Positions 1 through 64,000 of a stretch of DNA of 64,000 nucleotides are shown here, piece after piece. Each line of letters opens with the position of its first letter. Positions within the stretch are counted from its first letter, which is position 1. The stretch lies in the NCBI GenBank assembly GCA_019752125.1, contig JAIEMM010000002.1:3062-67061 (forward strand). The letters run 5' to 3'. The DNA comes from Patescibacteria group bacterium (GTDB lineage Bacteria > Patescibacteriota > Minisyncoccia > Phycocordibacterales > SBAW01). The notes under the pieces were generated by a model that was given only the letters and a program-made list of their open reading frames with translations, was not told the DNA's origin and did no database searches. The translations under genes and the position numbers were made by a program.

Positions 1-64
1 GATTCCACGTGAGTGGTTGAAACAATCCATGTATCGATGACCGTCTCTATGGGGCGGTCTTTTT

Positions 65-478
65 TTATCCGTAATATTTAAATGCGCGGTAGCCAAAAAG
101 GCAGACAAGGCAAAAAAGTGCACAGAGGAGCAAAATTACAACTGACGCAAATGCAGGATTAGTAATGTGTGCGAATAGCCACCAGCCAGCCACAAACCCA
201 AGTTGGGCACCAACTATGTCAGACAAGGAGTTTGTATAGGCTTCTGTACGTGAAAGACGCGTGATGCGTTCAAGTAATTCCCATCCGATACCAATAGAGA
301 AGGTCATCCAAAACGCAGACCCGTATTCCATAGGCATAAGGTATGTTACATACGCAATAAAGAAGCCCGAGATTACATGTGGCAGCGTCCAGAGGTCAGC
401 GTATCTTCCGCGCCACGTACTGCGACGATATAAAAATGGTCTGTGCATTGTTGTAGTATTATAAGCAGAAATGCGCAC
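65..478 (-). CDS. hypothetical polytopic membrane protein
   Basis: 137-aa ORF with several hydrophobic segments and no recognised motif. The start codon is uncertain. Confidence 0.35.
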   Translation of the reverse strand: MRISAYNTTTMHRPFLYRRSTWRGRYADLWTLPHVISGFFIAYVTYLMPMEYGSAFWMTFSIGIGWELLERITRLSRTEAYTNSLSDIVGAQLGFVAGWWLFAHITNPAFASVVILLLCALFCLVCLFGYRAFKYYG

Positions 479-1463
479 AAGGCGAAAAAGACAGCCAAAA
501 TTACTCTATCTCTTGGCAGGAATTGTTGGTGCTCTTATACTTTTGTTTTTTCTATTCCCAAGCATTGTTGTGTGGGAACAAACAAATCTCGGTATCCAAT
601 CACCCTTTCCTGTAAGCGTTGACCCTATTAAAAAGACCATACGACCGAACCCTTCAGCAGACCTACTATTCGCCGACCCAACATCAGCTGAAGCGGCTGC
701 CCTGAACGCGAAAGAAGTAGTTGCAGCTGTTGCTCGTGTTATTGCCTCCACTCCCCTCTACCAGTTTGCTGCAGTGGAAGCTGGTATACCAAACATTCTC
801 ACGATTAACCCCGGCCTTCGTAAAGAACAAGTTGCCGCACTTATTGGTAAACGCCTTGGATGGGACGCGGAAAAACAAAAACAATTTACACAGCTGCCAC
901 CAGTATCAACTGCCCAATTAGAGGAAGGCACTATTGCTCCAGGCGACTACTCAATCGCCGCAGGAGATTCTATCCTTGCAGTCCAAGAGCAGGTCCAACA
1001 ACGATTTGAAGATGAAGTACTTTCGCGCTACACACCAGCAGTACAAAAAGTTGTACCGCTTGAACAAGGGCTGACTATCGCATCCATTATTGAACGTGAG
1101 ACAAGTGACCCGAAAGAAATGCGTATCATATCGGGTGTTATATGGAACCGTTTGTTTAGTGGAATGAAACTACAGATGGATTCTACGTTGCAATATGCAA
1201 AGGCTACTGGCAAAGGGTCTTGGTGGCCGCAGGTTGTACCGCGCGACAAATACATTAAGTCTCCCTACAACACCTACCAAAACGAAGGACTGCCGCCAGG
1301 ACCAATTTCTGCACCAAGCACTGCCGCTGTACTTGCGGCACTCAACCCTATAAAAACCTCGTGTTTGTACTACTTCCACGATGACGATGGAGAAATCCAC
1401 TGCTCAGACACGTATGAAAAGCACGTTTCCGCGTTGAAGAAGTCTTACGGCCAAGGGCGATAA
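471..1463 (+). CDS. mltG: endolytic murein transglycosylase MltG (YceG family)
   Basis: N-terminal TM anchor, then the YceG-like C-terminal signature SPYNTYQNEGLPPGPISAP. Confidence 0.8.
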   Translation: MRTRRKRQPKLLYLLAGIVGALILLFFLFPSIVVWEQTNLGIQSPFPVSVDPIKKTIRPNPSADLLFADPTSAEAAALNAKEVVAAVARVIASTPLYQFAAVEAGIPNILTINPGLRKEQVAALIGKRLGWDAEKQKQFTQLPPVSTAQLEEGTIAPGDYSIAAGDSILAVQEQVQQRFEDEVLSRYTPAVQKVVPLEQGLTIASIIERETSDPKEMRIISGVIWNRLFSGMKLQMDSTLQYAKATGKGSWWPQVVPRDKYIKSPYNTYQNEGLPPGPISAPSTAAVLAALNPIKTSCLYYFHDDDGEIHCSDTYEKHVSALKKSYGQGR

Positions 1464-1478
1464 TGTATACTTCATAGT

Positions 1479-1697
1479 ATGGAATGGATCGTCATGGTTG
1501 CCACAATCCTGGTCGTCCTTCTTCTCTTTTTGGGGCTTTTCTTTATTTCATCTAGGGCCGTTACTATAGTAGAAGAAACGCGCGAAGAGATTGAGAAAGA
1601 ATCGCCTGAGGAATTAAAAAAGGAAGTGTCAGAAGCTGAAGAAGAAGTCATTAAAGCTGTTAAAGCTGAGGAGGACCAGTTTTATTCGCACGGATAA
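1479..1697 (+). CDS. small membrane protein with acidic C-terminal tail
   Basis: 72-aa ORF with an N-terminal TM segment followed by an E/K-rich tail. No homology recognised. Confidence 0.3.
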   Translation: MEWIVMVATILVVLLLFLGLFFISSRAVTIVEETREEIEKESPEELKKEVSEAEEEVIKAVKAEEDQFYSHG

Positions 1698-1715
1698 AAA
1701 GTAGAAGACCCGACA

Positions 1716-2258
1716 TTATTCATGCCGGGTCCTTTCGAACAGTTTCTTTGCAGCTTTTGCAATCTCTTCGGCGACGCCGAGGAAGTTCTTCATCAGGTCC
1801 CGATGATGGTTAATCGGGAGCACGATGTGTGTAGCCGCCTTGGAGTACGTGGTGCCCCAGGGAATGACTTCGTCGTACCGGCCGCTGGTCGAAAGGACCG
1901 GCGACTTGATCGGCACACACCAGTTGATGAGAGCAAAGATCCCGAAGAGAAAGTGGTGAGGAGCGTTGATGGTAACGACTTCCCGCACCGCACTCTTCTT
2001 GAACCTGCTCGCCGCAGCGAGGGCAATCATAGCGCCCATGCTGTGGCCAACAAAGATCACATCTTCGCCGGTATCATACATGGAGATGATTTCATTCCGG
2101 TAGTTCCACATTTTCCAGATCTGCCAGAAGTCGTACGAGCGACGTTCTGCGCAGAATGTTGCCCCTGGAAATTGTTCCTCGAACGCAGACCCGAAGTGTT
2201 TCCACACCGGGTCCATACCGTTGGAATCCTGGATCCCAACAAACCCGATGATCTTCAT
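1716..2258 (-). CDS. alpha/beta hydrolase (serine esterase/lipase-like)
   Basis: GHSMG nucleophile-elbow motif in a 180-aa ORF. GC is somewhat higher than in neighbouring genes. Confidence 0.55.
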   Translation of the reverse strand: MKIIGFVGIQDSNGMDPVWKHFGSAFEEQFPGATFCAERRSYDFWQIWKMWNYRNEIISMYDTGEDVIFVGHSMGAMIALAAASRFKKSAVREVVTINAPHHFLFGIFALINWCVPIKSPVLSTSGRYDEVIPWGTTYSKAATHIVLPINHHRDLMKNFLGVAEEIAKAAKKLFERTRHE

Positions 2259-2629
2259 GACCTGCTCCTAAGTTGATTGCTGTGAATGAACGTACCCCTG
2301 TATTATACAATACTAAATAGCTTTATGTCAAGTAACCCAAGGTACGAAAAAACGCCCTCCGCCAGCTGGCGGATGGGGCGCTATTTCCGGGATGATTATT
2401 TTGCCTTAGGAAGGATTTTAAACATCTTTGTGCCACAAACCGGGCAGACACCCGACATTGCGCGGCGGTCTCCACCGCCCTTGCCAGCGAATGAAACCTC
2501 CTTAGGGTCATTCATTTCCTGCTTAGCTTTGCACTTCACACAGTATGCGACTTCTGCCATTGAATATTCGTAAACTACTAAAAATCACTTGTGCCCTGTT
2601 CTTCCAGTATACCGTATATATAGAGGTGT

Positions 2630-3652
2630 CTAGCCCCTGTCCACGAAGGCCTGTTTCTGGGCAAATACCTCCGCAGAATGTTTCCATGAATAGGACTCTG
2701 CCTTCCTACGGCAGGCATCGGATGACACTTCAAGACATTTAAGCGCTGCGCTATGCAGGTCTGAACTCAGATAACCATCGCCCCCGTTTGTAATGATGTC
2801 TCGCGGCCCCATAACATCGTATGCAGCAACGGGGATACCGCACGCAAGCGCTTCTACTACTACAAGGCCGAATGTATCGGTTTTAGATGGAAATATCATG
2901 ACGTCCGACAATGAGAGCCACTGGACTAATTCCTCTCCACGCTTATATCCAGCGAAATACGCAACATCTCCGTACTTTGCTTCAAGCTCTCTGCGCATAG
3001 GCCCATCCCCTATGATCAACTTAGTGCCTGGTAAATCCAGATCAAAGAATGCCTGAGGATTTTTTTCTTCCGCCAGACGGCTAAAGTACGTGAACACCGG
3101 TTTTTGCAAATGAGGAAGATGGGTTGGTGTTGAAATTTTTCTGAATCGTTCAAGATCCACTCCAAACGGCCAGAATTCCACATGCTGGAACCCTTCCGCT
3201 TCGAGTGCCGCCTTAAGACTTGGAGTTGAAACAAGTGTTCGAGTAGCTGCTGCATGGAACCATCTGAGCCACGCGGTAATAATTGGAGTTACGAACGTTG
3301 AAATATAGACACCTAAATATAATTGAAGGTGCGTATGATAGGACGTAGTGAAAGGTATCTTTTGAGTAATGCAGTAGCGGCGTGCAGACAATCCTAGTGT
3401 CGCCTCAGTGGCAATATGGATAGCGTCTGGGTTGTATTCATGTAAAAGCCTGCGTAGATGTTTGCCTGGAAATAGTGCCAACGTTATCTCCGGATACAAC
3501 GGTAGCGGCATCTTGTGGCGGAATAGACCAGGATGCACAACGAGCACGTCAAAATTCTGGGCCTTCAGTTGCAAAACAATCTGCTCAAACACTGTCACAA
3601 CTCCGTTTACCTGAGGATGCCACGCGTCAGTTACAATCGCTATTTTTTTCAT
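2630..3652 (-). CDS. glycosyltransferase family 4 (GT-B, group 1)
   Basis: 340 aa; N-terminal MKKIAIVTDAWHPQVNGVV and C-terminal E(x7)E-type GT4 region. Confidence 0.75.
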   Translation of the reverse strand: MKKIAIVTDAWHPQVNGVVTVFEQIVLQLKAQNFDVLVVHPGLFRHKMPLPLYPEITLALFPGKHLRRLLHEYNPDAIHIATEATLGLSARRYCITQKIPFTTSYHTHLQLYLGVYISTFVTPIITAWLRWFHAAATRTLVSTPSLKAALEAEGFQHVEFWPFGVDLERFRKISTPTHLPHLQKPVFTYFSRLAEEKNPQAFFDLDLPGTKLIIGDGPMRRELEAKYGDVAYFAGYKRGEELVQWLSLSDVMIFPSKTDTFGLVVVEALACGIPVAAYDVMGPRDIITNGGDGYLSSDLHSAALKCLEVSSDACRRKAESYSWKHSAEVFAQKQAFVDRG

Positions 3653-4455
3653 ACAGTAGTCTTCACGAATGTACGAAGTATATCAATTATGTTCTGTGGA
3701 GCATTCAAGACCATTATATGGTTTCCCCCTTCTATTGTCTCAAGGCGCGCGCCTGGGATCTTCTCTTTCATCGCAACAGAATTTTCAATGCCGAATATGG
3801 TGTCTTTCGTTCCATGAATAAGAAGCGTCGGAAGTTGCAACTGCGAAAGAGTGTCCGTTGCATCAAGCTCATAAGATTGCCGTATGCAATAAAGATACGT
3901 ACGGAAACCGGTATTACAAATGTCTGTATACGAACGAGAAACATTCCAGTCGCCACTGTCGGGAAAACGCTCGTAGTCTACACGTCCGTGCTGTCTAAGT
4001 GAGAGCGGTAGATATGAGAGAACGGGAATGGGAGTAAGTAGCCAGCGCAGTATTTTTGTTGGTACGTGCCTCCCAACGCTATAGTCTCCACTTATAAGCA
4101 CCGCTCCTTTGAGTGTGTGTTGCCACTGTGCGAGATATGCCAATACAACCAGTGCGCCAAATGAATGTCCGACGAGCACATACGGATACTCTCCTATATG
4201 AGTAAGTAATAGATGAAGATCTTCTACAAAGTGCTTGAGATGATGGTCACTATAGTTTGGATAACGTTTGGAATTACCATGTCCACGCTGGTCATACGTC
4301 ACGATATTGATCTCATCTTTGAGCGCCTCTTCATACGCTTTCCACGCCGACGAGCTCCCTGAAACACCGTGCACAAAGACGAGTGTGGGGCGTCCAGGAA
4401 CAAGGTCATTGGTGCGATATACGATGCCGCGCTCTATAAAATAGTGATCCTTCAT
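3649..4455 (-). CDS. alpha/beta hydrolase fold protein
   Basis: HGxxG oxyanion segment LVFVHGVSGSS and nucleophile elbow GHSFGA. Overlaps the upstream GT4 gene by 4 nt, suggesting an operon. Confidence 0.65.
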   Translation of the reverse strand: MKDHYFIERGIVYRTNDLVPGRPTLVFVHGVSGSSSAWKAYEEALKDEINIVTYDQRGHGNSKRYPNYSDHHLKHFVEDLHLLLTHIGEYPYVLVGHSFGALVVLAYLAQWQHTLKGAVLISGDYSVGRHVPTKILRWLLTPIPVLSYLPLSLRQHGRVDYERFPDSGDWNVSRSYTDICNTGFRTYLYCIRQSYELDATDTLSQLQLPTLLIHGTKDTIFGIENSVAMKEKIPGARLETIEGGNHIMVLNAPQNIIDILRTFVKTTV

Positions 4456-4488
4456 GGGATATATACTCGTCCTGCTATACTAACAAAC

Positions 4489-5052
4489 GTGGCAGGATTA
4501 ATCGCTCTCCTTACAACCTACAAATACGTAATCATCTTCCCCCTTGGAATATTCGAGGGTCCGATTATAGCTGTTATCTGCGGATTTTTGGCCACTCTTG
4601 GAATAGTTGAGTGGTATTTTGCGTATGCCATTCTTGTGCTAGCAGACGCATTGGGCGACTGGTTCTATTATGGGCTTGGCCGCTTCGGCTCAACATATAT
4701 ACATCGTTGGGGCCACTATATAGGCCTCACGTCTGAACGTATACATAAGGCAGGTGCTTATTTTTCAAAGAATCATTTTAAAATGGTTGCCGCATCAAAA
4801 CTTATCCACGCCGGAGGCGTTGCGGGTATTGTTGCGGCAGGAACCACCAAACTTCCCTTCCTAAAATTTGCGGGACAATGTTTATTTATTTCGCTACTCC
4901 AAACCGGTATTCTTTTCTTGCTCGGCGTTTTCTTTGGCCATGCATACGACAAAATTGGCGAATACCTCAACTACTACGCTGCAGGAACTGCGTTTCTAGT
5001 ATTTCTAGGAATTACGTTCTTCGTGTTGCGTTGGCTCAAAAGCCGACCCTAG
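4489..5052 (+). CDS. DedA/SNARE-associated family membrane protein
   Basis: Conserved DedA core YKYVIIFPLGIFEGPIIAV plus multiple TM segments. The tracked ORF starts at 4369 but overlaps the convergent hydrolase gene; a GTG at 4489 is proposed as the start, without certainty. Confidence 0.5.
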   Translation: MAGLIALLTTYKYVIIFPLGIFEGPIIAVICGFLATLGIVEWYFAYAILVLADALGDWFYYGLGRFGSTYIHRWGHYIGLTSERIHKAGAYFSKNHFKMVAASKLIHAGGVAGIVAAGTTKLPFLKFAGQCLFISLLQTGILFLLGVFFGHAYDKIGEYLNYYAAGTAFLVFLGITFFVLRWLKSRP

Positions 5053-6054
5053 CAACCCTTCGTATATCGCTTTCATTTTGAGTGTCTGGGATTCCAGACT
5101 CTGGTCCTGTGCAAGCGCAAGGGCTCCTTGGATAAGTTTGTCTCGCAGTGCGCTGTCTTCAAGTATCCGTTTAAAGTGAAGTTGAAATTCCTCTTCTGTC
5201 TTTGCGATTAAACAATTTTGTTCATGGATAAGCCACCCTTCATACGCTGGCAGGTTGCGGACGAGGATAGGCAGGCCAACAGCGGCTGCTTCAAGGATGG
5301 CGATGCCTTGGTTTTCCTCGCGCGAGGGAAATACGAATATATCGATAGCGTTTAATGCTGCCAACACATCATCAACGAAACCTGTAAAGCGGACGTTGGA
5401 CGTATTGTTTTCTATAGGTGCCACGAGCGCCGGACTAAAGATTTTTCCAAACCAAAAAAACTGCACCTGAGGAAATGCTTTGCCGAGCGCCACTATCGTA
5501 TCTGCGCCCTTGCGCTGTGGCAAAAGCAACGCGACCGTGCCGGCCACAGTGCCCGTCATACCGAACTTCTTGCGGTAGTCTTCGCGGCGTACCGGGTCTT
5601 TATAAAATACCTTGGTATCAATTCCGTTAGTCTGAACCGTAACTTTTTCAGCTGGCACTCCACGTTTGACTATCGTATGTTTTGCATATTCGCTCGGAAC
5701 CAGAACAATGTCGCCCTTACTGTATGCTCTGATGAGATAACGCCACACCAAAGGCTTTAAAAACTGCAAAAATTGAAAGATGCGCACAGATTGAAATAGA
5801 TCTTCTGCAGAAACATGTGCCCAAATAACAACCTTCTTCCCTTCTCGTTTTGCTTTTCGAACCAGCGCCATGCTGGCAGGCCACGGGATATTTACTACGA
5901 GGATATCCCACGTCTCGTCTGGGTTGTCAGTATACGGAATCTGGAGCAAATCAAGAATCTTCTTTTGGTGCTCTATAGCAGCAATAAGGCCTCCGCGGAT
6001 CTTGTCGTCGCCGCCAAATGCCTTATAAAATTTGGCGTTTAAGCATATTTTCAT
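5005..6054 (-). CDS. glycosyltransferase family 4
   Basis: 349 aa; C-terminal EENQGIAILEAAAVGLPIL motif typical of GT4/group 1 enzymes. Confidence 0.75.
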   Translation of the reverse strand: MKICLNAKFYKAFGGDDKIRGGLIAAIEHQKKILDLLQIPYTDNPDETWDILVVNIPWPASMALVRKAKREGKKVVIWAHVSAEDLFQSVRIFQFLQFLKPLVWRYLIRAYSKGDIVLVPSEYAKHTIVKRGVPAEKVTVQTNGIDTKVFYKDPVRREDYRKKFGMTGTVAGTVALLLPQRKGADTIVALGKAFPQVQFFWFGKIFSPALVAPIENNTSNVRFTGFVDDVLAALNAIDIFVFPSREENQGIAILEAAAVGLPILVRNLPAYEGWLIHEQNCLIAKTEEEFQLHFKRILEDSALRDKLIQGALALAQDQSLESQTLKMKAIYEGLLGSAFEPTQHEERNS

Positions 6055-6096
6055 ATTGAAATCCTATCATGGCTGGAAAGCGTTATAGTTACATAT

Positions 6097-6750
6097 ATGG
6101 ACAAAATGCTTATGCAAAAATACCGTACGCTCTGGCAGCAGCCGCCCTTTAGAAACTCTCTTTGCCTTTCCATCCTCGCTGTTATGGCGGGGCTCGTAGT
6201 AAACAATTTTGCGATACGTTTTGCGACGGAAAGAATGAGTAATTCCGTAACGGACATTGTACTTTCAAACACACCCGCGCTCCCAGTAAATAACCTCTTT
6301 ATATACGGCACCTTCCTTGCCATCGCGGTGAGTATTATTGTGGCAGCACACTATCCACGCGAAATTCCTTTTGCACTAAACGCAACTGCCCTCTTTTTTA
6401 TTATCCGCTCTATATTTCTTTCTCTTACCCACTTTGCTCCGTTTACGTCCCATGTCGCTGACGACTTTGGCACAATAATCAATAATGCATTTTTTGGCGG
6501 AGACTTATTTTTCTCCGGCCACACGGGGCTCCCGTTTCTAGGAGCGCTCATGTTATGGCATGTTCCAACATTACGATACTTCTACCTTGGAATGTCGGTA
6601 TTTTTCGGTGCGTTGGTATTACTGGGGCATATTCATTATTCGATAGATGTTGCTTCAGCATTCTTTATTACCTACGGTATCTACCACATCGCTATCTGGC
6701 TGTTCCCAAAGAGCTATTCATGGTTCCGCGCTGAAGAAGCACGGATGTAA
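6097..6750 (+). CDS. PAP2-like (phosphatidic acid phosphatase type 2 superfamily) membrane protein
   Basis: Polytopic membrane protein with an SGH motif (FFSGHTG) and an HxxxD motif (GHIHYSIDV). The KxxxxxxRP motif is unclear. Confidence 0.4.
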   Translation: MDKMLMQKYRTLWQQPPFRNSLCLSILAVMAGLVVNNFAIRFATERMSNSVTDIVLSNTPALPVNNLFIYGTFLAIAVSIIVAAHYPREIPFALNATALFFIIRSIFLSLTHFAPFTSHVADDFGTIINNAFFGGDLFFSGHTGLPFLGALMLWHVPTLRYFYLGMSVFFGALVLLGHIHYSIDVASAFFITYGIYHIAIWLFPKSYSWFRAEEARM

Positions 6751-6752
6751 AC

Positions 6753-7124
6753 GTGTACTATACTGAGTGCATGGAAAAACTGGCTCACTACCATAAGGAA
6801 GAACGTCCGTGGGGCAATTTTGAACAATTTACATCTAATGAACTTTCGACAGTAAAACTTATTACGGTGCAAAGTGGTGAAGCGACAAGCCTGCAGACAC
6901 ACGAGCATCGTAGTGAATATTGGCGTATTGTATCTGGCAGTGGAACAGTGACCATAGGTTCCCAGGAATTGCCTGCAGAGACGGGGGCTGAATTTTATGT
7001 CGAAAAGAATGTGGCTCATCGACTCGCTGGGGGTTCTGGAGGACTGTGTGTTCTTGAAATATCCTTTGGGGTGTTTGATGAACAAGATATTACTCGAATT
7101 GAAGATATATACGGCAGAACATAA
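6753..7124 (+). CDS. cupin domain protein (mannose-6-phosphate isomerase type II C-terminal-like)
   Basis: 123 aa with a cupin_2-like G(x5)HxH(x3-4)E motif (LQTHEHRSEYWRIVSGSG). Confidence 0.5.
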   Translation: MYYTECMEKLAHYHKEERPWGNFEQFTSNELSTVKLITVQSGEATSLQTHEHRSEYWRIVSGSGTVTIGSQELPAETGAEFYVEKNVAHRLAGGSGGLCVLEISFGVFDEQDITRIEDIYGRT

Positions 7125-7129
7125 CAGAC

Positions 7130-7573
7130 ATGAAATATACAGATTTACTTAAAACAGAACGCCCTTGCCCTTTTGATAATCCCAAACAGGAGGACGTTGT
7201 GTCTGAAAATGAAACAGCATACCTTACGTATGCCCTTGCCGCATATCATATTGACCAATTGCTCGTAATACCGAAACGTCATGTTACCCATTTTGACGAT
7301 ATGACAGAGGCTGAACTAGCAGACTGCCATGCGCTCCAAAAACTCGGGTGGCATATACTACGAGAATTAGGCCATAGCGGAGTGAGTTTTCTGCTTCGCG
7401 AAGGAGAGTCGACCGGCAAAAGCATACCGCACCTACATTACAATTTGATGCCTGACACCAAACTCGGCTATATGGCTCCAGGAGCTAAAGAGGAACGCAA
7501 CGTGATGAACGCGGAAGAAGTTGCGGCTACTATGGCACGACTTAGAGACGGTTTGGCCAGACTCCCTCAATAA
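7130..7573 (+). CDS. HIT family nucleotide hydrolase/transferase
   Basis: HIT-like histidine triad variant IPHLHYNLMP at the C-terminus; size and layout of HIT proteins. Confidence 0.55.
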   Translation: MKYTDLLKTERPCPFDNPKQEDVVSENETAYLTYALAAYHIDQLLVIPKRHVTHFDDMTEAELADCHALQKLGWHILRELGHSGVSFLLREGESTGKSIPHLHYNLMPDTKLGYMAPGAKEERNVMNAEEVAATMARLRDGLARLPQ

Positions 7574-7574
7574 C

Positions 7575-8381
7575 ATGATCCCACGGGCAATTGCATTCGA
7601 CCTCGATGGTACGCTTGCTGAAAGTAAGCAGCCAATAACATCTGATATGGCTGAGTTGCTTTTGCAATTGATGAAGCCTGCGCAAGACCGTCCGATCGGT
7701 TCTTCCGAACCGCGGCCCGATCTTGCTGCGGCATCCGCGACAGTTGTGGGAGTTCTGTCAGGCGCTAGCTGGTCGCAGTTTCAATCACAATTCCTTTCCG
7801 CCTTCCCTGCCGGAACTGATTTTTCTAATCTCTATCTTTTCCCTGATAACGCAGCGCAGTGTTTTATATATAGAGACGGGGCCTGGCAGGAATCCTATAC
7901 TTTTGCTTTTTCACCTGCTGAAGTTGCCCAAATTACCGCGATACTCATCAATGAAGTTGAGGAAACGCATTTCCCACAACCTACTGAAACATGGGGAAAA
8001 CAGATAGAGAATCGCGGGGCTCAGATTTCATTCTCCCCACTCGGCCAGAACGCCCCACTTGAGGCAAAAAAGCAGTGGCGTGCAGAACATGATGCAGAAC
8101 GTGCCCATTTACGAGACATGTTAAGTGAAAAATTACCTGACTATTCAGTACGGACAGGCGGAGAAACCACTATAGATATCACCCGCCAAGGTATTACAAA
8201 AGGCTACGGGCTGCAGAAGCTCACAGAACTTACAGGCATTCCAGTGTCAGATATGGTGTATGTGGGAGACGCCTTGCAAGAAGGGGGCAATGATTACGTC
8301 GTCATGGAAACGGGGGTACAAACGCATCAAGTAAGCGGACCTCAAGATACGGCAGTTTTTATACAGCAATTAATTTCATAA
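7575..8381 (+). CDS. phosphomannomutase, eukaryotic-type PMM (HAD-IIB)
   Basis: HAD motif I FDLDGTL and C-terminal GDxxxxGGND motif (YVGDALQEGGNDYV); overall collinear with the PMM family. Carries an in-frame GC-rich palindromic insertion at 7692-7734. Start taken at ATG 7575; the tracked ORF starts at 7521 and would overlap the HIT gene. Confidence 0.6.
   Translation: MIPRAIAFDLDGTLAESKQPITSDMAELLLQLMKPAQDRPIGSSEPRPDLAAASATVVGVLSGASWSQFQSQFLSAFPAGTDFSNLYLFPDNAAQCFIYRDGAWQESYTFAFSPAEVAQITAILINEVEETHFPQPTETWGKQIENRGAQISFSPLGQNAPLEAKKQWRAEHDAERAHLRDMLSEKLPDYSVRTGGETTIDITRQGITKGYGLQKLTELTGIPVSDMVYVGDALQEGGNDYVVMETGVQTHQVSGPQDTAVFIQQLIS
7692..7734. repeat. CCGATCGGTTCT..CGAACCGCGGCC-family 43-nt element (copy 1), in-frame in phosphomannomutase
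   Basis: ccgatcggttcttccgaaccgcggcccgatcttgctgcggcat. Encodes the PAQDRPIGSSEPRPDLAAASA insertion, which the PMM family alignment lacks. Confidence 0.65.
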
Positions 8382-8382
8382 T

Positions 8383-8844
8383 ATGATGACCAGAACACAG
8401 TGGCTTTTGATTACCACTCCTATAGCAATTATCATTATTGGGCTTCTTGTATTGGTACTTTTACCAAATAAGCCTGCGCAGCGACCTTCTAGCCCTACCT
8501 ATGCGACAATCGACAACTTAATTGCTGTAGATGCCCCATTTAAAAACGCTACTGTTTCTTCCCCACTTGTTATCTCTGGCACAGCGCGCGGCACCTGGTA
8601 TTTTGAAGCATCTGCGCCGATAGAACTTCGTGACGCAAACGGAAAAGTAATTGCACAAGGCCACATAGATGCCAATCCGCCAGCTGGCGGAGATTGGATG
8701 ACGGAAGAGTTCGTCCCATTTAAGGCCACACTTACCTTCCCCAAGCAACCAGCGGGCTCAACTGGTACTTTGGTACTCCACAACGACAACCCATCTGGCG
8801 ATCCAGAGCGCCAAAAAGAGCTCGTCGTTCCGGTAAAGTTCTAG
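8383..8844 (+). CDS. Gmad2-like immunoglobulin-fold secreted/anchored protein
   Basis: N-terminal TM/signal, then a Gmad2-type pattern (SSPLVISGTARGTWYFEA ... GGDW ... VVPVKF). Confidence 0.5.
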   Translation: MMTRTQWLLITTPIAIIIIGLLVLVLLPNKPAQRPSSPTYATIDNLIAVDAPFKNATVSSPLVISGTARGTWYFEASAPIELRDANGKVIAQGHIDANPPAGGDWMTEEFVPFKATLTFPKQPAGSTGTLVLHNDNPSGDPERQKELVVPVKF

Positions 8845-8905
8845 AGTAGTGATTTTTTGATTTTCTCTTGTAATTTCTCAGCATTCACGTGCGTAAGCAT
8901 TCCTA

Positions 8906-8936
8906 AGTAGGACTGTAACCCACCATCTGAGCAAGG
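8906..8936. terminator. perfect 13-bp stem hairpin between convergent genes
   Basis: catctgagcaagg-actac-ccttgctcagatg. A second, weaker hairpin follows (agaccctctga ... tcagagggtc, about 8943-9012). Confidence 0.5.
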
Positions 8937-9060
8937 ACTACCCTTGCTCAGATGTGACAAAAGACCCTCTGATTCCTTGCCCGATTTTTAGTCGGACAAA
9001 GTTTCAGAGGGTCAAAGGGTCTCAAGTGCAAAGCCGAAGCTAAGTACCTGAGTGAAAGAA

Positions 9061-9663
9061 TCAGAGAGAGACGACTTGGTTGCCGCCGTCCCACCTGTCC
9101 GGGTGCCCGACAGAGCTGGCCTCGACGTTCCAGCCGCCGTCTTCGACGCTCCAGCAGGCGCTCACGGCCCACAGGATACCGCCGACATCGCGGATGTAGG
9201 CGATGTTGGCGCGGCCGTTGACGAGAAACGCGCCCTGCTCGCCCTTCCCCTGCTTCGACAGCAAGGAGAAGAACTGGCCCAGGGTGATCTCGTGGTTGTC
9301 CCCGAGCTCGGTGATGGTCGGCGCGTCGAGCGACGATTCCAGGAGCTTGTGGACTTTCAACTCGACGGCTTCCGAAACGCCCTCCTCCTTGCGAAGGAAG
9401 TTCTTCTTGAAGTTGTCGCCGAACCAGGCGATCCGAACCGCGGCCTTCTTGGTGTCGACCTTGAAGTGGTTGGCGGCCTTGAAGCTTTCGATCGCAGCGG
9501 CCGAGACGGTCGTCATGAGCTCAAGGAGCTTCTTGGGTTCCGTGGGCTCGATGGGAACGAGCTTGAGCTGGCCGGCGAGGTATTTCTCCACACCAACCAT
9601 ACCGCCCATCTTGTTGACCATCGCCTCGATCTGGCCGAGGTTGAGTTCACCGTATTTCATCAC
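9061..9663 (-). CDS. GC-rich ORFan protein, likely horizontally acquired
   Basis: 200-aa ORF in a patch of about 62% GC against about 48% background. SD ggaagga lies upstream of the ATG. The overlapping plus-strand ORF 9052-9714 has antisense-like composition. Confidence 0.5.
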   Translation of the reverse strand: MMKYGELNLGQIEAMVNKMGGMVGVEKYLAGQLKLVPIEPTEPKKLLELMTTVSAAAIESFKAANHFKVDTKKAAVRIAWFGDNFKKNFLRKEEGVSEAVELKVHKLLESSLDAPTITELGDNHEITLGQFFSLLSKQGKGEQGAFLVNGRANIAYIRDVGGILWAVSACWSVEDGGWNVEASSVGHPDRWDGGNQVVSL

Positions 9664-9728
9664 AGGCTCCTTCCCGGCTGCTTGCCGGTGGACTTCTCGC
9701 TTCCCGCGAGTTGAGGGGCATATGACGG

Positions 9729-9776
9729 GTTCGCCACAGCAGAAAAGGCTCTAGTAAGCGCTTTCTGCTGTGGCGA
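9729..9776. promoter_or_regulatory. perfect 16-bp inverted repeat upstream of the GC-rich ORFan
   Basis: ttcgccacagcagaaa (16-nt spacer) tttctgctgtggcgaa, about 65 nt upstream of the start at 9663. Could be an operator or a transcription terminator. Confidence 0.3.
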
Positions 9777-10077
9777 ATTACTGATTCTTAGTCAAAGAAC
9801 TGTGTTGGAGTAGTAACACATTTAATAGTAGGTTGTCAAAGTTTTCCTTATCTTGTAATTCAAATTATTTTTTATTTTCCCGGTGGGAGAAAAAGTTCAT
9901 TTTGGGGCAAAAATGAGGGTCAAAAAGTGTTGATTTTGCAACTTCTTCTAAGAAGCTGCGTTTTAGCTGTTGCTTTTTGCAAAAAAAGTTCTCGGATTGC
10001 TTATGCACACCGGTTTTTTACAGACTGCAGGAGTATAATGTATCTCCCAGCAATTTTATTAACTCAAAAAGCACCCT

Positions 10078-12981
10078 ATGGCAGTGACCCAAAAGATCAA
10101 GAAGCGCAACGGAGAGATCGTCGATTTCCATCCAGACAAAATCACCATAGCGGTGCAAAAAGCCTTCGCGGCGACGCTCGGCGACAGCCACGAAGCTGAC
10201 TCAAAAGACATCACTCGCGTTGTCGCTGAAAGTATTGATCTTCAGTACGGCAACACTGCCTTTATTCCAAGCGTCGAGGCAATCCAAGACCTTGTAGAAA
10301 CCGCACTTATGGTCCGCAACTATTTCTCAGTTGCGAAAAACTACATTATTTATCGGTACGAACACGATAAAGCGCGCCAGGAGAAGAAAGAAGAGATCGC
10401 AGAAAAGATAAATGAAAATTCTCTTCTTATCGTAAAGCGCGATGGCCGCCAAGAGCAGTTTAATGACAGCAAACTCCGCGCAACCCTTGTGCGCGCAGCC
10501 GAAGGGTATGAATCTATTCTTGACGCAGACTTAATCGTGGCAAAAGTTCGCCAGGAAATGTATGAGGGGATGAAAACAAAAGACATCCAGGACGTACTTA
10601 TTATGGTTACTCGCTCATTGATTGAACGCGATCCTGCGTATTCAAACATCGCCGCACGTCTGTTGCTCCAAACTATGTACCGAGAAGTGCTCGGCGATAT
10701 TGATTTCACCAACTTCGAAGCAGAGTACCGCGCTTCATTTGTAAAAGCGATTACTCGCGGTGTTGAAATCGGCCAGTTTGACCCCCGCATGATGGAATTT
10801 GATCTTAAGTCTTTGGCTGACGCTCTTATCCTTGAGCGCGATAATGATTTCAAGTATCTCGGTCTTCAAACTTTGCAGTCAAACTACCTTTCTAAGGAGC
10901 ACGGTAGCCGCAAACTTCTCGAGACTCCGCAGATTTTCTGGATGCGCGTTGCAATGGGCTGTGCGTTGGCAGAAAAAACTCAGGAAGAACGCAGCGCACA
11001 GGCGGTCGAATTCTACGAGATTATGTCGTCAATGTATTACACGCCATCATCTCCTACCCTCTACCACGCAGGGCTCAAACTTGCGCAACTTTCATCATGC
11101 TTCCTTTCAACTGTTCCTGACGATCTCCATTCAATCTTTAAAGAGTATTCAAACGGTGCGCAGTTGCTTAAATATGCGGGTGGCCTTGGTGTCGACTGGA
11201 CCCCTGTCCGCGCCACAGGCTCACTCGTAAAGGCAACTGGTGTTGAAAGCCAAGGCGTCATTCCATTCCTTAAGATCGCCAATGATGTCACCATTTCTAT
11301 CAACCGCTCTGGCCGCCGCCGTGGTGCTGCTGCTGTGTATCTCGAATATTGGCACGCAGATATAGAAGACTTTATAGAGCTCCGTAAGAACACCGGTGAC
11401 GAACGCCGCCGTGCTCATGACCTCAACACCGCAACATGGATTCCAGACCTCTTTATGAAGCGCCTTGCGGAAGACGGCTACTGGTCCCTCTTCTCCCCTT
11501 CAGATGTCCCTGATCTCCACGACCTCTACGGCCGCAAATTTGACGAAGCGTATATAAAATATGAGAAATTGGGCGAAGAAGGAAAACTCGGTATGTACCG
11601 CAAGATCCGCGCCGCTGACCTCTGGAAGAAGCACCTCACCATGCTCTTTGAGTCTGGCCACCCATGGGTTACCTGGAAAGACCCTTCCAACGTCCGCTCA
11701 CCTCAAGACCACGTCGGTGTTGTTCACTCCTCAAATCTCTGCACAGAAATTACGCTCAACACATCGGCAACGGAAACCGCAGTCTGCAACCTCGGCAGCA
11801 TCAACATGGCAAAATTTGTTGAAAACGGTACATTCAACCGCGAACAAGTAGCTCGAGTCATCCCAGTTGCGATGCGCATGCTCGACAATGTGATAGACGT
11901 TAACTTCTACCCTACTGAAGAAACAAAGCGTTCTAACATGCGCCACCGCCCAGTAGGTCTTGGACTCCGCGGTTTGCAAGATGCGCTCTACAAACTCAAT
12001 ATCAACTTCGACTCAGATGAAGCTGTGCGTTTCTCTGACGAGTCGATGGAAGCAATCGCGTACCATGCAATCCTCGCCTCTGCATTGCTCGCAAAAGAGC
12101 GCGGCACCTACGAAACATACAAGGGCAGCAAGTGGGACCGCGGCATTCTCCCACAAGACACGCTCGCTTTGCTTGAGCAGGAACGTGGAGTCAAGATCGA
12201 CGTACCTCGCCACGAAACACTTAATTGGCAGCTTGTGCGAGAAGCTGTTCGTACCTGGGGTATGCGCAACTCAAATACGATGGCGAACGCGCCAACAGCA
12301 TCAACTGCAAACATTGCCGGCTGCTACCCAACCATCGAACCTATCTACAAAAACCTCTACGTGAAGAGCAACATGGCAGGCGACTTTATGGTTGTAAACG
12401 AATTCCTTGTTGAAGACTTGAAGAGCGTAGGTCTGTGGAACGCTGACATGCTCGAGAAAATCAAATTCTACGACGGATCGATCCAGGACATCATGGAAAT
12501 ACCTCAAGCAATGCGCGAGAAGTATAAAGAAGCATTTGAAATTGAATCTCAGTGGCTTATCAAAGCCGCAGCCTACCGTGGCCGCTGGATAGATCAGTCA
12601 CAATCGCTCAACATCTTCTATGGCGGAACTTCAGGACGTGTACTTTCAGACATCTACCAATACGCATGGTCACTTGGCCTTAAGACTACCTACTACCTCC
12701 GCACATTGGGCGCATCTCGTGTTGAAAAGTCGACCGTTAACCTGGCAAAGTTCGGCGGCACCTCAAAACAAGATGCTGCAGGAGCAACATCTGGCGCAGT
12801 GCCGTCGGCAATGGTCGTAGAAGAAACTGTTACTACCACTACCACAGTAGAAGTCTTGTCGCAGGCCGCTCCAGTTCTATCCCCTATATCAGCTGGCATA
12901 CCTCAATTTTCAACAGAAAAGCCTGTAGTGCGTGGCAAAGTTGAAATACTAGGCGAGGTGTGCGAAAGTTGTTCGGCGTAA
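10078..12981 (+). CDS. nrdA: ribonucleotide reductase class I alpha subunit
   Basis: N-terminal ATP-cone, conserved SNLCTEI active-site segment and C-terminal Cys pair (CESCSA). Followed by nrdB. Confidence 0.85.
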   Translation: MAVTQKIKKRNGEIVDFHPDKITIAVQKAFAATLGDSHEADSKDITRVVAESIDLQYGNTAFIPSVEAIQDLVETALMVRNYFSVAKNYIIYRYEHDKARQEKKEEIAEKINENSLLIVKRDGRQEQFNDSKLRATLVRAAEGYESILDADLIVAKVRQEMYEGMKTKDIQDVLIMVTRSLIERDPAYSNIAARLLLQTMYREVLGDIDFTNFEAEYRASFVKAITRGVEIGQFDPRMMEFDLKSLADALILERDNDFKYLGLQTLQSNYLSKEHGSRKLLETPQIFWMRVAMGCALAEKTQEERSAQAVEFYEIMSSMYYTPSSPTLYHAGLKLAQLSSCFLSTVPDDLHSIFKEYSNGAQLLKYAGGLGVDWTPVRATGSLVKATGVESQGVIPFLKIANDVTISINRSGRRRGAAAVYLEYWHADIEDFIELRKNTGDERRRAHDLNTATWIPDLFMKRLAEDGYWSLFSPSDVPDLHDLYGRKFDEAYIKYEKLGEEGKLGMYRKIRAADLWKKHLTMLFESGHPWVTWKDPSNVRSPQDHVGVVHSSNLCTEITLNTSATETAVCNLGSINMAKFVENGTFNREQVARVIPVAMRMLDNVIDVNFYPTEETKRSNMRHRPVGLGLRGLQDALYKLNINFDSDEAVRFSDESMEAIAYHAILASALLAKERGTYETYKGSKWDRGILPQDTLALLEQERGVKIDVPRHETLNWQLVREAVRTWGMRNSNTMANAPTASTANIAGCYPTIEPIYKNLYVKSNMAGDFMVVNEFLVEDLKSVGLWNADMLEKIKFYDGSIQDIMEIPQAMREKYKEAFEIESQWLIKAAAYRGRWIDQSQSLNIFYGGTSGRVLSDIYQYAWSLGLKTTYYLRTLGASRVEKSTVNLAKFGGTSKQDAAGATSGAVPSAMVVEETVTTTTTVEVLSQAAPVLSPISAGIPQFSTEKPVVRGKVEILGEVCESCSA

Positions 12982-13031
12982 GCGAGGCTCACGATGCCCA
13001 GAAACAATTAAAAAGTTAATTGTAATGGAGT

Positions 13032-13325
13032 ATGGAAAACAAAGAACCTTCAAATCAGACCTTGCTCGAAAGTATTAATGAGCGCTTTAATATGGTTTTT
13101 CAGCGCCTGGAAAAGCAAGACGGTAAATTTGCTTTAATTTCTCACCAGCTTGGATCTTTACTACAAGGACAAGCGGCATTGGGAGAGCGAGTTGGAGCAA
13201 TAGATACCACACTCGAAGAAATCCAAGTAACACTAGGCGCTTTTGGAAAAGCTATCGATGCAGACGCACTGACATTAGTAGGACATCAAGAAAGAATTAC
13301 AAGATTAGAAGAAAAAACAGCATAA
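13032..13325 (+). CDS. small coiled-coil protein between nrdA and nrdB
   Basis: 97 aa with heptad-like Q/L/E-rich composition. No homology recognised. Confidence 0.3.
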   Translation: MENKEPSNQTLLESINERFNMVFQRLEKQDGKFALISHQLGSLLQGQAALGERVGAIDTTLEEIQVTLGAFGKAIDADALTLVGHQERITRLEEKTA

Positions 13326-13329
13326 TTGT

Positions 13330-14322
13330 ATGGGAATCATAAACGGCGGCAGCAACACAGATCCAAATAAAATACTTCCAATGAAGTATCAGTGGGCTCG
13401 TGTCCACTATAAAAAAGGCGTTGCAAACAACTGGGTACCTGAAGAGGTATCGATGCAGCAAGACGTCGAGCTTTGGAAAAAACCAGGTGCACTTTCTGAA
13501 GACGAGCGCCGCATGATTCTTTGGAACCTTGGCTTCTTTTCTACTGCAGAGTCTCTCACTGCAAACAACCTTGTACTCGCTATCTACCGCCATATCACCA
13601 ACCCTGAAGCGCGTCAGTACATCCTCCGCCAGGCATACGAAGAGGCAGTACACACGGACACATTCATTTACTGCTGCGACACGCTCGGCCTCAACCCAGA
13701 CGAGATATACAACATGTATGAGACCATTCCTGGTATCAAAGCAAAAGACGACTTCGTCGTAGAGATGACAAAGTCTGTATTTGACCCAAGCTTCACTACT
13801 GAAGGCAAAGAAAATATCCAGCGCTTCGTACACGACCTTGTTGGCTACTACGTCATCATGGAAGGTATCTTCTTCTACGCAGGTTTTGTCATGATGCTCT
13901 CAATGCTCCGCAAGAACCGCATGGTTGGTATTGGCGAGCAGTTCCAATTTATCCTTCGAGATGAATCGGTCCACCTTGCCTTCGGCGCTGACCTCATCAA
14001 CACCATCGTGCAGGAAAACCCAGACATCTGGACACCTGAATTTAAACAGAAACTTACTGACAACATCAAACGCGGTGTAGAGCTCGAAAAGAACTACGTC
14101 GACGAGTCTCTCCCTCGCGGCATCGTAGGCCTTGTACCTGCAACTGTTAAACAGTATGTCGAACACATCGCCGACCGCCGTCTTGAACGCATTGGTCTTG
14201 AACGCCAATACCACAAAGAAAATCCATTCCCATGGATGTCGGAAATCATAGACGTCGCTAAAGAGAAAAACTTCTTCGAAACTCGCGTCACAGAATACAA
14301 AACCGGCGAACTCGATTGGTAG
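13330..14322 (+). CDS. nrdB: ribonucleotide reductase class I beta subunit
   Basis: Di-iron ligand motifs EEAVHTDTF and RDESVHLAFG. Confidence 0.85.
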   Translation: MGIINGGSNTDPNKILPMKYQWARVHYKKGVANNWVPEEVSMQQDVELWKKPGALSEDERRMILWNLGFFSTAESLTANNLVLAIYRHITNPEARQYILRQAYEEAVHTDTFIYCCDTLGLNPDEIYNMYETIPGIKAKDDFVVEMTKSVFDPSFTTEGKENIQRFVHDLVGYYVIMEGIFFYAGFVMMLSMLRKNRMVGIGEQFQFILRDESVHLAFGADLINTIVQENPDIWTPEFKQKLTDNIKRGVELEKNYVDESLPRGIVGLVPATVKQYVEHIADRRLERIGLERQYHKENPFPWMSEIIDVAKEKNFFETRVTEYKTGELDW

Positions 14323-14344
14323 TTCAGAAAAACTTTATTCAAAT

Positions 14345-14539
14345 TTGAGTTCCTCCGAGAACCTTAGTGCGTATACTAAAATCTCTATGGAACAAAGAAT
14401 TATAAAAATTGAAACTCAACTTATACGTCACGAGTCGTTGCTTGAAAGCATAGCAGCAGCTGCACTCCGACTTGAAAAAGGTCAGGAGAGAATCGAAGGG
14501 ATGGTCCAGGGTTTGTATTTCAGAGACTTCCAGAGTTAG
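14345..14539 (+). CDS. small coiled-coil protein
   Basis: 64 aa with composition similar to the 13032 ORF. Speculative. Confidence 0.25.
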   Translation: MSSSENLSAYTKISMEQRIIKIETQLIRHESLLESIAAAALRLEKGQERIEGMVQGLYFRDFQS

Positions 14540-14545
14540 GATTTT

Positions 14546-15370
14546 CTATTTGAGGCTCTTTGAAGACTCGTATTCCCCTACTTTGGTGCGGAGGATGTGG
14601 AGTGCGAGAGCTGGAACGCCGAGGTCTTGACCCAAGCCATGGGCTATAGAACGCGCGTAGGTGCCCGAGGAGCAAGATATCTTGATAGTGGCGCAGGGGA
14701 ACTCACGCTCCTCTTTGTCGCTCTTATTGGGTAGAGCGCGCCTCCAGCCTTCCATTATTTCGTCTTGTCTAAAATCACCGTGCACTTTCTCTACAGATGT
14801 TTCTATGTAGGAAAGAAGCGCTGATTCTTTAATTTTATACAAACCCTCGAGTGAGATGTCGTATACGGTCACCGTTTTCTTTGGCAACACAAGCGCGCCT
14901 ATCGCGCCCTCTCGCGCCCACTGAAAAAGAGATTTGCCTTCCACAGTTTTGGACGAATATGGCGGATATTCCTGAGCAACATGTCCACGAAATTCGTTCA
15001 AACCTTTTTCTATAGCTTTTTTTGTAACCCCATCAGTGTCGCCGCTATTCATGATGCGACCAAGCGCATCATAGGTGTCTGTAGAAAATCCAAAGAGCAC
15101 ATCGAGCACGTACTCCTTACTCATATCTAAATATGCTTCACGCATTTTATTTGCAGAACCAACAAGTGTGAGCATAACGCCCTCGGCCATTGGGTCCAGC
15201 CTTCCTGCATAAGAAAGCACCTCTCGCTCATATTCAGGCCGCTGGGTACGTAGACGCTCTAACCTCTCAGCCGGCGTCTCCCCCATTTGTTTATAGAGAT
15301 TAAGCACTTTTCCGCCCACTGTTCGCGGTCGTACATCGGTGTCTTTCTTACGGTCGTCGTCTCGGGGCAT
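14546..15370 (-). CDS. truB: tRNA pseudouridine(55) synthase
   Basis: Catalytic motif SYAGRLDPMAEGVMLTLVG (GRLD aspartate). Start taken at MPRDDD to avoid overlap with hisS. Confidence 0.7.
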   Translation of the reverse strand: MPRDDDRKKDTDVRPRTVGGKVLNLYKQMGETPAERLERLRTQRPEYEREVLSYAGRLDPMAEGVMLTLVGSANKMREAYLDMSKEYVLDVLFGFSTDTYDALGRIMNSGDTDGVTKKAIEKGLNEFRGHVAQEYPPYSSKTVEGKSLFQWAREGAIGALVLPKKTVTVYDISLEGLYKIKESALLSYIETSVEKVHGDFRQDEIMEGWRRALPNKSDKEEREFPCATIKISCSSGTYARSIAHGLGQDLGVPALALHILRTKVGEYESSKSLK

Positions 15371-15416
15371 TTCTGTTACAATACAAGATATAAGCCGCAG
15401 GAGCAAAAAAGACTTC

Positions 15417-16658
15417 ATGAAGGACAAACTCTCTACCGAAAGCTACAAAGGTGTTCGCGATTTTTACCCAGAAGATCAGCAATTTTTAAATTATTTGCTT
15501 AGCACTTACCGCACTGTAGCAAAGAAATTTGGCTATGCAGAGTATCACGCATCTATACTTGAACCTGCGGAACTCTACAAAGCAAAGGGTGCAGACAATG
15601 AAGAGCTCATCAACGAGCAGACATATACATTTACTGACCGCGGCGGCCGCGAGGTCACACTACGCCCTGAGATGACTCCCACTGTCGCTCGCATGGTTGC
15701 TGCACGCCGACGTGACTTTGGCTTCCCACTACGTCTATTCTCGATCCCTAACGTTTTCCGCTACGAACGTCCACAGAGAGGCCGCTTGCGCGAACACTGG
15801 CAGCTTAACGTAGACATTTTTGGATCTGAATCGTTTGCTGCAGATGCTGAGATTATTCAAGTCTCATACGAAGTAATGAAAGCCTTTGGCGCTGAGGAAA
15901 CCGACTTTGTCATTAAAATTGGCAGCCGCGCCTTTATCAACGCACTCGCGCTTGAGATGAATTTAAGCGAAGAAGATGCAGCGAAACTCGTTGGGTTGCT
16001 CGACCGTAAAAACAAAATCGAGGCCTCAGAGTTTGATTCGGGTCTTGCAGAACTTGGCGTTCCTAAAGAAAAATTAGATCCTTCCAACGTACCTCAGGAC
16101 GTGCAAACTGTGTTGGATTTTCTTAGCTCGGTAGGTGTTGGGAACGCTGTCTTTGATCCATCTATCGTACGTGGCTTTGCATACTATACAGGCGTAGTTT
16201 TTGAAGTCTATGACACTCACAAAGACAACAACCGCGCACTCTTTGGTGGCGGTCGTTATGACAACCTCACCGGAATGTTTGATAATGAATCTGTAACAGG
16301 TGTTGGTTTTGGTATGGGCGATGTCACCATGCACGACTTTCTTGCAGTACGAAACATGCTCCCTACGTACCAAGCCCCAACACACGTATACCTCGCTGTA
16401 GCGGCAGAAACTGAAGTGGCCCACGCACTCTCTATCGCACAGGAGCTCCGTGCAGAAGGCGTAAACGTCGCTGTCGACTTCTCCGATAAAAAACTTGCGG
16501 ATCAGATCAAAAACGCTGCAAAAAATAAAGTTCCCCACCTCATTGTTATTGGCCAAGATGAAATAGCGTCTGGCAACTTCATGGTGCGTGACCTAGTAAA
16601 CGGACAAGAGACCCCTATGTCTCGCGCAGAACTTGCGTCATTCTTTCTCAACGACTAA
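15417..16658 (+). CDS. hisS: histidyl-tRNA synthetase
   Basis: Class II aaRS motifs (RPEMTP, FRYERPQRGRLREHWQ) and C-terminal anticodon-binding domain. SD aggag lies upstream of ATG 15417. Confidence 0.85.
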   Translation: MKDKLSTESYKGVRDFYPEDQQFLNYLLSTYRTVAKKFGYAEYHASILEPAELYKAKGADNEELINEQTYTFTDRGGREVTLRPEMTPTVARMVAARRRDFGFPLRLFSIPNVFRYERPQRGRLREHWQLNVDIFGSESFAADAEIIQVSYEVMKAFGAEETDFVIKIGSRAFINALALEMNLSEEDAAKLVGLLDRKNKIEASEFDSGLAELGVPKEKLDPSNVPQDVQTVLDFLSSVGVGNAVFDPSIVRGFAYYTGVVFEVYDTHKDNNRALFGGGRYDNLTGMFDNESVTGVGFGMGDVTMHDFLAVRNMLPTYQAPTHVYLAVAAETEVAHALSIAQELRAEGVNVAVDFSDKKLADQIKNAAKNKVPHLIVIGQDEIASGNFMVRDLVNGQETPMSRAELASFFLND

Positions 16659-16667
16659 CCTTGGGGT

Positions 16668-17240
16668 ATGAAAGTTGTCACGTTCGACATAGAAACAATT
16701 GGTGATTTCCGCGGCAATGGAGATTTTTCAAATCTTGAGATAACGGTTGTAGGAGTTCACGATTCAGAAACCAAGAAATATTCCAGCTTTCTTAGAGACG
16801 AGCTTTCTAATCTATGGCCGCTTCTGGAGCGCACAGACGTGCTTGTAGGCTACAATTCTGACCACTTCGATATTCCAATTCTTAACAAATATTACGTTGG
16901 CGACCTTACAAAAATCAAAAGCGTCGACCTGCTCAAAGAAATTCGAGGCGTACTAGGCCGCCGCTTAAAACTCGACAGCGTGGCAGAAGCTACGCTTGGT
17001 AAAGGTAAAATCAGCGACGGTCTTGCGGCCATGGATTGGTGGAAGAATGGCGAGTTTGAAAAAGTTCGTGAGTACTGCCTCGACGATGTTCGTATCACAC
17101 GCGAAATATACGACTATGCAAAGAAGCATAAGTCGCTCAAATACAAAGACTTTGATGGCCCTCGTGAAATCAAACTCGACCCTTCGGGCTGGGAAAAAAT
17201 CACCGAAACTGCAGCCATAAACCACACACTCCCTTTTTAA
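16668..17240 (+). CDS. DEDD-family 3'-5' exonuclease (RNase H-like fold)
   Basis: Exo I FDIET, Exo II YNSDHFDIPIL and Exo III YCLDDVRITREIY motifs. Confidence 0.55.
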   Translation: MKVVTFDIETIGDFRGNGDFSNLEITVVGVHDSETKKYSSFLRDELSNLWPLLERTDVLVGYNSDHFDIPILNKYYVGDLTKIKSVDLLKEIRGVLGRRLKLDSVAEATLGKGKISDGLAAMDWWKNGEFEKVREYCLDDVRITREIYDYAKKHKSLKYKDFDGPREIKLDPSGWEKITETAAINHTLPF

Positions 17241-17282
17241 AGGCGCCATGTTAGAATAGACACATAACCCTTATATAGCCAT

Positions 17283-17990
17283 ATGAAATCCCAATACGTA
17301 CTTCCAATTACCATTGTTGTTGCAGGAGTGCTTATCGCAGGCGCGATTTTTTTAGTAGGAAAAATGGCCGCACCAACAGGCACCGGGACAACGGGTAAGG
17401 TTACTGCTCGCCAGTATGACCCAGCGGTTGATTACATCGTAGGCAACCCAAACGCACAGGTAAAAGTAGTTGAATACGCAGACTTGGAATGCCCATACTG
17501 CAAGACATTCCAGACAACTATGCACCAGATCATGGACTACTACGGAGCATCCGGAAAAGTCGCATGGGTATACCGTCCGTTCCCCCTCGCACAGCTCCAC
17601 TCAAAGGCTCCTAAAGAGGCTGAGGCTGCAGAATGTGCTGGTGCCCAAGGCGGCGCTACGGCCTTCTATAAGTACATAGACGGCGTCTACGCGGTTACAC
17701 CAGGAGGGAACAATCTCGACTTGGCACAGCTGCCAGTTATCGCAGGCCAGATCGGTCTTAATGTTGAAACATTCAACCAGTGTCTCGCAAGTGGCAAGTT
17801 TACTCAGAAAATCCAGAGCAGCTACAATGAAGCTATCAAGCAAGGTGGCCAGGGCACACCGTTTATCTTGATCATGGTTGGCGACGAAGCAGTGACCCTC
17901 CAGGGCGCACAGCCGTACGACTCAATGCGCGCAGCAATTGACGCAGTCCTCGGTGGTACTCCAGGAACAGCGTCTACAACAGCTCAGTAG
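17283..17990 (+). CDS. DsbA-family thiol:disulfide oxidoreductase
   Basis: N-terminal TM anchor and thioredoxin-fold CxxC active site (ECPYCKTF). Confidence 0.65.
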   Translation: MKSQYVLPITIVVAGVLIAGAIFLVGKMAAPTGTGTTGKVTARQYDPAVDYIVGNPNAQVKVVEYADLECPYCKTFQTTMHQIMDYYGASGKVAWVYRPFPLAQLHSKAPKEAEAAECAGAQGGATAFYKYIDGVYAVTPGGNNLDLAQLPVIAGQIGLNVETFNQCLASGKFTQKIQSSYNEAIKQGGQGTPFILIMVGDEAVTLQGAQPYDSMRAAIDAVLGGTPGTASTTAQ

Positions 17991-18013
17991 TCAGTAGAAA
18001 AATAAAAAGAGAA

Positions 18014-18048
18014 ACCCGCCGGAGTCCGAAGACTGCGGCGGGTTTTTT
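18014..18048 (+). terminator. rho-independent terminator after the dsbA-like gene
   Basis: cccgccg-(14 nt)-cggcggg followed by a T6 run. Confidence 0.65.
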
Positions 18049-18074
18049 GATCCTTGCGGATCAGATGTGTTGGC

Positions 18075-18341
18075 TCAATCCAACCAGTGGTGCTTCTTCC
18101 ACAACAGCCAGCAGATGCCGAGGCCGGCGACGATGAAGAGTTGACCCACCATCAGTGCCTTGATGGAGTGTCGCGCACTCCATTCGACCCCTGGTTCGGT
18201 GAAGTAGCGCGTGATGAAGCCGGAATTTTCCAGCGCTGATTGGACGGCAACACCGCCAAGGACAATCAGTATCGCAGCGATGGCCGCAAAGGTGAGAAGA
18301 CCCATCACCTTCCAATCTTTCTTCGACAATCCTAAAACCAT
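18075..18341 (-). CDS. small two-TM membrane protein
   Basis: 88 aa from ATG 18341, preceded by SD gaggga; two hydrophobic helices. GC slightly above background. Confidence 0.35.
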   Translation of the reverse strand: MVLGLSKKDWKVMGLLTFAAIAAILIVLGGVAVQSALENSGFITRYFTEPGVEWSARHSIKALMVGQLFIVAGLGICWLLWKKHHWLD

Positions 18342-18418
18342 TTGAATCTCCCTCAAAGGACGTTTATCTCGCCTCGCATTATACCTCTAAATCGCCACTC
18401 TTGTCAAGAGTGGCCGGA

Positions 18419-19321
18419 TCACTCATCCGGCTTAAAATGCGCATCGTAGTCCTCTGGAGTTAGGTTGATGCGATATATATCAAACGAGTTCTCCCCTTCA
18501 AACATGTCGGAGGGGTTTGGTAAAAACGTTCCCATTCCAGATAGGATAACGAGCGTTGCAGTAGCGTCGCGGATAAGGCGGTTGAAGATAATGAATTCCT
18601 GCTTAAACGTGCGGAAATCTATAATGTACTTACGCAGTTGCGGTTTGCCGTCGGCGTTGCGAGACTTTTTACATTCAATAACAATAAACCGTCGCACTGG
18701 CTTATTGAAATTTTTCTTAACAGTGTAGTAGTTAAAAATCGCCTGCATTATAAAAAGTGTTTTCTGTGCGCCGTGGCTGCTAAACGTGTCGACAAATTTG
18801 TGGTCGATAATATCCACGCCCTTAGGGTCTACTGCAGACTGCACGACTAAGTCGGACACCGCTTTTATAGGTAGCGGTAGTCCTTCTACCTGCGCCATGC
18901 CAACATACTCCACTCCAAGCACTTTTTTATATTTGGGCGGCTTCTCCAAATAAAACCCGACAGCCTGGAGATATTCTCTCTCCATACTCTGCCGTTTTGC
19001 TTGTCGCGCGGACTTTGTCTTTGCGCGACCGAAGTTAATTTCAAAATCTGCGACGTTGCGTAAATTTTCCATGCCAAGAGCGGTTGCCCCCTCTTTATCG
19101 ATACCGCCGTAGTAATGTTGCATGGCTATATGAGCAGCGCGTCCCACTACAGACGAGGGGTTCGATGGCGCGTCATAGATTAACTCCACGTAGCGCTTAT
19201 ACCACGCGAGAGGATTCCTCAAATACGCCATCAAGGATGAATGGCTCCAGTGTTTGATTGGCAGTTCTGGCTGTTTTTGCTTCCGTTTCTTACCCTTTCC
19301 GGCCATGCCTTCAGTATACAA
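18419..19321 (-). CDS. PD-(D/E)XK nuclease, RecB-like/Cas4-like fold without the Cys cluster
   Basis: N-terminal HWSHSSLMAYLRNPLAWYKRY (RecB-family SxS helix), D in GVDIIDHKF and E-x-K in IVIECKK. Basic K-rich N-terminus. Confidence 0.5.
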   Translation of the reverse strand: MYTEGMAGKGKKRKQKQPELPIKHWSHSSLMAYLRNPLAWYKRYVELIYDAPSNPSSVVGRAAHIAMQHYYGGIDKEGATALGMENLRNVADFEINFGRAKTKSARQAKRQSMEREYLQAVGFYLEKPPKYKKVLGVEYVGMAQVEGLPLPIKAVSDLVVQSAVDPKGVDIIDHKFVDTFSSHGAQKTLFIMQAIFNYYTVKKNFNKPVRRFIVIECKKSRNADGKPQLRKYIIDFRTFKQEFIIFNRLIRDATATLVILSGMGTFLPNPSDMFEGENSFDIYRINLTPEDYDAHFKPDE

Positions 19322-19404
19322 AAATATAATGCGGGAGGTTTAGCCTCCCATATCAGAAAAGAAAAAGCCTCTCTGAGGGTGAGTCAGAGAGGGGTTTTAG
19401 GGAA

Positions 19405-19848
19405 TCAGAGAAACGGATGAGGCAGATCGAGCTCCGCGTACAGCAACTCCATGAACTCGCCGACCATCTTCGCCTCGTGCCACGGAAGCGCGCAAGGAGA
19501 GAATTTTTTGCCATGGCGCGCAAACCCATCCACCCACCCTTGGGTAAGACGGAGATCCATTCCCGTCTTCTCCTCGCAGATGATGAGCACTACCTCGGTC
19601 AACTCTCCATGCTGCCAGTCCGAAGCGTAGTAGATCTGCACGACCTCGTTGTTCAGAGAAGCACGGAAGGAGCCGGTCGAGGTTAAGGATTTGATTACCT
19701 CGAAATTCTTCCCCTCACCGAAGAGCCTGGGGAGCTCTTTGAAGTCGAGTGTCGGTTGCTCCAAGTAAGCCCCTAACGGCTTTTCGAGCCAAGAGAAAAG
19801 CGACGAGAACCACGCCCGGGTACCAATCTGTAGAGACTGTAGCGACAT
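19405..19848 (-). CDS. hypothetical protein (GC-rich ORFan)
   Basis: 148 aa starting MSLQSLQ, with SD gaagggagg 5 nt upstream. Elevated GC. Confidence 0.35.
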   Translation of the reverse strand: MSLQSLQIGTRAWFSSLFSWLEKPLGAYLEQPTLDFKELPRLFGEGKNFEVIKSLTSTGSFRASLNNEVVQIYYASDWQHGELTEVVLIICEEKTGMDLRLTQGWVDGFARHGKKFSPCALPWHEAKMVGEFMELLYAELDLPHPFL

Positions 19849-19956
19849 GGTCGCCTCCCTTCTACGCTGGTTAACGCATTGAACACCTACCAAAATCCTA
19901 CAACGAGAAGTTTTGTATGTCTAGGCTTCATAATTTAAAAGAAAAAAACTCCCCTG

Positions 19957-20496
19957 TCAGACAAGGGAGGTTTCGAAGGTGAGAACATAGGGCTTCAACC
20001 CCTTCGGTAGAGGCGACACTTCACGAAGACGCTCCATGAAAAACTCGAGCGCAAGCACTTCGTGTTCATTAACCCGATCAAGGGGAAGAACTGCCGGAGG
20101 GTCGGGGCGTTGCAGTTTTACCAAAACGCCGTCCTCGAACGTAATAAACAACCCCCTGTGCCACCTGCACTCAATCTGTACAGTTTCAACCAGACCGCGG
20201 CCGTTTTGCCAGGCAGCAGTATGTTCAATCCGTACGCGGTCATTGTACACATGGCTCTGGTTCCGGATGCCGCGTGGCCCAACAATGGTGCGCTCCACTT
20301 CAAATTTACTCAGATCAACTGAGGCAAGATCTTCAAGGTGGAGATTGGAAAAACCCCAGATGCGTCTCCAAACTACCTCGAGGCGATCACGTGCCCGGAG
20401 ACACTTGAGCCATAGCCACGCGACGATAATAGCGAGAACCATATGGTGGATGTACCAACGCTGGAAGCGATTATGTAGTGATTGTACAAGCGACAT
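19957..20496 (-). CDS. hypothetical membrane-anchored protein (GC-rich ORFan)
   Basis: 179 aa starting MSLVQSL, with SD aagggggc upstream and one N-terminal TM segment. Elevated GC. Confidence 0.35.
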   Translation of the reverse strand: MSLVQSLHNRFQRWYIHHMVLAIIVAWLWLKCLRARDRLEVVWRRIWGFSNLHLEDLASVDLSKFEVERTIVGPRGIRNQSHVYNDRVRIEHTAAWQNGRGLVETVQIECRWHRGLFITFEDGVLVKLQRPDPPAVLPLDRVNEHEVLALEFFMERLREVSPLPKGLKPYVLTFETSLV

Positions 20497-20576
20497 AGTC
20501 GCCCCCTTTCCGGCCATTTCTGGCCTAATTGATTCAAAGAACCTGCAAAAAGATTACAGGGTAAAACTAGTCCGGT

Positions 20577-21833
20577 CTAGTAGCTGCGGAGGCGCTTAGC
20601 CTTGTCGTGAGTGCGGATGCGCTCAAGGGCTTTTGCTTCAATCTGGCGAATGCGTTCGCGCGTAACGCCGAACTTCTTACCTACTTCTTCAAGTGTATGG
20701 TAGATGCCGTCTTCAAGGCCGTGGCGGAGTTTCAAAATTTCGCGCTCTTTTGGAGAAAGCTCGTCGAGGATCTCGTGGAGCTGGTCGCCCAAGATGCGGC
20801 GAGACACTTCCTGGTCTGGAGAAAGGATTTTGTCATCTTTAATAAAGTCGCCGAGTACTGACTTTCCGTCATCGTCATCTGAACCAACTGGGCTTTCAAG
20901 CGAGACAGTATCTTGGTCGATCTTTTCAATTTGGTAAATCTTATCTACATCGACACCCATTTCAAGTGCAATTTCTTCAGCAAGTGGGTCGCGGCCAAGG
21001 TCTTGTGCCAAGCGACGTGAGACTTGCTTGTATTTAGCGATAGTTTCAACCATGTGCACCGGAATGCGGATGGTGCGGCTTTGGTCGGCGAGGGCGCGTG
21101 TAATAGCCTGGCGGATCCACCAGGTGGCATACGTTGAGAATTTGTATCCCTTTGTATAGTCGAATTTATCTACGGCTTTAAAGAGGCCAAGGTTCCCTTC
21201 CTGAATAAGGTCCAAAAGTGTAAGGTCAGGAGAGCGGCCTACGTATTTCTTTGCAATAGAAACCACCAAACGGAGGTTTGCGCGAGCAAGCAAGTTACGA
21301 GCTTCGCCGTCCCCTTCTACAATGCGTTTCGCGTAGTCGCGCTCTTGCTGAGCATTAAGCAGCGGGTAGCGGCCGATTTCACGGAGATACATCTGGATAG
21401 AATCGTATGAAGAGTCGGAGCGAGAATAGCCTTTCTCAAGCGGCTCAGATTCAATCTCAAGCATGCCGCCCCCTTCGAGTACGTCGATGTGTGCGGTTGA
21501 GAATTTGTCGTACAACTCTTCAAGAAAATCGACATCGGTTTCGATATTTGGAAATACTTTCAGAATTTCATCATAGGTAACGAAGCCACGCTGACGACCG
21601 CTCGCCATCAACGTTTCTGCTTTTTTATTTTGGTCGTTCTGTTTTTTAGCAGCCGCAGGACTTACTTTGACTACCGCGGGCTTTACTTTCTTTGCAGGAG
21701 ATTTTTTAGGAGCAACCTTGGCGCGGCGTTTTGCTGCAGCAGCACGAAAATTCTTCGCTTTTACAATAACGCTTTTAGCACGCTTCGCTGCCTTCGCAGG
21801 TTTGCGTTTTACTGCCTTTTTAGTTTTCGCCAT
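20577..21833 (-). CDS. rpoD: RNA polymerase sigma-70 factor RpoD with a Lys/Ala-rich histone-H1-like N-terminal tail
   Basis: Regions 2-4 are conserved ([49 protein letters not shown]). The N-terminal ~70 aa are an AKKP repeat tract. Confidence 0.9.
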
Positions 21834-21860
21834 ATTTGAAAATAATATACCAGAAAAACC

Positions 21861-23633
21861 CTATTTGCGCAATTCCTGCTGGCGTTTTTTAAGCGTTGCC
21901 AGCTTCTGCATTAACATACCCTGAGCCTCAGGAAGCGCTGCGTAAAGTTCATCTCGAACTCGGGCCATTTCCTCATCTATAAGACCCCGCTCAAGAACCT
22001 CGAGCAATTCTGCCACAATAGCATTTTTGTCCTCTCCCAACGATTCAAACTCAAAACGAAACTTTTCTGCACCGTCGGCGAATGCGTGCTCGATGTGCTC
22101 TTTGCGAGAAGCTCCTAGTAATGTTTCTACACGTTGCTTAGTACTTTCGTCTGTATCATAAAATAGCAGCAACGCAGCGGTGCGCTCCAAAGAAGAAGGT
22201 TGGTTCCCTGTTTCTACTGCCGCAGGAGTATCGCCTTCGACTTCGTTTATAGACAATACCGGTCGCTTTATAACTTCTGCATGAATTGCCGCCTCAGGCA
22301 CGCGCAAACGTCCTGCAACCGTGCGAGTAAAATGCGCTTGTTCTATCTTGCTTTGAATGGCTGCGATAAGTGGAACAACCTGCGCTTCTACAAGTTTTGC
22401 GTAGGCACGTTCATCTCGTGCCTGAGGACGGAGTACGTCCAAGAAAAATTCTATCGAGGCTTTTGACGTGCGGATTGCCTGCTTTAGTGACTCTGAATCT
22501 TCTTTAGCAATATCTGCAGGATCTTTTCCATCTTTAAAATTTGGAATCTTTACATCAAAACCCATCTTGAGCGCCATCTGTGCACTCTTAAGGCCAGCAC
22601 GAATACCAGCCGCATCACCATCGAGCGCGAGTACAAGGCGTTTTGAATATCGCGAGAGAAGAGAGAGATGTTCTTCAGTAATTGCTGTACCAGAACTTGC
22701 GACAGCGAATGGAAGGCCGGACTGGTGGCTCATAATGACATCGAACTGTCCTTCTACGAGCAACACACAATCTGCCTTGCGGATAAAATTCTTTGCCTTA
22801 TCCAATCCATACAGCACGCGCGATTTTTTAAAGATCGGAGTTTCAGGACTGTTTACATATTTTGCCGGTTCAGCCCGCGGTTCCGGAGCCCGCAAAGTCC
22901 CTTCGGGACCGCGGGCCTGGGCTTTGCGGGCTTCGCCTTCCATCTCTTCAAAGAATCTGCCTGAAAACGCGATAACCTTCCCTCCCGCGTCAAACAGCGG
23001 GAACATAATGCGCCCACGAAATCGGTCATATATGCTATCGGGCGAGGTCCGACCTCCCCCATTAGTGGCGAGGTCGGACCTCGCTGGATTAACCGCAAGG
23101 CCTGCTTCAATAATTAAATCTTTGCTATATCCTTTTTTTATTAAATATTCAGAAAGGTCGCGCCAATGCGCTGGCGCATATCCTATTCTCCAACTCTCAA
23201 TAGTTTCGTCTGTGACTCCGCGCTTTTCTTTTAGATATTCCAAAACGTCTGACCTCTTTTTGAGTTCATCTTGAAAGAACGCAGTTGCATCTTCAGACAC
23301 ATCGCGCAGTTGTTCTTCTTTTTCCTTATCTTCTTGTCGTGGAACGTAGGTGTTCTTCAGCACCACACCTGCCTTTGTCGCGAGTTGCTGAAGCGCAGTT
23401 TTAAAATCTATATGTTCTATTTTTTCAACAAAGGTAAAGATGTCGCCCTTCTCGCCACATCCAAAACAAATGTAACTCCCACGCTCTGGTGAAATCATGA
23501 ATGACGGCGTTTTTTCTTTATGAAACGGACAGCGCGCACGCATATTCCTCCCCGCCCGTTCGAGTTTTACATACTCTCCCACCACATCCTGGATAGAAAG
23601 CTTGTCTTTTATCTCCTGTACCTGCGAGTCCAT
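21861..23633 (-). CDS. dnaG: DNA primase
   Basis: CHC2 zinc finger (CPFHKEKTPSFMISPERGSYICFGCGEKGD) and TOPRIM (LVEGQFDVI). Contains two in-frame palindromic insertions. dnaG-rpoD operon arrangement. Confidence 0.9.
   Translation of the reverse strand: MDSQVQEIKDKLSIQDVVGEYVKLERAGRNMRARCPFHKEKTPSFMISPERGSYICFGCGEKGDIFTFVEKIEHIDFKTALQQLATKAGVVLKNTYVPRQEDKEKEEQLRDVSEDATAFFQDELKKRSDVLEYLKEKRGVTDETIESWRIGYAPAHWRDLSEYLIKKGYSKDLIIEAGLAVNPARSDLATNGGGRTSPDSIYDRFRGRIMFPLFDAGGKVIAFSGRFFEEMEGEARKAQARGPEGTLRAPEPRAEPAKYVNSPETPIFKKSRVLYGLDKAKNFIRKADCVLLVEGQFDVIMSHQSGLPFAVASSGTAITEEHLSLLSRYSKRLVLALDGDAAGIRAGLKSAQMALKMGFDVKIPNFKDGKDPADIAKEDSESLKQAIRTSKASIEFFLDVLRPQARDERAYAKLVEAQVVPLIAAIQSKIEQAHFTRTVAGRLRVPEAAIHAEVIKRPVLSINEVEGDTPAAVETGNQPSSLERTAALLLFYDTDESTKQRVETLLGASRKEHIEHAFADGAEKFRFEFESLGEDKNAIVAELLEVLERGLIDEEMARVRDELYAALPEAQGMLMQKLATLKKRQQELRK
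22868..22935. repeat. GC-rich nested inverted-repeat element inserted in-frame in dnaG
   Basis: Arms gcccgcgg/ccgcgggc and gcccgcaaag/ctttgcgggc. Encodes a low-complexity insertion of about 25 aa (MEGEARKAQARGPEGTLRAPEPRAEPA) just before the conserved KYxNSPET primase motif. Confidence 0.6.
23042..23084. repeat. GGTCCGACC-family palindromic element (in-frame in dnaG)
   Basis: 15-nt arms gcgaggtccgacctc / gaggtcggacctcgc with a 13-nt spacer. Encodes ARSDLATNGGGRTSP within dnaG. Confidence 0.65.
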
Positions 23634-23675
23634 CGTGTGCCTATTCTAGCCGTTTTTTCGTCTTTGCGGAGGTAC

Positions 23676-23705
23676 TTGACAAAATATATTAGTATATTGT
23701 AGAAT
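23676..23705 (+). promoter_or_regulatory. consensus sigma70 promoter for the 52-aa GC-rich ORF
   Basis: TTGACA (23676-23681), 18-nt spacer, TAGAAT (23700-23705). An AGGAGG SD sits 5 nt before ATG 23733. Confidence 0.55.
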
Positions 23706-23732
23706 TCAGGCCGGACCTACAAGGAGGATCCG

Positions 23733-23891
23733 ATGTCGAAGCGAGAAGAACTCTTGGTGCAGGCCAGTGAGGCCGAGTCCAGCGCCAGGTCGCGTGCCAA
23801 GTATGATGATCACTCCGGCGCCGAGCAACTTCGGGCCACCGCCGCGCGGCTTCGCAAGGAAGCCGACGAATTGCCCAAGGAAGAATGGTGA
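23733..23891 (+). CDS. 52-aa GC-rich small protein (not in the ORF track)
   Basis: MSKREELLVQASEAESSARSRAKYDDHSGAEQLRATAARLRKEADELPKEEW. Perfect SD and consensus promoter; about 62% GC. The terminator hairpin at 23908-23951 is ggccgcgc...gcgcggcc plus a T-run. Confidence 0.45.
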   Translation: MSKREELLVQASEAESSARSRAKYDDHSGAEQLRATAARLRKEADELPKEEW

Positions 23892-23986
23892 TCTCCCAGG
23901 TACGAACAAGGCCGCGCAACCCAACTGGGAAGCGCGGCCTCAATCTTTTTATATTCTATATTTTACTTGTAGTGAACGCAGTCGAA

Positions 23987-30880
<6,894 letters not shown>

Positions 30881-31187
30881 GGGCTGATAAATGCACGTAG
30901 TACTAAATGCGAAAAAGTGGGCGCGTAAAACGCTCCCCCGCTTGGGCTTATTGCCGTTGCTCCTTCTTGGTCTATAACCTGACCACTATGTAAACTTGTT
31001 TTGAAACCAAGCCCTCAAAACTCATTCTACTCTTCTAGCTTTCGCCTCAGAGTGCCCCGCCTTGTTTCGTTAACCAGTATACCCCTCCCGTCGTTCACGT
31101 CAAGTTTATCTGCCGCTAGGCAGGCTCATGTGGGTAAAATAAAAGACCGCCCTACCCTGGAGGGGTAGAACGGTCGAGATTGAAGGG

Positions 31188-31412
31188 CTACTTGCCCACG
31201 CCGACCGCGGAAGGAGCCCCGAGAGGCTGCCAACCTTTTTCGGTCATCACCTGCAACGGGCCGGCTTCGACCACGGGCTTACCCTGACAGTGCGGATTCC
31301 GCGCACAGAGCTTGACCCCGAAGGCACCCCTCACCTTGAGAGAGCCGCAGCCACAGGATTCGCCCGACCGAGCCGGAGCCGGAGCCGCGATCAGATTGGT
31401 TCGCTTTGCCAT
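31188..31412 (-). CDS. 74-aa GC-rich Cys-containing small protein
   Basis: About 65% GC; motifs CGCGS...C...HCQG. Followed on the minus strand by a hairpin (ctaccc..gggtag) and a T-run near 31150-31185. Confidence 0.35.
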   Translation of the reverse strand: MAKRTNLIAAPAPARSGESCGCGSLKVRGAFGVKLCARNPHCQGKPVVEAGPLQVMTEKGWQPLGAPSAVGVGK

Positions 31413-31449
31413 TGTCTTGAACTCACTATTTTCTGGGTTGGAGAGTCGA

Positions 31450-31581
31450 TTACTTCTGGTTCATGCCCTTGGCAGACTTGTCCTGGGGCTGACTGCCCCA
31501 GAACTTGTCCTCCTTCACTCCCGACGAACACCCACCGTTGGGGACCTTTTGCATGCCCTTAGCAAATTTCGGCTTCGCCAT
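31450..31581 (-). CDS. 43-aa Lys-rich small protein (not in the ORF track)
   Basis: MAKPKFAKGMQKVPNGGCSSGVKEDKFWGSQPQDKSAKGMNQK. SD aaggga upstream; putative promoter TTGACT-17-TATGGT at about 31620-31650 (minus strand). Confidence 0.3.
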   Translation of the reverse strand: MAKPKFAKGMQKVPNGGCSSGVKEDKFWGSQPQDKSAKGMNQK

Positions 31582-31705
31582 TTTGAACGTTCCCTTGTTG
31601 GAAGAACAATCTATAGAAAATATGTAAGGTTTGGACCCTCACATAACGATGACCATACTCCTCATCAAATCTTCAGTCAACGGAAGTTATAAACCTTTCC
31701 CTCGA

Positions 31706-32422
31706 CTACGCTCGGGGCAAACCACTCTGGCGCTTGGTGCGTTGAGTATCTATATTTGCGTGATGGCCTGAAAGTAGGACCTTCGGCACGCGATATTCTT
31801 TCTTCTTGTGAGTGAATACTTCAGGGCGAGTGTAGACATCGTGGCTTGCAACACGTTCCTCTTCCAACGATTCAAACTTGCCTAAAACACCCTTAATCTG
31901 ACGTGCAGTCGAATCAATAATAGTAAGCGCTGGAACTTCCCCGCCGGTCAAAATATACGGACCGACTGAAATCTCTTCCGCTTTCAAAATCTTCTTTACG
32001 CGGGCATCAATCCCCTCGTATCTGCCGCACAAAATAATCACTTCTTTTTCTTTTGCGAGTTTCTTAGCGTATGCATTAGTAAACTCCTTCCCACCCGCCG
32101 AAGTGATAAGAATTTTTGGTCTTGCTTGTCTAGTCCCATATATGGGACTAGATTTCGATTTACCCGTTATTTTTTCTACTGCTTTGATGAACGGCCCTGC
32201 CTGCAGCACCATGCCCGGGCCGCCGCCGTACGCTTTGTCGTCTACTTTTTTATAAAACCACTCTTTTGTCCCGCGAACTCCCTTTGCAGGAGCGCTCACA
32301 AAATCACGCAGTTGGTACGCCTTAACGCTCAGAAGTTTGTTTTTCTGGGCACGCCCCAAAATAGACGCGCTTGTATACGCTTCAATAACCTCTGGGAAGA
32401 GTGTTACTACGTGAAATTTCAT
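31706..32422 (-). CDS. trmD: tRNA (guanine37-N1)-methyltransferase
   Basis: MKFHVVTLFPEVIEAY N-terminus and LCGRYEGIDARV SPOUT motif. Carries an in-frame palindromic insertion encoding SSPIYGTRQ at 32129-32152. Confidence 0.85.
   Translation of the reverse strand: MKFHVVTLFPEVIEAYTSASILGRAQKNKLLSVKAYQLRDFVSAPAKGVRGTKEWFYKKVDDKAYGGGPGMVLQAGPFIKAVEKITGKSKSSPIYGTRQARPKILITSAGGKEFTNAYAKKLAKEKEVIILCGRYEGIDARVKKILKAEEISVGPYILTGGEVPALTIIDSTARQIKGVLGKFESLEEERVASHDVYTRPEVFTHKKKEYRVPKVLLSGHHANIDTQRTKRQSGLPRA
32129..32152. repeat. AGTCCCATATATGGGACT-family perfect palindrome (in-frame in trmD)
   Basis: tctagtcccata|tatgggactaga, 24 nt. The same core occurs at 38893-38918 and 39378-39397. Confidence 0.7.
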
Positions 32423-32509
32423 AATTCGCACAATACCATAGTTTTATTGCATTCATAGGCTCGAATGCTATAGTGCGCGCAGTAGCACATCAACTGGAAA
32501 GGACATCGA

Positions 32510-33403
32510 ATGTGCATTCTGCGTGATGGAACTATGTGCATCCTTCTTTCGCGAGGCGAACAGTTGGCGCAGCACAATTTCGAGGAGCGTAAGGGGCCTT
32601 ACCCCAAAGCGCTCGCCGACCGCCTGCACGAGCAAGGAATCATGACTCGTGATGAACATCTACGGCAGAGTCTGCTCCGGCGAAAGGAGCATATCGAAAG
32701 GTATGCTCAGCAGGGGCCTAGACGCTTCTATCTGGGAATGGACTGTTCTGCTGAAGAGAATGCGTTCATTCATGGGAAGTCTCATGCCTTGCAGGCGGAT
32801 TTTTTCTTCCCGCGTGAACTGTGGGGCCCGATGTTTGAAGGTTTTACAGAACTCCGCAGACAACGCTTCCGCACCCACCTCACCAACTGGCATGGCACTG
32901 CGGAGCAGGCACTGTTTCTACTATCGTACCCCGAGTTCGAGAAATGGTTCGATGAATGTGTACCGAACGAAAAGGAACACGGCCGCAAGAAACGTATCCT
33001 AATCGACCGCGTACTTGCAAACACGAAACTGCTCACGAAAGTCACACAGACAGCTTCGACCCACACGCTGGGCATCATTGCTGAGCGGATGTTCTTCGAC
33101 CTTTCAAGCAACAACGTCACACTTTGGAACAGCGGCGTCCTTGCAATGATCGTCCAAGCGCTTCCGGAACAGCATCGACACCACTTTGAAAGGCTTGGCA
33201 GGATGCGCACCACGCTCCACGCCCTGCCCGAAAATGGTCCGTCGAAAATTTCTGCACACAGTAAGCGTCAAGCGATCAAGAAGCATGTCCGAATTTGCGC
33301 CTATCTGCTCCGAGGCAACCCCTCTATCGTGCGAGACGCTATCAAGCACATAGTTGATAGTCTGACTGCGTCGCAGACACACTCAACCGCGCTCGCCGCC
33401 TGA
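32510..33403 (+). CDS. hypothetical Arg/His-rich protein (GC-rich ORFan) inserted in the rpsP-trmD operon, opposite orientation
   Basis: 297 aa at about 55% GC. Own promoter TTGCAT-16-TATAGT around 32455-32485 and SD aaagga. Terminator hairpin aacgcc...ggcgtttttt at 33411-33446. Confidence 0.4.
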   Translation: MCILRDGTMCILLSRGEQLAQHNFEERKGPYPKALADRLHEQGIMTRDEHLRQSLLRRKEHIERYAQQGPRRFYLGMDCSAEENAFIHGKSHALQADFFFPRELWGPMFEGFTELRRQRFRTHLTNWHGTAEQALFLLSYPEFEKWFDECVPNEKEHGRKKRILIDRVLANTKLLTKVTQTASTHTLGIIAERMFFDLSSNNVTLWNSGVLAMIVQALPEQHRHHFERLGRMRTTLHALPENGPSKISAHSKRQAIKKHVRICAYLLRGNPSIVRDAIKHIVDSLTASQTHSTALAA

Positions 33404-33459
33404 ACAAACAACGCCCCGGAGTTATCCGAGGCGTTTTTTCTTTTTAGAAATTTGAGAGA

Positions 33460-33834
33460 TTAAAAATTACCCAAGCTGTCCATTGCTTCATCAATAGACT
33501 TCATCTGTGGAGTTGTAGGAGCTTCGTGAGTTCCATCCCAACCAGTGTTAGCGCTGCCGCCACCATGTTCTGCTGAACGCACGCCGCCTACTGGTTCGTT
33601 AATTTTCAAGTTAACGCGGGCGTTGTGCTTCATGCCGACAACGCGGAGAAGCGTGCGGATTGCCTTTGCGGTATTGCCCGAACGGCCGATGACTTTGCCC
33701 ATATCTTCTTGATTGAGATCAAGCATAAGGAGCACGCCCATCTCGTCTACGGTGCGAGTGATCTTAACGTCTTCCGGGTGGTCAACCAAACCCTTAACGA
33801 CAAACTCCAAAAACTCCTGATCTTTTTCTGTCAT
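33460..33834 (-). CDS. KH-domain RNA-binding protein (YlqC/UPF0109 family) with C-terminal extension
   Basis: GKVIGRSGNTAKAIRTLL KH motif; conserved position downstream of rpsP. C-terminal Gly/Thr-rich tail of about 40 aa. Confidence 0.7.
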   Translation of the reverse strand: MTEKDQEFLEFVVKGLVDHPEDVKITRTVDEMGVLLMLDLNQEDMGKVIGRSGNTAKAIRTLLRVVGMKHNARVNLKINEPVGGVRSAEHGGGSANTGWDGTHEAPTTPQMKSIDEAMDSLGNF

Positions 33835-33875
33835 CTCTGAATATTTAATTGTAGTAATTGAGCACTACCTGAAGT

Positions 33876-34271
33876 TTAGGCTTGTGGAGCTTCCTGCGCA
33901 ACTGAATTATCCTCAGGTGTCGTTTCTGTTGGAGCAGCGGCTTCTTCAACTACTGCAGCTGGTGCTGGAGTTTCTGCAGGGGCTTCGGCAACTGGAGCTG
34001 CTTTGAACGCTGGAAGAATGTTTATCTTCTTTGCGTCAATTATTTTTTGAGATACGAGGAGGTTGTGTACGGTGTCAGAAACTGTTGCGCCTTGTGACAT
34101 CCAGTGTTTGATGCGCTCTCCGTTAAGTTCAACACGGTTCATTTTCGGATTGTAAGAACCAACCATTTCGGTGTATTTACCTGGTTGTGGCTTGCGTTTG
34201 CTTTCAACGACAATAACCCGGTATGACGGGTCGTTCTTTCTTCCTACGCGGCTGAGTCTGATGGTCAACAT
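33876..34271 (-). CDS. rpsP: 30S ribosomal protein S16 with Ala/Pro/Glu-rich C-terminal extension
   Basis: MLTIRLSRVGRKNDPSYRVIVVES N-terminus. The tracked ORF extends 22 codons further upstream. Confidence 0.85.
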   Translation of the reverse strand: MLTIRLSRVGRKNDPSYRVIVVESKRKPQPGKYTEMVGSYNPKMNRVELNGERIKHWMSQGATVSDTVHNLLVSQKIIDAKKINILPAFKAAPVAEAPAETPAPAAVVEEAAAPTETTPEDNSVAQEAPQA

Positions 34272-34362
34272 ATGTTCTAAGTAAAATGCCCCTCGTGGGG
34301 ATGGCGATACTCTAGCAGGATGCTGGTAAAACGTCAATGAATGCGCTAGTATACGCTTATTA

Positions 34363-36333
34363 ATGCCTCCCGAACGACGTGTTTCGCCTAGTCAGGCGGA
34401 GAAAAAGACCATTTCAGGAATTGTGCAGGTAACCCGCAAAGGTGTGGGCTATATGCCCATATCTGCTGACGCTCCTAAGAAGAAATCTTCGGACGATATC
34501 GAGATATTTCCTGAAAAACTTAACGGTGCACTGAACGGCGACCACGTTGAAGTTGAACTACTTTCCGTCTTCCCCCGCCCTCGCGGCCGCGTTAAGAAAA
34601 TCGTACAGCGCGCGAAAACTCGTTTCGTATGCACCCTTCGAGTCGTCACAGGAAAACATGTTGCCGTCGCAGACGACATGCGCTTCCCTAAGCCCATCGA
34701 AATCGTAAATTCAAAAGAAGACAAGGAAGGCACGAAAGTTTTAGTCGAACTCACTTCATTCGATGGGGAGAAGGCTGTGGGTAAAATCGTAGAAGTGATA
34801 GGCGCTGCAGGAGAACATCGTGTCGAGATGAACGCCATCGTTCTTGAACACGGGTTTGAAACTCAGTTCCCTCCTGAAGTATTAGCGCAGGCACAGGATA
34901 TAGAAAAGAATCACGCAAAGATAATTGCAGGCGAAGCCGGGAAGCGCACAGACTTCCGCAACAAACTTACATTCACCATCGACCCTGTTGATGCAAAAGA
35001 CTTCGACGATGCACTTTCCATTGAACAAATCGATGCAGATACATACGAGATAGGCGTACATATTGCAGATGCATCATATTTCGTGCGTCCAGGCACAGCA
35101 CTCGACGACGAGGCTATAAAGCGCGGCACGAGCGTCTACTTGGTTGACGCGACTATTCCTATGCTTCCGCACGAGCTCTCTGGAAATGTATGCAGCTTGA
35201 AGGCAGATGAAGACAGACTCGCCTTCTCAGCAATCTTCAATATCACTACAAAAGGAGAAGTTCTTAGCCGCCGTTTTGAGAAAACTATCATTCGTTCCAA
35301 CAAGCGTTTTACCTACGAGCAAGCCCAGGAAATTTTGGACGGAAAAGTGTCTGCTCCAGAATATGCACCAGCTTTGAATACTCTCTGGTCTATCGCGCAG
35401 ATTCTCCGCAAAGAAAAAACTAACCGAGGCGCAATAGACTTTGGCGACAATGAGGTTCGCTTTACACTTGATGAGAACGGCACCCCTATTGGCGTTGTGC
35501 GCAAAGAGCGCATCGATACAAACCTTTTGATCGAAGAATTCATGCTTTTAGCAAACCGTGAAGTCGCAAAGTATGTCTCAAAACTTGCTGAGAAAAATCC
35601 TGAACATGGTTTCGTATTTTTGTACCGCATCCACGACGACCCTAAGCCCGACCGCATCGATGAACTCGCAACCTTCGTTCGCGCTATTGGATATGACTTT
35701 GGTCAAAATAAAAAGAAGCCAACAGCAAAAGATATTGCGAAGTTGTTGAAAGACATCGAGGGCACGCCTGAAGAACATCTTATCCGCACAGCAACGCTGC
35801 GCAGTATGGCGAAGGCAATTTACTCGACGCGCAACATCGGCCACTTCGGATTAGCGTTCGACTACTACACACACTTTACCTCTCCTATCCGCCGCTACCC
35901 GGACGTGCTTGTACACCGCATACTGGCATCCCACCTCGACGGGCACCCTATAACACGCAAAGAATATATATCTCTTGAAAAGATGTGCATTGCTGCGAGC
36001 GAACGCGAAGCGAAAGCGGTCTCTGCTGAACGCGACTCTATCCGCTACAAACAAGTTGAATATTTGAGCGCACGCATCGGACAGGAATTTGATGCAATAG
36101 TTTCCGGCGTCACAGACTGGGGTATGTACGTGGAAGATAAAGAAACTGCATCGGAAGGTCTCGTACGTATGCGCTCACTTGAAGGAGATTTCTTTGAACA
36201 TCGTCCAAAAGAATATGCGGTTGTTGGCCAGCGCACACAAAAAAAATACGCGCTCGGAGATTCCGTGCGCGTAAAACTTGTGGCTGCCGACTTAGCGGCT
36301 AGGACTGCGGACTTTGAGCTGGTCAGCGCCTGA
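34363..36333 (+). CDS. rnr: ribonuclease R / exoribonuclease II family
   Basis: RNB catalytic motifs (FTIDPVDAKDFDDALS, HFGLAFDYYTHFTSPIRRYPD) and C-terminal S1 domain. Confidence 0.85.
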   Translation: MPPERRVSPSQAEKKTISGIVQVTRKGVGYMPISADAPKKKSSDDIEIFPEKLNGALNGDHVEVELLSVFPRPRGRVKKIVQRAKTRFVCTLRVVTGKHVAVADDMRFPKPIEIVNSKEDKEGTKVLVELTSFDGEKAVGKIVEVIGAAGEHRVEMNAIVLEHGFETQFPPEVLAQAQDIEKNHAKIIAGEAGKRTDFRNKLTFTIDPVDAKDFDDALSIEQIDADTYEIGVHIADASYFVRPGTALDDEAIKRGTSVYLVDATIPMLPHELSGNVCSLKADEDRLAFSAIFNITTKGEVLSRRFEKTIIRSNKRFTYEQAQEILDGKVSAPEYAPALNTLWSIAQILRKEKTNRGAIDFGDNEVRFTLDENGTPIGVVRKERIDTNLLIEEFMLLANREVAKYVSKLAEKNPEHGFVFLYRIHDDPKPDRIDELATFVRAIGYDFGQNKKKPTAKDIAKLLKDIEGTPEEHLIRTATLRSMAKAIYSTRNIGHFGLAFDYYTHFTSPIRRYPDVLVHRILASHLDGHPITRKEYISLEKMCIAASEREAKAVSAERDSIRYKQVEYLSARIGQEFDAIVSGVTDWGMYVEDKETASEGLVRMRSLEGDFFEHRPKEYAVVGQRTQKKYALGDSVRVKLVAADLAARTADFELVSA

Positions 36334-36574
36334 TATCGTAACTCAGGCTGCCGCCATTGGTCGATGGGTCGCGAGAGATAAACCGATGTGGCTCGTGTGA
36401 AAGCTTGCACGATGCATAGAACACCGGCATCTTTGCCTCGGTCGGCAACTGACTTATGGCGCCGAATTCTCGGACACCGTTGATTCCGTGCCCTTGGCAG
36501 ATAACCCTACCATCTTGTTGCGAGAGGAGAAAAGCTCCGTCCGGGGTGTAGACTTCGACAATTCTAGCTTTCAT
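36323..36574 (-). CDS. small hypothetical protein downstream of smc
   Basis: 83 aa; SD aagggag 7 nt upstream of the ATG. The 3' end overlaps the convergent rnr gene. Confidence 0.3.
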   Translation of the reverse strand: MKARIVEVYTPDGAFLLSQQDGRVICQGHGINGVREFGAISQLPTEAKMPVFYASCKLSHEPHRFISRDPSTNGGSLSYDIRR

Positions 36575-36623
36575 TCGGAACGCTCCCTTGTGAACTCCTG
36601 AGTCCGACTATACACCCGATTTT

Positions 36624-38825
36624 TTATTTTGCTACTGCGAGAGCTTCTTCAAATTTGACGGAGAGAAGTTTAGAAACTCCGTCAGAGCCCATAGTGATGC
36701 CATAGAGAACGCCAGCGCGGGACATAGTTTCTCGGTTGTGGGTGATCAAAATAAGCTGAGATTTTTCTGCCAAGCTCTCGATCATGTCGCCATAGCGGCG
36801 TGAGTTTGCTTCGTCGAGCGCAGCTTCTGTTTCATCAAGAATAAGGAATGGCGGCGGGTTTACCTGCGACATTGCAAAGATAAGTGCGATAGATGTAAGC
36901 GCGCGTTCACCACCTGAAAGCATGTGGAGGCCTTTGATGCGCTTGTGTGGAAGCGAAATACTAATTTCAACCCCAGCTTCAACCTCTTCTTGTTCCTCAT
37001 CTTCTTCATTACCTGAAGTTTCTCTCACCAACTGGAGCGCCGCAGTACCACCCCCAAACATAAGTTTGAAGAAACGGTCGAATTCCGTATTTATTTTATT
37101 CACACCTTCTTCAAAACGCACCTGCAGAGTTTGTGTAAGTTCAACAATCAACTGATTCAACGACTCTGTTGAAGCCTCTAAATCCATAAGTTCACGTGCC
37201 AAAAACGCATCTCGGTCTGAAGTTTCCTGGTGCTCTTTGAGCACCTCTGAAGAATTGCCCGCGCCAAGCTCTTCGAGTCGGATTTTCATTCGCTCTAGTT
37301 TTCGTCTACGTTCTTCCTGAACCATGCGTGGTTCATCAGCTACAGCCGCATCCGACAAAAACTCTCCCGCTTCATCACGCAGTACATGTTCTGCGTATGC
37401 ACCAACTTCACGCCCGAGCAACATGGCAGCGTCACCCACCTCACGTTTAAATTGCTCTGTATCACGGCCAAGAATTTCTTCACGGGCGCGTAAGCGAGCC
37501 AGGGTTGTTTCCAATTCACTTCGGCGTGCCATCGCAGAAAAGAGTTCGCGCTCAGCTTCACGATTTGCATCTTTTTCATTCTCAATTTTTGAACGCAGTT
37601 CTTTTACCGCCACCTCAATACGCTCTTGTTCTGCGCGCAACACACTGAGCTCGTGTTCAAGCTGTTGCTTGCGATTCTTAAGATCTTCAAGCGAAAGCCC
37701 TGGCGCCTCTTCTTTGTGTTGAATACGGTTTAAAAATTCTTTTGCAAATGAAACAAGAGCCAAGAGACGCTGCTTGACCTGCTCGCCATCAAGAGAAAGT
37801 AAGTCCCCGAGCCCGCGCTCTATATGCTCTGCAAATTCACGTACCTGTATGCCTGGCACAGAATCCTGCACCGTCTTTGCGATACGCTCATGGGCCTGCA
37901 TCTCACCCTCAAGACGCCCAATGTCACGCACCAAAGACGCTTCATGGGCTGCAACTTTACGTCCCGCACTTTCAAGTTCCATCAATTCGGACGCACCGCT
38001 GTCTCCTTGCTTCTTTGCGACTTCGCTACGGAGATGTGAGATTAGGGTTTCAAGTTTTGTGTATTCTGCTACCGGTGGTTCTTTTTCTTCTGCAAGCATT
38101 CCGCCCGCAACGGTTAGGTATACATGTTCACGTTTAAAATATTCGAGATATTGCTCTACCGTATCGTGACGTAGTTTTTCTGACTGTTCGATCTTCTTTA
38201 CCTGATTCTGTAAAAAGCGTAAGTGTGGCGCAAGTTCACGACGTAGACTTTCTACCTCTCGCATGTTTTCCGCAGTCTTTTCTAACTTTTTCTCTGCCTC
38301 TTCTTTTTTATACAAATACGCAGTAAGACCGAGTGCGTCTTCAAGCATCTCGCGACGTTCACGCGACGTTGATGAAAGAATGCGGTCTGCTTCGCCCTGC
38401 GAAATAATATGGTGGCCGGACGCGCCAATATTTGCCTGGCTCAAAAGTTCTGAAATGTCACGCAGACGTACCTGGCTGCCGTTAAGCAAATAGTCGTTGC
38501 CGCCATCGCGATGCACAACACGCTCAAGTGTTACTTCATCAAAATCTACATTGAGCGCTCTGTCTGTGTTATCAAACGTGAGTTTAACCGATGCACGACC
38601 GCCACGAGGTACCGCGGCCGAGCCGTTCCAAATCATGTCTTCGCCGCGCTTGCCACGCATAGACTTCATCGACTGCTCGCCGAGCACAAAACGGAAGGAT
38701 TCTGCAATATTACTTTTGCCTGAACCATTAGGACCGACAATAGCCGTAATCGCAGAGGCAAATTGCAACTCCGTTTTTCGTGCAAACGACTTAAACCCCG
38801 CCAGTTCTATCGACTTCAACCGCAT
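36624..38825 (-). CDS. smc: SMC-family chromosome segregation ATPase (short, 733 aa)
   Basis: N-terminal Walker A head FKSFA...VGPNGSGKSNI...FVLGEQS, C-terminal signature LSGGERALTSIAL and Walker B LILDETEAALD. The coiled-coil middle is much shorter than canonical SMC. Confidence 0.75.
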   Translation of the reverse strand: MRLKSIELAGFKSFARKTELQFASAITAIVGPNGSGKSNIAESFRFVLGEQSMKSMRGKRGEDMIWNGSAAVPRGGRASVKLTFDNTDRALNVDFDEVTLERVVHRDGGNDYLLNGSQVRLRDISELLSQANIGASGHHIISQGEADRILSSTSRERREMLEDALGLTAYLYKKEEAEKKLEKTAENMREVESLRRELAPHLRFLQNQVKKIEQSEKLRHDTVEQYLEYFKREHVYLTVAGGMLAEEKEPPVAEYTKLETLISHLRSEVAKKQGDSGASELMELESAGRKVAAHEASLVRDIGRLEGEMQAHERIAKTVQDSVPGIQVREFAEHIERGLGDLLSLDGEQVKQRLLALVSFAKEFLNRIQHKEEAPGLSLEDLKNRKQQLEHELSVLRAEQERIEVAVKELRSKIENEKDANREAERELFSAMARRSELETTLARLRAREEILGRDTEQFKREVGDAAMLLGREVGAYAEHVLRDEAGEFLSDAAVADEPRMVQEERRRKLERMKIRLEELGAGNSSEVLKEHQETSDRDAFLARELMDLEASTESLNQLIVELTQTLQVRFEEGVNKINTEFDRFFKLMFGGGTAALQLVRETSGNEEDEEQEEVEAGVEISISLPHKRIKGLHMLSGGERALTSIALIFAMSQVNPPPFLILDETEAALDEANSRRYGDMIESLAEKSQLILITHNRETMSRAGVLYGITMGSDGVSKLLSVKFEEALAVAK

Positions 38826-38892
38826 TGGTTCTTATTGTAGCAAATAAATAAAGCTTTTCTCGCCACCAGTACAACTGGCACATATCGTTACT

Positions 38893-38918
38893 AAACAGTC
38901 CCATATATGGGACTGTTT
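38893..38918. repeat. AGTCCCATATATGGGACT-family perfect palindrome (26 nt) abutting the stop codon of the TrpR-like gene
   Basis: aaacagtcccatat|atgggactgttt. Lies between the smc start and the TrpR-like gene end. Confidence 0.7.
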
Positions 38919-39376
38919 TATTTCTTCGGTTTACGTTTAGTTGGTGGATATATTGGCAACGACTCACCTTTCGGAGCTGGAAGAAATAAGTAATACAAAG
39001 GATATTTTTTCTTCAATCTATATGCCAAACTCGTTGCATATAAACGCTTTTGTGTTCTCTTTTTTAACTCCTTTTCAATTCCAGTAATTACGTGCTCATA
39101 GCCAAATATCTGGTCGTCGAGCCATCTTTGAACTCGACTTACAGTTGTTTTCCCGACACGCATTCGTCTTTGAATTGCATCGTATGATTCTCCAGCAAGA
39201 AGAAGCCGAGCGATAATAATGCGTCTTCCAAGCATAATTCGTTCGCTCTGAGTTAAAAGTTCTTTTAGAAAGAGTTTTGTCACTTCCCTTCCTTTCAACA
39301 CACTCGTAGCCGTATACAATGTATCGAGTGTGACTATGATTTCCTGTTTTGTAAGATCGTCAATTTTTCGTTTCAT
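38918..39376 (-). CDS. TrpR-like YerC/YecD family DNA-binding protein
   Basis: KELLTQSERIMLGRRIIIARLLLAGESYDAIQRRMRVGKTTVSRVQRWL matches the Trp-repressor-like HTH (YerC/YecD). Basic C-terminal tail. The gene is bracketed by the same palindrome on both sides. Confidence 0.6.
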   Translation of the reverse strand: MKRKIDDLTKQEIIVTLDTLYTATSVLKGREVTKLFLKELLTQSERIMLGRRIIIARLLLAGESYDAIQRRMRVGKTTVSRVQRWLDDQIFGYEHVITGIEKELKKRTQKRLYATSLAYRLKKKYPLYYLFLPAPKGESLPIYPPTKRKPKK

Positions 39377-39377
39377 A

Positions 39378-39397
39378 CAGTCCCATATATGGGACTG
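39378..39397. repeat. AGTCCCATATATGGGACT-family perfect palindrome (20 nt) ending 1 nt before the TrpR-like gene start codon
   Basis: cagtcccata|tatgggactg immediately 5' of ATG (39376). Candidate autoregulatory operator or mobile palindromic element. Confidence 0.65.
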
Positions 39398-39523
39398 ATT
39401 GTACGCAGAAGGTGATGTGGGAGTTTTAAAGTAGTTGTAAGTTATTTCTGAACTAACAGATTACATTTACAGCAAAAGAAAAGGGCCGCAGTCTTGGCGT
39501 GTACTGCGGACCTAACGGGGATT

Positions 39524-39805
39524 CTACCCCTTCCACCCAAGCTGGGTCAGATTCCTGATCAAAGTGCCAGTAGGGGCGCACCGAACTTCAGGGCCGAAGA
39601 ACTCGAATGTACCGCCAGGGCGCTCGTCCGTATAGAGGACCTTGAACCGTCCGTCTTTCTGAACGAGCTCGATGGCAATCCAGCTGCCGCGCACATCCCA
39701 CTTCACATAGTAGCGATTGCCTTGGAACGGGCCCGTCCGGAAGCAACGCCCCGGCTCGATTTCATCGAAACTTTTAGTTTCCGGCTTCTTTACAGCCACT
39801 GCCAT
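39524..39805 (-). CDS. 93-aa GC-rich ORFan protein
   Basis: About 60% GC. SD aaaaggag 8 nt upstream of the ATG. Minus-strand terminator hairpin ggccgcagt...actgcggcc plus T-run at about 39478-39520. Confidence 0.4.
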   Translation of the reverse strand: MAVAVKKPETKSFDEIEPGRCFRTGPFQGNRYYVKWDVRGSWIAIELVQKDGRFKVLYTDERPGGTFEFFGPEVRCAPTGTLIRNLTQLGWKG

Positions 39806-39844
39806 GACAGTCTCCTTTTTGTGCTCGTCGAGATTACCGTACCA

Positions 39845-40537
39845 TTACCAACCCTTAGCGTCGAGGGCGGCGCGAGCTGCAGCTTGTTCCGCATCTTGTT
39901 TAGAACGGCCTTCGCCTTGAGCCAGCATTGCACTGCTTGCGTATACCCCAACAAGGAAGTGTTTATCGTGGTCTGGGCCAGTCTCTTTTATGACAGAGTA
40001 GTGTGGTGTCATTCCTTCATGCTCCTGCACTTTTTCTTGAAGCGTTGATTTTGCATCCTGCCATAGACGGTCTTTGATGATTATGTCCATCTTTGGGAAT
40101 ACGTGGTCGGTGATGAATTTTTTCGCTGCATCATACCCAAGGTCCAAATAAATGGCACCGACAACCGCCTCGAATGCATTTGCCAACAATATTTGTCGTG
40201 CACGACCAGTATCTTTTGCCTCTCCTTTTGAAAGCAAGAGATAGTCGTTCATCCCAATAGAGGCGGCAATATCTGAAAGCGTCACAGCATTTACCAGTGC
40301 CGCGCGATATGCAGTGAGGTCACCTTCGTGTTTGTCCGGATATGTCGTATAGAGAAAATGCGTTGACACAAGTTCAAGCACGGCGTCGCCTAAAAACTCG
40401 AGACGCTCATTGTGCCCCAAGTCATACCCTCGGTGTTCGTTTAAATACGAACGATGTGTAAAAGCCTGCCGGAGCAGATTTGCGTCATTAAATGTAAAAC
40501 CTATCTTTTCTTCGAATGACTGAAAGTCTTTGTCCAT
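39845..40537 (-). CDS. rnc: ribonuclease III
   Basis: RNase III signature ERLEFLGDAVLEL and C-terminal dsRBD. Confidence 0.85.
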   Translation of the reverse strand: MDKDFQSFEEKIGFTFNDANLLRQAFTHRSYLNEHRGYDLGHNERLEFLGDAVLELVSTHFLYTTYPDKHEGDLTAYRAALVNAVTLSDIAASIGMNDYLLLSKGEAKDTGRARQILLANAFEAVVGAIYLDLGYDAAKKFITDHVFPKMDIIIKDRLWQDAKSTLQEKVQEHEGMTPHYSVIKETGPDHDKHFLVGVYASSAMLAQGEGRSKQDAEQAAARAALDAKGW

Positions 40538-40546
40538 GTGTCTGTC

Positions 40547-41461
40547 TTATTTTTTTACTTGGTTTTGGATGGCTTGCAGCGCCTTCGTTATGAGGGGCAA
40601 CATATCATCATAAAAGTTCAGCTCGAGCGCATCCTGCATACGGAACCATCGAGCGTCGTCGAGGCCGCCAGTCTGTTTGAGCGATATCTCTCCGTACGGT
40701 GCTTCTGCAAGAAAGTATGTAACATGCTTGCGCTTCTTACCAGTCTTTGGGTCTGAGGCAACGTATTCGTTCTCGCCCACTTTTTCAATAAGCTTGATAT
40801 CAAGCCCCATCTCTTCTTTTATTTCGCGAATGGTTCCCTCTTCAACAGTTTCGTTGGCAAACTCGGGCTTATCGCCTATTTTGCCCTTAGAGAGAGTCCA
40901 GTGGCCAAATATATCGTGCACAAGCGCAAGATATATATCTCCTTGGTGTCGTCCAAATACGATAGCGCCACCTAGATGCTGAACGGGTAGTTCTGCATAC
41001 GGCACATCTTTTTTCTTTTTTGAAACTTCATCCTTACCCGGCTCGCCCAACTCTTTATAAACGGCACCGAGCACACCGTTGACAAACCTGCCGCTGTTTT
41101 CACCACCGAAGTTCTTTGCAAGTTCAATTGCTTCGTTGATAGCGACTTTTGCTGGCACCTTTTCACGGTCAGCAAATAAAAGTTCGTATAGACCTAGACG
41201 GAGTACGTTTCTGTCTACAAGTGCTATACGGTCGAGCGGCCATTCAGGGGCAGCTTTTTCAATCACTAAATCTAAATCGGCGCGGCGGTCTATAACACCC
41301 TGAAACAACTCCTCCATAAATGGAAGGTCGCCGGCGCCTGATGCAAATTCGCCTGCGTTTCTTTCAAGTGCCCCATCAAGAGCCTCTTTATTAGAATCAC
41401 GGAAATCCCATTCAAAGAGAGTTTGGAGGACGACTGATCGTGATAGATGTCTATTTGCCAT
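40547..41461 (-). CDS. nusB: NusB antitermination factor fused to a C-terminal Nudix hydrolase domain
   Basis: The N-terminal ~140 aa are NusB-like (MANRHLSRSVVLQTLFEWDF ...). The C-terminal ~150 aa carry a Nudix box GKIGDKPEFANETVEEGTIREIKEEMGL (Gx5Ex7REUxEExGU). Confidence 0.7.
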   Translation of the reverse strand: MANRHLSRSVVLQTLFEWDFRDSNKEALDGALERNAGEFASGAGDLPFMEELFQGVIDRRADLDLVIEKAAPEWPLDRIALVDRNVLRLGLYELLFADREKVPAKVAINEAIELAKNFGGENSGRFVNGVLGAVYKELGEPGKDEVSKKKKDVPYAELPVQHLGGAIVFGRHQGDIYLALVHDIFGHWTLSKGKIGDKPEFANETVEEGTIREIKEEMGLDIKLIEKVGENEYVASDPKTGKKRKHVTYFLAEAPYGEISLKQTGGLDDARWFRMQDALELNFYDDMLPLITKALQAIQNQVKK

Positions 41462-41536
41462 ATGTCTTCGCCAGCTGGCGAAAAAGAACTAACAAACCCG
41501 AACCGCCCAGAGATAGAACCAAGAGCCAGCCTAGAA

Positions 41537-41761
41537 TTACTTGCTTGCCTCGCTCTTGCTTCCAGCCTTTGCTGCCTTGCGTTTTGCCTTAGCGGCAACG
41601 TCGATGACAACACGTCCACGGTAGCGACCGCACTGTGCACATGCGCGGTGCGATACGCGAACAGCTCCACACTCGCATTTAGCGAGCGTCTTAGCTACAA
41701 GCGCATGGTGCGAACGGCGGTTTGCCGTGTGCGCGCGCGTATGTCTCATTCGGACTACCAT
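41537..41761 (-). CDS. rpmF: 50S ribosomal protein L32 with Lys/Ala-rich C-terminal tail
   Basis: MRHTRAHTANRRSHHAL plus a CxC...CxxC zinc ribbon (CECG...CAQCG). Exact start (M at 41761 or 41749) is uncertain. Confidence 0.75.
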   Translation of the reverse strand: MVVRMRHTRAHTANRRSHHALVAKTLAKCECGAVRVSHRACAQCGRYRGRVVIDVAAKAKRKAAKAGSKSEASK

Positions 41762-41783
41762 GCCGCTACCATACCAAATAAGG

Positions 41784-42383
41784 TCAAAAATGACAATACG
41801 TCCTTCTGTGTACTTCGGAGATTCCAACGCGCGCGATGATATCCCGATGTCTCTTCGTCCCGTAGCCTTTATGGATTTCGAATCCGTATTCTGGGTACTG
41901 TTTGCCCAACCTGCACATCAAACGATCTCTCGAAACTTTTGCAACAATGGAGGCTAGTGAAATAATTGGCTCTGTCGCGTCGCCTCTAATAATGGTTTGT
42001 TGACTATATTCTTCTGGCGCAGAAAGTAATCCATCGAGTAGCACGTGGACGCCTTTTGGTTTTGGAGCAAGAGAACGGACGCCGCTAAAAATTCCCTTTC
42101 TTACAACTTTAGTAATACCGATGTCATCGATCATCGTATGTGATCCGAAGCGCACGCAAAAATTTATAGTTCCTGCTTTCTTTAACTCAACAGCAATTTC
42201 ATACAACTCCTCCCTTTTCTTTTCAGTAAGTTGCTTTGAATCGTTGATTCCAGGGAAGGCTTTTTTGATATTAAAACCAACAGGGACTGAGACAATTCCT
42301 ACAGAAACTGGCCCCGCCAATGGCCCCCTGCCCGCTTCATCCACCCCAACAAGAATCTTTTTCACCTCTAGAGTATAATCCAA
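41784..42383 (-). CDS. rnhB: ribonuclease HII
   Basis: ILVGVDEAGRGPLAGPV catalytic N-terminus. Confidence 0.85.
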   Translation of the reverse strand: MDYTLEVKKILVGVDEAGRGPLAGPVSVGIVSVPVGFNIKKAFPGINDSKQLTEKKREELYEIAVELKKAGTINFCVRFGSHTMIDDIGITKVVRKGIFSGVRSLAPKPKGVHVLLDGLLSAPEEYSQQTIIRGDATEPIISLASIVAKVSRDRLMCRLGKQYPEYGFEIHKGYGTKRHRDIIARVGISEVHRRTYCHF

Positions 42384-42385
42384 AC

Positions 42386-45367
42386 ATGGCTGCGAAATTT
42401 ACCCACCTTCACGTCCATTCGCACTATTCTCTCCTTGGCGCACTGCCAAAAATCCCTGCCCTGGTTGCTATGGCAAAAGAGCGCGGACTCGAGACACTGG
42501 CCCTTACGGATATCAACAACCTCTACGGAGCGATTGAGTTTATAAAGGAATGTAAAAGCGCTGGTATTAAACCCATAGTTGGTGTTGATGTTGAACTTGA
42601 GACAAACGGACGTCTTATCCTGCTCGCAGAAAACGAGATGGGGTATAAAAATTTGCTTGCGCTTGTTACCGACTCATATTTTAGAGAGGCAGAAGGCTCG
42701 CCAGTCGTGACACATGAGATGCTGCGCGCACGTAAAGAAGGGATTATTGCCATTACGCCGCCTCGCCTTAAAGAGACGAAGGAGCTGCGAGAGATATTTG
42801 GTGCAGACAATTTATATACAGATGTAGCGCTCCATGAGATTTTCTATCTGAACCCGGAAGACCGTCGCGCATGGGAGACAATGCGAAAAATTGCACACAA
42901 CGACAACGCTGAGGGCAATAACGCATACCTTGAAGAGGAAGATTTCCACTTCCCTACCACTGCCGAAATGGAAGAGGAATTTTCAGAAGAACAGTTGGCA
43001 AAGACAATTGAAATTGCCGCACGCTGCAATCTTGAGCTTAAACTCGGCTCATGGGTATTCCCGGATATTCCTCTGCCAGAAGGCTCAACGTATGACCAAG
43101 AGCTTCGACGTTTGATTGAAGAAGGTTTACAGAAACTTGGGCTCGGCACTCCTGTCGTACGCGAACGCATAGAGTACGAATACAAAATTATTTGCGACAA
43201 AGGTTATTCTCCATACTTCCTTGTAGTGGCCGACCTTCTTAACTTCGCACGTACGAACGGCATTTTGACTACTATCCGCGGTTCGGTCGCAGGCTCGATG
43301 GTTACGTATGTCATCGGTATCACCAACGTGAACCCGCTTGAGTACAAACTGCCCTTTGAACGCTTTTTGAACCCGCAGCGTCCCAGCGCCCCCGATATCG
43401 ACATGGACTACGCCGACAACAGACGCGATGAAATGATCGATTACGTCCGCAGAAAATACGGCGAGGCCCATGTCGCACAAATTGGTACCTTCGGTACGAT
43501 GCTTGCGCGCGGCGTCGTCCGCGATGTTGCCCGTGCCTTGGGTTATCCATATGGACTTGGCGACCGTATCGCAAAAGAAATCCCCATGGGCAGCCAAGGC
43601 TTCCCCATGACCCTTGAACGCGCGCTCGTCGAGAATCCAGTTCTCGCAAAGATGTGTAAAGCAGACCCAGAAATGCAAGAAGTTATTGAGCTGGGTAAGA
43701 AACTTGAAGGATGCGCTCGACACATCTCCGTGCATGCTGCCGGCGTAGTTATTTCTCCGAAACCGCTTGTTGAATACACACCGCTCCAAAAAGATCCTAA
43801 GGGCGGCAAAATTATTACTCAATACGACATGTACTCAGTTGAAGAAGCCGGCTTGCTTAAATTCGACTTCCTCGGCATTCGAAACTTGGCAATTCTTGCG
43901 CACGCAGTGGAGCTTGTAGAAAAAATTACAGGTGAACGTGTCGAGATTGAACGTATTCCGGTTGATGACCAGAAAACATTCGAAATGCTTGCGCGCGGCG
44001 AGACAGAAGGAACCTTCCAGCTCAACGGCAGCGGCATGACACGCTACCTAAAAGAGCTCAAGCCAACGACAATCCATGACATCAACGCGATGGTGGCATT
44101 GTTCCGTCCAGGCCCGATGGAAACGATTCCTCAATATATTGAACGCAAACACAACCCGCATCTCGTCCACTATTTGGACCCTCGCATGAAAGATTATTTG
44201 GAGAACTCGCACGGCGTTATCGTATACCAGGATGACGTTCTTCTTACCTCTATTACGCTTGCGGGATATTCGTGGCTTGAAGCAGACACGCTCCGCAAGG
44301 CTATGGGTAAGAAAATCCCTGAAGTAATGGAGAAAGAAAAAGAAAAACTTCTTAAGGGCTTTGTAGAATATGGGAAACTCTCTCCTTCTCTTGCAGAAAG
44401 ACTGTGGAAGCTTATCGAGCCATTCGCCGCGTATGGTTTTAACAAAGCGCACGCTGCGAGCTATGGAAAAGTAGCGTATCAAACGGCGTACATGAAAGCG
44501 CACTACCCTGCGCCCTACATGGCCGCAGTACTTACGGCAGAGTCCGGCAACCTCGACACAATCTCTGTGATGGTTGCCGAATGTAAGCGTATGGGTATTG
44601 AAATTTTGCCACCCGACATTAACGAAAGTTTCGGCGACTTCACGGTGGTTACAAATGCAATTCGCTTCGGTCTCTATTCTATAAAAAACTTCGGGCAGGG
44701 CGTGGCAGATGCGATCATCGCAGAGCGGAAAGCAAACGGGGCATTCATTTCGCTTTCTGATTTCCTTACGCGCGTCAGCTCGACCAGCTTAAATAAAAAA
44801 GGTCTTGAGTCACTCATCCAGTGCGGCGCACTCGACTCGTTTGGCGAACGCGGGCAAATGCTCGCAAACTTAGAGCTCCTTCTGCAATACCACCGCGATG
44901 CAGGCACAGAGCAATCACAGGACTCTTTGTTTGCAGGGTTGGAGAGTAACAGCTCCGATATTCAACTAAAAGACGCTCCAGCTGCAACTACTCCAGAGCG
45001 TTTGGTGTGGGAAAAAGAACTATTGGGTCTCTACGTTTCTGGCCATCCACTAGACCAACATCGTGAAAAACTTTCCAAGCGCCCGATGACTATTGAACAA
45101 ATGAAACAGCGCATCATGCCTGGCATGACCGCAGTTGCAGCTGGCATGATAGAAGATGTCCGCACACTCCTGACACGCGGCGGCGACCAGATGGCATTTA
45201 TAAAAATCGCTGACTTCGATGGCTCTATCGAAGCAGTAGTATTCCCAAAAAGTTTCGAAGAGTACAAAACTATTCTCAAGCCCGATACCTGCATTGCCCT
45301 CAAGGGTCGTCTTTCAAACCGCAATGGCGAGCTTTCCATGGTTGCCGAGGCACTCAAAGCGCTGTAA
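42386..45367 (+). CDS. dnaE: DNA polymerase III alpha subunit
   Basis: PHP domain (HLHVHSHYSLL), polymerase core and OB-fold. Start taken at ATG 42386 (MAAKFTHLHVHS). Confidence 0.9.
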   Translation: MAAKFTHLHVHSHYSLLGALPKIPALVAMAKERGLETLALTDINNLYGAIEFIKECKSAGIKPIVGVDVELETNGRLILLAENEMGYKNLLALVTDSYFREAEGSPVVTHEMLRARKEGIIAITPPRLKETKELREIFGADNLYTDVALHEIFYLNPEDRRAWETMRKIAHNDNAEGNNAYLEEEDFHFPTTAEMEEEFSEEQLAKTIEIAARCNLELKLGSWVFPDIPLPEGSTYDQELRRLIEEGLQKLGLGTPVVRERIEYEYKIICDKGYSPYFLVVADLLNFARTNGILTTIRGSVAGSMVTYVIGITNVNPLEYKLPFERFLNPQRPSAPDIDMDYADNRRDEMIDYVRRKYGEAHVAQIGTFGTMLARGVVRDVARALGYPYGLGDRIAKEIPMGSQGFPMTLERALVENPVLAKMCKADPEMQEVIELGKKLEGCARHISVHAAGVVISPKPLVEYTPLQKDPKGGKIITQYDMYSVEEAGLLKFDFLGIRNLAILAHAVELVEKITGERVEIERIPVDDQKTFEMLARGETEGTFQLNGSGMTRYLKELKPTTIHDINAMVALFRPGPMETIPQYIERKHNPHLVHYLDPRMKDYLENSHGVIVYQDDVLLTSITLAGYSWLEADTLRKAMGKKIPEVMEKEKEKLLKGFVEYGKLSPSLAERLWKLIEPFAAYGFNKAHAASYGKVAYQTAYMKAHYPAPYMAAVLTAESGNLDTISVMVAECKRMGIEILPPDINESFGDFTVVTNAIRFGLYSIKNFGQGVADAIIAERKANGAFISLSDFLTRVSSTSLNKKGLESLIQCGALDSFGERGQMLANLELLLQYHRDAGTEQSQDSLFAGLESNSSDIQLKDAPAATTPERLVWEKELLGLYVSGHPLDQHREKLSKRPMTIEQMKQRIMPGMTAVAAGMIEDVRTLLTRGGDQMAFIKIADFDGSIEAVVFPKSFEEYKTILKPDTCIALKGRLSNRNGELSMVAEALKAL

Positions 45368-45379
45368 TCTTTGCTATAT

Positions 45380-46594
45380 ATGGAAGAACGCGACCACCGA
45401 ATCATTGGCAAGGAACTAGACCTGTTTACATTTTCTGACCTTGTCGGATCAGGTCTCCCACTTTGGACACCCAAAGGTACAACATTTAGAACTGAGCTGG
45501 ATACATTTATCTGGGAAATGCGCGAAGCGCGTGGATATGAACGCGTAACTATTCCCCACATTACAAAGCGCGACTTGTACGAAAAGTCGGGACATTGGGA
45601 CAAATTTGCTGAAGATCTTTTTAAGATCACATCACGCGAAGGTCGCGAATATGCGATGAAGCCGATGAACTGCCCGCACCATACGCAGATTTTTGACCGC
45701 CACCCTCACAGCTACCGTCAGATGCCGCAGCGCTATGCGGAAACTACAATGGTGTACCGCGATGAACAGTCGGGAGAACTCGGCGGCCTTACCCGCGTGC
45801 TTTCGATCACTCAAGATGACGCACACGTTTTCTGCCGTACAACTCAAGTACGCGAAGAATTCCTAAAGATCTGGGACATGGTGGATGAATTCTACAAAAA
45901 ATTCGGATTCACCTTGCGTGTCCGCCTTTCTTTCCGCGACCCAGCCGCACCTGAAAAATACATCGGCACTCCTGCTGTATGGGATGCTGCAGAAGCAGAG
46001 CTTCGCAGCCTCGCAGAAGAACGCGGCGCAGATACATTTGAAGGACCCGGCGAAGCTGCTCTGTACGGACCAAAGCTCGACTTTATGGCAAAGAACGCAG
46101 CGGGCCGCGAATGGCAAGTTGCAACTATCCAGCTCGACATGAACATTCCTGAACGCTTTGACCTCACCTGCATAAACGAAAAAGGAGAAAAAGAACGCAT
46201 CGTGATGATACACGCCGCTATCGCAGGTTCTCTTGAACGCTGCGCAGCAGTGCTTCTTGAACACTTTGATGGAAAACTTCCACTCTGGCTCTCGCCTGTA
46301 CAAGTTGCCATCCTTCCTGTTGGCGAAGGTCACCACGCATACGCAAAAGAAGTGTTTGCTCAGCTAAAAAGTGCTGGTATCCGCGCAGAACTTTCTATGG
46401 ACGAATCTCTCGGCAAGCGTATCCGTGGAACAAAAGAGCAGCGCGTTCCCTGCTTTATCGTTGTCGGTGACAAAGAAGTTGCTGAAGGCACGATAACGGT
46501 TGAGAACAACCGCAATGGTGACAAAGCTACTGTCTCAATTGCAGATTTTGTCGCGCCAACTCTCGAGCGCATCAAAGAACGCGCAAATATTTAA
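45380..46594 (+). CDS. thrS: threonyl-tRNA synthetase, catalytic plus anticodon-binding domains only (no N-terminal TGS/editing domains)
   Basis: Begins directly at the catalytic-core motif RDHRIIGKELDLF, with class II motifs (KPMNCPHH, FRDP). 404 aa against about 640 aa for canonical ThrRS. Confidence 0.8.
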   Translation: MEERDHRIIGKELDLFTFSDLVGSGLPLWTPKGTTFRTELDTFIWEMREARGYERVTIPHITKRDLYEKSGHWDKFAEDLFKITSREGREYAMKPMNCPHHTQIFDRHPHSYRQMPQRYAETTMVYRDEQSGELGGLTRVLSITQDDAHVFCRTTQVREEFLKIWDMVDEFYKKFGFTLRVRLSFRDPAAPEKYIGTPAVWDAAEAELRSLAEERGADTFEGPGEAALYGPKLDFMAKNAAGREWQVATIQLDMNIPERFDLTCINEKGEKERIVMIHAAIAGSLERCAAVLLEHFDGKLPLWLSPVQVAILPVGEGHHAYAKEVFAQLKSAGIRAELSMDESLGKRIRGTKEQRVPCFIVVGDKEVAEGTITVENNRNGDKATVSIADFVAPTLERIKERANI

Positions 46595-47510
46595 CGATAG
46601 AATTTTGAACCCGCTTCACTATCAATAGATAGGCTCCGAGCGCTGCCCATAAAAACAAGAACGCCCAGTACGCTATCGTCCCACCCATTCCAAGCTCAAG
46701 ACCTGTGTATGGTATTTGAGAAAGCGTAACAACAGGAGTAGGTAGTGGCACATACATCGGCGCTTCATATCTATAGTTATAGTGTGGACGATAATTGTTG
46801 TACGCAATATTATTTTGCAATAAGTTACAGGTTGGATACACACCGGCATATCCTTGCGGACATCCTGTCGCAAAACTGTACGAGCCGTTTTGATAGTTTG
46901 AATACGAGTTAGTGGTCGTATTTGTTGTGTTATACGAGCTGCTGTTCGTCGTGTTGTTGGTTGTGTTGCAACTGTTGTTTATACAGGAATTGTTAGTTGC
47001 TGTTGTTACCACAACACAGTTAGGAAACGTGCCGGTTGTGCCCGCAGGACAAAGGACTGGTGCAGGTGGAGGCACGGGAGGAGCGACCACAGGAGAAACT
47101 GAGCTTCCGCCTCCACCACCGCCTCCGCCCACACTGCCTCCCCCAACACCGCCGCTGCCGTCATCACCGCTTCCACCGCCACCAGCGTCGCCTCCGCCGC
47201 CACAGCATCCGCCGCCGCTGCCAGCGTCACCTCCACCGTCGCCCCCAGCACCGCCACCTGCGCCGCCATCACCTCCAGCGCCCCCGCCGCCATCGCCACC
47301 ACCATCGCCTCCTCCACCGCCATCTTGTGCGTGAACAATAGTCCCGTGGAAAAATGCGCTTCCAAGCCCATGGCCAGCAAAGTTAGTTACAAGCGCTGCA
47401 ATAAAAATAAAGCCGGTTGCCAATACAACTCCTCCGATAATCCGTAATAAATGCGACATATAGGTAATGATTTTATTAATAGTGTGCTGAATATTTGATG
47501 AGGTTTTCAT
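46572..47510 (-). CDS. Gly-rich secreted protein with C-terminal IPYTG sortase sorting signal
   Basis: Signal peptide ending VHAQD, then a long GGGD/GGGA low-complexity tract and an N/T/S/Y-rich region. C-terminus SQIPYTGLELG, hydrophobic helix, KRVQN. Confidence 0.6.
   Translation of the reverse strand: MKTSSNIQHTINKIITYMSHLLRIIGGVVLATGFIFIAALVTNFAGHGLGSAFFHGTIVHAQDGGGGGDGGGDGGGGAGGDGGAGGGAGGDGGGDAGSGGGCCGGGGDAGGGGSGDDGSGGVGGGSVGGGGGGGGSSVSPVVAPPVPPPAPVLCPAGTTGTFPNCVVVTTATNNSCINNSCNTTNNTTNSSSYNTTNTTTNSYSNYQNGSYSFATGCPQGYAGVYPTCNLLQNNIAYNNYRPHYNYRYEAPMYVPLPTPVVTLSQIPYTGLELGMGGTIAYWAFLFLWAALGAYLLIVKRVQNSIVKYLRVL
47040..47330. repeat. low-complexity GC-skewed (ggcgg)n coding repeat
   Basis: Encodes the poly-Gly/Asp/Ala tract of the IPYTG protein. 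Confidence 0.6.
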
Positions 47511-47534
47511 AAAAAATCGGAGGAGGCTTTCGCC

Positions 47535-48050
47535 TTACCCCCGATACTGCTTTGCTTTGAGCTGTGTACATCCCTGGTCGCACAGAACCAGGTCGAGAAT
47601 ACATTCTCGTGCGCCAAGTTTGATACACCAGTTGTTGCAGACTTCAGGACGGAAGATTGCATAGAAGCGCGCTTCCCCGCCTGTGTGGCGCTGTGCGGTG
47701 TACATCGTCATCCTTCGAGATGCATTGCCCCAGGCCGCAAGGTCGGATGGGTCCACGATAACGTTTGGTACCTGTTGAGTGGCGCCGAACATCATACGTG
47801 TCACCTGCCAGTTCTCGAAAACAAGAGACTGGGTCCCTTGATTTTGCTGGACCTTGCGGCGCAGCTCATCGGTGACATCCGGGTCTCGTGCAAAGAGATC
47901 CCCGAAGGCACGTAGTGCATCATCGAGCGTTCCTCTGTACGGATCGCCGCCAGGCTTACGCCAGTGGAAGAACCTATCGTCGGCCAGCACAGGGTTGAGC
48001 CCAAGCGTTGCAGCCGCCACACCCGCAAGGAGAAAATTACGTCGCCTCAT
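47535..48050 (-). CDS. secreted protein with twin-arginine (Tat) signal
   Basis: N-terminal MRRRNFLLAGVAAATLGL. About 57% GC. Last gene of a three-gene minus-strand unit. Confidence 0.45.
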   Translation of the reverse strand: MRRRNFLLAGVAAATLGLNPVLADDRFFHWRKPGGDPYRGTLDDALRAFGDLFARDPDVTDELRRKVQQNQGTQSLVFENWQVTRMMFGATQQVPNVIVDPSDLAAWGNASRRMTMYTAQRHTGGEARFYAIFRPEVCNNWCIKLGARECILDLVLCDQGCTQLKAKQYRG

Positions 48051-48052
48051 GG

Positions 48053-48763
48053 CTAGTTACTCCCATGAACAAAGTAGAAGAGCGAAGCTTTTTCTCCGTT
48101 TAGGATGCGCTGCTCAACGCGGCTAACGCCAGGGGTGTCGCTTGGCCTCGCAATCTGCGTGCTGGGTTTTCCAGCAAACCGTCCACGAATGATGGGCGCG
48201 TTGTACTTTGTTGGAATGTTCAACGCCACAGCAGGTGTAAACGAAAGATGTTTCCCTTCGCCGTCGACCAATTGCGTAAGTGGTGCACGAGGCAACACAA
48301 GCGCTACCTGACCATTCACCACCGGCCCACCTTGAGCCTTTCCATGAACCGAAGCGACCACCTTTGACCAACCAGGCACATCAGGCTGAACCGGAAACAT
48401 GCCGAGGCAGTATCCATTACCGATCAAGACTGGTAGATGCGAAGGTAAGCGTTTAGGGTTGACGTTCAGATGAAATGTCACTTCCATCGAACCGAAGTAC
48501 CGACCGACAGTTTTATAGAGCGTTTGCCCCGCCTCATTACCTTGCGCGGTGATGGCGCTATACGCACGCGCTCCATCGCCGACAACAAGAACATCGATGT
48601 GGAAATTTCTTGCCGCATCGTAATGAACGTCCTGGCCGGGTGTGCACACAGGAACTGGCGAGGATCCTTGGTCGGCAACAAACGAACTCCCTGCACCCGT
48701 GCCTGTAGAGACACACGCACCAAGCAAGAGCACTACGCACAATGACATCATGAGATTTCTCAT
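48053..48763 (-). CDS. putative lipoprotein
   Basis: Signal peptide with lipobox-like LLLGAC. About 57% GC. The next gene starts 3 nt downstream. Confidence 0.4.
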   Translation of the reverse strand: MRNLMMSLCVVLLLGACVSTGTGAGSSFVADQGSSPVPVCTPGQDVHYDAARNFHIDVLVVGDGARAYSAITAQGNEAGQTLYKTVGRYFGSMEVTFHLNVNPKRLPSHLPVLIGNGYCLGMFPVQPDVPGWSKVVASVHGKAQGGPVVNGQVALVLPRAPLTQLVDGEGKHLSFTPAVALNIPTKYNAPIIRGRFAGKPSTQIARPSDTPGVSRVEQRILNGEKASLFYFVHGSN

Positions 48764-48890
48764 GGTTTTTCCTTTCGTATGAAGATCTGACTGAAGACAT
48801 CATGACCTTTTATGTGTGAAGGACTGATGAGCGTATAGTGCAGGTAAGAAAAAGACCGTACCTCGCCGGGTGGCGAAATACGGTCTGTAG

Positions 48891-49367
48891 TTATTGGCGT
48901 TGCACTTTAGGCAACGAAGCTGGTCTATTCGGCAGATTGCCTGGCGAAGGGACCATGTCGATGACGTGGCTGCTGTTGGCGTAGGCGGCCATACGGTCGC
49001 GTGACATGACCCGCCCGGCATCATCGGTACACCATTCAAAGATGTGCCCTTTATTGAGCCAGTGTCCGCTGATGCAGAAGCGATCGTACGCCTCCTTCGT
49101 CTCGCTGTGTTGCAGATTAGCGGCATTGACCTGAACACCGTTCGCGTCGTAGATATTGAGTGTCACGACACCTGCCCTAGTCTGGTGGATGTTGTACCAC
49201 CGTGGATCAGGACAGTTGGTCGGCGTTCCCGGTTGCTGAAGATGCTTCAGACACGCCGGGTTTGTGGGGTTTGCCCCGCAATCTGCCTGCTGCGCACTGC
49301 TCACAGAAAAACTCAAGGCAAGCAGAAAGGCGGCAAGCGTTAGCACGAGAAACTTCTTACACATCAC
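48891..49367 (-). CDS. secreted Cys-containing protein
   Basis: Sec signal peptide (LALSFSVSSAQQ), six Cys. Elevated GC. Confidence 0.4.
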   Translation of the reverse strand: MMCKKFLVLTLAAFLLALSFSVSSAQQADCGANPTNPACLKHLQQPGTPTNCPDPRWYNIHQTRAGVVTLNIYDANGVQVNAANLQHSETKEAYDRFCISGHWLNKGHIFEWCTDDAGRVMSRDRMAAYANSSHVIDMVPSPGNLPNRPASLPKVQRQ

Positions 49368-49444
49368 AAGGTACTCCTTTTGGCTGCATCTTCCTTCACT
49401 CCACTACACGTGGATTGCGAAGACATAGCCGACCATCTCAAATA

Positions 49445-50083
49445 TTAATTAGAGACGATCGAATATGCCCCTACAAAATCTGCGGTGACAATGAACCGAT
49501 TACTTTTAGTTGAGAACGAATCGCACGTAACAAGCGTCAGGTGTTTTCCTTGAGGAGTTAGCTCAATAGAATCTTGGTTTGCATCCGCAACCTTTACTCC
49601 GACGACGCTGTATTGGTAATCAATATCCGATGAATACACGTGGATTATTTGTCCGGTCTTCAGTTTCTGAATATCATCGAATGCTTTATATGCTTGGTTA
49701 TGAACTACAGGTAGATAACTGCTGTGTCCAAACAAAAGCACTGTCCCATCAACACCAAGCTGTGCAGATGTTGGATAGCGGACCGAGCCTTTCAACAAGG
49801 CTTGGTCGAGCACCTCAACATCAGTCGAGACTGGATTGGCTATGGTTGCATCAAGACCAACATCTTTTGCAACCACACGCACAGGCATCTGAGGCGCCGA
49901 TACAGTCGCAGGATTTTCCTGAGTATCTGTTATTGGCCCATCTATAACCTGCGGATGTATAGGGTCAGGAGTTACACCAACACTGCGCAGAAAGACAAAC
50001 GTCAGAATGAATATAGCGATGAACGCAAGCGCAAATGCGCCTCGACGTTCACCAACTTCTCTAATTGCTCCTTTATGTGTCAT
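49445..50083 (-). CDS. sortase (transpeptidase)
   Basis: N-terminal TM anchor, catalytic His (LLFGHSS), TLVTC active-site Cys motif and conserved Arg (RFIVTADF). Confidence 0.7.
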   Translation of the reverse strand: MTHKGAIREVGERRGAFALAFIAIFILTFVFLRSVGVTPDPIHPQVIDGPITDTQENPATVSAPQMPVRVVAKDVGLDATIANPVSTDVEVLDQALLKGSVRYPTSAQLGVDGTVLLFGHSSYLPVVHNQAYKAFDDIQKLKTGQIIHVYSSDIDYQYSVVGVKVADANQDSIELTPQGKHLTLVTCDSFSTKSNRFIVTADFVGAYSIVSN

Positions 50084-50103
50084 AGCGTTTGTCGCCCAGA
50101 GTT

Positions 50104-51204
50104 TTATGCGCGTGCGCGGTTCTGGATCTGCGACATGATGAACGAGTCGATTGCGTCATGTCCGCGCTGAGCGTCAGAAACTTTCGCGGATGCCGGAGCA
50201 TATGTGAGAGCCTGCGCAACATCATCCGATCGGTTCTGTCGAACCGCGGCCTGATGTTGCTGCGGCATATGCGAAGCGTGCGACACTTCAAAGTTTTTCG
50301 CAGGTTCGGTAACTTTTTCACCGAAAAGGAAAGCCATGAATTTATTTTGCACACGCTTTACTACGATGAGGTACGCCGCAAAGAGGCACCAGAGTATAAG
50401 GAAGCCCCAGTATGCAAGTGTGCCCCAAAAACCAAGCTCAAGACCAGTATACGGGATTGATGAAAGGCTGATGTATGGGTTAGTCACACCCGAAGAAGTG
50501 ATGATGACTGGTGGTGTATATGGCTGTGAGTACGAATAACTTGGGTACGAGTAGCTTGGATATGAGTAGCTTGGATATGAGTACGACGGACTCGTATATG
50601 TAACTGTCGGAGAAGGATTTGTGATAATTGTGTTTGCAGTATTGCAGTTATTCGTGCCGACACAGTTGCTGTACGTGTATGTGTAGTTGCTGTTTGTATT
50701 TACATTGTTATAACCACCTCCGCCGTACGATGGGTATGAGTATCCGCCACCGTAGTACCCTCCGTATCCACCGCCTACTGAATAACTTGAACCGTAGAGG
50801 TAACTGTCAGAAGTGTAGGCGTAGCCTGTGTCTGGAGTATATGTATACCCATAGTCCGGAGTGTATGAGTAGCCAGAATCTACAGCATAGCTGTAACCAG
50901 CATCTGGTGTGTAGCTGAAAGAAGAGTCTGGAGTATAGCTGAAAGAAGAGTCTGGAGTATAGCTGTAGGAAGCGTCTGGAGTGTATGAGTAGCCCGAGTA
51001 GTCACAACAACCACCGTTATAACCGTAATCAAAGCTACCACTGTATCCACCACCATAGTCTGGAGTGTATGAGTAGTCACCTCCGTAGTCCTGAGCGTGA
51101 GCTGTGTGCACAAGGCCGAAAGAGAACGTCATTGCAAGTGCAAGTACGACGAAAGAGCCGAGCAAAGCAATGCTGAATGAATTGTCTTTATATGTTGCGT
51201 TCAT
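50104..51204 (-). CDS. Tyr/Ser/Thr/Pro/Asp-rich repeat surface protein with internal IPYTG sorting signal and an ~80-aa C-terminal tail
   Basis: Signal peptide ending AHAQD, then YSYTPD and SYSYP repeats. SSIPYTGLELG, a TM helix and KRVQN are followed by ~80 extra residues, which is unusual for sortase substrates. Confidence 0.6.
   Translation of the reverse strand: MNATYKDNSFSIALLGSFVVLALAMTFSFGLVHTAHAQDYGGDYSYTPDYGGGYSGSFDYGYNGGCCDYSGYSYTPDASYSYTPDSSFSYTPDSSFSYTPDAGYSYAVDSGYSYTPDYGYTYTPDTGYAYTSDSYLYGSSYSVGGGYGGYYGGGYSYPSYGGGGYNNVNTNSNYTYTYSNCVGTNNCNTANTIITNPSPTVTYTSPSYSYPSYSYPSYSYPSYSYSQPYTPPVIITSSGVTNPYISLSSIPYTGLELGFWGTLAYWGFLILWCLFAAYLIVVKRVQNKFMAFLFGEKVTEPAKNFEVSHASHMPQQHQAAVRQNRSDDVAQALTYAPASAKVSDAQRGHDAIDSFIMSQIQNRARA
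50226..50268. repeat. CCGATCGGTTCT..CGAACCGCGGCC-family 43-nt element (copy 2), in-frame in the surface-protein tail
   Basis: ccgatcggttctgtcgaaccgcggcctgatgttgctgcggcat. Matches the copy at 7692-7734 inside the PMM gene at 39 of 43 positions. Confidence 0.65.
50889..50990. repeat. tandem 24-nt coding repeats (agctgaaagaagagtctggagtat x2, plus a degenerate third)
   Basis: Seen directly; encodes the SFSYTPD repeats. A second short tandem (gagtagcttggatat x2) lies at about 50550-50579. Confidence 0.6.
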
Positions 51205-51363
51205 AATTCTTTCTTTTATTACTAATCGACCTTGTGCAGGTCATTTTATCCACAAACACCGGAGTGTTTATGGACAAGTGATGCGCACAAGTTACTAAAG
51301 AACGTTCTCTTTGTCTAAGGAGCAGGTGCCAAATCACACCTGCTCCTTGGAGTCGTCCGGCTG

Positions 51364-52140
51364 TTACCGGTCGACCTTAATCTCGGCCACGGTGGGTGCC
51401 TTGCCGAGCAAGTAGCCCGAGCTGTCGGCGATCGCGACGTTCTTGCCATCGCGATCGCGGACGATGTAGAGCTTTTGGCCGCTCTGGCAGTCCTTGAGCT
51501 CGGAGCCGATGGTGGCGAAGTTGAATTCCTTCAACCCGTTCATCTTCTGCTTGCTCTTCACGCCGACGCGGTGCTTGCCCTCGACCCCTGCCTTCTGGCA
51601 GTCGACGAGGGCGCCCTTGACCAGGAGTTCCGGACTCACATCGACTCCGGAGAACCTGGCGATGGCCGCCTCGACCTCGCCGATCGGAGCGTTCAGGACA
51701 TTGCTCTCGCTTCCCTCCTTGAAGGCGCCGGCCAGGGCCTCGATGCTCACGCCAGGCGTGAAAACACGAAACGGCTGGGCCGGAACCTGCACAGCAGGCG
51801 CCTGAGCGGCGACCTGCGGAGCCGGCACTGTCGGCCGCTGAGCAGCCTTGTCCAGTTCGTACTGCCGACGGAGCTCGTCCAGGTCGCCCTGGTTGAGCAC
51901 GACGGCCCCCGGCGCTGTTCCTGCAACCGGTACGAGGTTGGACACAGACGGAGCCGAGACCGTGGAGGTGGGCGCATCGTTGCGCTTGCACCATCCGGTA
52001 CCTGGAGTCGCCGGCTTTCCATCCGGCGTGCACCGATAGTGCTGCGGCGACGGAGCCGATCCGTAGAACTGAGCCTGTGCCGAAGTGGCGGCGAACAGGA
52101 ACGCAGTGGCCAAGACGGCCGAAACGATACGATTCAACAT
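51364..52140 (-). CDS. GC-rich secreted protein
   Basis: About 62% GC. Signal peptide (AATSAQAQF) and Pro/Ala-rich linker. A 12-bp stem hairpin (aaggagcaggtg...cacctgctcctt) lies downstream at about 51318-51351. Confidence 0.4.
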   Translation of the reverse strand: MLNRIVSAVLATAFLFAATSAQAQFYGSAPSPQHYRCTPDGKPATPGTGWCKRNDAPTSTVSAPSVSNLVPVAGTAPGAVVLNQGDLDELRRQYELDKAAQRPTVPAPQVAAQAPAVQVPAQPFRVFTPGVSIEALAGAFKEGSESNVLNAPIGEVEAAIARFSGVDVSPELLVKGALVDCQKAGVEGKHRVGVKSKQKMNGLKEFNFATIGSELKDCQSGQKLYIVRDRDGKNVAIADSSGYLLGKAPTVAEIKVDR

Positions 52141-52329
52141 GATAATAGGCCCTCCTTAGGCCAGATGAAGCTCGAGATTGAGCTGTTTCAAAGATTTCGC
52201 TTCACCCAAAGCTTCATAGAATATCCAGAGAGCTTTGGTACGATGTAGCTATTATAAATCTCATTACAACCTTTGTCAAGTCCAGCCAGTAACACAACAA
52301 AAAGCCTTACTTGACAAGTATTTTTAACT

Positions 52330-53481
52330 ATGGTAGTTTCCCAGCATATGACAGACACACATGCAGCAGATCAGCACACTGGGCATGAAGGCACAGTTTC
52401 ATTTAAAGACCGTGTACTCCGTGCGGTCGCTATTCTAGGCCTTATTGCCCTACTCCTCTTGGGTGCCTGGGGTATTATCCAAATCGCATTTACGTTGTAT
52501 GGGTTCCTTGGCAACACTGCTCCCACATCTCCAGCAACCGTCACTACAAAAACTGAGCAGATGGTTGTAACAGTTCCTGGAAACACCCAGTCTGGTACAC
52601 CATTCACTCTTTCATTCACTCACCTGTCTGCGCAGGCAGGCCAAAACGCATCAGGAAACTACGCGTATCAATTCTCATACTCGTGTGCAGATGGACTAAG
52701 CGTACAGGCGCCTCTTCCAACCGGTGGCACTCAGACAGTTGCATGCAACACTCCGTTTAACTACACAGGTGCATCCTCACAGGTTCAGCTCATCGCAACA
52801 CTAAGTGGATCCGCACCAGTAACCACCACCTTCACAGTTGCTGCAAAAAACTTGGCAACAGGTGCAATTACCGCAAATGCGAATGCAAATACTACAGTGA
52901 AGCCTATGCAGAAAGCGGCGACCCCTGCTGTGTCAAAACCCTCAACATCAAAACCAGGCACAACATACGTTCCTGCAAAAACTACAGCACGGACTTTGTA
53001 TGGCTCACCTGACCTTGCAGTAACGATGGGCAGCATCACAAACTCAGGAGGTCTCTACTCGGCACAGTTCACAGTCCAGAACGTCGGCACCAATGTCGCA
53101 CCATACGGATGGACGTTTAACGCGGCGCTTCCAACATCGCCTGTATATACATACCCATCAAACCCACAGCAAGCACTTAACCCTGGCGACAAGATCGTCT
53201 ACACATTGAGCTTCACCAAAGGACAGGCCGTGTACTCATACGGCGCGTCGTACGGATACGGAAATACTTCATACCAATATCCTTCTAACTGCGGCTACAC
53301 CGCCAACTACACATACAACGGCGTGTACAACTACCCTGGTGCTTCGTACACATGCAATATGAATAACTACTACAACGGTTACAACTACGGCACGAGCTAC
53401 GTAACTGTTACAGTTGATCCAAACAACTACGTATACGAAAGCTCAGAAGCCAACAACAGCGCGACTGCGACTGTGTACTAA
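52330..53481 (+). CDS. membrane-anchored CARDB-domain surface protein
   Basis: N-terminal TM, Thr/Ala-rich stalk, and a CARDB-like domain (PDLAVTMGSITNSGG...VQNVGTNVA...[24 protein letters not shown]). Confidence 0.55.
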   Translation: MVVSQHMTDTHAADQHTGHEGTVSFKDRVLRAVAILGLIALLLLGAWGIIQIAFTLYGFLGNTAPTSPATVTTKTEQMVVTVPGNTQSGTPFTLSFTHLSAQAGQNASGNYAYQFSYSCADGLSVQAPLPTGGTQTVACNTPFNYTGASSQVQLIATLSGSAPVTTTFTVAAKNLATGAITANANANTTVKPMQKAATPAVSKPSTSKPGTTYVPAKTTARTLYGSPDLAVTMGSITNSGGLYSAQFTVQNVGTNVAPYGWTFNAALPTSPVYTYPSNPQQALNPGDKIVYTLSFTKGQAVYSYGASYGYGNTSYQYPSNCGYTANYTYNGVYNYPGASYTCNMNNYYNGYNYGTSYVTVTVDPNNYVYESSEANNSATATVY

Positions 53482-55601
53482 ATATCGAGGTTTGCGTTGC
53501 GTGCGTTCGACTGGATGAATGACTTGCGCGACGGCACGTCCTCGCCCATCAAGATATCGAAAATGCGGTCTGCGTCTGCCGCGTCATCAACATTCACTTG
53601 CTTCAAGACGCGGTTTGCAGGGTTCATTGTTGTCTCCCAAAGTTCCTCTGGGTTCATTTCTCCAAGACCTTTGTAGCGTTGGATGCGGATCTTGTTCGAG
53701 CGTTTGCTGTTTGTCTCCGCAGGACTCTCTGCGTCGGTCTTCGGCTCCGCAGCCGAGTCCTGCTCCGACACTTCACCGGTGGTTACTTCATCATCACCTT
53801 CTGTCTCCACCTCCTCATTTCCTATGAGTTTATTTTTCTCTTCGTCAGAATAGACATAGTTCACCTGCTTTCCCTTCTGAATCTTGTATAGAGGCGGTTG
53901 TGCGATATATACAAAACCACCATCAACAATTGGGCGGAAATGGCGGAAGAGCAACGTCAAAAGAAGCGTGCGGATGTGTGCGCCGTCCACGTCGGCATCG
54001 GTTGCGATAATGATCTTGTGGTAGCGAAGTTTGCTGATATCGAAAGTTTCGCCAATAGCTGTACCAAGAGCCACAACCAAGTTTTTGATCTGTTCTGAGC
54101 CAAGCATCTTGTCGAGGCGTGCACGTTCAACGTTCAAGATTTTTCCGCGAAGCGGGAGAATAGCCTGCGTGCGGCGGTCGCGACCCATCTTTGCCGAGCC
54201 ACCTGCCGAGTCTCCTTCCACCACGAAGAGTTCTGATTCTGAAGCATCTTTGCTTTGGCAGTCTGCGAGCTTACCTGGCAGCGTCATGCCTTCAAGTGCA
54301 CCCTTGCGGAGCACTGAATCTTTTGCAGCCTTAGCAGCTTTGCGGGCCTTAAGAGCAAGAATAGATTTCTGCAAGATAGCGCGCGCATCGTCTGGATTTT
54401 CTTCCAAGAATTCGCTAAATGCATCTGCAAAGATATTTGCAACTGCACTCTGCGCTTCAACGCTGCCGAGCTTGCCCTTTGTCTGGCCTTCGAACTGAAT
54501 TTCGCGGAGCTTTACAGAAACCACTGCAGTAAGACCTTCAAGCACGTCATCACCTGTGAGGTTTTCCTCGCTTTCTTTCAATACATTATTTTTGCGGCCG
54601 TAGGCGTTGAGCGTACGTGTAAGCGCAGTCTTAAAGCCCGTGATATGTGTACCGCCTTCTGAGTTGTAGATGTTGTTCGCAAACGGGAATACGCGCGACG
54701 ACATGTCGTCTGCATACTGGAGGGCAATTTCAACAGCCACACTGTCTTCTTCTTTGCCACCTGCTGGAGTGTATTCCTTTTCAATATAGAAAATATTTTT
54801 GTGAACTGGCTTTTGGTAGCGGTTGTAGAACGAGATAAGCGAGCGCAACCCACCTTCAAAGTAAAAGGTTTGTGATGGGCAGTCGCCGAGCTCGTCTCGG
54901 ATAAACAATGCTTCACCTGGTTTTGGCAATTTTGCTTCGCTCTTTCGTGCATCAATGATGGTGATGCGGAGGCCCTTAACCAAGTACGCCTGTTCACGGA
55001 GGTGAGAGACGATTTTGTCGAAGTTGTATTCGATCCCAGCTGTAAAGATTGAAGGGTCTGCCTGGTATGCAGTAACTGTGCCGTGCAATTTTGATGAGCC
55101 GAGTCTTTTTACTGGAGCCTTTCTCTTGCCGAGCGCATACTCCTGCATGTGTACGCCGCCATCGCGGTGAACTTCTGCACGGAGGTAGGTTGAGAGTGCG
55201 TTAACTACCGATGCGCCCACGCCGTGGAGACCGCCAGATACTTTGTAGCCTTCGCCGCCGAATTTACCGCCGGCGTGAAGAGTCGACATGATAGTTTCAA
55301 GAGCTGAAACTTTTGTTGTCTTGTGAACGTCAACAGGAATACCGCGACCGTTATCGGCAACGCGGATAAACGGAGCTTCATCTTTTCCGCCCGGCAAGAT
55401 AACGACCTCAATGTCGTTAGCAAAACCACCCATGGCTTCGTCGCGTGAGTTGTCGAAGATTTCCCAGATAAGGTGGTGGAGACCATCGGGACCAGTGGTA
55501 CCGATGTACATGCCGGGACGGCGGCGTACTGCTTCCAACCCTTCAAGAACTGTAATCGACGATGCGTCGTAATTTGTTTTTTTAGTTTTATCAGCAGCCA
55601 T
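53478..55601 (-). CDS. gyrB: DNA gyrase subunit B
   Basis: GHKL ATPase ([18 protein letters not shown]), TOPRIM (EGDSAGGS) and C-terminal [20 protein letters not shown]. Acidic insertion near the C-terminus, encoded by nested palindromes at 53719-53763. Confidence 0.9.
53719..53763. repeat. nested inverted repeats in-frame in gyrB
   Basis: gcaggactc...gagtcctgc enclosing ctgcg...cgcag. Encodes part of the [20 protein letters not shown] insertion. Confidence 0.5.
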
Positions 55602-55694
55602 ATAAAAACAAAATCCCCGATTGGGCTATGCCTTTAGTATAGCAGAAAAGTGCTTGTGTTGAAAGGTAAAATGTTAAAAATCATCCTTAAAATA

Positions 55695-55722
55695 CTTGAC
55701 AAAATTACTGTTTGTACTATTA
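55695..55722 (+). promoter_or_regulatory. consensus sigma70 promoter for the GC-rich membrane ORF
   Basis: TTGACA (55695-55700), 16-nt spacer, TATTAT (55717-55722). SD aggag lies 6 nt before ATG 55793. Confidence 0.5.
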
Positions 55723-55792
55723 TCTCTTCCAGTTGTTTTGGTGCACCCGCACCGACCGTATTCCAGCGGATATTCTGGATAGGAGTCAGACA

Positions 55793-56092
55793 ATGCCTGT
55801 ACCGATACCTTTCCTGGGCGAGAAAAGCTTGCGAGCAAAGCGCGAGGAAATGGCCTTCAAGTGGCTCGCCATCGGCCTGTCGCTGCTCGTCGCAATCATC
55901 TTCCACTTCATGGTGGCCCAGCACTCGCCCCTGGACGACGTCCTGATCTACTTCTTCATGATGACGCTCTGCTACTTCGGCCGCGTTCTCCTGGAGGAGC
56001 ATCTGAAGCGTCGCGGGCACTTCTGCGCCGACGTCGCCATCCTCCTGAACCGGAGGCTGAACCTGTGGTTTAGCTGGCATCTGCCAGCGTGA
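55793..56092 (+). CDS. 99-aa GC-rich two-TM membrane protein
   Basis: About 62% GC ORF bracketed by the AT-rich promoter and a terminator (cgcccccgc...gcggggg plus T-run, 56107-56152). Confidence 0.4.
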   Translation: MPVPIPFLGEKSLRAKREEMAFKWLAIGLSLLVAIIFHFMVAQHSPLDDVLIYFFMMTLCYFGRVLLEEHLKRRGHFCADVAILLNRRLNLWFSWHLPA

Positions 56093-56147
56093 ACCGCCGT
56101 CCCCACTCGCCCCCGCAACCGAAAGGAAGCGGGGGTAAACTTTTTAT

Positions 56148-58025
56148 TTATCGGATTTCGAAGCCTTTTGCTTTTAGTGCCGAGTACACCTTTTCCATGG
56201 CAGTATTTGCTTCAGAATCTTCAAGGGTTTTGTCGAATGACTGGAAAATCAAGCGGAATGCGAGTGAAGTTTTGTCAGCTTTTTGGAAGCGGTCGAAGAG
56301 ACGAACGCTTTGAAGCATTCCGCCAGCTGGCGGATCCCCTGCTTCTTCCTCAATCATTTCTACGACCGCATTTTCATCAGTCCCCTCTGGAATCCAAAAG
56401 GCTACATCGCGAATAATGTACGGATATTTAGAAAATGGTTTGTATTGCTGTGCCCCAGAGATTGGGTAGCTTTCGTACTGACCAGGCACAGCCTCTGGCG
56501 CGTGCATCTCAAGCGGCTCTTCAACAGCCGGTTCTTTTTCTGTGACGATTCCGACCATCATTGCCTCCTTTCCGTCTTTCCAGACTGTTCCGATCTCAAA
56601 CAATTTTATTTCTTTGAGTCCAAGCAAATCTTTATTAGGGATATTTTTCTTAAGTGCATCGTTCAATCCCGAAATAAGGCTGGTGCGAAGATATGGTTTT
56701 ACTCCATCAACTTTGTTAAGTACTGTTCGCTCGCCTGTTTCCGCAAAGACACTGGTAAAGACTTCGGAGTAGCCCCCTGCCATCAATTCCTCACGCACTT
56801 TTTCTGCCACATAGAAGCCAACATTAACTTCCGGCTGTTTTGAAAATGGCGGAAGTTCTACTGGCAGGACTTTGTCGTAGCCAATGATGCGGCCAACTTC
56901 TTCAACAAGATCTTCTGCGATTACGAGGTCCAGGCGTTCAAATGGAGGTTGTACTTCAAATACTCCATCTTGTTCTTTATACGGGAGGCCCAAACGTTGA
57001 AATACATCGGCGATATCTGCACCGGTGAGAGATGTGCCAAGAATTTTATTTACTTGTTCGACCGTTACTGAAACGTATGTTTTCTGCTGAGGCGCTGGAT
57101 ACACATCAACCACTGAGACTACCTCCCCACCCATATTCATATCCGGACGCTGCATCAATTCGATCATTCCATTAATGCCGTGCATGCAAAGCTCCGGAGA
57201 AATAACCTGCTCAAAGCGCGACGACGCGTCGGTGCGCAGCTTGAGAGCTGCTGCGGTTTTGCGTGTTGTAACACCATCAAAGTTTGCTGACTCAACAATG
57301 ATATCTACGGTGTCCGTAGAAATACCTGACGGCATGCCACCTTTTACTCCAGCCAGACCTATAACCTCATTTGAGTCAGTAATAACAAGCATTGATTCTT
57401 TTAGATCATATTCTTTGCCATCAAGCGCAAGCATTTTTTCACCATTTTTCGCAGCACGAACCTCGATGGCGTAGCAAGGTCCGACCTTGCCGTCGCCTGA
57501 CAAGGTCGGACCTTGCCCAAGCTTCCTTGCATCGAAGGCATGAAGTGGCTGGCCGGTGTTAAACATGACAAAGTTTGTTGCATCTACAACGTTGTTGATA
57601 GAGCGCTGTCCTATTGCTTCCAGTCTTTCTTGCAGCCATTTTGGTGAAGGTCCGACCTTCACACCCTTAATGTGTGCAGCAATATAGCGTTTGCAGAGTG
57701 GCGTATTTAGAGCGACGGAAACAGTTGCTTCTCGAACGTCCCCTTGCTGGCCTGCAGCGAGAGAAGCAACTGTTTCCGAAGCGACAAAGGGATCGTGAGC
57801 GAAAGGTGTTTTTAAAATAGCTGAAAGCTCTTTTGCAATACCACGATGCGACAAACAATCGTGCCCACGGTTTGCTGTGATTTTTACATCAAGCACCTCA
57901 TCCCCACCTACTGTATCTACGCCATCTATTTCAAACGCATGAAATGTCAAAGCATCGGAAAGAGCTTCTGCCTTTGGCAGAGGAGCATCAAAGAATTTAT
58001 CGAGCCAGAGTTTTGAGACTTTCAT
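56148..58025 (-). CDS. pheT: phenylalanyl-tRNA synthetase beta subunit (short; lacks the N-terminal tRNA-binding domain)
   Basis: B3/B4 and B5 regions (ITANRGHDCLSHRGIAKEL, FDARKLGQGP). Contains two in-frame GGTCCGACC-family elements, at 57474-57516 and 57644-57662. Confidence 0.85.
   Translation of the reverse strand: MKVSKLWLDKFFDAPLPKAEALSDALTFHAFEIDGVDTVGGDEVLDVKITANRGHDCLSHRGIAKELSAILKTPFAHDPFVASETVASLAAGQQGDVREATVSVALNTPLCKRYIAAHIKGVKVGPSPKWLQERLEAIGQRSINNVVDATNFVMFNTGQPLHAFDARKLGQGPTLSGDGKVGPCYAIEVRAAKNGEKMLALDGKEYDLKESMLVITDSNEVIGLAGVKGGMPSGISTDTVDIIVESANFDGVTTRKTAAALKLRTDASSRFEQVISPELCMHGINGMIELMQRPDMNMGGEVVSVVDVYPAPQQKTYVSVTVEQVNKILGTSLTGADIADVFQRLGLPYKEQDGVFEVQPPFERLDLVIAEDLVEEVGRIIGYDKVLPVELPPFSKQPEVNVGFYVAEKVREELMAGGYSEVFTSVFAETGERTVLNKVDGVKPYLRTSLISGLNDALKKNIPNKDLLGLKEIKLFEIGTVWKDGKEAMMVGIVTEKEPAVEEPLEMHAPEAVPGQYESYPISGAQQYKPFSKYPYIIRDVAFWIPEGTDENAVVEMIEEEAGDPPAGGMLQSVRLFDRFQKADKTSLAFRLIFQSFDKTLEDSEANTAMEKVYSALKAKGFEIR
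57474..57516. repeat. GGTCCGACC-family palindromic element (in-frame in pheT)
   Basis: gcaaggtccgaccttg-(11 nt)-caaggtcggaccttgc. Encodes LGQGPTLSGDGKVGP. A smaller related palindrome, gtgaaggtccgaccttcac, lies at 57644-57662. Confidence 0.65.
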
Positions 58026-58027
58026 AA

Positions 58028-58792
58028 TTAGAATTGGTTGATGAAGCGGAGATCAGCTGAATGCATAAGTCGGATATCATCAATTGCCCAGCGGACGATT
58101 GCAAGACGGTCGAGGCCCATACCGAAGGCAAACCCACGATATTTTTGAGGGTCGAGGCCTGCGTTCTTGATTACATTCGGGTGCACCATGCCAGCGCCCA
58201 TCATTTCTATCCAACGGTCACGAAGTTTTTCCGGCGCAGTCTCGCCCACCAAACGCATATCAACTTCTACTGACGGTTCTGTAAACGGAAAGAAGCTTGG
58301 ACGAAAACGAACTTCAACATTTACACCTTTGAACAATTCTTTGAAGAAGCGCTCGAGTGTTCCCTTCAAGTTAGCGAGTGTGACATCTTCGCCAACAGCC
58401 AATCCTTCAATCTGAAAGAATTCTGCTTCGTGTGTCATGTCTGTTGCTTCGTTGCGGAAAACTTTTCCCGGCACGATGACGCGATACGGCGGCTGAATAC
58501 CTTTTTTAAGCTGTTCTTCCATGTAGCGAACCTGCACAGGCGAGGTGTGCGTGCGCATAACTGTCTCCGGCTCATCCTTCATGAAAAAGGTGTCTTGCAT
58601 GTCGCGAGCAGGGTGGTCTTTGGGCACATTAAGTGCATCAAAGTTGTACCATTCGCTTTCAACAAGCGGACCTGAGGCAAAGGCGAAACCCATCTCGGAG
58701 AAAATAGCGTTCGCCTCGCGGATAAGTGAAGAAATCGGGTGCATGTGCCCGCGCATTTCAGCCTTATTTTCAGGGTTTAATTCGCTTTTCAT
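58028..58792 (-). CDS. pheS: phenylalanyl-tRNA synthetase alpha subunit (catalytic core)
   Basis: HPISSLIREANAIFSEMGF, FRPSFFPFTEPSVEVD and C-terminal motif 3. Start taken at MKSELNPE. Confidence 0.85.
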   Translation of the reverse strand: MKSELNPENKAEMRGHMHPISSLIREANAIFSEMGFAFASGPLVESEWYNFDALNVPKDHPARDMQDTFFMKDEPETVMRTHTSPVQVRYMEEQLKKGIQPPYRVIVPGKVFRNEATDMTHEAEFFQIEGLAVGEDVTLANLKGTLERFFKELFKGVNVEVRFRPSFFPFTEPSVEVDMRLVGETAPEKLRDRWIEMMGAGMVHPNVIKNAGLDPQKYRGFAFGMGLDRLAIVRWAIDDIRLMHSADLRFINQF

Positions 58793-58821
58793 ACGGCTCA
58801 GTATACCGTATACTCTCAGAT

Positions 58822-60066
58822 ATGGATATTGGTACATCGGGCATTTACCTATGCCTGTTCCTCGCCGTCTATTTTGAGGTTTTTCTGCTTATCTCCTTCT
58901 TCGAAAAGCGCCCCACCAAGAAAACAAAGGCCTTGCCAGACCACTACCCAAGTGTGGCTATTTTGGTTCCCTGCTGGAACAAGGGCGACACCCTCGCTCC
59001 GACCATCCATTCTCTCCTTGCGATGGACTACCCGAAAGACAAACTCCAGATTGTCATCATCGACGACGGATCAACCGACAATACATTTGAGGCCGCACAG
59101 CAATTTGCGCACAATCCTCAAGTCTCAATCTTTCAAAAAGAAAACGAGGGTAGTAAATACTCGGCACTTAACTTCGGCCTTGAACATTCACAGAGCGACT
59201 TGGTCGGCTGCCTCGACGCCGACTCCTTCGTAGAAAAAGACGCACTCATTGAAATGGTGAAGGCCTTCAATGAAGATCCGACAATAATGGCAGCGGCGCC
59301 AGCAATGAAGGTCAATCGTCCAAAAAATTTCCTCGAACTTATGCAGTCGGTTGAATATACCTTTGGTATTTTCTATAAGAAAATGTTCGACAACATCAAC
59401 GCAATCTCCGTTCTTCCAGGACCTTTCTCAATTTACCGCCGCTCATTGTTTGCAATAGTCGGACCATTCCGCAAAGCACACCACACAGAAGATATGGAGA
59501 TGGCATTTCGCATACACGTAAATGGCCTCAAAATTGTGAACGTCCATACAGCCTTTGTTCATACCAATGTTCCTAAAACTGTTGGCGCACTTATCCGTCA
59601 ACGCACACGCTGGTCCCGTGGCTTTTTGGAGAACTCTCGCGATTACTCGTACGTGTACTTCAATAAAAAATATGGGAACTTCGGTATGTTGGCGCTGCCG
59701 CTTGGCCTTGCTGGGTTCGCAGCCGGCCTCTACACAGCAGGCTTCGCAGCGTGGCGCCTAAGCTCATACGTAGTTACCAAGGCATACAGTCTCTGGCTAA
59801 CACATGTGCCAATCTCCCTTTCACTTCCCCACCATCAGCCACAGTGGCTCTATATCATCGACACAAGCATGCTTTCTTTCCTCATTGTCTTTACCCTCGG
59901 TATGACATTTACCGCAATATTCATAGGACAGCGCATCTCAGGTACAAAACTCACCCTCATCTCCTTTGTCTCGTATTTCCTCTTGTACGGATTTGTCGCA
60001 CCTTTCTGGCTTGCGCGTGCAGGCTGGGATACTGTATTGTCCAAGGAACGCGGATGGCTCACATAG
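58822..60066 (+). CDS. processive family-2 glycosyltransferase (PgaC/IcaA/HAS/cellulose-synthase-like)
   Basis: DxD (IVIIDDGSTDNT, DADS), QRTRWSRG (QxxRW) and multiple C-terminal TM helices. Confidence 0.7.
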   Translation: MDIGTSGIYLCLFLAVYFEVFLLISFFEKRPTKKTKALPDHYPSVAILVPCWNKGDTLAPTIHSLLAMDYPKDKLQIVIIDDGSTDNTFEAAQQFAHNPQVSIFQKENEGSKYSALNFGLEHSQSDLVGCLDADSFVEKDALIEMVKAFNEDPTIMAAAPAMKVNRPKNFLELMQSVEYTFGIFYKKMFDNINAISVLPGPFSIYRRSLFAIVGPFRKAHHTEDMEMAFRIHVNGLKIVNVHTAFVHTNVPKTVGALIRQRTRWSRGFLENSRDYSYVYFNKKYGNFGMLALPLGLAGFAAGLYTAGFAAWRLSSYVVTKAYSLWLTHVPISLSLPHHQPQWLYIIDTSMLSFLIVFTLGMTFTAIFIGQRISGTKLTLISFVSYFLLYGFVAPFWLARAGWDTVLSKERGWLT

Positions 60067-60092
60067 CCTCGTTTATATATTAAATAGATATA

Positions 60093-60761
60093 ATGGCCTG
60101 GAAAAAATACTTACTTGCATTGGTTGTAACAGCACTAATCTTTACCACCGCCTTTTATGCCGCGTGGCGCTTTAACCAAGCCCGTATAGCGGACATTGCT
60201 GCAACGGAGCAAAGCATTTCTATAGACATTCTTTCTTCAGAAACCCAGTTTGACTTGCTCGGCAATCTCGACTGCAAGACTATCGAAGAGAACGACATCT
60301 TGTCTGACGAACTTAATTCCCTTGCGTCACGCCTTTCTGTTGCAGAACAAAATCTCGGTTCAGACAACAAGCAGGTTATGTTGCTTAAAAAGCAGTACTC
60401 GTTGCTCGAGATTAAAGACTACGTGCTACTTGAGCAGATCTCTAAAAAATGTAATCTGAAACCAGTTTATATCCTCTACTTCTATTCAAACGCTGGTGAC
60501 TGCACACAATGTGGTGAAGCAGGCCAGGTGCTCACCTACCTCCGCCAAACCTACCCAGGCCTCCGTGTATATTCCTTCGACTACAACCTCGACCTCTCAG
60601 CACTTAAGACGCTCGAATCGCTCAATAAAGTACATGGGCCATTGCCAGCCTATATCATCAACGGCCGCGCTCCAATCTTCGGCTTTAAGCCACTAGACGA
60701 ACTACAGAAGATCATGCCGGAGCTTAAAACTCTCGCTACCTCAACAAAGCCCTCAAACTAG
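60093..60761 (+). CDS. membrane-anchored protein with CxxC motif (thioredoxin-like?)
   Basis: N-terminal TM, coiled region and a CTQCGEAG motif. Lies directly downstream of the GT2 gene. Confidence 0.35.
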   Translation: MAWKKYLLALVVTALIFTTAFYAAWRFNQARIADIAATEQSISIDILSSETQFDLLGNLDCKTIEENDILSDELNSLASRLSVAEQNLGSDNKQVMLLKKQYSLLEIKDYVLLEQISKKCNLKPVYILYFYSNAGDCTQCGEAGQVLTYLRQTYPGLRVYSFDYNLDLSALKTLESLNKVHGPLPAYIINGRAPIFGFKPLDELQKIMPELKTLATSTKPSN

Positions 60762-60783
60762 GACTCTGCTTTAAAAACTTTCT

Positions 60784-60859
60784 TGGAGCCGCCTCCCAGA
60801 TTTGAACTGGGGACCTTCTCTTTACAAAAGAGTTGCTCTACCAACTGAGCTAAGGCGGC
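60784..60859 (-). tRNA. tRNA-Thr (anticodon UGU), CCA encoded
   Basis: Manual fold: acceptor GCCGCCT/AGGCGGC; D-arm GCTC-AGTTGGTA-GAGC; anticodon loop TT-TGT-AA; T-arm CCCAG-TTCAAAT-CTGGG; discriminator T then CCA. Confidence 0.8.
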
Positions 60860-60884
60860 GTATGGAACTAAGACTGCGACTGAA

Positions 60885-61313
60885 CTATATTCCTGTGTTT
60901 TCTACTTCCTCTTGAACTTTACCTGACTCTTTATCTTGCACAAGTTGACGCTTGTGTTCAGCTATCTCACGCAAGAAGGCTGAGGCTTCCTTACTGCTAC
61001 GAGGTCGTTCTGTAACGCCGCGTAGGTTGGCAAGCACACGCTCAAGCCCTTGCTCAGCCCACAACAGCGAATACGCTGCGCCACGGTGTACGAGGACTCG
61101 CCCCTCGCTCACCCCACGTCGCGCAAGCTGAGTTATAAGGTGCGGCAGGACACGTTCGATCCACACAAGAACACGGTGGGATACCTGTGACACATGGGGA
61201 CGGACCCCAGCGAGCACCATATTACCTGTTCGCAACTCCCAGCGTTTTATCGCTAACAAAGAAACAAGCCCTACAATTGAAATGCCTAGCAATACGGTGA
61301 AAAAAAGCACCAT
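60885..61313 (-). CDS. hypothetical membrane-anchored protein
   Basis: 142 aa with an N-terminal TM followed by a helical Arg/Leu-rich region. GC about 55%. Confidence 0.35.
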   Translation of the reverse strand: MVLFFTVLLGISIVGLVSLLAIKRWELRTGNMVLAGVRPHVSQVSHRVLVWIERVLPHLITQLARRGVSEGRVLVHRGAAYSLLWAEQGLERVLANLRGVTERPRSSKEASAFLREIAEHKRQLVQDKESGKVQEEVENTGI

Positions 61314-61328
61314 ACGTTTAGTCTAGCA

Positions 61329-61784
61329 TTAGTGAACTGCAAGACAACTGATCTTGCTGACCTCTACACGCTCACCAAACTTCTGCGTTGCACCTGCAAG
61401 CAGCTCTGCAATAGTTTTTGAAGGATCCTTGATAAAGGTCTCAGAGACGAGAGCCTCTACCGACTCACTACGCATTGCTGCTACATGCATGGCAATATCG
61501 CGTGCGAGAGCTTCAAATTCTGGGTTCTTTGAAACGAAGTCGGTTTCCGAGCAAAGCACCACCATAGCGCCAACCTGGCCCGCATTGTGGATGTATGAGA
61601 CAACTGTACCCGCGGCAAGCTCGCGGTCTGACTTCTTTGCAACCATAGCTGCTGAGCGCGTCTTAAGGACCTCCATGGCCTTTTCCATATCGCCATCTGC
61701 CTCCGTAAGAGCTTTTTTGCATTCCATAACTGAAATGCCTGTTTTGTCGCGCAATTCTTTTACTGCTTCAGTGGTTATTTCCAT
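61329..61784 (-). CDS. tsf: elongation factor Ts (short form)
   Basis: AVKELRDKTGISVMECKKALTEADGDMEKAMEVL N-terminal UBA-like region. Confidence 0.75.
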   Translation of the reverse strand: MEITTEAVKELRDKTGISVMECKKALTEADGDMEKAMEVLKTRSAAMVAKKSDRELAAGTVVSYIHNAGQVGAMVVLCSETDFVSKNPEFEALARDIAMHVAAMRSESVEALVSETFIKDPSKTIAELLAGATQKFGERVEVSKISCLAVH

Positions 61785-61815
61785 AGAGAACAAGCTTATT
61801 TAGTAAAAACGTAAA

Positions 61816-62541
61816 CTAGTTTGTCTGGGCTGCGAGCGACTCAGGGTTGGTAACTGTGCCAAGATTCTGTTCATAGGCTTTTGCTACTTCATCGAGGACG
61901 TACGAGATGACATGGAAAGAAGAGTCGTTCGCAGGAATTGGATATGTGACACCGCTCATATCGCAGTCTGTATTGAGAAGCGCGATAACAGGGATATTGA
62001 GTTGGATTGCTTCAGCAATTGCACCCTTCTCGTGCCCTGGGTCAATAACAAACATTGCATCAGGTATTTTGGTCATACCCTTCAAACCTCCAAACATGCG
62101 TTCAAGGTCTACGATGTTGCGGTCAATGAGCAAACGTTCGTGCTTTGTGAATTTGCTTAGTTCGCCTTTTTCGCGCTGGTCTGTCTGTTCTGACAAAAGA
62201 TTGAGGCGTTTTTTGATTTCAGAAAAGTTAGTGAGAGTACCGCCGATCCAGCGAGATGCCACGTACGGCAAATTGAGGCGCTCTGCTGCGCGCTTGAGCG
62301 GTTCGCGTGATTCTGCTTTACCACCGACAAAAAGGATGGTTTTGCGGCTTCCTGCGAGGCCTTTTACAACTTCGAGGGCTGCAGCAAGAGAGTCGGCGGT
62401 CTGCTCCAAGTCAAAGAGCTCAGTACCGCCTTTTGTACCGAAAATATAACGAGCCACCGAAGGATGGCGGCGGGATGGCGCATACCCGAAGTGGGCGCCA
62501 AGCTTGAACAAAGTGTCGATTATTGATTTATTTTCTTCCAT
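61816..62541 (-). CDS. rpsB: 30S ribosomal protein S2
   Basis: HFGYAPSRRHPSVARYIFG and LFVGGKAESREP motifs. Confidence 0.9.
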   Translation of the reverse strand: MEENKSIIDTLFKLGAHFGYAPSRRHPSVARYIFGTKGGTELFDLEQTADSLAAALEVVKGLAGSRKTILFVGGKAESREPLKRAAERLNLPYVASRWIGGTLTNFSEIKKRLNLLSEQTDQREKGELSKFTKHERLLIDRNIVDLERMFGGLKGMTKIPDAMFVIDPGHEKGAIAEAIQLNIPVIALLNTDCDMSGVTYPIPANDSSFHVISYVLDEVAKAYEQNLGTVTNPESLAAQTN

Positions 62542-62586
62542 AGAGACCCACGTAAATTAACATGTTGGGTGGTATTACGCAACTTC

Positions 62587-62635
62587 TGACCAAGGTCCGA
62601 CCTTGCCATCCTCTGGCAAGGTCGGACCTTGGTCA
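62587..62635. repeat. GGTCCGACC-family element: perfect 22-bp-stem hairpin in the prfA-rpsB intergenic region
   Basis: tgaccaaggtccgaccttgcca-tcctc-tggcaaggtcggaccttggtca. Overlaps the prfA stop codon by 3 nt. Confidence 0.7.
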
Positions 62636-63625
62636 TTCTTCCTCTCCAGTGTCACTAAAGTTCCCTTCTGCACCAGCCAGGGCATCCAAAATAGGGTCCA
62701 AGCCACCTTGGAAGATAATAGGCAGGTTGTGCCAGCTTTCCCTGAGGCGATGGTCTGTAATACGGTCCTGGAGGATGTTGTAGGTACGGATCTTTTCAGA
62801 TCGACTGCCTGTGCCTATCTGCTCCTTACGGTCAGCGGAGAGCTTCGATCGCGCTTTTTCTTCTTCATACTGCTCGAGCTTTGCGAGCAAGACCCCCATA
62901 GCTTTTTCACGGTTGCCGAGCTGGTTACGTTCTGATTGTGATCGTGCCTCAATACCTGTAGGTTTGTGCACGATACGCACCGCTGTTTCAACCTTGTTGA
63001 CGTTTTGCCCGCCTGCACCACCTGCGCGCGAGAATTCCATTTCTATGTCGCCAGGATTGATTTCGACTGTATGTTTTTTACGGATAGGAAGCATAGCAAC
63101 TGAAGCAGTCGAGGTGTGTACGCGGCCAGACTTTTCTGTAGCAGGAATGCGCTGGATGCGGTGCACGCCCGTCTCAAAACGCATACGTTTGTATACGCCC
63201 AGACCCTTAATTTCGAGAATGACCTCTTTATATCCACCCAAGTCTGTTTTAGATTCTGAGAGAATACGCACCTGCCACCCCCGCGCTTCCGCATATGCGC
63301 GATACATGTGCGAAAGTTCCTCGGCAAACAAGGCGGCCTCTTCGCCACCGGTACCTGCACGGATTTCCATTATGGCTTCGTTCGGAAACTCTTCCTCTTG
63401 CTTTTCCTTCTCGAGGATTTTTTCTATCTCTGCAATAAGTGCAGCCTTTTGGTCCTCAATGCGAGCAAGGTCATCCTTCGCGAGTTCACCTAAGTCCCCT
63501 GCCGCCAGCTCTTTTATCTCCGCCTCTTCTACAAGCAGGCGTTCAAGCTCGACTGCAAAATAGGCAGTTTTTGGATTCTCTTTGTATTTATCTATATCCA
63601 TATTCATTGCTGTAGCGAAAAACAC
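62633..63625 (-). CDS. prfA: peptide chain release factor 1
   Basis: GGQ motif ([25 protein letters not shown]) and a PAT tripeptide ([14 protein letters not shown]), consistent with the RF1 PxT motif. Confidence 0.75.
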
Positions 63626-63732
63626 CTATGTCTTTCGGGCACCGGAAATTGTTTGCTAACAATTTCCTATGTCTCGCGCCGGTTGCGCTCGACTAATTGC
63701 CCGATAGCCACAGGTGTTTAAAGCATGCGTCC

Positions 63733-63942
63733 TTATTTCTTCGCAGCTGCGCGACGTTGTTTGAATTTCTCCACGCGACCAGCAGTGTCGAGGATTTTCT
63801 CGTTACCAGTGTAGAACGGGTGGCACGCACTGCAGATTTCAACGCTTAGAGATTCTGATGTTGAGCCAACAGTAAAGGAATTGCCACATACGCACGTGAC
63901 TTTCGCCTCTGGGAAATACGTTGGGTGGGTTTCTGCTTTCAT
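63733..63942 (-). CDS. rpmE: 50S ribosomal protein L31
   Basis: [10 protein letters not shown]...CVCG...[27 protein letters not shown]. Confidence 0.8.
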
Positions 63943-64000
63943 GCGGATATATTAGCACACCAAAACCGAAAATCAAGGACATTGGGCCACGTAGCTTGGA

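Follow-up and report, generated by a model that had tools for sequence, protein, structure and literature searches.

A NusB protein joined to an Ap4A-hydrolase-type Nudix domain in Parcubacteria-type Patescibacteria

One feature of the 64-kb stretch of DNA analysed here (the window) is a single 304-aa open reading frame that begins as the transcription factor NusB, continues through a disordered, lysine-rich linker and ends as a Nudix domain (Table 1). This raises the question as to whether such a fusion is real and, if it is, what a Nudix domain contributes to an antitermination factor. NusB is a core and well-studied bacterial protein, and we found no description of it with an enzyme or sensor domain; the literature on NusB with Nudix, and on NusB in Patescibacteria, CPR or Parcubacteria, likewise yielded no description of the fusion. 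A protein from Candidatus Adlerbacteria bacterium RIFOXYC1_FULL_48_26 is 98% identical to the window protein and is called "NusB" by NCBI. Because the annotation says just that, the fusion is invisible to users of public records.

The preliminary description of this DNA had described the frame as a fusion of the antitermination factor NusB with a Nudix domain, and the domain search that it proposed bears this out. Both domains were matched in the one frame, NusB (PF01029) at aa 7-136 (E 1.5e-34, 119.7 bits) and NUDIX (PF00293) at aa 167-289 (E 4.2e-13, 49.9 bits vs a cutoff of 21.1). A sequencing frameshift or mis-assembly could still have merged two neighbouring genes, and the linker DNA does contain A-rich runs (KKKK, about 41010-41022, + strand) that are error-prone in principle. 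We looked for signs of such an artefact and saw none. A genome scan for the distribution of the fusion matched at least 594 species, a lower bound for the subclade around the window protein, since the scan was seeded by one peptide pattern (VHD[IV]FG[YH]W) and is biased to its relatives. Among the 80 species-representative loci examined from these, NusB and Nudix share one open frame in all 80, with linker sequences that differ among loci, and neither a split gene nor a Nudix-less form occurs. Each of the 120 best database clusters, which are 76-98% identical and come from many independent assemblies, likewise contains both domains, and the fusion recurs in more than 40 distinct clusters at 50% identity. 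Because the in-frame fusion is found across all these loci and independently assembled clusters, we exclude a frameshift or assembly artefact as vanishingly improbable. All 80 loci come from Parcubacteria-type Patescibacteria, and viral contigs yielded no relatives.

Table 1. The fusion gene, its parts and its neighbours (positions in the window; aa numbering of the encoded protein).
Feature	Position	Strand	Basis and remarks
nusB::nudix fusion gene	40547..41461	minus	304 aa + stop (TAA at 40547-40549), ATG start; ORF list, both Pfam domains
NusB domain, aa 1-138, all-helical	41048..41461	minus	TIGR01951, PDB matches, Foldseek
Linker, aa 139-159 (GEPGKDEVSKKKKDVPYAELPVQ), Lys-rich	40985..41047	minus	AF2 confidence; conserved within near clade
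Nudix domain, aa 160-304, Ap4A/ApnA-hydrolase type	40550..40984	minus	PF00293, PDB matches, Foldseek
Nudix box, aa 193-220, GKIGDKPEFANETVEEGTIREIKEEMGL	40802..40885	minus	G-x10-E204-x7-R212-E213-I-K-E216-E217-M-G219-L220, read from sequence
Lineage-specific insertion, ~5 residues, Nudix-box loop, within aa 198-203 (KPEFAN)	40853..40870	minus	Alignment-dependent borders
rnc (RNase III)	39845..40537	minus	Ribonucleas_3_3, Ribonuclease_3, dsrm (Pfam); starts 9 nt past nusB::nudix stop
rpmF (ribosomal protein L32)	41537..41827	minus	Ribosomal_L32p at aa 28-76; just upstream of fusion
rnhB (RNase HII)	41784..42383	minus	Pfam RNase_HII; upstream, conserved in most loci
smc, short, 733 aa	36624..38825	minus	SMC_N over aa 3-718; downstream of rnc in most loci

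Is the N-terminal half a true NusB? It passes the NCBIfam nusB equivalog (TIGR01951) with 123.8 bits vs a cutoff of 88.35, with aa 4-137 aligned to model positions 2-130 of 131, and NusB sequences in the PDB match it with E values from 1.6e-21 to 2.9e-14. The AF2 model has seven helices within aa 4-138, and Foldseek gives target-normalised TM scores of 0.81-0.87 to Thermotoga and Aquifex NusB (1tzv, 3r2d, 3r2c, 4eya), one of which, 3r2c, is a NusB-NusE-BoxA complex. In the HMMER alignment F16 corresponds to EcY18, D83 to AaE81, F126 to AaF122 and N122 to AaK118/EcD118, positions with established NusE- and BoxA-contact roles (PMC3177189). F16, D83 and F126 are invariant in the near-clade alignment and N122 is conserved at 90% or more; an aspartate at the AaE81 position is also seen in Thermotoga NusB. 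Judged by alignment, the NusE-interface and BoxA-contact residues are thus kept, in line with the NusB-like N-terminal half originally noticed. No second nusB is present elsewhere in the 64-kb window or within 6 kb on either side of the 80 loci. The sequence data suggest that the fusion gene is this lineage's NusB, and its product should function as such.

By sequence and predicted fold, the C-terminal half is a Nudix domain of the Ap4A/ApnA-hydrolase type, not an RppH or NudC. Its best PDB sequence matches are CT771 (E 2.7e-7), Ndx1 (2.8e-5), aq_158 (7.6e-4) and NUDT2 (5e-3). Foldseek assigns a probability of 1.00 to many Nudix structures, with ranks 1-13 including 3i7u, 4mpo/4ilq, 1vc8/1vc9, 9cxx and 1ktg together with the NrtR Nudix domain 3gz8, and with a TM of 0.87 to 3i7u, the Aquifex Ap4A hydrolase aq_158. 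The domain carries a phosphate-binding strand, H187-W188-T189-L190-S191-K192, of the H-W-x3-K form, in which the lysine has been assigned to the P1 phosphate (PMC4734340). Ap4A hydrolases have further been recognised by a stacking Tyr/Phe ~17 residues after the Nudix box and a second Tyr/Phe (PMC2425470). Here Y233, in an N-E-Y-V-A motif aligned to E-N-Y-S-F of CT771, lies at +13 after the box where the rule says +17, and Y284 is aligned to the second aromatic (F in CT771).

The Nudix box had been called canonical, which is correct for its core and incorrect for its glycine. The quoted peptide does lie at aa 193-220 and the core E204-x7-R212-E213-I-x-E216-E217-x-G219-L220 is intact, so that a check for absent catalytic glutamates, which would have spoken against the original reading, found E204, E213, E216 and E217 all in place. 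Compared with the consensus GX5EX7REUXEEXGU, the G-x5-E spacing differs: the box glycine stands 10 (G193-x10-E204) or 7 (G196-x7-E204) residues before E204 instead of 5, because of the lineage-specific insertion of ~5 residues. This insertion (pLDDT ~67) is a gap opposite CT771, Ndx1 and most other fused members, and the G-to-R spacing is 19 in 120/120 near-clade clusters vs 14 elsewhere. Within the near clade E204, R212, E216 and E217 are invariant, E213 is conserved at 90% or more, and 111 of the 120 clusters keep the full catalytic set. As all catalytic residues are present in this Adlerbacteria-type lineage, the Nudix domain there probably also hydrolyses its ligand.

What might it act on? 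The preliminary description had suggested that NAD or dpCoA caps, or alarmones such as (p)ppGpp, are removed in the manner of RppH or NudC; as a matter of family membership, this finds no support. The RppH model PRK00714 scores 15.3 bits vs a cutoff of 118 and BsRppH (4jzu) 12.7 bits (E 0.86), while the NudC model NF001299 scores 26.5 bits vs a cutoff of 158, its alignment confined to the generic box region; the nearest relatives are Ap4A/Ap6A hydrolases. NADH pyrophosphatases are defined by a SQPWPFPxS-type motif after the Nudix box; direct reading of the 304-aa sequence reveals neither this motif nor an N-terminal NudC zinc domain. A refined form of the original idea is that the domain processes RNA 5' ends catalytically. 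NusB would dock on BoxA near the leader 5' end and the Nudix domain would make a 5'-monophosphate from a triphosphate or an Np4A/NAD-type cap. This would open the leader to 5'-end-dependent decay or trimming and recycle NusB-NusE, jointly with RNase III. Such an activity in the window lineage is possible by analogy with NUDT2, a Nudix protein of the Ap4A-hydrolase type that trims PPP-RNA to P-RNA (PMC8616924). It would fit the intact catalytic set of the window protein and most near-clade clusters, the conserved rnc 9 nt downstream, and the lysine-rich linker, which could contact RNA. Besides the scores well under the RppH and NudC cutoffs, the pattern of catalytic loss described below speaks against it, and we regard this reading as unlikely.

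Across the whole fused family, conservation of the catalytic residues and of the ligand pocket is very different. The "RE" glutamate (E213) is absent in 92 of 248 fused proteins (37%), for which the tree implies at least 38 separate changes, and the full R-E-x2-E-E is missing in 105 of the 248. Two tallies of box residues were made, one motif-anchored and one MAFFT-based; in the latter, E213 is conserved at 23-60% and E216 at 54-83% vs 87-100% for the pocket residues (W188 100%, K192 97-99%, Y233 and Y284 87-97%), of which the two tyrosines would correspond to those that stack on adenine in Ap4A hydrolases. E217, R212 and E204 are still well conserved across fused proteins. At 50% identity, the box is retained in 6/39 fused vs 22/29 unfused clusters (p = 9e-7). 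Degenerate boxes are also found in copies at the standard rnc-smc position (loci L082-L084), and the Nudix domain has therefore been kept after catalytic loss. Slow catalysis might persist in some "RK" or "RA" variants, as catalytic-base positions differ among Nudix families. Nevertheless, repeated loss of the "RE" glutamate in orthologous copies with the pocket retained speaks against hydrolysis being what maintains the fusion across the clade, and the hydrolytic role originally envisaged is disfavoured at that level. [quoted passage not shown]

The gene order rpmF - nusB::nudix - rnc - smc is near-constant in the 80 loci. The gene for RNase III lies directly downstream of the fusion in 79 of them, and likewise in L082-L084, with their degenerate boxes; rpmF is the upstream neighbour in 77 of the 80. 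In the window, the true rpmF start is probably an internal one (MVVRMRHT, at about 41761). No terminator-like site was found between nusB::nudix and rnc, and the promoter/terminator scan returned only weak consensus matches, near shuffle expectation. An rnc-smc neighbourhood is known in Firmicutes, and the adjacency of rnc to the fusion could be inherited synteny, not functional linkage. Another gene fusion within the window is rpoB-rpoC.

How are the two halves arranged? Within the linker, pLDDT falls below 50 at aa 140-151 and the pTM of the AF2 model is 0.50. The domains are accordingly not predicted to hold a set position relative to each other; the model suggests two independent domains on a flexible linker. 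No contact between NusB and Nudix is predicted, so that the model lends coupling no structural support. The Nudix half could then be a housekeeping ApnA/NTP pyrophosphohydrolase that became attached to NusB as genomes were streamlined, is expressed along with it and plays no part at the antitermination complex. Fusions such as rpoB-rpoC show that genes do merge in such genomes, and both fold and pocket match those of free-standing Ap4A hydrolases. In an enzymatic passenger, however, one would expect the catalytic residues to be preserved or else the whole domain to decay, whereas here domain and pocket are retained in at least 594 species despite repeated glutamate changes. The box is also kept far less often in fused than in unfused clusters, and the 80 loci hold no split or Nudix-less version. 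In addition, at least one genome with the fusion has a separate standalone Nudix nearby. We therefore consider an uncoupled passenger quite unlikely. Among free-standing relatives with a canonical box, the closest (P0147) is encoded amid integrase, methylase and Rep_O-like genes, not adjoining nusB, and has no word-sharing relatives in a set of 5.8 billion proteins.

Alternatively, the Nudix domain could serve the antitermination complex by contacting other proteins or by dimerising, with any ligand irrelevant. The catalytic residues are dispensable in many lineages, as this would allow; an enzyme-fold subunit, SuhB, is known in the E. coli rrn antitermination complex (PMC6614801, PMC6614797), and many Nudix proteins dimerise, CF Im25 among them (PMC2425470). 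The best-conserved residues (K192, Y233, Y284 and W188), however, line the nucleotide pocket of Ap4A hydrolases (PMC4734340) and mark no obvious separate surface, which makes a purely structural role, in our judgement, decidedly improbable.

The explanation that we favour, and to which we give about an even chance of being right, is that a working NusB has been joined to a tethered module that binds nucleotides or RNA 5' ends at the antitermination complex. The NusB half would pair with ribosomal protein S10 (NusE) on BoxA of nascent pre-rRNA and help form the antitermination and rRNA-folding complex, with the flexible lysine-rich tether of ~20 residues keeping the Ap4A-hydrolase-type Nudix domain beside it. 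The family-wide constant would be a nucleotide-polyphosphate pocket formed by the H-W-T-x-x-K strand, the tyrosine after the box and the second stacking tyrosine. Since this pocket is conserved and the catalytic glutamates are not, the shared job is most likely ligand binding at the NusB complex. We infer the identity of the ligand, its binding at the antitermination complex and an effect of that binding or hydrolysis; the ligand may be adenine-nucleotide-polyphosphate-like, such as a free dinucleoside polyphosphate or an NTP, or the 5' end, with (p)pp or an Np4 cap, of the leader RNA to which NusB is already bound. A bolder version, which we put forward tentatively as possible rather than probable, is that NusB of Parcubacteria-type Patescibacteria is a ligand-gated antitermination factor, its pocket reading a nucleotide signal and coupling it to assembly or turnover of NusB-NusE-BoxA, with lineages switching repeatedly between a signal-resetting enzyme and a pure sensor. 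Candidate signals would be an alarmone of the Ap4A type, the supply of NTPs, or whether the rRNA leader carries a 5'-ppp or an Np4 cap.

These possibilities matter because a whole radiation, at least 594 species-level genomes, has NusB joined to an Ap4A-hydrolase-type Nudix domain and encodes it immediately ahead of RNase III. Should the module bind or process nucleotides or RNA 5' ends at the complex, rRNA transcription and maturation would be tied to the state of nucleotides or alarmones, or to the chemistry of 5' ends, in a manner not known from model bacteria. Patescibacteria, which are ultra-small bacteria, scavenge nucleotides from their hosts, and such a coupling is therefore biologically plausible; ligand gating, if true, would add a novel means of regulating rRNA synthesis, and would do so in organisms that rely on hosts for their nucleotides. 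The fused family also offers a natural series of enzyme-to-sensor transitions in which to study how Nudix pseudo-enzymes arise.

How does the fusion compare with known systems? Classical NusB of E. coli, Aquifex aeolicus and Thermotoga maritima shares the equivalog, the all-helical fold, the NusE aromatic and the BoxA U8-contact residues, but is a stand-alone protein of ~140 aa, whereas the window NusB has a 165-aa C-terminal extension (linker plus Nudix). A place between rpmF and rnc, as here, is not known for nusB in model bacteria. RsmB/Sun, the 16S rRNA m5C967 methyltransferase, is a precedent for a NusB-like RNA-binding N-domain ahead of an enzyme domain, in a protein that acts on rRNA; its enzyme domain is a methyltransferase, whereas that of the window protein has the Nudix fold and follows an N-domain that passes the true nusB equivalog. 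RsmB models do match aa 31-151, with 58.7 bits, well under the RsmB cutoffs of 319-540.

On the Nudix side, the nearest relatives in both sequence and structure are the Ap4A/ApnA hydrolases (aq_158 3i7u, Chlamydia CT771 4ilq/4mpo, Thermus Ndx1 1vc8, human NUDT2 3u53, C. elegans 1ktg), with which the window protein shares the H-W-T-x-x-K-G phosphate-binding strand and, in Y233 and Y284, has candidate counterparts of their two stacking aromatics (PMC4734340, PMC2425470). It is unlike them in the fusion to NusB, the 5-residue box-loop insertion and a signature tyrosine at +13 vs about +17, and its fused relatives, unlike these enzymes, have often lost catalytic glutamates. [quoted passage not shown] CF Im25/NUDT21 is a Nudix fold inside an RNA-processing or transcription-coupled machine, and its box, with the second ("RE") and fourth glutamates missing, goes with binding of Ap4A and ATP and no hydrolysis (PMC2425470), the same pattern that many fused NusB::Nudix members may follow; it is, however, eukaryotic, unfused to NusB and distant in sequence, and the window protein keeps all catalytic residues. 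NrtR joins a Nudix-like effector domain to a gene-expression factor as a ligand sensor (PMC2330246). There the partner is a winged-helix DNA-binding repressor sensing ADP-ribose, whereas here it is an RNA-binding antitermination factor with a Nudix domain of the ApnA-hydrolase type. Together, CF Im25 and NrtR are precedents for non-hydrolysing Nudix folds in nucleic-acid machines, and as such they support the reading of the fused domain as a binding module.

The preliminary description had placed a NusB half and a Nudix half in one 304-residue frame, and profile searches bear this out. The domain search that it suggested returns both Pfam families above cut-off, with NusB (PF01029) at residues 7-136 (E 1.5e-34) and NUDIX (PF00293) at residues 167-289 (E 4.2e-13, 49.9 bits, cut-off 21.1), and the protein scores 123.8 bits against TIGR01951, the NCBI nusB equivalog (cut-off 88.35). 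The coordinates reported for this fusion gene, nusB::nudix, were right, with a correction of the strand to minus. A frameshift or assembly artefact has a negligible probability: the same two-domain frame is found in the 120 best database clusters (the near clade; 76-98% identity, from NCBI, JGI, ENA and Logan assemblies), all of ~300 residues with both Pfam domains, and NusB and Nudix share one open frame in 80 of 80 retrieved loci, two of them cut by contig ends. Named cluster members are called only 'NusB' and belong to Candidatus Adlerbacteria, Paceibacterota or Patescibacteria. The closest match, at 98% identity, is Candidatus Adlerbacteria bacterium RIFOXYC1_FULL_48_26 (Parcubacteria group, Patescibacteria), and the window's GC content of 49% fits an Adlerbacteria/Parcubacteria affinity.

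Features of the window discussed in the text
Feature	Coordinates	Strand	Remarks
HIT-family protein (PF01230)	7130-7573	plus	
Ribonucleotide reductase large subunit	10078-12981	plus	two ATP-cone stretches
RpoB-RpoC fusion	23987-30880	minus	single 2297-aa ORF; Pfam domains
SMC homologue	36624-38825	minus	733 aa
Strong hairpin	38893-38918		11-bp stem; between TrpR-like gene and smc
TrpR-like HTH protein	38918-39376	minus	152 aa; between rnc and smc
orf93	39524-39805	minus	93 aa; no Pfam match; between rnc and smc
nusB::nudix ORF	40547..41461	minus	single 304-aa frame; ATG start

The phylogenetic distribution, proposed earlier as a check, proved to be wide. Scanning one genome per GTDB species with a single diagnostic peptide confirmed the fusion in at least 594 stretches; the classified records among these all bear Patescibacteria names (Adler-, Kaiser-, Nomura-, Zambryski-, Taylor- and Campbell-bacteria, Paceibacterota, Minisyncoccia, Parcubacteria), and many are labelled just 'bacterium' or 'uncultured bacterium'. 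With the Nudix half alone as query against 1.84 billion cluster representatives (E <= 1e-3), we found 881 relatives; essentially every full-length match (~280-360 residues) has a complete NusB N-terminus by our own HMM, and these fall into more than 40 distinct 50%-identity clusters, the Nudix halves being as little as ~30% identical. In the 80 loci, the 6 kb on either side of the fusion contain no second nusB, and viral contigs yielded no relatives of it. Many MAGs labelled 'uncultured Candidatus Saccharibacteria' (among them L005, L006 and L008-L010) have a fusion and gene order of the Parcubacteria type, with fused proteins 57-77% identical to that of the window; the labels seem to be generic placeholders and no evidence of the fusion in Saccharibacteria.

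As judged from alignments and an AF2 model (mean pLDDT 79), the N-terminal half is a bona fide NusB. Its seven predicted helices (residues 4-138) superpose at TM 0.81-0.87 on NusB from Thermotoga and Aquifex, the NusB-NusE-BoxA complex among the structures matched. We transferred residue roles from PMC3177189 through HMMER alignments. F16 takes the place of E. coli Y18, a residue buried in the interface with NusE; D83 that of Aquifex E81, which recognises BoxA U8 (the Thermotoga residue is likewise D); F126 that of Aquifex F122, which stacks on U8; and N122 that of Aquifex K118 and E. coli D118, where D118N raises lambda BoxA affinity (PMC3177189). The near clade shows no variation at F16, D83 or F126, and N122 is at least 90% conserved there. 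The Lys-rich linker of ~20 residues is predicted to be disordered (pLDDT below 50 for residues 140-151, pTM 0.50), and the model contains no contact between the NusB and Nudix domains.

Sequence and fold comparisons indicate that the Nudix half is of the Ap4A/ApnA-hydrolase type. The RppH/NudC-like identity first suggested does not hold, since the RppH model gives 15.3 bits (cut-off 118) and the NudC model 26.5 bits (cut-off 158). Sequence matches with solved structures are CT771, Thermus Ndx1 (an Ap6A hydrolase), human NUDT2 and the Ap4A hydrolase of Aquifex. In the Foldseek comparison the Aquifex enzyme comes top (TM 0.87), ahead of CT771, Ndx1, Rv2985 and the Ap4A hydrolases of C. elegans and humans. 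NUDT2 performs RNA 5'-end processing (PMC8616924), which favours a catalysis-centred role as RNA 5'-end pyrophosphohydrolase or decapping enzyme, a reading that we nevertheless regard as improbable. The Nudix box had been called canonical, and its core, E204-x7-R212-E213-I-K-E216-E217-M-G219-L220, is exact, so that the catalytic glutamates are present as the earlier check required; the upstream glycine spacing is off. Within the peptide first quoted (residues 193-220), the glycine lies 10 (G193) or 7 (G196) residues from E204 and not the canonical 5, and alignment with CT771, Ndx1 and other fused members places a ~5-residue insertion in the box loop. This insertion occurs in 120 of 120 near-clade clusters (G-to-R spacing 19 vs. 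14 elsewhere).

Across the fused family, the ligand pocket is more constrained than the catalytic residues. W188, T189, K192, Y233, Y249, W272 and Y284 are 87-100% conserved among fused proteins. The near clade keeps the full catalytic set in 111 of 120 clusters, and the full RE-x2-EE is kept in only 6 of 39 fused 50%-identity clusters vs. 22 of 29 unfused relatives (Fisher p = 9e-7); a divergent fused sample, neighbours of protein P0260, has it in 62 of 116. Among 248 pooled, non-identical fused proteins, the 'RE' glutamate E213 is replaced by K, A, I, V or G in 92, while E216 is missing in 41 and E217 in just 5. Fitch parsimony on an NJ tree made without the box columns counts no fewer than 38 changes at E213 and 26 at E216. 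E53A of E. coli RppH, at the same 'RE' position, is a standard dead mutant. Degenerate boxes (RI..DE, RA..EE, RK..EE) also occur in copies at the standard rnc-smc position, indicating that orthologous copies retain the Nudix domain once catalysis has been lost; a housekeeping hydrolase merely fused to NusB and functionally uncoupled from it is a still less probable account. Good conservation persists at E217, R212 and E204, so some variants may still act as slow enzymes. Locus L083 has a standalone 145-residue NUDIX gene (1751-2188) right behind gyrB, and the fused copy of that genome reads RA..EE.

The minus-strand gene order in the window is rnhB, rpmF (L32), nusB::nudix, rnc, orf93, trpR-like and smc, with dnaE divergent to this string. 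The rnc start lies 9 nt past the fusion stop codon, and a scan of the rpmF/fusion/rnc intervals gave no convincing terminator, which is weak evidence. Among the 80 loci, rnc directly follows the fusion in 79 and rpmF precedes it in 77, with smc after rnc; the divergent members L082-L084 share this arrangement. Firmicutes also show rnc-smc adjacency, and some of the shared gene order may therefore be no more than inheritance. Primary cleavage of pre-rRNA is the work of RNase III. The Nus complex is believed to help pre-rRNA mature (PMC6614801, PMC6614797, on SuhB and the rrn complex), and together these make the pairing of the fusion with rnc functionally sensible. A purely structural, SuhB-like scaffold role is the least probable of the functional accounts weighed here.

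Several other genes and relatives deserve mention. The SMC homologue is unusually short; its SMC_N profile is split over residues 3-718, relatives in L082-L084 have 753-820 residues, and the coiled coil appears much shortened in the fusion-bearing clade. The 2297-residue ORF is a beta-beta' RNA polymerase fusion (Rpb2_1 to Rpb2_7 at residues 30-1058, Rpb1_1 to Rpb1_5 at 1077-2173), short compared with both subunits together. The HIT superfamily includes dinucleoside-polyphosphate and nucleotide-adduct hydrolases, and the window's HIT protein may be relevant to the organism's ApnA metabolism. The window also encodes a ribonucleotide reductase large subunit; Patescibacteria are generally portrayed as relying on nucleotide scavenging. 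A divergent NusB-like::Nudix group (P0260, P0272, P0274, P0275) has a different N-terminus and boxes RA..KE, RA..TE or RA..EE. P0275 (L081 6001-6948, on a 1.70-Mb contig) is flanked by PemK/MazE toxin-antitoxin, AAA_16-TPR, HTH_8 and HTH_3+Dynamin_N proteins, with no rpmF or rnc nearby, and P0383, placed with this group, combines TPR and NusB-like segments without Nudix. The group may represent a paralogous offshoot, possibly with another role. Among free-standing relatives with a canonical box, the nearest to the Nudix domain is P0147 (L085 5001-5453; 150 residues, 40% identity). It lies in a mobile-element-like neighbourhood of integrase-like, Phage_rep_O-like and DNA methylase genes and has no word-sharing relatives in a large protein set. 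Three further matches of the Nudix-half search have unusual architectures: P0189 (291 residues) has two tandem Nudix domains without NusB, P0205 (379 residues) a ~240-residue N-terminus of no known type ahead of Nudix, and P0222 (577 residues) a long N-terminal extension, a partial NusB-like segment and then Nudix.

We put at about even odds that, at the NusB-NusE-BoxA complex, the Nudix module serves to bind a ligand of the adenine-nucleotide-polyphosphate type. The Lys-rich tether would hold the Nudix domain beside that complex, where its predicted ligand is either free ApnA or NTP or the leader RNA bound by NusB, at its 5'-(p)pp or Np4-capped end; with the catalytic set complete in the window lineage, the ligand would probably also be hydrolysed there. 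More tentatively, NusB could be ligand-gated and so couple rRNA antitermination to a signal from nucleotides or from the 5' end. We found no literature on a NusB-Nudix fusion, and public records name the fused proteins just NusB. Both halves come from known families; the novelty lies in their being joined, in the fixation of the fusion across the clade and in its enzyme-to-binder pattern. In Ap4A hydrolases a His/Trp/Lys strand grips the P1 phosphate and two aromatics sandwich the adenine (PMC4734340), and the window Nudix half has a counterpart of the strand in H187-W188-T189-x-x-K192, while Y233 and Y284 align with the aromatic pair. Y233 stands at +13 from the box rather than at the ~17 residues of the Tyr/Phe rule (PMC2425470), but lies within a homologous N-E-Y-V-A motif. 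The Nudix domain of NrtR, the effector sensor of that transcription factor (PMC2330246), is also among the Foldseek matches. CF Im25, part of an RNA-processing machine, is without the second ('RE') and fourth box glutamates and binds Ap4A and ATP with no hydrolysis (PMC2425470); the 'RE' glutamate is likewise absent from many fused relatives, whereas the window protein keeps E213.

Follow-up and report, generated by a model that had tools for sequence, protein, structure and literature searches.

Gene content of the locus

All eight ORFs (A to H) were found at the coordinates given below in the 64-kb window, that is, the whole stretch of DNA analysed here, which stems from an Adlerbacteria-like member of the Patescibacteria. 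As a sequence-only reading of this DNA had claimed, the locus is centred on a sortase, ORF E (212 aa; 49445..50083, minus strand), which sits between the genes of two secreted proteins on the same strand, F (366 aa; 50104..51204) and A (312 aa; 46572..47510); the stop codon of F lies 20 nt from the start of the sortase. ORF H (383 aa; 52330..53481, plus strand) is transcribed divergently from the sortase operon; an N-terminal TM anchor precedes its CARDB-type core, and a partial Pfam CARDB match (27.9 bits against a cutoff of 22.7) is in line with the earlier CARDB assignment. Among 80 species loci and 80 metagenome loci, tblastn detected homologues of H beside the sortase, on the opposite strand, in 63 and 41, respectively, and H belongs to the conserved core of the locus. 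The TM helix and the CARDB core are conserved among 62 homologues collected by blastp and aligned, which have no invariant Lys in common, and H itself carries no sorting signal.

The remaining four ORFs, B (171 aa; 47535..48050), C (236 aa; 48053..48763), D (158 aa; 48891..49367) and G (258 aa; 51364..52140), all on the minus strand, are accessory genes characterized from their reading frames and homologues. They occur in 10, 3, 3 and 3 of 80 loci, respectively (G by partial matches), and encode lineage-specific secreted proteins; the place that they occupy, between sortase and substrate, is a variable slot. B begins with MRRRNFLLAG and has four conserved Cys at its C-terminus; it has only nine homologues (55–100% identity, all unnamed), and a twin-arginine-like motif was present in all eight of those read, which start with M[QK]RR or KRR. 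TatA and TatC have been reported in some Paceibacteria (PMC9166423). The AlphaFold2 model of B (pLDDT 54) was unusable. C had been called a lipoprotein and does contain a lipobox-like LLGAC, but the call is weak, as this lipobox is not conserved in the homologues from loci L004 and L006, while the "Cys-rich" character ascribed to D amounts to six Cys in 158 residues. The GC richness noted for these genes is real, though modest in B, C and D (GC 0.53–0.56 versus 0.49 for the window; GC3 0.59, 0.52 and 0.64) and strong in G, the most GC-rich gene of the locus (GC 0.64, GC3 0.80). Since the variable slot is GC-enriched in 56 of 60 species, this composition is no mark of a recent, genome-specific import.

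The sortase

The identification of ORF E as a sortase with a TLVTC motif holds. It matches Pfam PF04203 with 63.6 bits (cutoff 26.6; E-value = 1.9e-17) and Bacillus anthracis SrtA in the PDB (2kw8; 1.7e-10), and is 100% identical to an NCBI entry named "sortase [Patescibacteria group bacterium]". An N-terminal cytoplasmic stretch is followed by a TM helix (about residues 14–34) and an extracytoplasmic catalytic domain. His120 (49724-49726), Cys187 within TLVTC (49523-49525) and Arg196 (49496-49498), all on the minus strand, form an intact triad; they are invariant in an alignment of 23 homologues and align with B. anthracis SrtA. The AlphaFold2 model (pLDDT 82) has the sortase fold and matches solved sortases at about 1e-10, with classes A, C, D and E being matched equally. 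None of the class-specific NCBIfam models (A–F) reaches its cutoff; the best of them is class C, with 33.8 bits against a cutoff of 160, and it is outscored by the generic subfamily model TIGR01076 (37.7 bits). Because the enzyme fits none of the classes A–F, its specificity cannot be borrowed from a characterized class, and we read it as an unclassified housekeeping type with dedicated substrates.

The PYTG proteins and their sorting module

F, which has no match in Pfam or NCBIfam, is composed of a signal peptide (residues 1–37; 51094..51204), a low-complexity ectodomain, a sorting module and a cytoplasmic tail, and orthologues of the same architecture were found in loci L001, L004 and L006–L009. 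Its ectodomain is rich in Tyr, Ser and Gly (0.23, 0.19 and 0.14, respectively) and includes tandem repeats of YSYTPD-type octapeptides with a 24-nt period (50806..50997, minus strand; repeat family D1), whereas that of A is rich in Gly, Asp and Asn and has Cys motifs. The signal peptides of both proteins end in HAQD, as had been noted; the AHA before QD is an AxA-type signal peptidase I site, and AHA lies within the first 110 residues in 34 of 75 PYTG proteins.

The two proteins also share the S-x-IPYTGLELG, TM helix and KRVQN noted earlier. F reads LSSIPYTGLELG, followed by a 24-residue TM helix, KRVQN and 79 further residues; its sorting module, NPYISLSS-IPYTG-LELG with the TM helix and KRVQN, spans 50344..50484 on the minus strand (IPYTG, 50443-50457; TM helix FWGTLAYWGFLILWCLFAAYLIVV, 50359-50430; KRVQN, 50344-50358) and was recognized from the motif scan, from conservation in 154 family members and from a profile census. 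A ends in LSQIPYTGLELG, a TM helix (46617-46688), KRVQN and nine residues, its IPYTG lying at 46701-46715 within LSQ-IPYTG-LELG and its short tail, KRVQNSIVKYLRVL, at 46575-46616 (minus strand). The 66-nt module DNA of A and F is 71% identical (repeat family D6). A scan for xPxTG plus a TM helix in the six-frame translation of the window returned only F and A, both at most 3.5 kb from the sortase, and the two are likely substrates of this enzyme.

Across the family, the signal is not a bare pentapeptide but belongs to a conserved module that is about 45 residues long, TM helix included: PY[VI][TS]LSx-[V>A,T,I,L,M]PYTG-L[DE]LG-TM(YW..FL.LWC..AAYL)-K[RK]VQN. The claim of a non-canonical xPYTG signal stands; IPYTG, however, is a minority form of [V/I/L/M/A/T]PYTG rather than its typical spelling: a motif was found in 158 of 162 family members, and 127 of them have VPYTG versus 3 with IPYTG. 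The P, T and G are invariant (154, 152 and 154 of 154 members), as is the Tyr at the "x" position of xPxTG, and the TM helix is almost so (Y15, W16, F18, L19, W22, C23, A27 and Y28 in the 154 members). A PYTG protein thus starts with a signal peptide and later has the invariant P/Y/T/G, followed by a TM helix and K[RK]. The profile census yielded 892 cluster representatives, and in the best 150 of these the module lies at the protein C-terminus almost without exception. The module has no match in Pfam or NCBIfam, and the curated LPXTG-anchor models of these databases match neither F nor A; it is an undescribed, strongly conserved anchoring signal.

Conserved cytoplasmic tails and an inserted repeat

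In canonical sorting signals the TM helix is not conserved and the tail comprises about 5–10 residues. The sorting signal of F had been described as internal, with about 80 residues beyond the anchor, and the count is 79 after KRVQN (50107..50343, minus strand; alignments A1 and A3). In this tail a proximal KF.AFLFG is conserved, the linker after it is variable, and the last 17 residues, DAIDSFIMSQIQNRARA (50107..50157, minus strand), again form a conserved motif, for which the alignments give the family consensus [DE].ID.F[IV][ML][SA]QINRAR. Tails are present in 61 species loci, and their lengths in the family range from 14 to about 250 residues (median distance from motif to C-terminus, 96 residues). 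In a sister clade, 260–290 residues follow the same PYTG module and hold a conserved cytoplasmic domain of about 106–130 residues, found in 16 loci, which is a folded domain. Short-tail paralogues like A occur in 11 two-gene loci. Judged from these alignments, the cytoplasmic tail appears to be a selected part of the substrate.

An imperfectly palindromic repeat was found in frame in the linker of the F tail by repeat search and translation (50209..50274; 22 codons, SHMPQQHQAAVRQNRSDDVAQA), and 22 of the 79 tail residues are therefore element-derived, in accordance with the original suggestion. The in-frame repeat is thereby upheld, but its size is not 43 nt: it measures about 57–66 nt, with a palindromic core of about 44–46 nt. 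It forms a predicted hairpin of -21.7 kcal/mol (z = -5.2). Only two full copies exist in the window, with 86% identity over 66 nt (50209-50274 versus 7675-7740), and the second lies in frame in the ORF of a PMM/HAD-like enzyme, in a part that separates the segments matched by Pfam. L001 and L005 have the element in their tails, L004 has its core only, and L006 and beyond lack it; in F it has been inserted in frame into the variable linker of the tail. That the tail is an oddity of F, or was created by the element, is ruled out, as 108 of 162 family members end in the pattern D.F[IVLM]..Q[IVL].[KR] and element-free relatives are tailed.

Linkage of the module to the sortase

The gene order gyrB-CARDB-sortase-slot-PYTG-thrS-dnaE is kept in 50–71 of 80 Paceibacteria species. 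Of the species loci, 55 extend 5 kb or more downstream of the sortase, and 54 of these contain an xPYTG ORF; over 1.26 Mb of species loci 72 xPYTG motifs lie on the sortase strand and none on the opposite strand. Conversely, a sortase was found in all 22 metagenome loci that were retrieved via the PYTG module and have at least 6 kb upstream, its end lying 1.3–4.5 kb upstream of the module. These counts refer to the sortase/PYTG locus regions. The linkage is near-obligate and on the same strand, but much of the synteny evidence is not independent in phylogenetic terms, as it stems from a single clade with one conserved neighbourhood. A strain-specific "module" is ruled out by the presence of the H-sortase-PYTG core between gyrB and thrS/dnaE across the 80 Paceibacteria species. 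Such conservation is no less indicative of a basic role in the envelope than of host attachment, which as a role for the locus is speculation.

Proposed function and alternative explanations

We consider it probable (about 0.65) that in this locus the one "housekeeping" sortase shared by the whole Paceibacteria clade is encoded together with F and A as its dedicated substrates and with the conserved CARDB-type membrane protein H. We infer the following scheme for where the substrates are cut, what accepts them and what the tail may do. F and A would be exported by Sec, with their signal peptides removed after AHA, and would then be held in the membrane by the PY[VI][TS]LSx-[V/I]PYTG-L[DE]LG module, the TM helix and K[RK]VQN. 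The membrane-anchored sortase would recognize xPYTG, cut between Thr and Gly via Cys187 and hand the low-complexity ectodomain to a cell-wall amine, leaving a Gly-TM-tail stub in the membrane. The tail would most plausibly act before cleavage, by bringing the substrate into position for sorting or by gating it; alternatively, by analogy with the streptococcal C-peptide, it may act afterwards as a remnant peptide that reports processing.

It is also conceivable, though we think it rather unlikely, that PYTG proteins of the F type stay in place as stable type I transmembrane proteins, with no constitutive cleavage, the PYTG-TM segment being a docking or oligomerization element that possibly binds the sortase or H, the tail coupling the surface ectodomain to a cytoplasmic partner, and the sortase acting conditionally (as a release or switch) or on another substrate. 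A near-invariant TM helix is typical of specific helix-helix contacts and unlike canonical sorting signals, LPXTG-anchor HMMs do not match, the tails are conserved, and the folded domain of the 16 sister-clade loci is more easily explained in a protein that is an intact transmembrane protein for part of its life at least. However, precisely the residues that a sortase needs, P, T and G, are invariant, the motif lies just outside the TM helix with K[RK] after it, the linkage to a sortase whose triad is intact by sequence is near-obligate, and short-tail paralogues such as A resemble ordinary substrates. A polymerizing, class C-like sortase, which would link the ectodomains of F and A to one another as a fibre, or to H, instead of to peptidoglycan, is improbable. 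Class C gives the best class-specific score, far below cutoff as it is and exceeded by TIGR01076; the three co-conserved genes (H, sortase and PYTG protein) resemble a minimal pilus locus, and xPxTG motifs starting with I or V are typical of streptococcal pilins, which counts for polymerization. Yet the locus has one sortase only, no pilin-type (CnaB/Ig) domains were found in the low-complexity F or A, H offers neither an invariant Lys nor a sorting signal, and the sortase fold does not favour class C over A, D and E.

One could also regard the extension of F as artefactual, produced by element insertion or by a lost stop codon, with the true signal being C-terminal as in A; this idea draws on the 22 element-encoded residues and on the nine residues that follow KRVQN in A. 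It has virtually no probability left, since comparison with relatives refutes it: the last 17 residues of the tail, in frame downstream of the element, match a motif conserved in more than 100 relatives, mostly element-free, the tail of L006 has 70 residues without any element, and across the family a median of 96 residues separates the motif from the C-terminus.

Comparison with known systems

The sortase that we favour as a housekeeping enzyme resembles the class A/E housekeeping sortases (Staphylococcus aureus and B. anthracis SrtA and actinobacterial SrtE, with LPXTG/LAXTG) in being a membrane-anchored cysteine transpeptidase with His-Cys-Arg and TLxTC. The substrates are alike in having a signal peptide, xPxTG, a TM helix and basic residues, and in both cases there is one general sortase per genome region with a substrate gene adjacent. 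The Paceibacteria system differs, however, in an enzyme below every class-specific NCBIfam cutoff, in a [V>A,T,I,L,M]PYTG motif with invariant Tyr followed by L[DE]LG, in a TM helix that is conserved in sequence, in substrates unmatched by LPXTG-anchor HMMs, and in tails of 14 to about 250 residues with a conserved terminal motif or folded domain.

Exosortase/PEP-CTERM, archaeosortase/PGF-CTERM and rhombosortase/GlyGly-CTERM are likewise pairs of a clade-restricted enzyme and a co-distributed C-terminal tripartite module (signature motif, TM helix and basic cluster), which, like the PYTG module, behaves as a recognizable domain. Here, however, the enzyme belongs to the sortases proper (PF04203) and is no exosortase, archaeosortase or rhomboid, and whereas CTERM domains end a few residues past the basic cluster, the PYTG module runs on into a conserved cytoplasmic tail.

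Rickettsia palindromic elements (RPEs) reportedly insert in frame in protein-coding genes, and the repeat described here is similar in being short, imperfectly palindromic and in frame in two unrelated ORFs; in contrast to RPEs it has only two copies in 64 kb, it bears no sequence relation to them, and its mobility is putative.

The nearest parallel to a functional remnant comes from Streptococcus gordonii, in which, as summarized in PMC11326707, the sensor SGO_1180 detects the C-peptide left by SrtA processing of adhesins, so that a membrane-embedded sortase remnant can have a function of its own. The streptococcal remnant, which a histidine kinase senses, is a short sorting signal of generic type, whereas the Paceibacteria remnant would carry a conserved motif or domain. 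Remnant function in streptococci provides a rationale for selection on the TM helix and the tail of PYTG proteins.

Gene organization of the sortase locus

The sortase gene (49445–50083, minus strand) lies within a group of minus-strand genes, whose order from 5' to 3' is G (51364–52140), F (50104–51204), sortase, D (48891–49367), C (48053–48763), B (47535–48050) and A (46572–47510), while H (52330–53481) is on the plus strand and diverges from them. All of the genes listed in an earlier sequence-only reading of this region were recovered in our ORF scan. The locus is flanked by gyrB (53478–55601) on one side and by the convergent thrS/dnaE pair (42320–46594) on the other. The 3' ends of thrS (45371–46594, plus strand) and gene A overlap by 23 nt (46572–46594), and the thrS product is a short ThrRS of 407 aa. 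Its orthologue in L001, one of the relatives' loci compared here, consists of the catalytic and anticodon-binding domains only, and ThrRS proteins of 580–635 aa are encoded in some related loci (L046, L065, L073 and L081). Elsewhere in the window, a single ORF of 2,297 aa (23987–30880, minus strand) contains all of the Pfam Rpb2 (RNA polymerase beta) domains followed by all of the Rpb1 (beta-prime) domains, and looks like a fused rpoB-rpoC gene.

A sortase outside the curated classes

The enzyme is a genuine sortase with intact catalytic residues. Residues 75–202 match Pfam PF04203 with 63.6 bits (cutoff 26.6), and H120, C187 (in TLVTC) and R196 are invariant in an alignment of 23 sequences; in a separate PDB match, they correspond to the GH, TLITC and KRY segments of Bacillus anthracis SrtA (PDB 2kw8, E = 1.7 × 10-10). 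An AlphaFold2 model (pLDDT 82) predicts an N-terminal transmembrane (TM) helix at residues 14–34 and a beta-barrel, and the top 50 matches of this model among solved structures in a Foldseek search were all sortases (E about 2 × 10-10 to 10-8). The fold search matched classes E, A, D and C almost equally, with no class preference, and the sequence scored below the cutoff of every NCBIfam class model (bits/cutoff: C, 33.8/160; E, 32.6/160; D, 29.3/165; F, 17.4/166; B, 13.6/153.75) and of the generic TIGR01076 model (37.7 bits, cutoff 39.35). The enzyme is thus placed outside the curated classes A–F. An NCBI entry named "sortase [Patescibacteria group bacterium]" is 100% identical to it, and relatives number more than 1,600. 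The nearest species-representative genome, judged by the sortase, is that of Candidatus Adlerbacteria RIFOXYC1_FULL_48_26 (92% identity), and all 80 loci returned by the sortase search belong to metagenome-assembled genomes of Patescibacteria/Paceibacteria. Sortases are common or enriched in the CPR (Patescibacteria) (PMC6744442).

The PYTG module of the two candidate substrates

The products of F and A both carry a signal peptide that terminates in HAQD (AHA preceding QD), and both carry a sorting signal, a 24-residue hydrophobic stretch and KR. F ends in NPYISLSS-IPYTG-LELG, FWGTLAYWGFLILWCLFAAYLIVV, KRVQN and 79 further residues, and A in VVTLSQ-IPYTG-LELG, a TM helix, KRVQN and SIVKYLRVL. 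In a six-frame scan of the 64 kb for [LIVMFYA]PxT[GAS] followed by a hydrophobic stretch, only these two sites were found, so that the sortase with two IPYTG proteins, as pointed out from sequence alone, is real and exceeds what chance would give. Neither A nor F matched any Pfam or NCBIfam family at E <= 0.1, the curated LPXTG-anchor HMMs included.

F and A, as well as their orthologues in L001 and L006, share AHAQD, a GGCC doublet-Cys motif and C..NNC.NT, and their low-complexity ectodomains differ otherwise. In A-type proteins, AHAQD is located about 20 residues past the hydrophobic segment, a spacing that is unusually wide for cleavage by signal peptidase.

The signal is embedded in a module of about 45 residues with a conserved TM helix, which is covered by no Pfam or NCBIfam model. 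When an HMM of this PYTG module was run exhaustively against 1.84 billion cluster representatives, 892 were matched at E <= 10-3, 329 at <= 10-10 and 136 at <= 10-30; in the top 150, the module match almost always reached the C-terminus of the protein. Among 154 members, the motif is preceded by x-P-Y-[VI]-[TS]-L-S-x, and P, Y, T and G are conserved in 154, 153, 152 and 154 of them, respectively. The motif is followed by L-[DE]-L-G-[PF]-x-G-T-x-x-Y-W-x-F-L-x-L-W-C-L-x-A-A-Y-L-I-x-V-K-[RK]-V-[QH]-N, in which the basic pair after the TM helix is K (146) or R (4) and then R (90) or K (58). Position 1 of the motif is V in 127 members, A in 11, T in eight, I in three or four, L in three and M in two. 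The IPYTG previously proposed as the sorting signal is therefore a minority spelling, used by F and A, of an xPYTG signal in which VPYTG dominates. The ectodomains of PYTG proteins are rich in Gly, Tyr, Ser, Thr, Asn and Pro, and some of them contain CARDB, PKD or Ig-like domains.

Linkage of sortase and PYTG genes

An xPYTG ORF was found in 61 of the 80 species loci retrieved by the sortase, which covered at most 10 kb to either side, and in 54 of the 55 with at least 5 kb of downstream sequence; these counts, like the conservation statistics, come from phylogenetically related genomes, and the loci are not independent events. The single exception among the 55 is a contig that begins at the sortase, from a lineage in which F lies upstream. 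All 72 xPYTG motifs in the species loci are on the sortase strand, and the loci contain one such gene (50 loci) or two (11 loci). Linkage also holds in the reverse direction: of 80 metagenome loci retrieved by the module profile, 22 extended 6 kb or more upstream of the motif, and in all 22 a same-strand sortase ended 1.3–4.5 kb upstream of the motif.

The order of genes is retained as well. By tblastn in the 80 species loci, gyrB was recognized in 71, H on the opposite strand in 63, the sortase in all, then the slot (the stretch from the sortase to the next PYTG gene downstream), a PYTG gene in 61, thrS in 57 and dnaE in 50. This arrangement is core and vertically inherited, and is kept even where sortase identity has fallen to about 45%. 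Genes of the F and A types both recur in the orthologous loci L001 (sortase 86% identical) and L002/L006 (67%).

Conserved cytoplasmic tails and palindromic elements

From K283 to its end, F has 84 residues, and the equivalent part of A has 14. Across the family, the motif lies a median of 96 residues from the C-terminus, and in a sister clade 260–290. In an alignment of F-type tails with those of L001 and L002/L006, the proximal KRVQNKF..FLFG is conserved, the middle is variable, and the final 17 residues or so are again conserved as D.ID.FI[ML][SA]QI..R..A. A profile search found further proteins terminating in IDSF[IV][ML]SQINRAR, and the terminal pattern D.F[IVLM]..Q[IVL].[KR] is present in 108 of 162 family members. 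The terminal motif of the tail, I-D-x-F-I-x-x-Q, resembles the C-terminal peptide of FtsZ, D-I-P-x-F-L-x-x-Q, a likeness that serves as a lead only; no ftsZ gene is present in the 64-kb window.

Sixteen distant loci (sortase 45–49% identical) have the same module followed by 260–290 residues, which comprise GYS.YEGF[RK]SFA...L[ST]I[DE]DIVKGLSR, a Pro/His-rich linker and a conserved helical domain of about 106–130 residues. The sister clade corresponds to loci L062–L082 (for example, L065:11721–14015 and L081:11901–15191), and its domain reads DVRGF.AALL.GDR...ALDDAYRA.IDGT...SYS.G.TGAKLALTRAL. This domain gave no significant sequence match in the PDB (best E 0.72) and no match in Pfam (best 0.014, in three of 11 members). 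The cytoplasmic N-terminus of the sortase differs between the long-tail clade and its sister.

The linker of the F tail contains a palindromic element (50209–50274) that is 86% identical to 7675–7740 and forms an imperfect hairpin (-21.7 kcal/mol, z = -5.2; second copy, z = -3.1). The tails of L001 and L005 carry the element, L004 has only its palindromic core, and L006 and beyond lack it, a distribution which indicates that the element entered an already existing variable linker in a recent ancestor. The earlier view that the element contributed part of the tail thus holds for the 22 in-frame residues that it encodes, and the tail itself did not originate from it. The second copy (7675–7740, plus strand) is in frame in an ORF for a phosphomannomutase (PMM)/HAD-like protein (7521–8381), where it codes for approximately residues 52–74, exactly between the Pfam-matched stretches 22–46 and 75–284; in this it resembles the in-frame palindromic elements of Rickettsia. 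A second, unrelated family of palindromic repeats (CAAGGTCCGACCTTGCC...GGCAAGGTCGGACCTTG) is found at 23043–23095, 57475–57527, 57647–57659 and 62591–62643, with at least two copies lying within long ORFs (21861–23633 and 56148–58025).

H and the accessory genes of the slot

H is the third core member of the locus. A TM anchor at its N-terminus is combined with a core of the CARDB type; the match to the CARDB HMM is partial (profile positions 59–100) with 27.9 bits (cutoff 22.7), and residues 223–295 and 363–376 are conserved among 62 homologues. No invariant Lys is present in these 62 sequences, and H was accordingly rejected as a pilus or isopeptide acceptor.

Genes B, C, D and G are accessory, occurring in ten, three, three and three of 80 loci, respectively. 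For B, only nine close homologues were found, none of them named. The N-terminus of B, MRRRNFLLAG, fits a twin-arginine-like motif of the [ST]-R-R-x-F-L-K type, and in each of the eight B homologues that were read, an RR pair precedes hydrophobic residues, as in SRRSFLTGG and KRRSFLFGS. Some Paceibacteria are reported to have TatA and TatC (PMC9166423). A regex scan found no TatA-like motif in the 64-kb window, which is too small a sample to be informative. A match of B to the NCBIfam model of the MHFG family PEP-CTERM proteins (16.4 bits, cutoff 100) was taken as noise, and an AlphaFold2 model of B built from nine homologues was unusable (pLDDT 54).

The accessory genes are richer in G and C at third codon positions (GC3: B, 0.59; C, 0.52; D, 0.64; G, 0.80) than the sortase (0.37) and thrS/dnaE (0.47–0.50), and the same contrast between accessory and core genes is repeated in L004 and L006. 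In the loci L004–L083, the slot, whose equivalent in the window is 47535–49367, has a median length of 1.2 kb and encodes secreted or membrane proteins that are specific to their lineages and not homologous to one another. In 56 of 60 species, its GC content exceeds that of the remaining locus (median +4.3 points, Wilcoxon p = 4 × 10-11). The GC excess is thus a clade-wide property of the slot, and not a sign of recent import into the window genome alone; repeated acquisition or a compositional constraint is a possible cause.

Proposed function and alternatives

On the best-supported reading, this is a housekeeping sortase dedicated to its own substrates, of which each locus encodes one or two. 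Direct observations are the enzyme, the make-up of the signal and the linkage of the genes; the steps from Sec export to transfer are inferred by analogy with characterised sortases. F and A would be exported by Sec, their signal peptides would be cut after AHA, and the module would hold the substrate in the membrane until Cys187 cleaves between Thr and Gly and the ectodomain is passed to a cell-wall amine. Host attachment, which had been raised as a possibility, is speculative. The ectodomains evolve quickly and some have the CARDB, PKD or Ig-like domains mentioned above; the fixed position of the locus among housekeeping genes, however, argues for a basic role in the envelope.

The canonical mechanism does not explain the conserved TM helix and tail, which point to specific contacts and to a role on the cytoplasmic side. 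The tail may act before cleavage, by positioning or gating the substrate, or afterwards, as a functional remnant, for which the streptococcal C-peptide sensor offers a precedent (PMC11326707). A bolder proposal, which we consider rather improbable, is that cleavage at PYT-G attaches the ectodomain to the wall, with Gly-TM-tail staying behind in the membrane, and that the conserved C-terminal helix, or the domain of about 130 residues in the sister clade, would then act in the cytoplasm, reporting surface assembly or tying sorting to, for example, the divisome. If true, this would be an unrecognised link between envelope assembly and the cell interior in bacteria with reduced genomes and few classical signalling systems. 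In the main rival reading, which is improbable and is retained chiefly on account of the folded domain in the tails of the sister clade, F-type proteins would function as intact transmembrane proteins, with cleavage conditional or absent. Pilus-like polymerisation is unlikely, as the class C model lies far below its cutoff (33.8/160), no Ig or CnaB domain is matched in the low-complexity proteins F and A, and the H homologues offer no invariant Lys. That the long F tail might be an artefact of the element is refuted on comparative grounds.

Significance and comparison with known systems

Patescibacteria account for much of the diversity of bacteria, yet there is hardly any characterisation of their envelopes or surface proteins. 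In the open-access literature, we found no description of a VPYTG, IPYTG or LPYTG signal, of tailed sortase substrates, or of the substrates or recognition motif of a Patescibacteria sortase. With a clade-wide pair of sortase and substrate, and a searchable signal ([V/I]PYTG-L[DE]LG with a conserved TM helix), the sorted surface proteome of Paceibacteria becomes predictable, and a concrete peptide for enzymology is provided, such as Abz-YISLSSIPYTGLELG-Dnp. The unannotated C-terminal domain family, with about 900 cluster representatives, merits a curated model. For sortase substrates, conserved tails on the cytoplasmic side are unusual, and they raise the question of whether the remnant has a function of its own.

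Among known systems, the housekeeping sortases with LPXTG proteins are the closest in working principle, although the enzyme of this locus fits none of the classes A–F, and F and A are unmatched by the curated domain models of LPXTG anchors. The hydrophobic TM segment with basic residues, the signal peptide and the linkage to a sortase are all present as with LPXTG signals. In the pentapeptide of the module, P, T and G are invariant, position 1 varies, and the "x" is invariably Y. LPXTG signals sit at the extreme C-terminus with a short charged tail, whereas the signal of the module is not terminal. In genomic logic, the locus is similar to the exosortase/PEP-CTERM and archaeosortase/PGF-CTERM systems, in which a dedicated enzyme is likewise paired with a CTERM domain.
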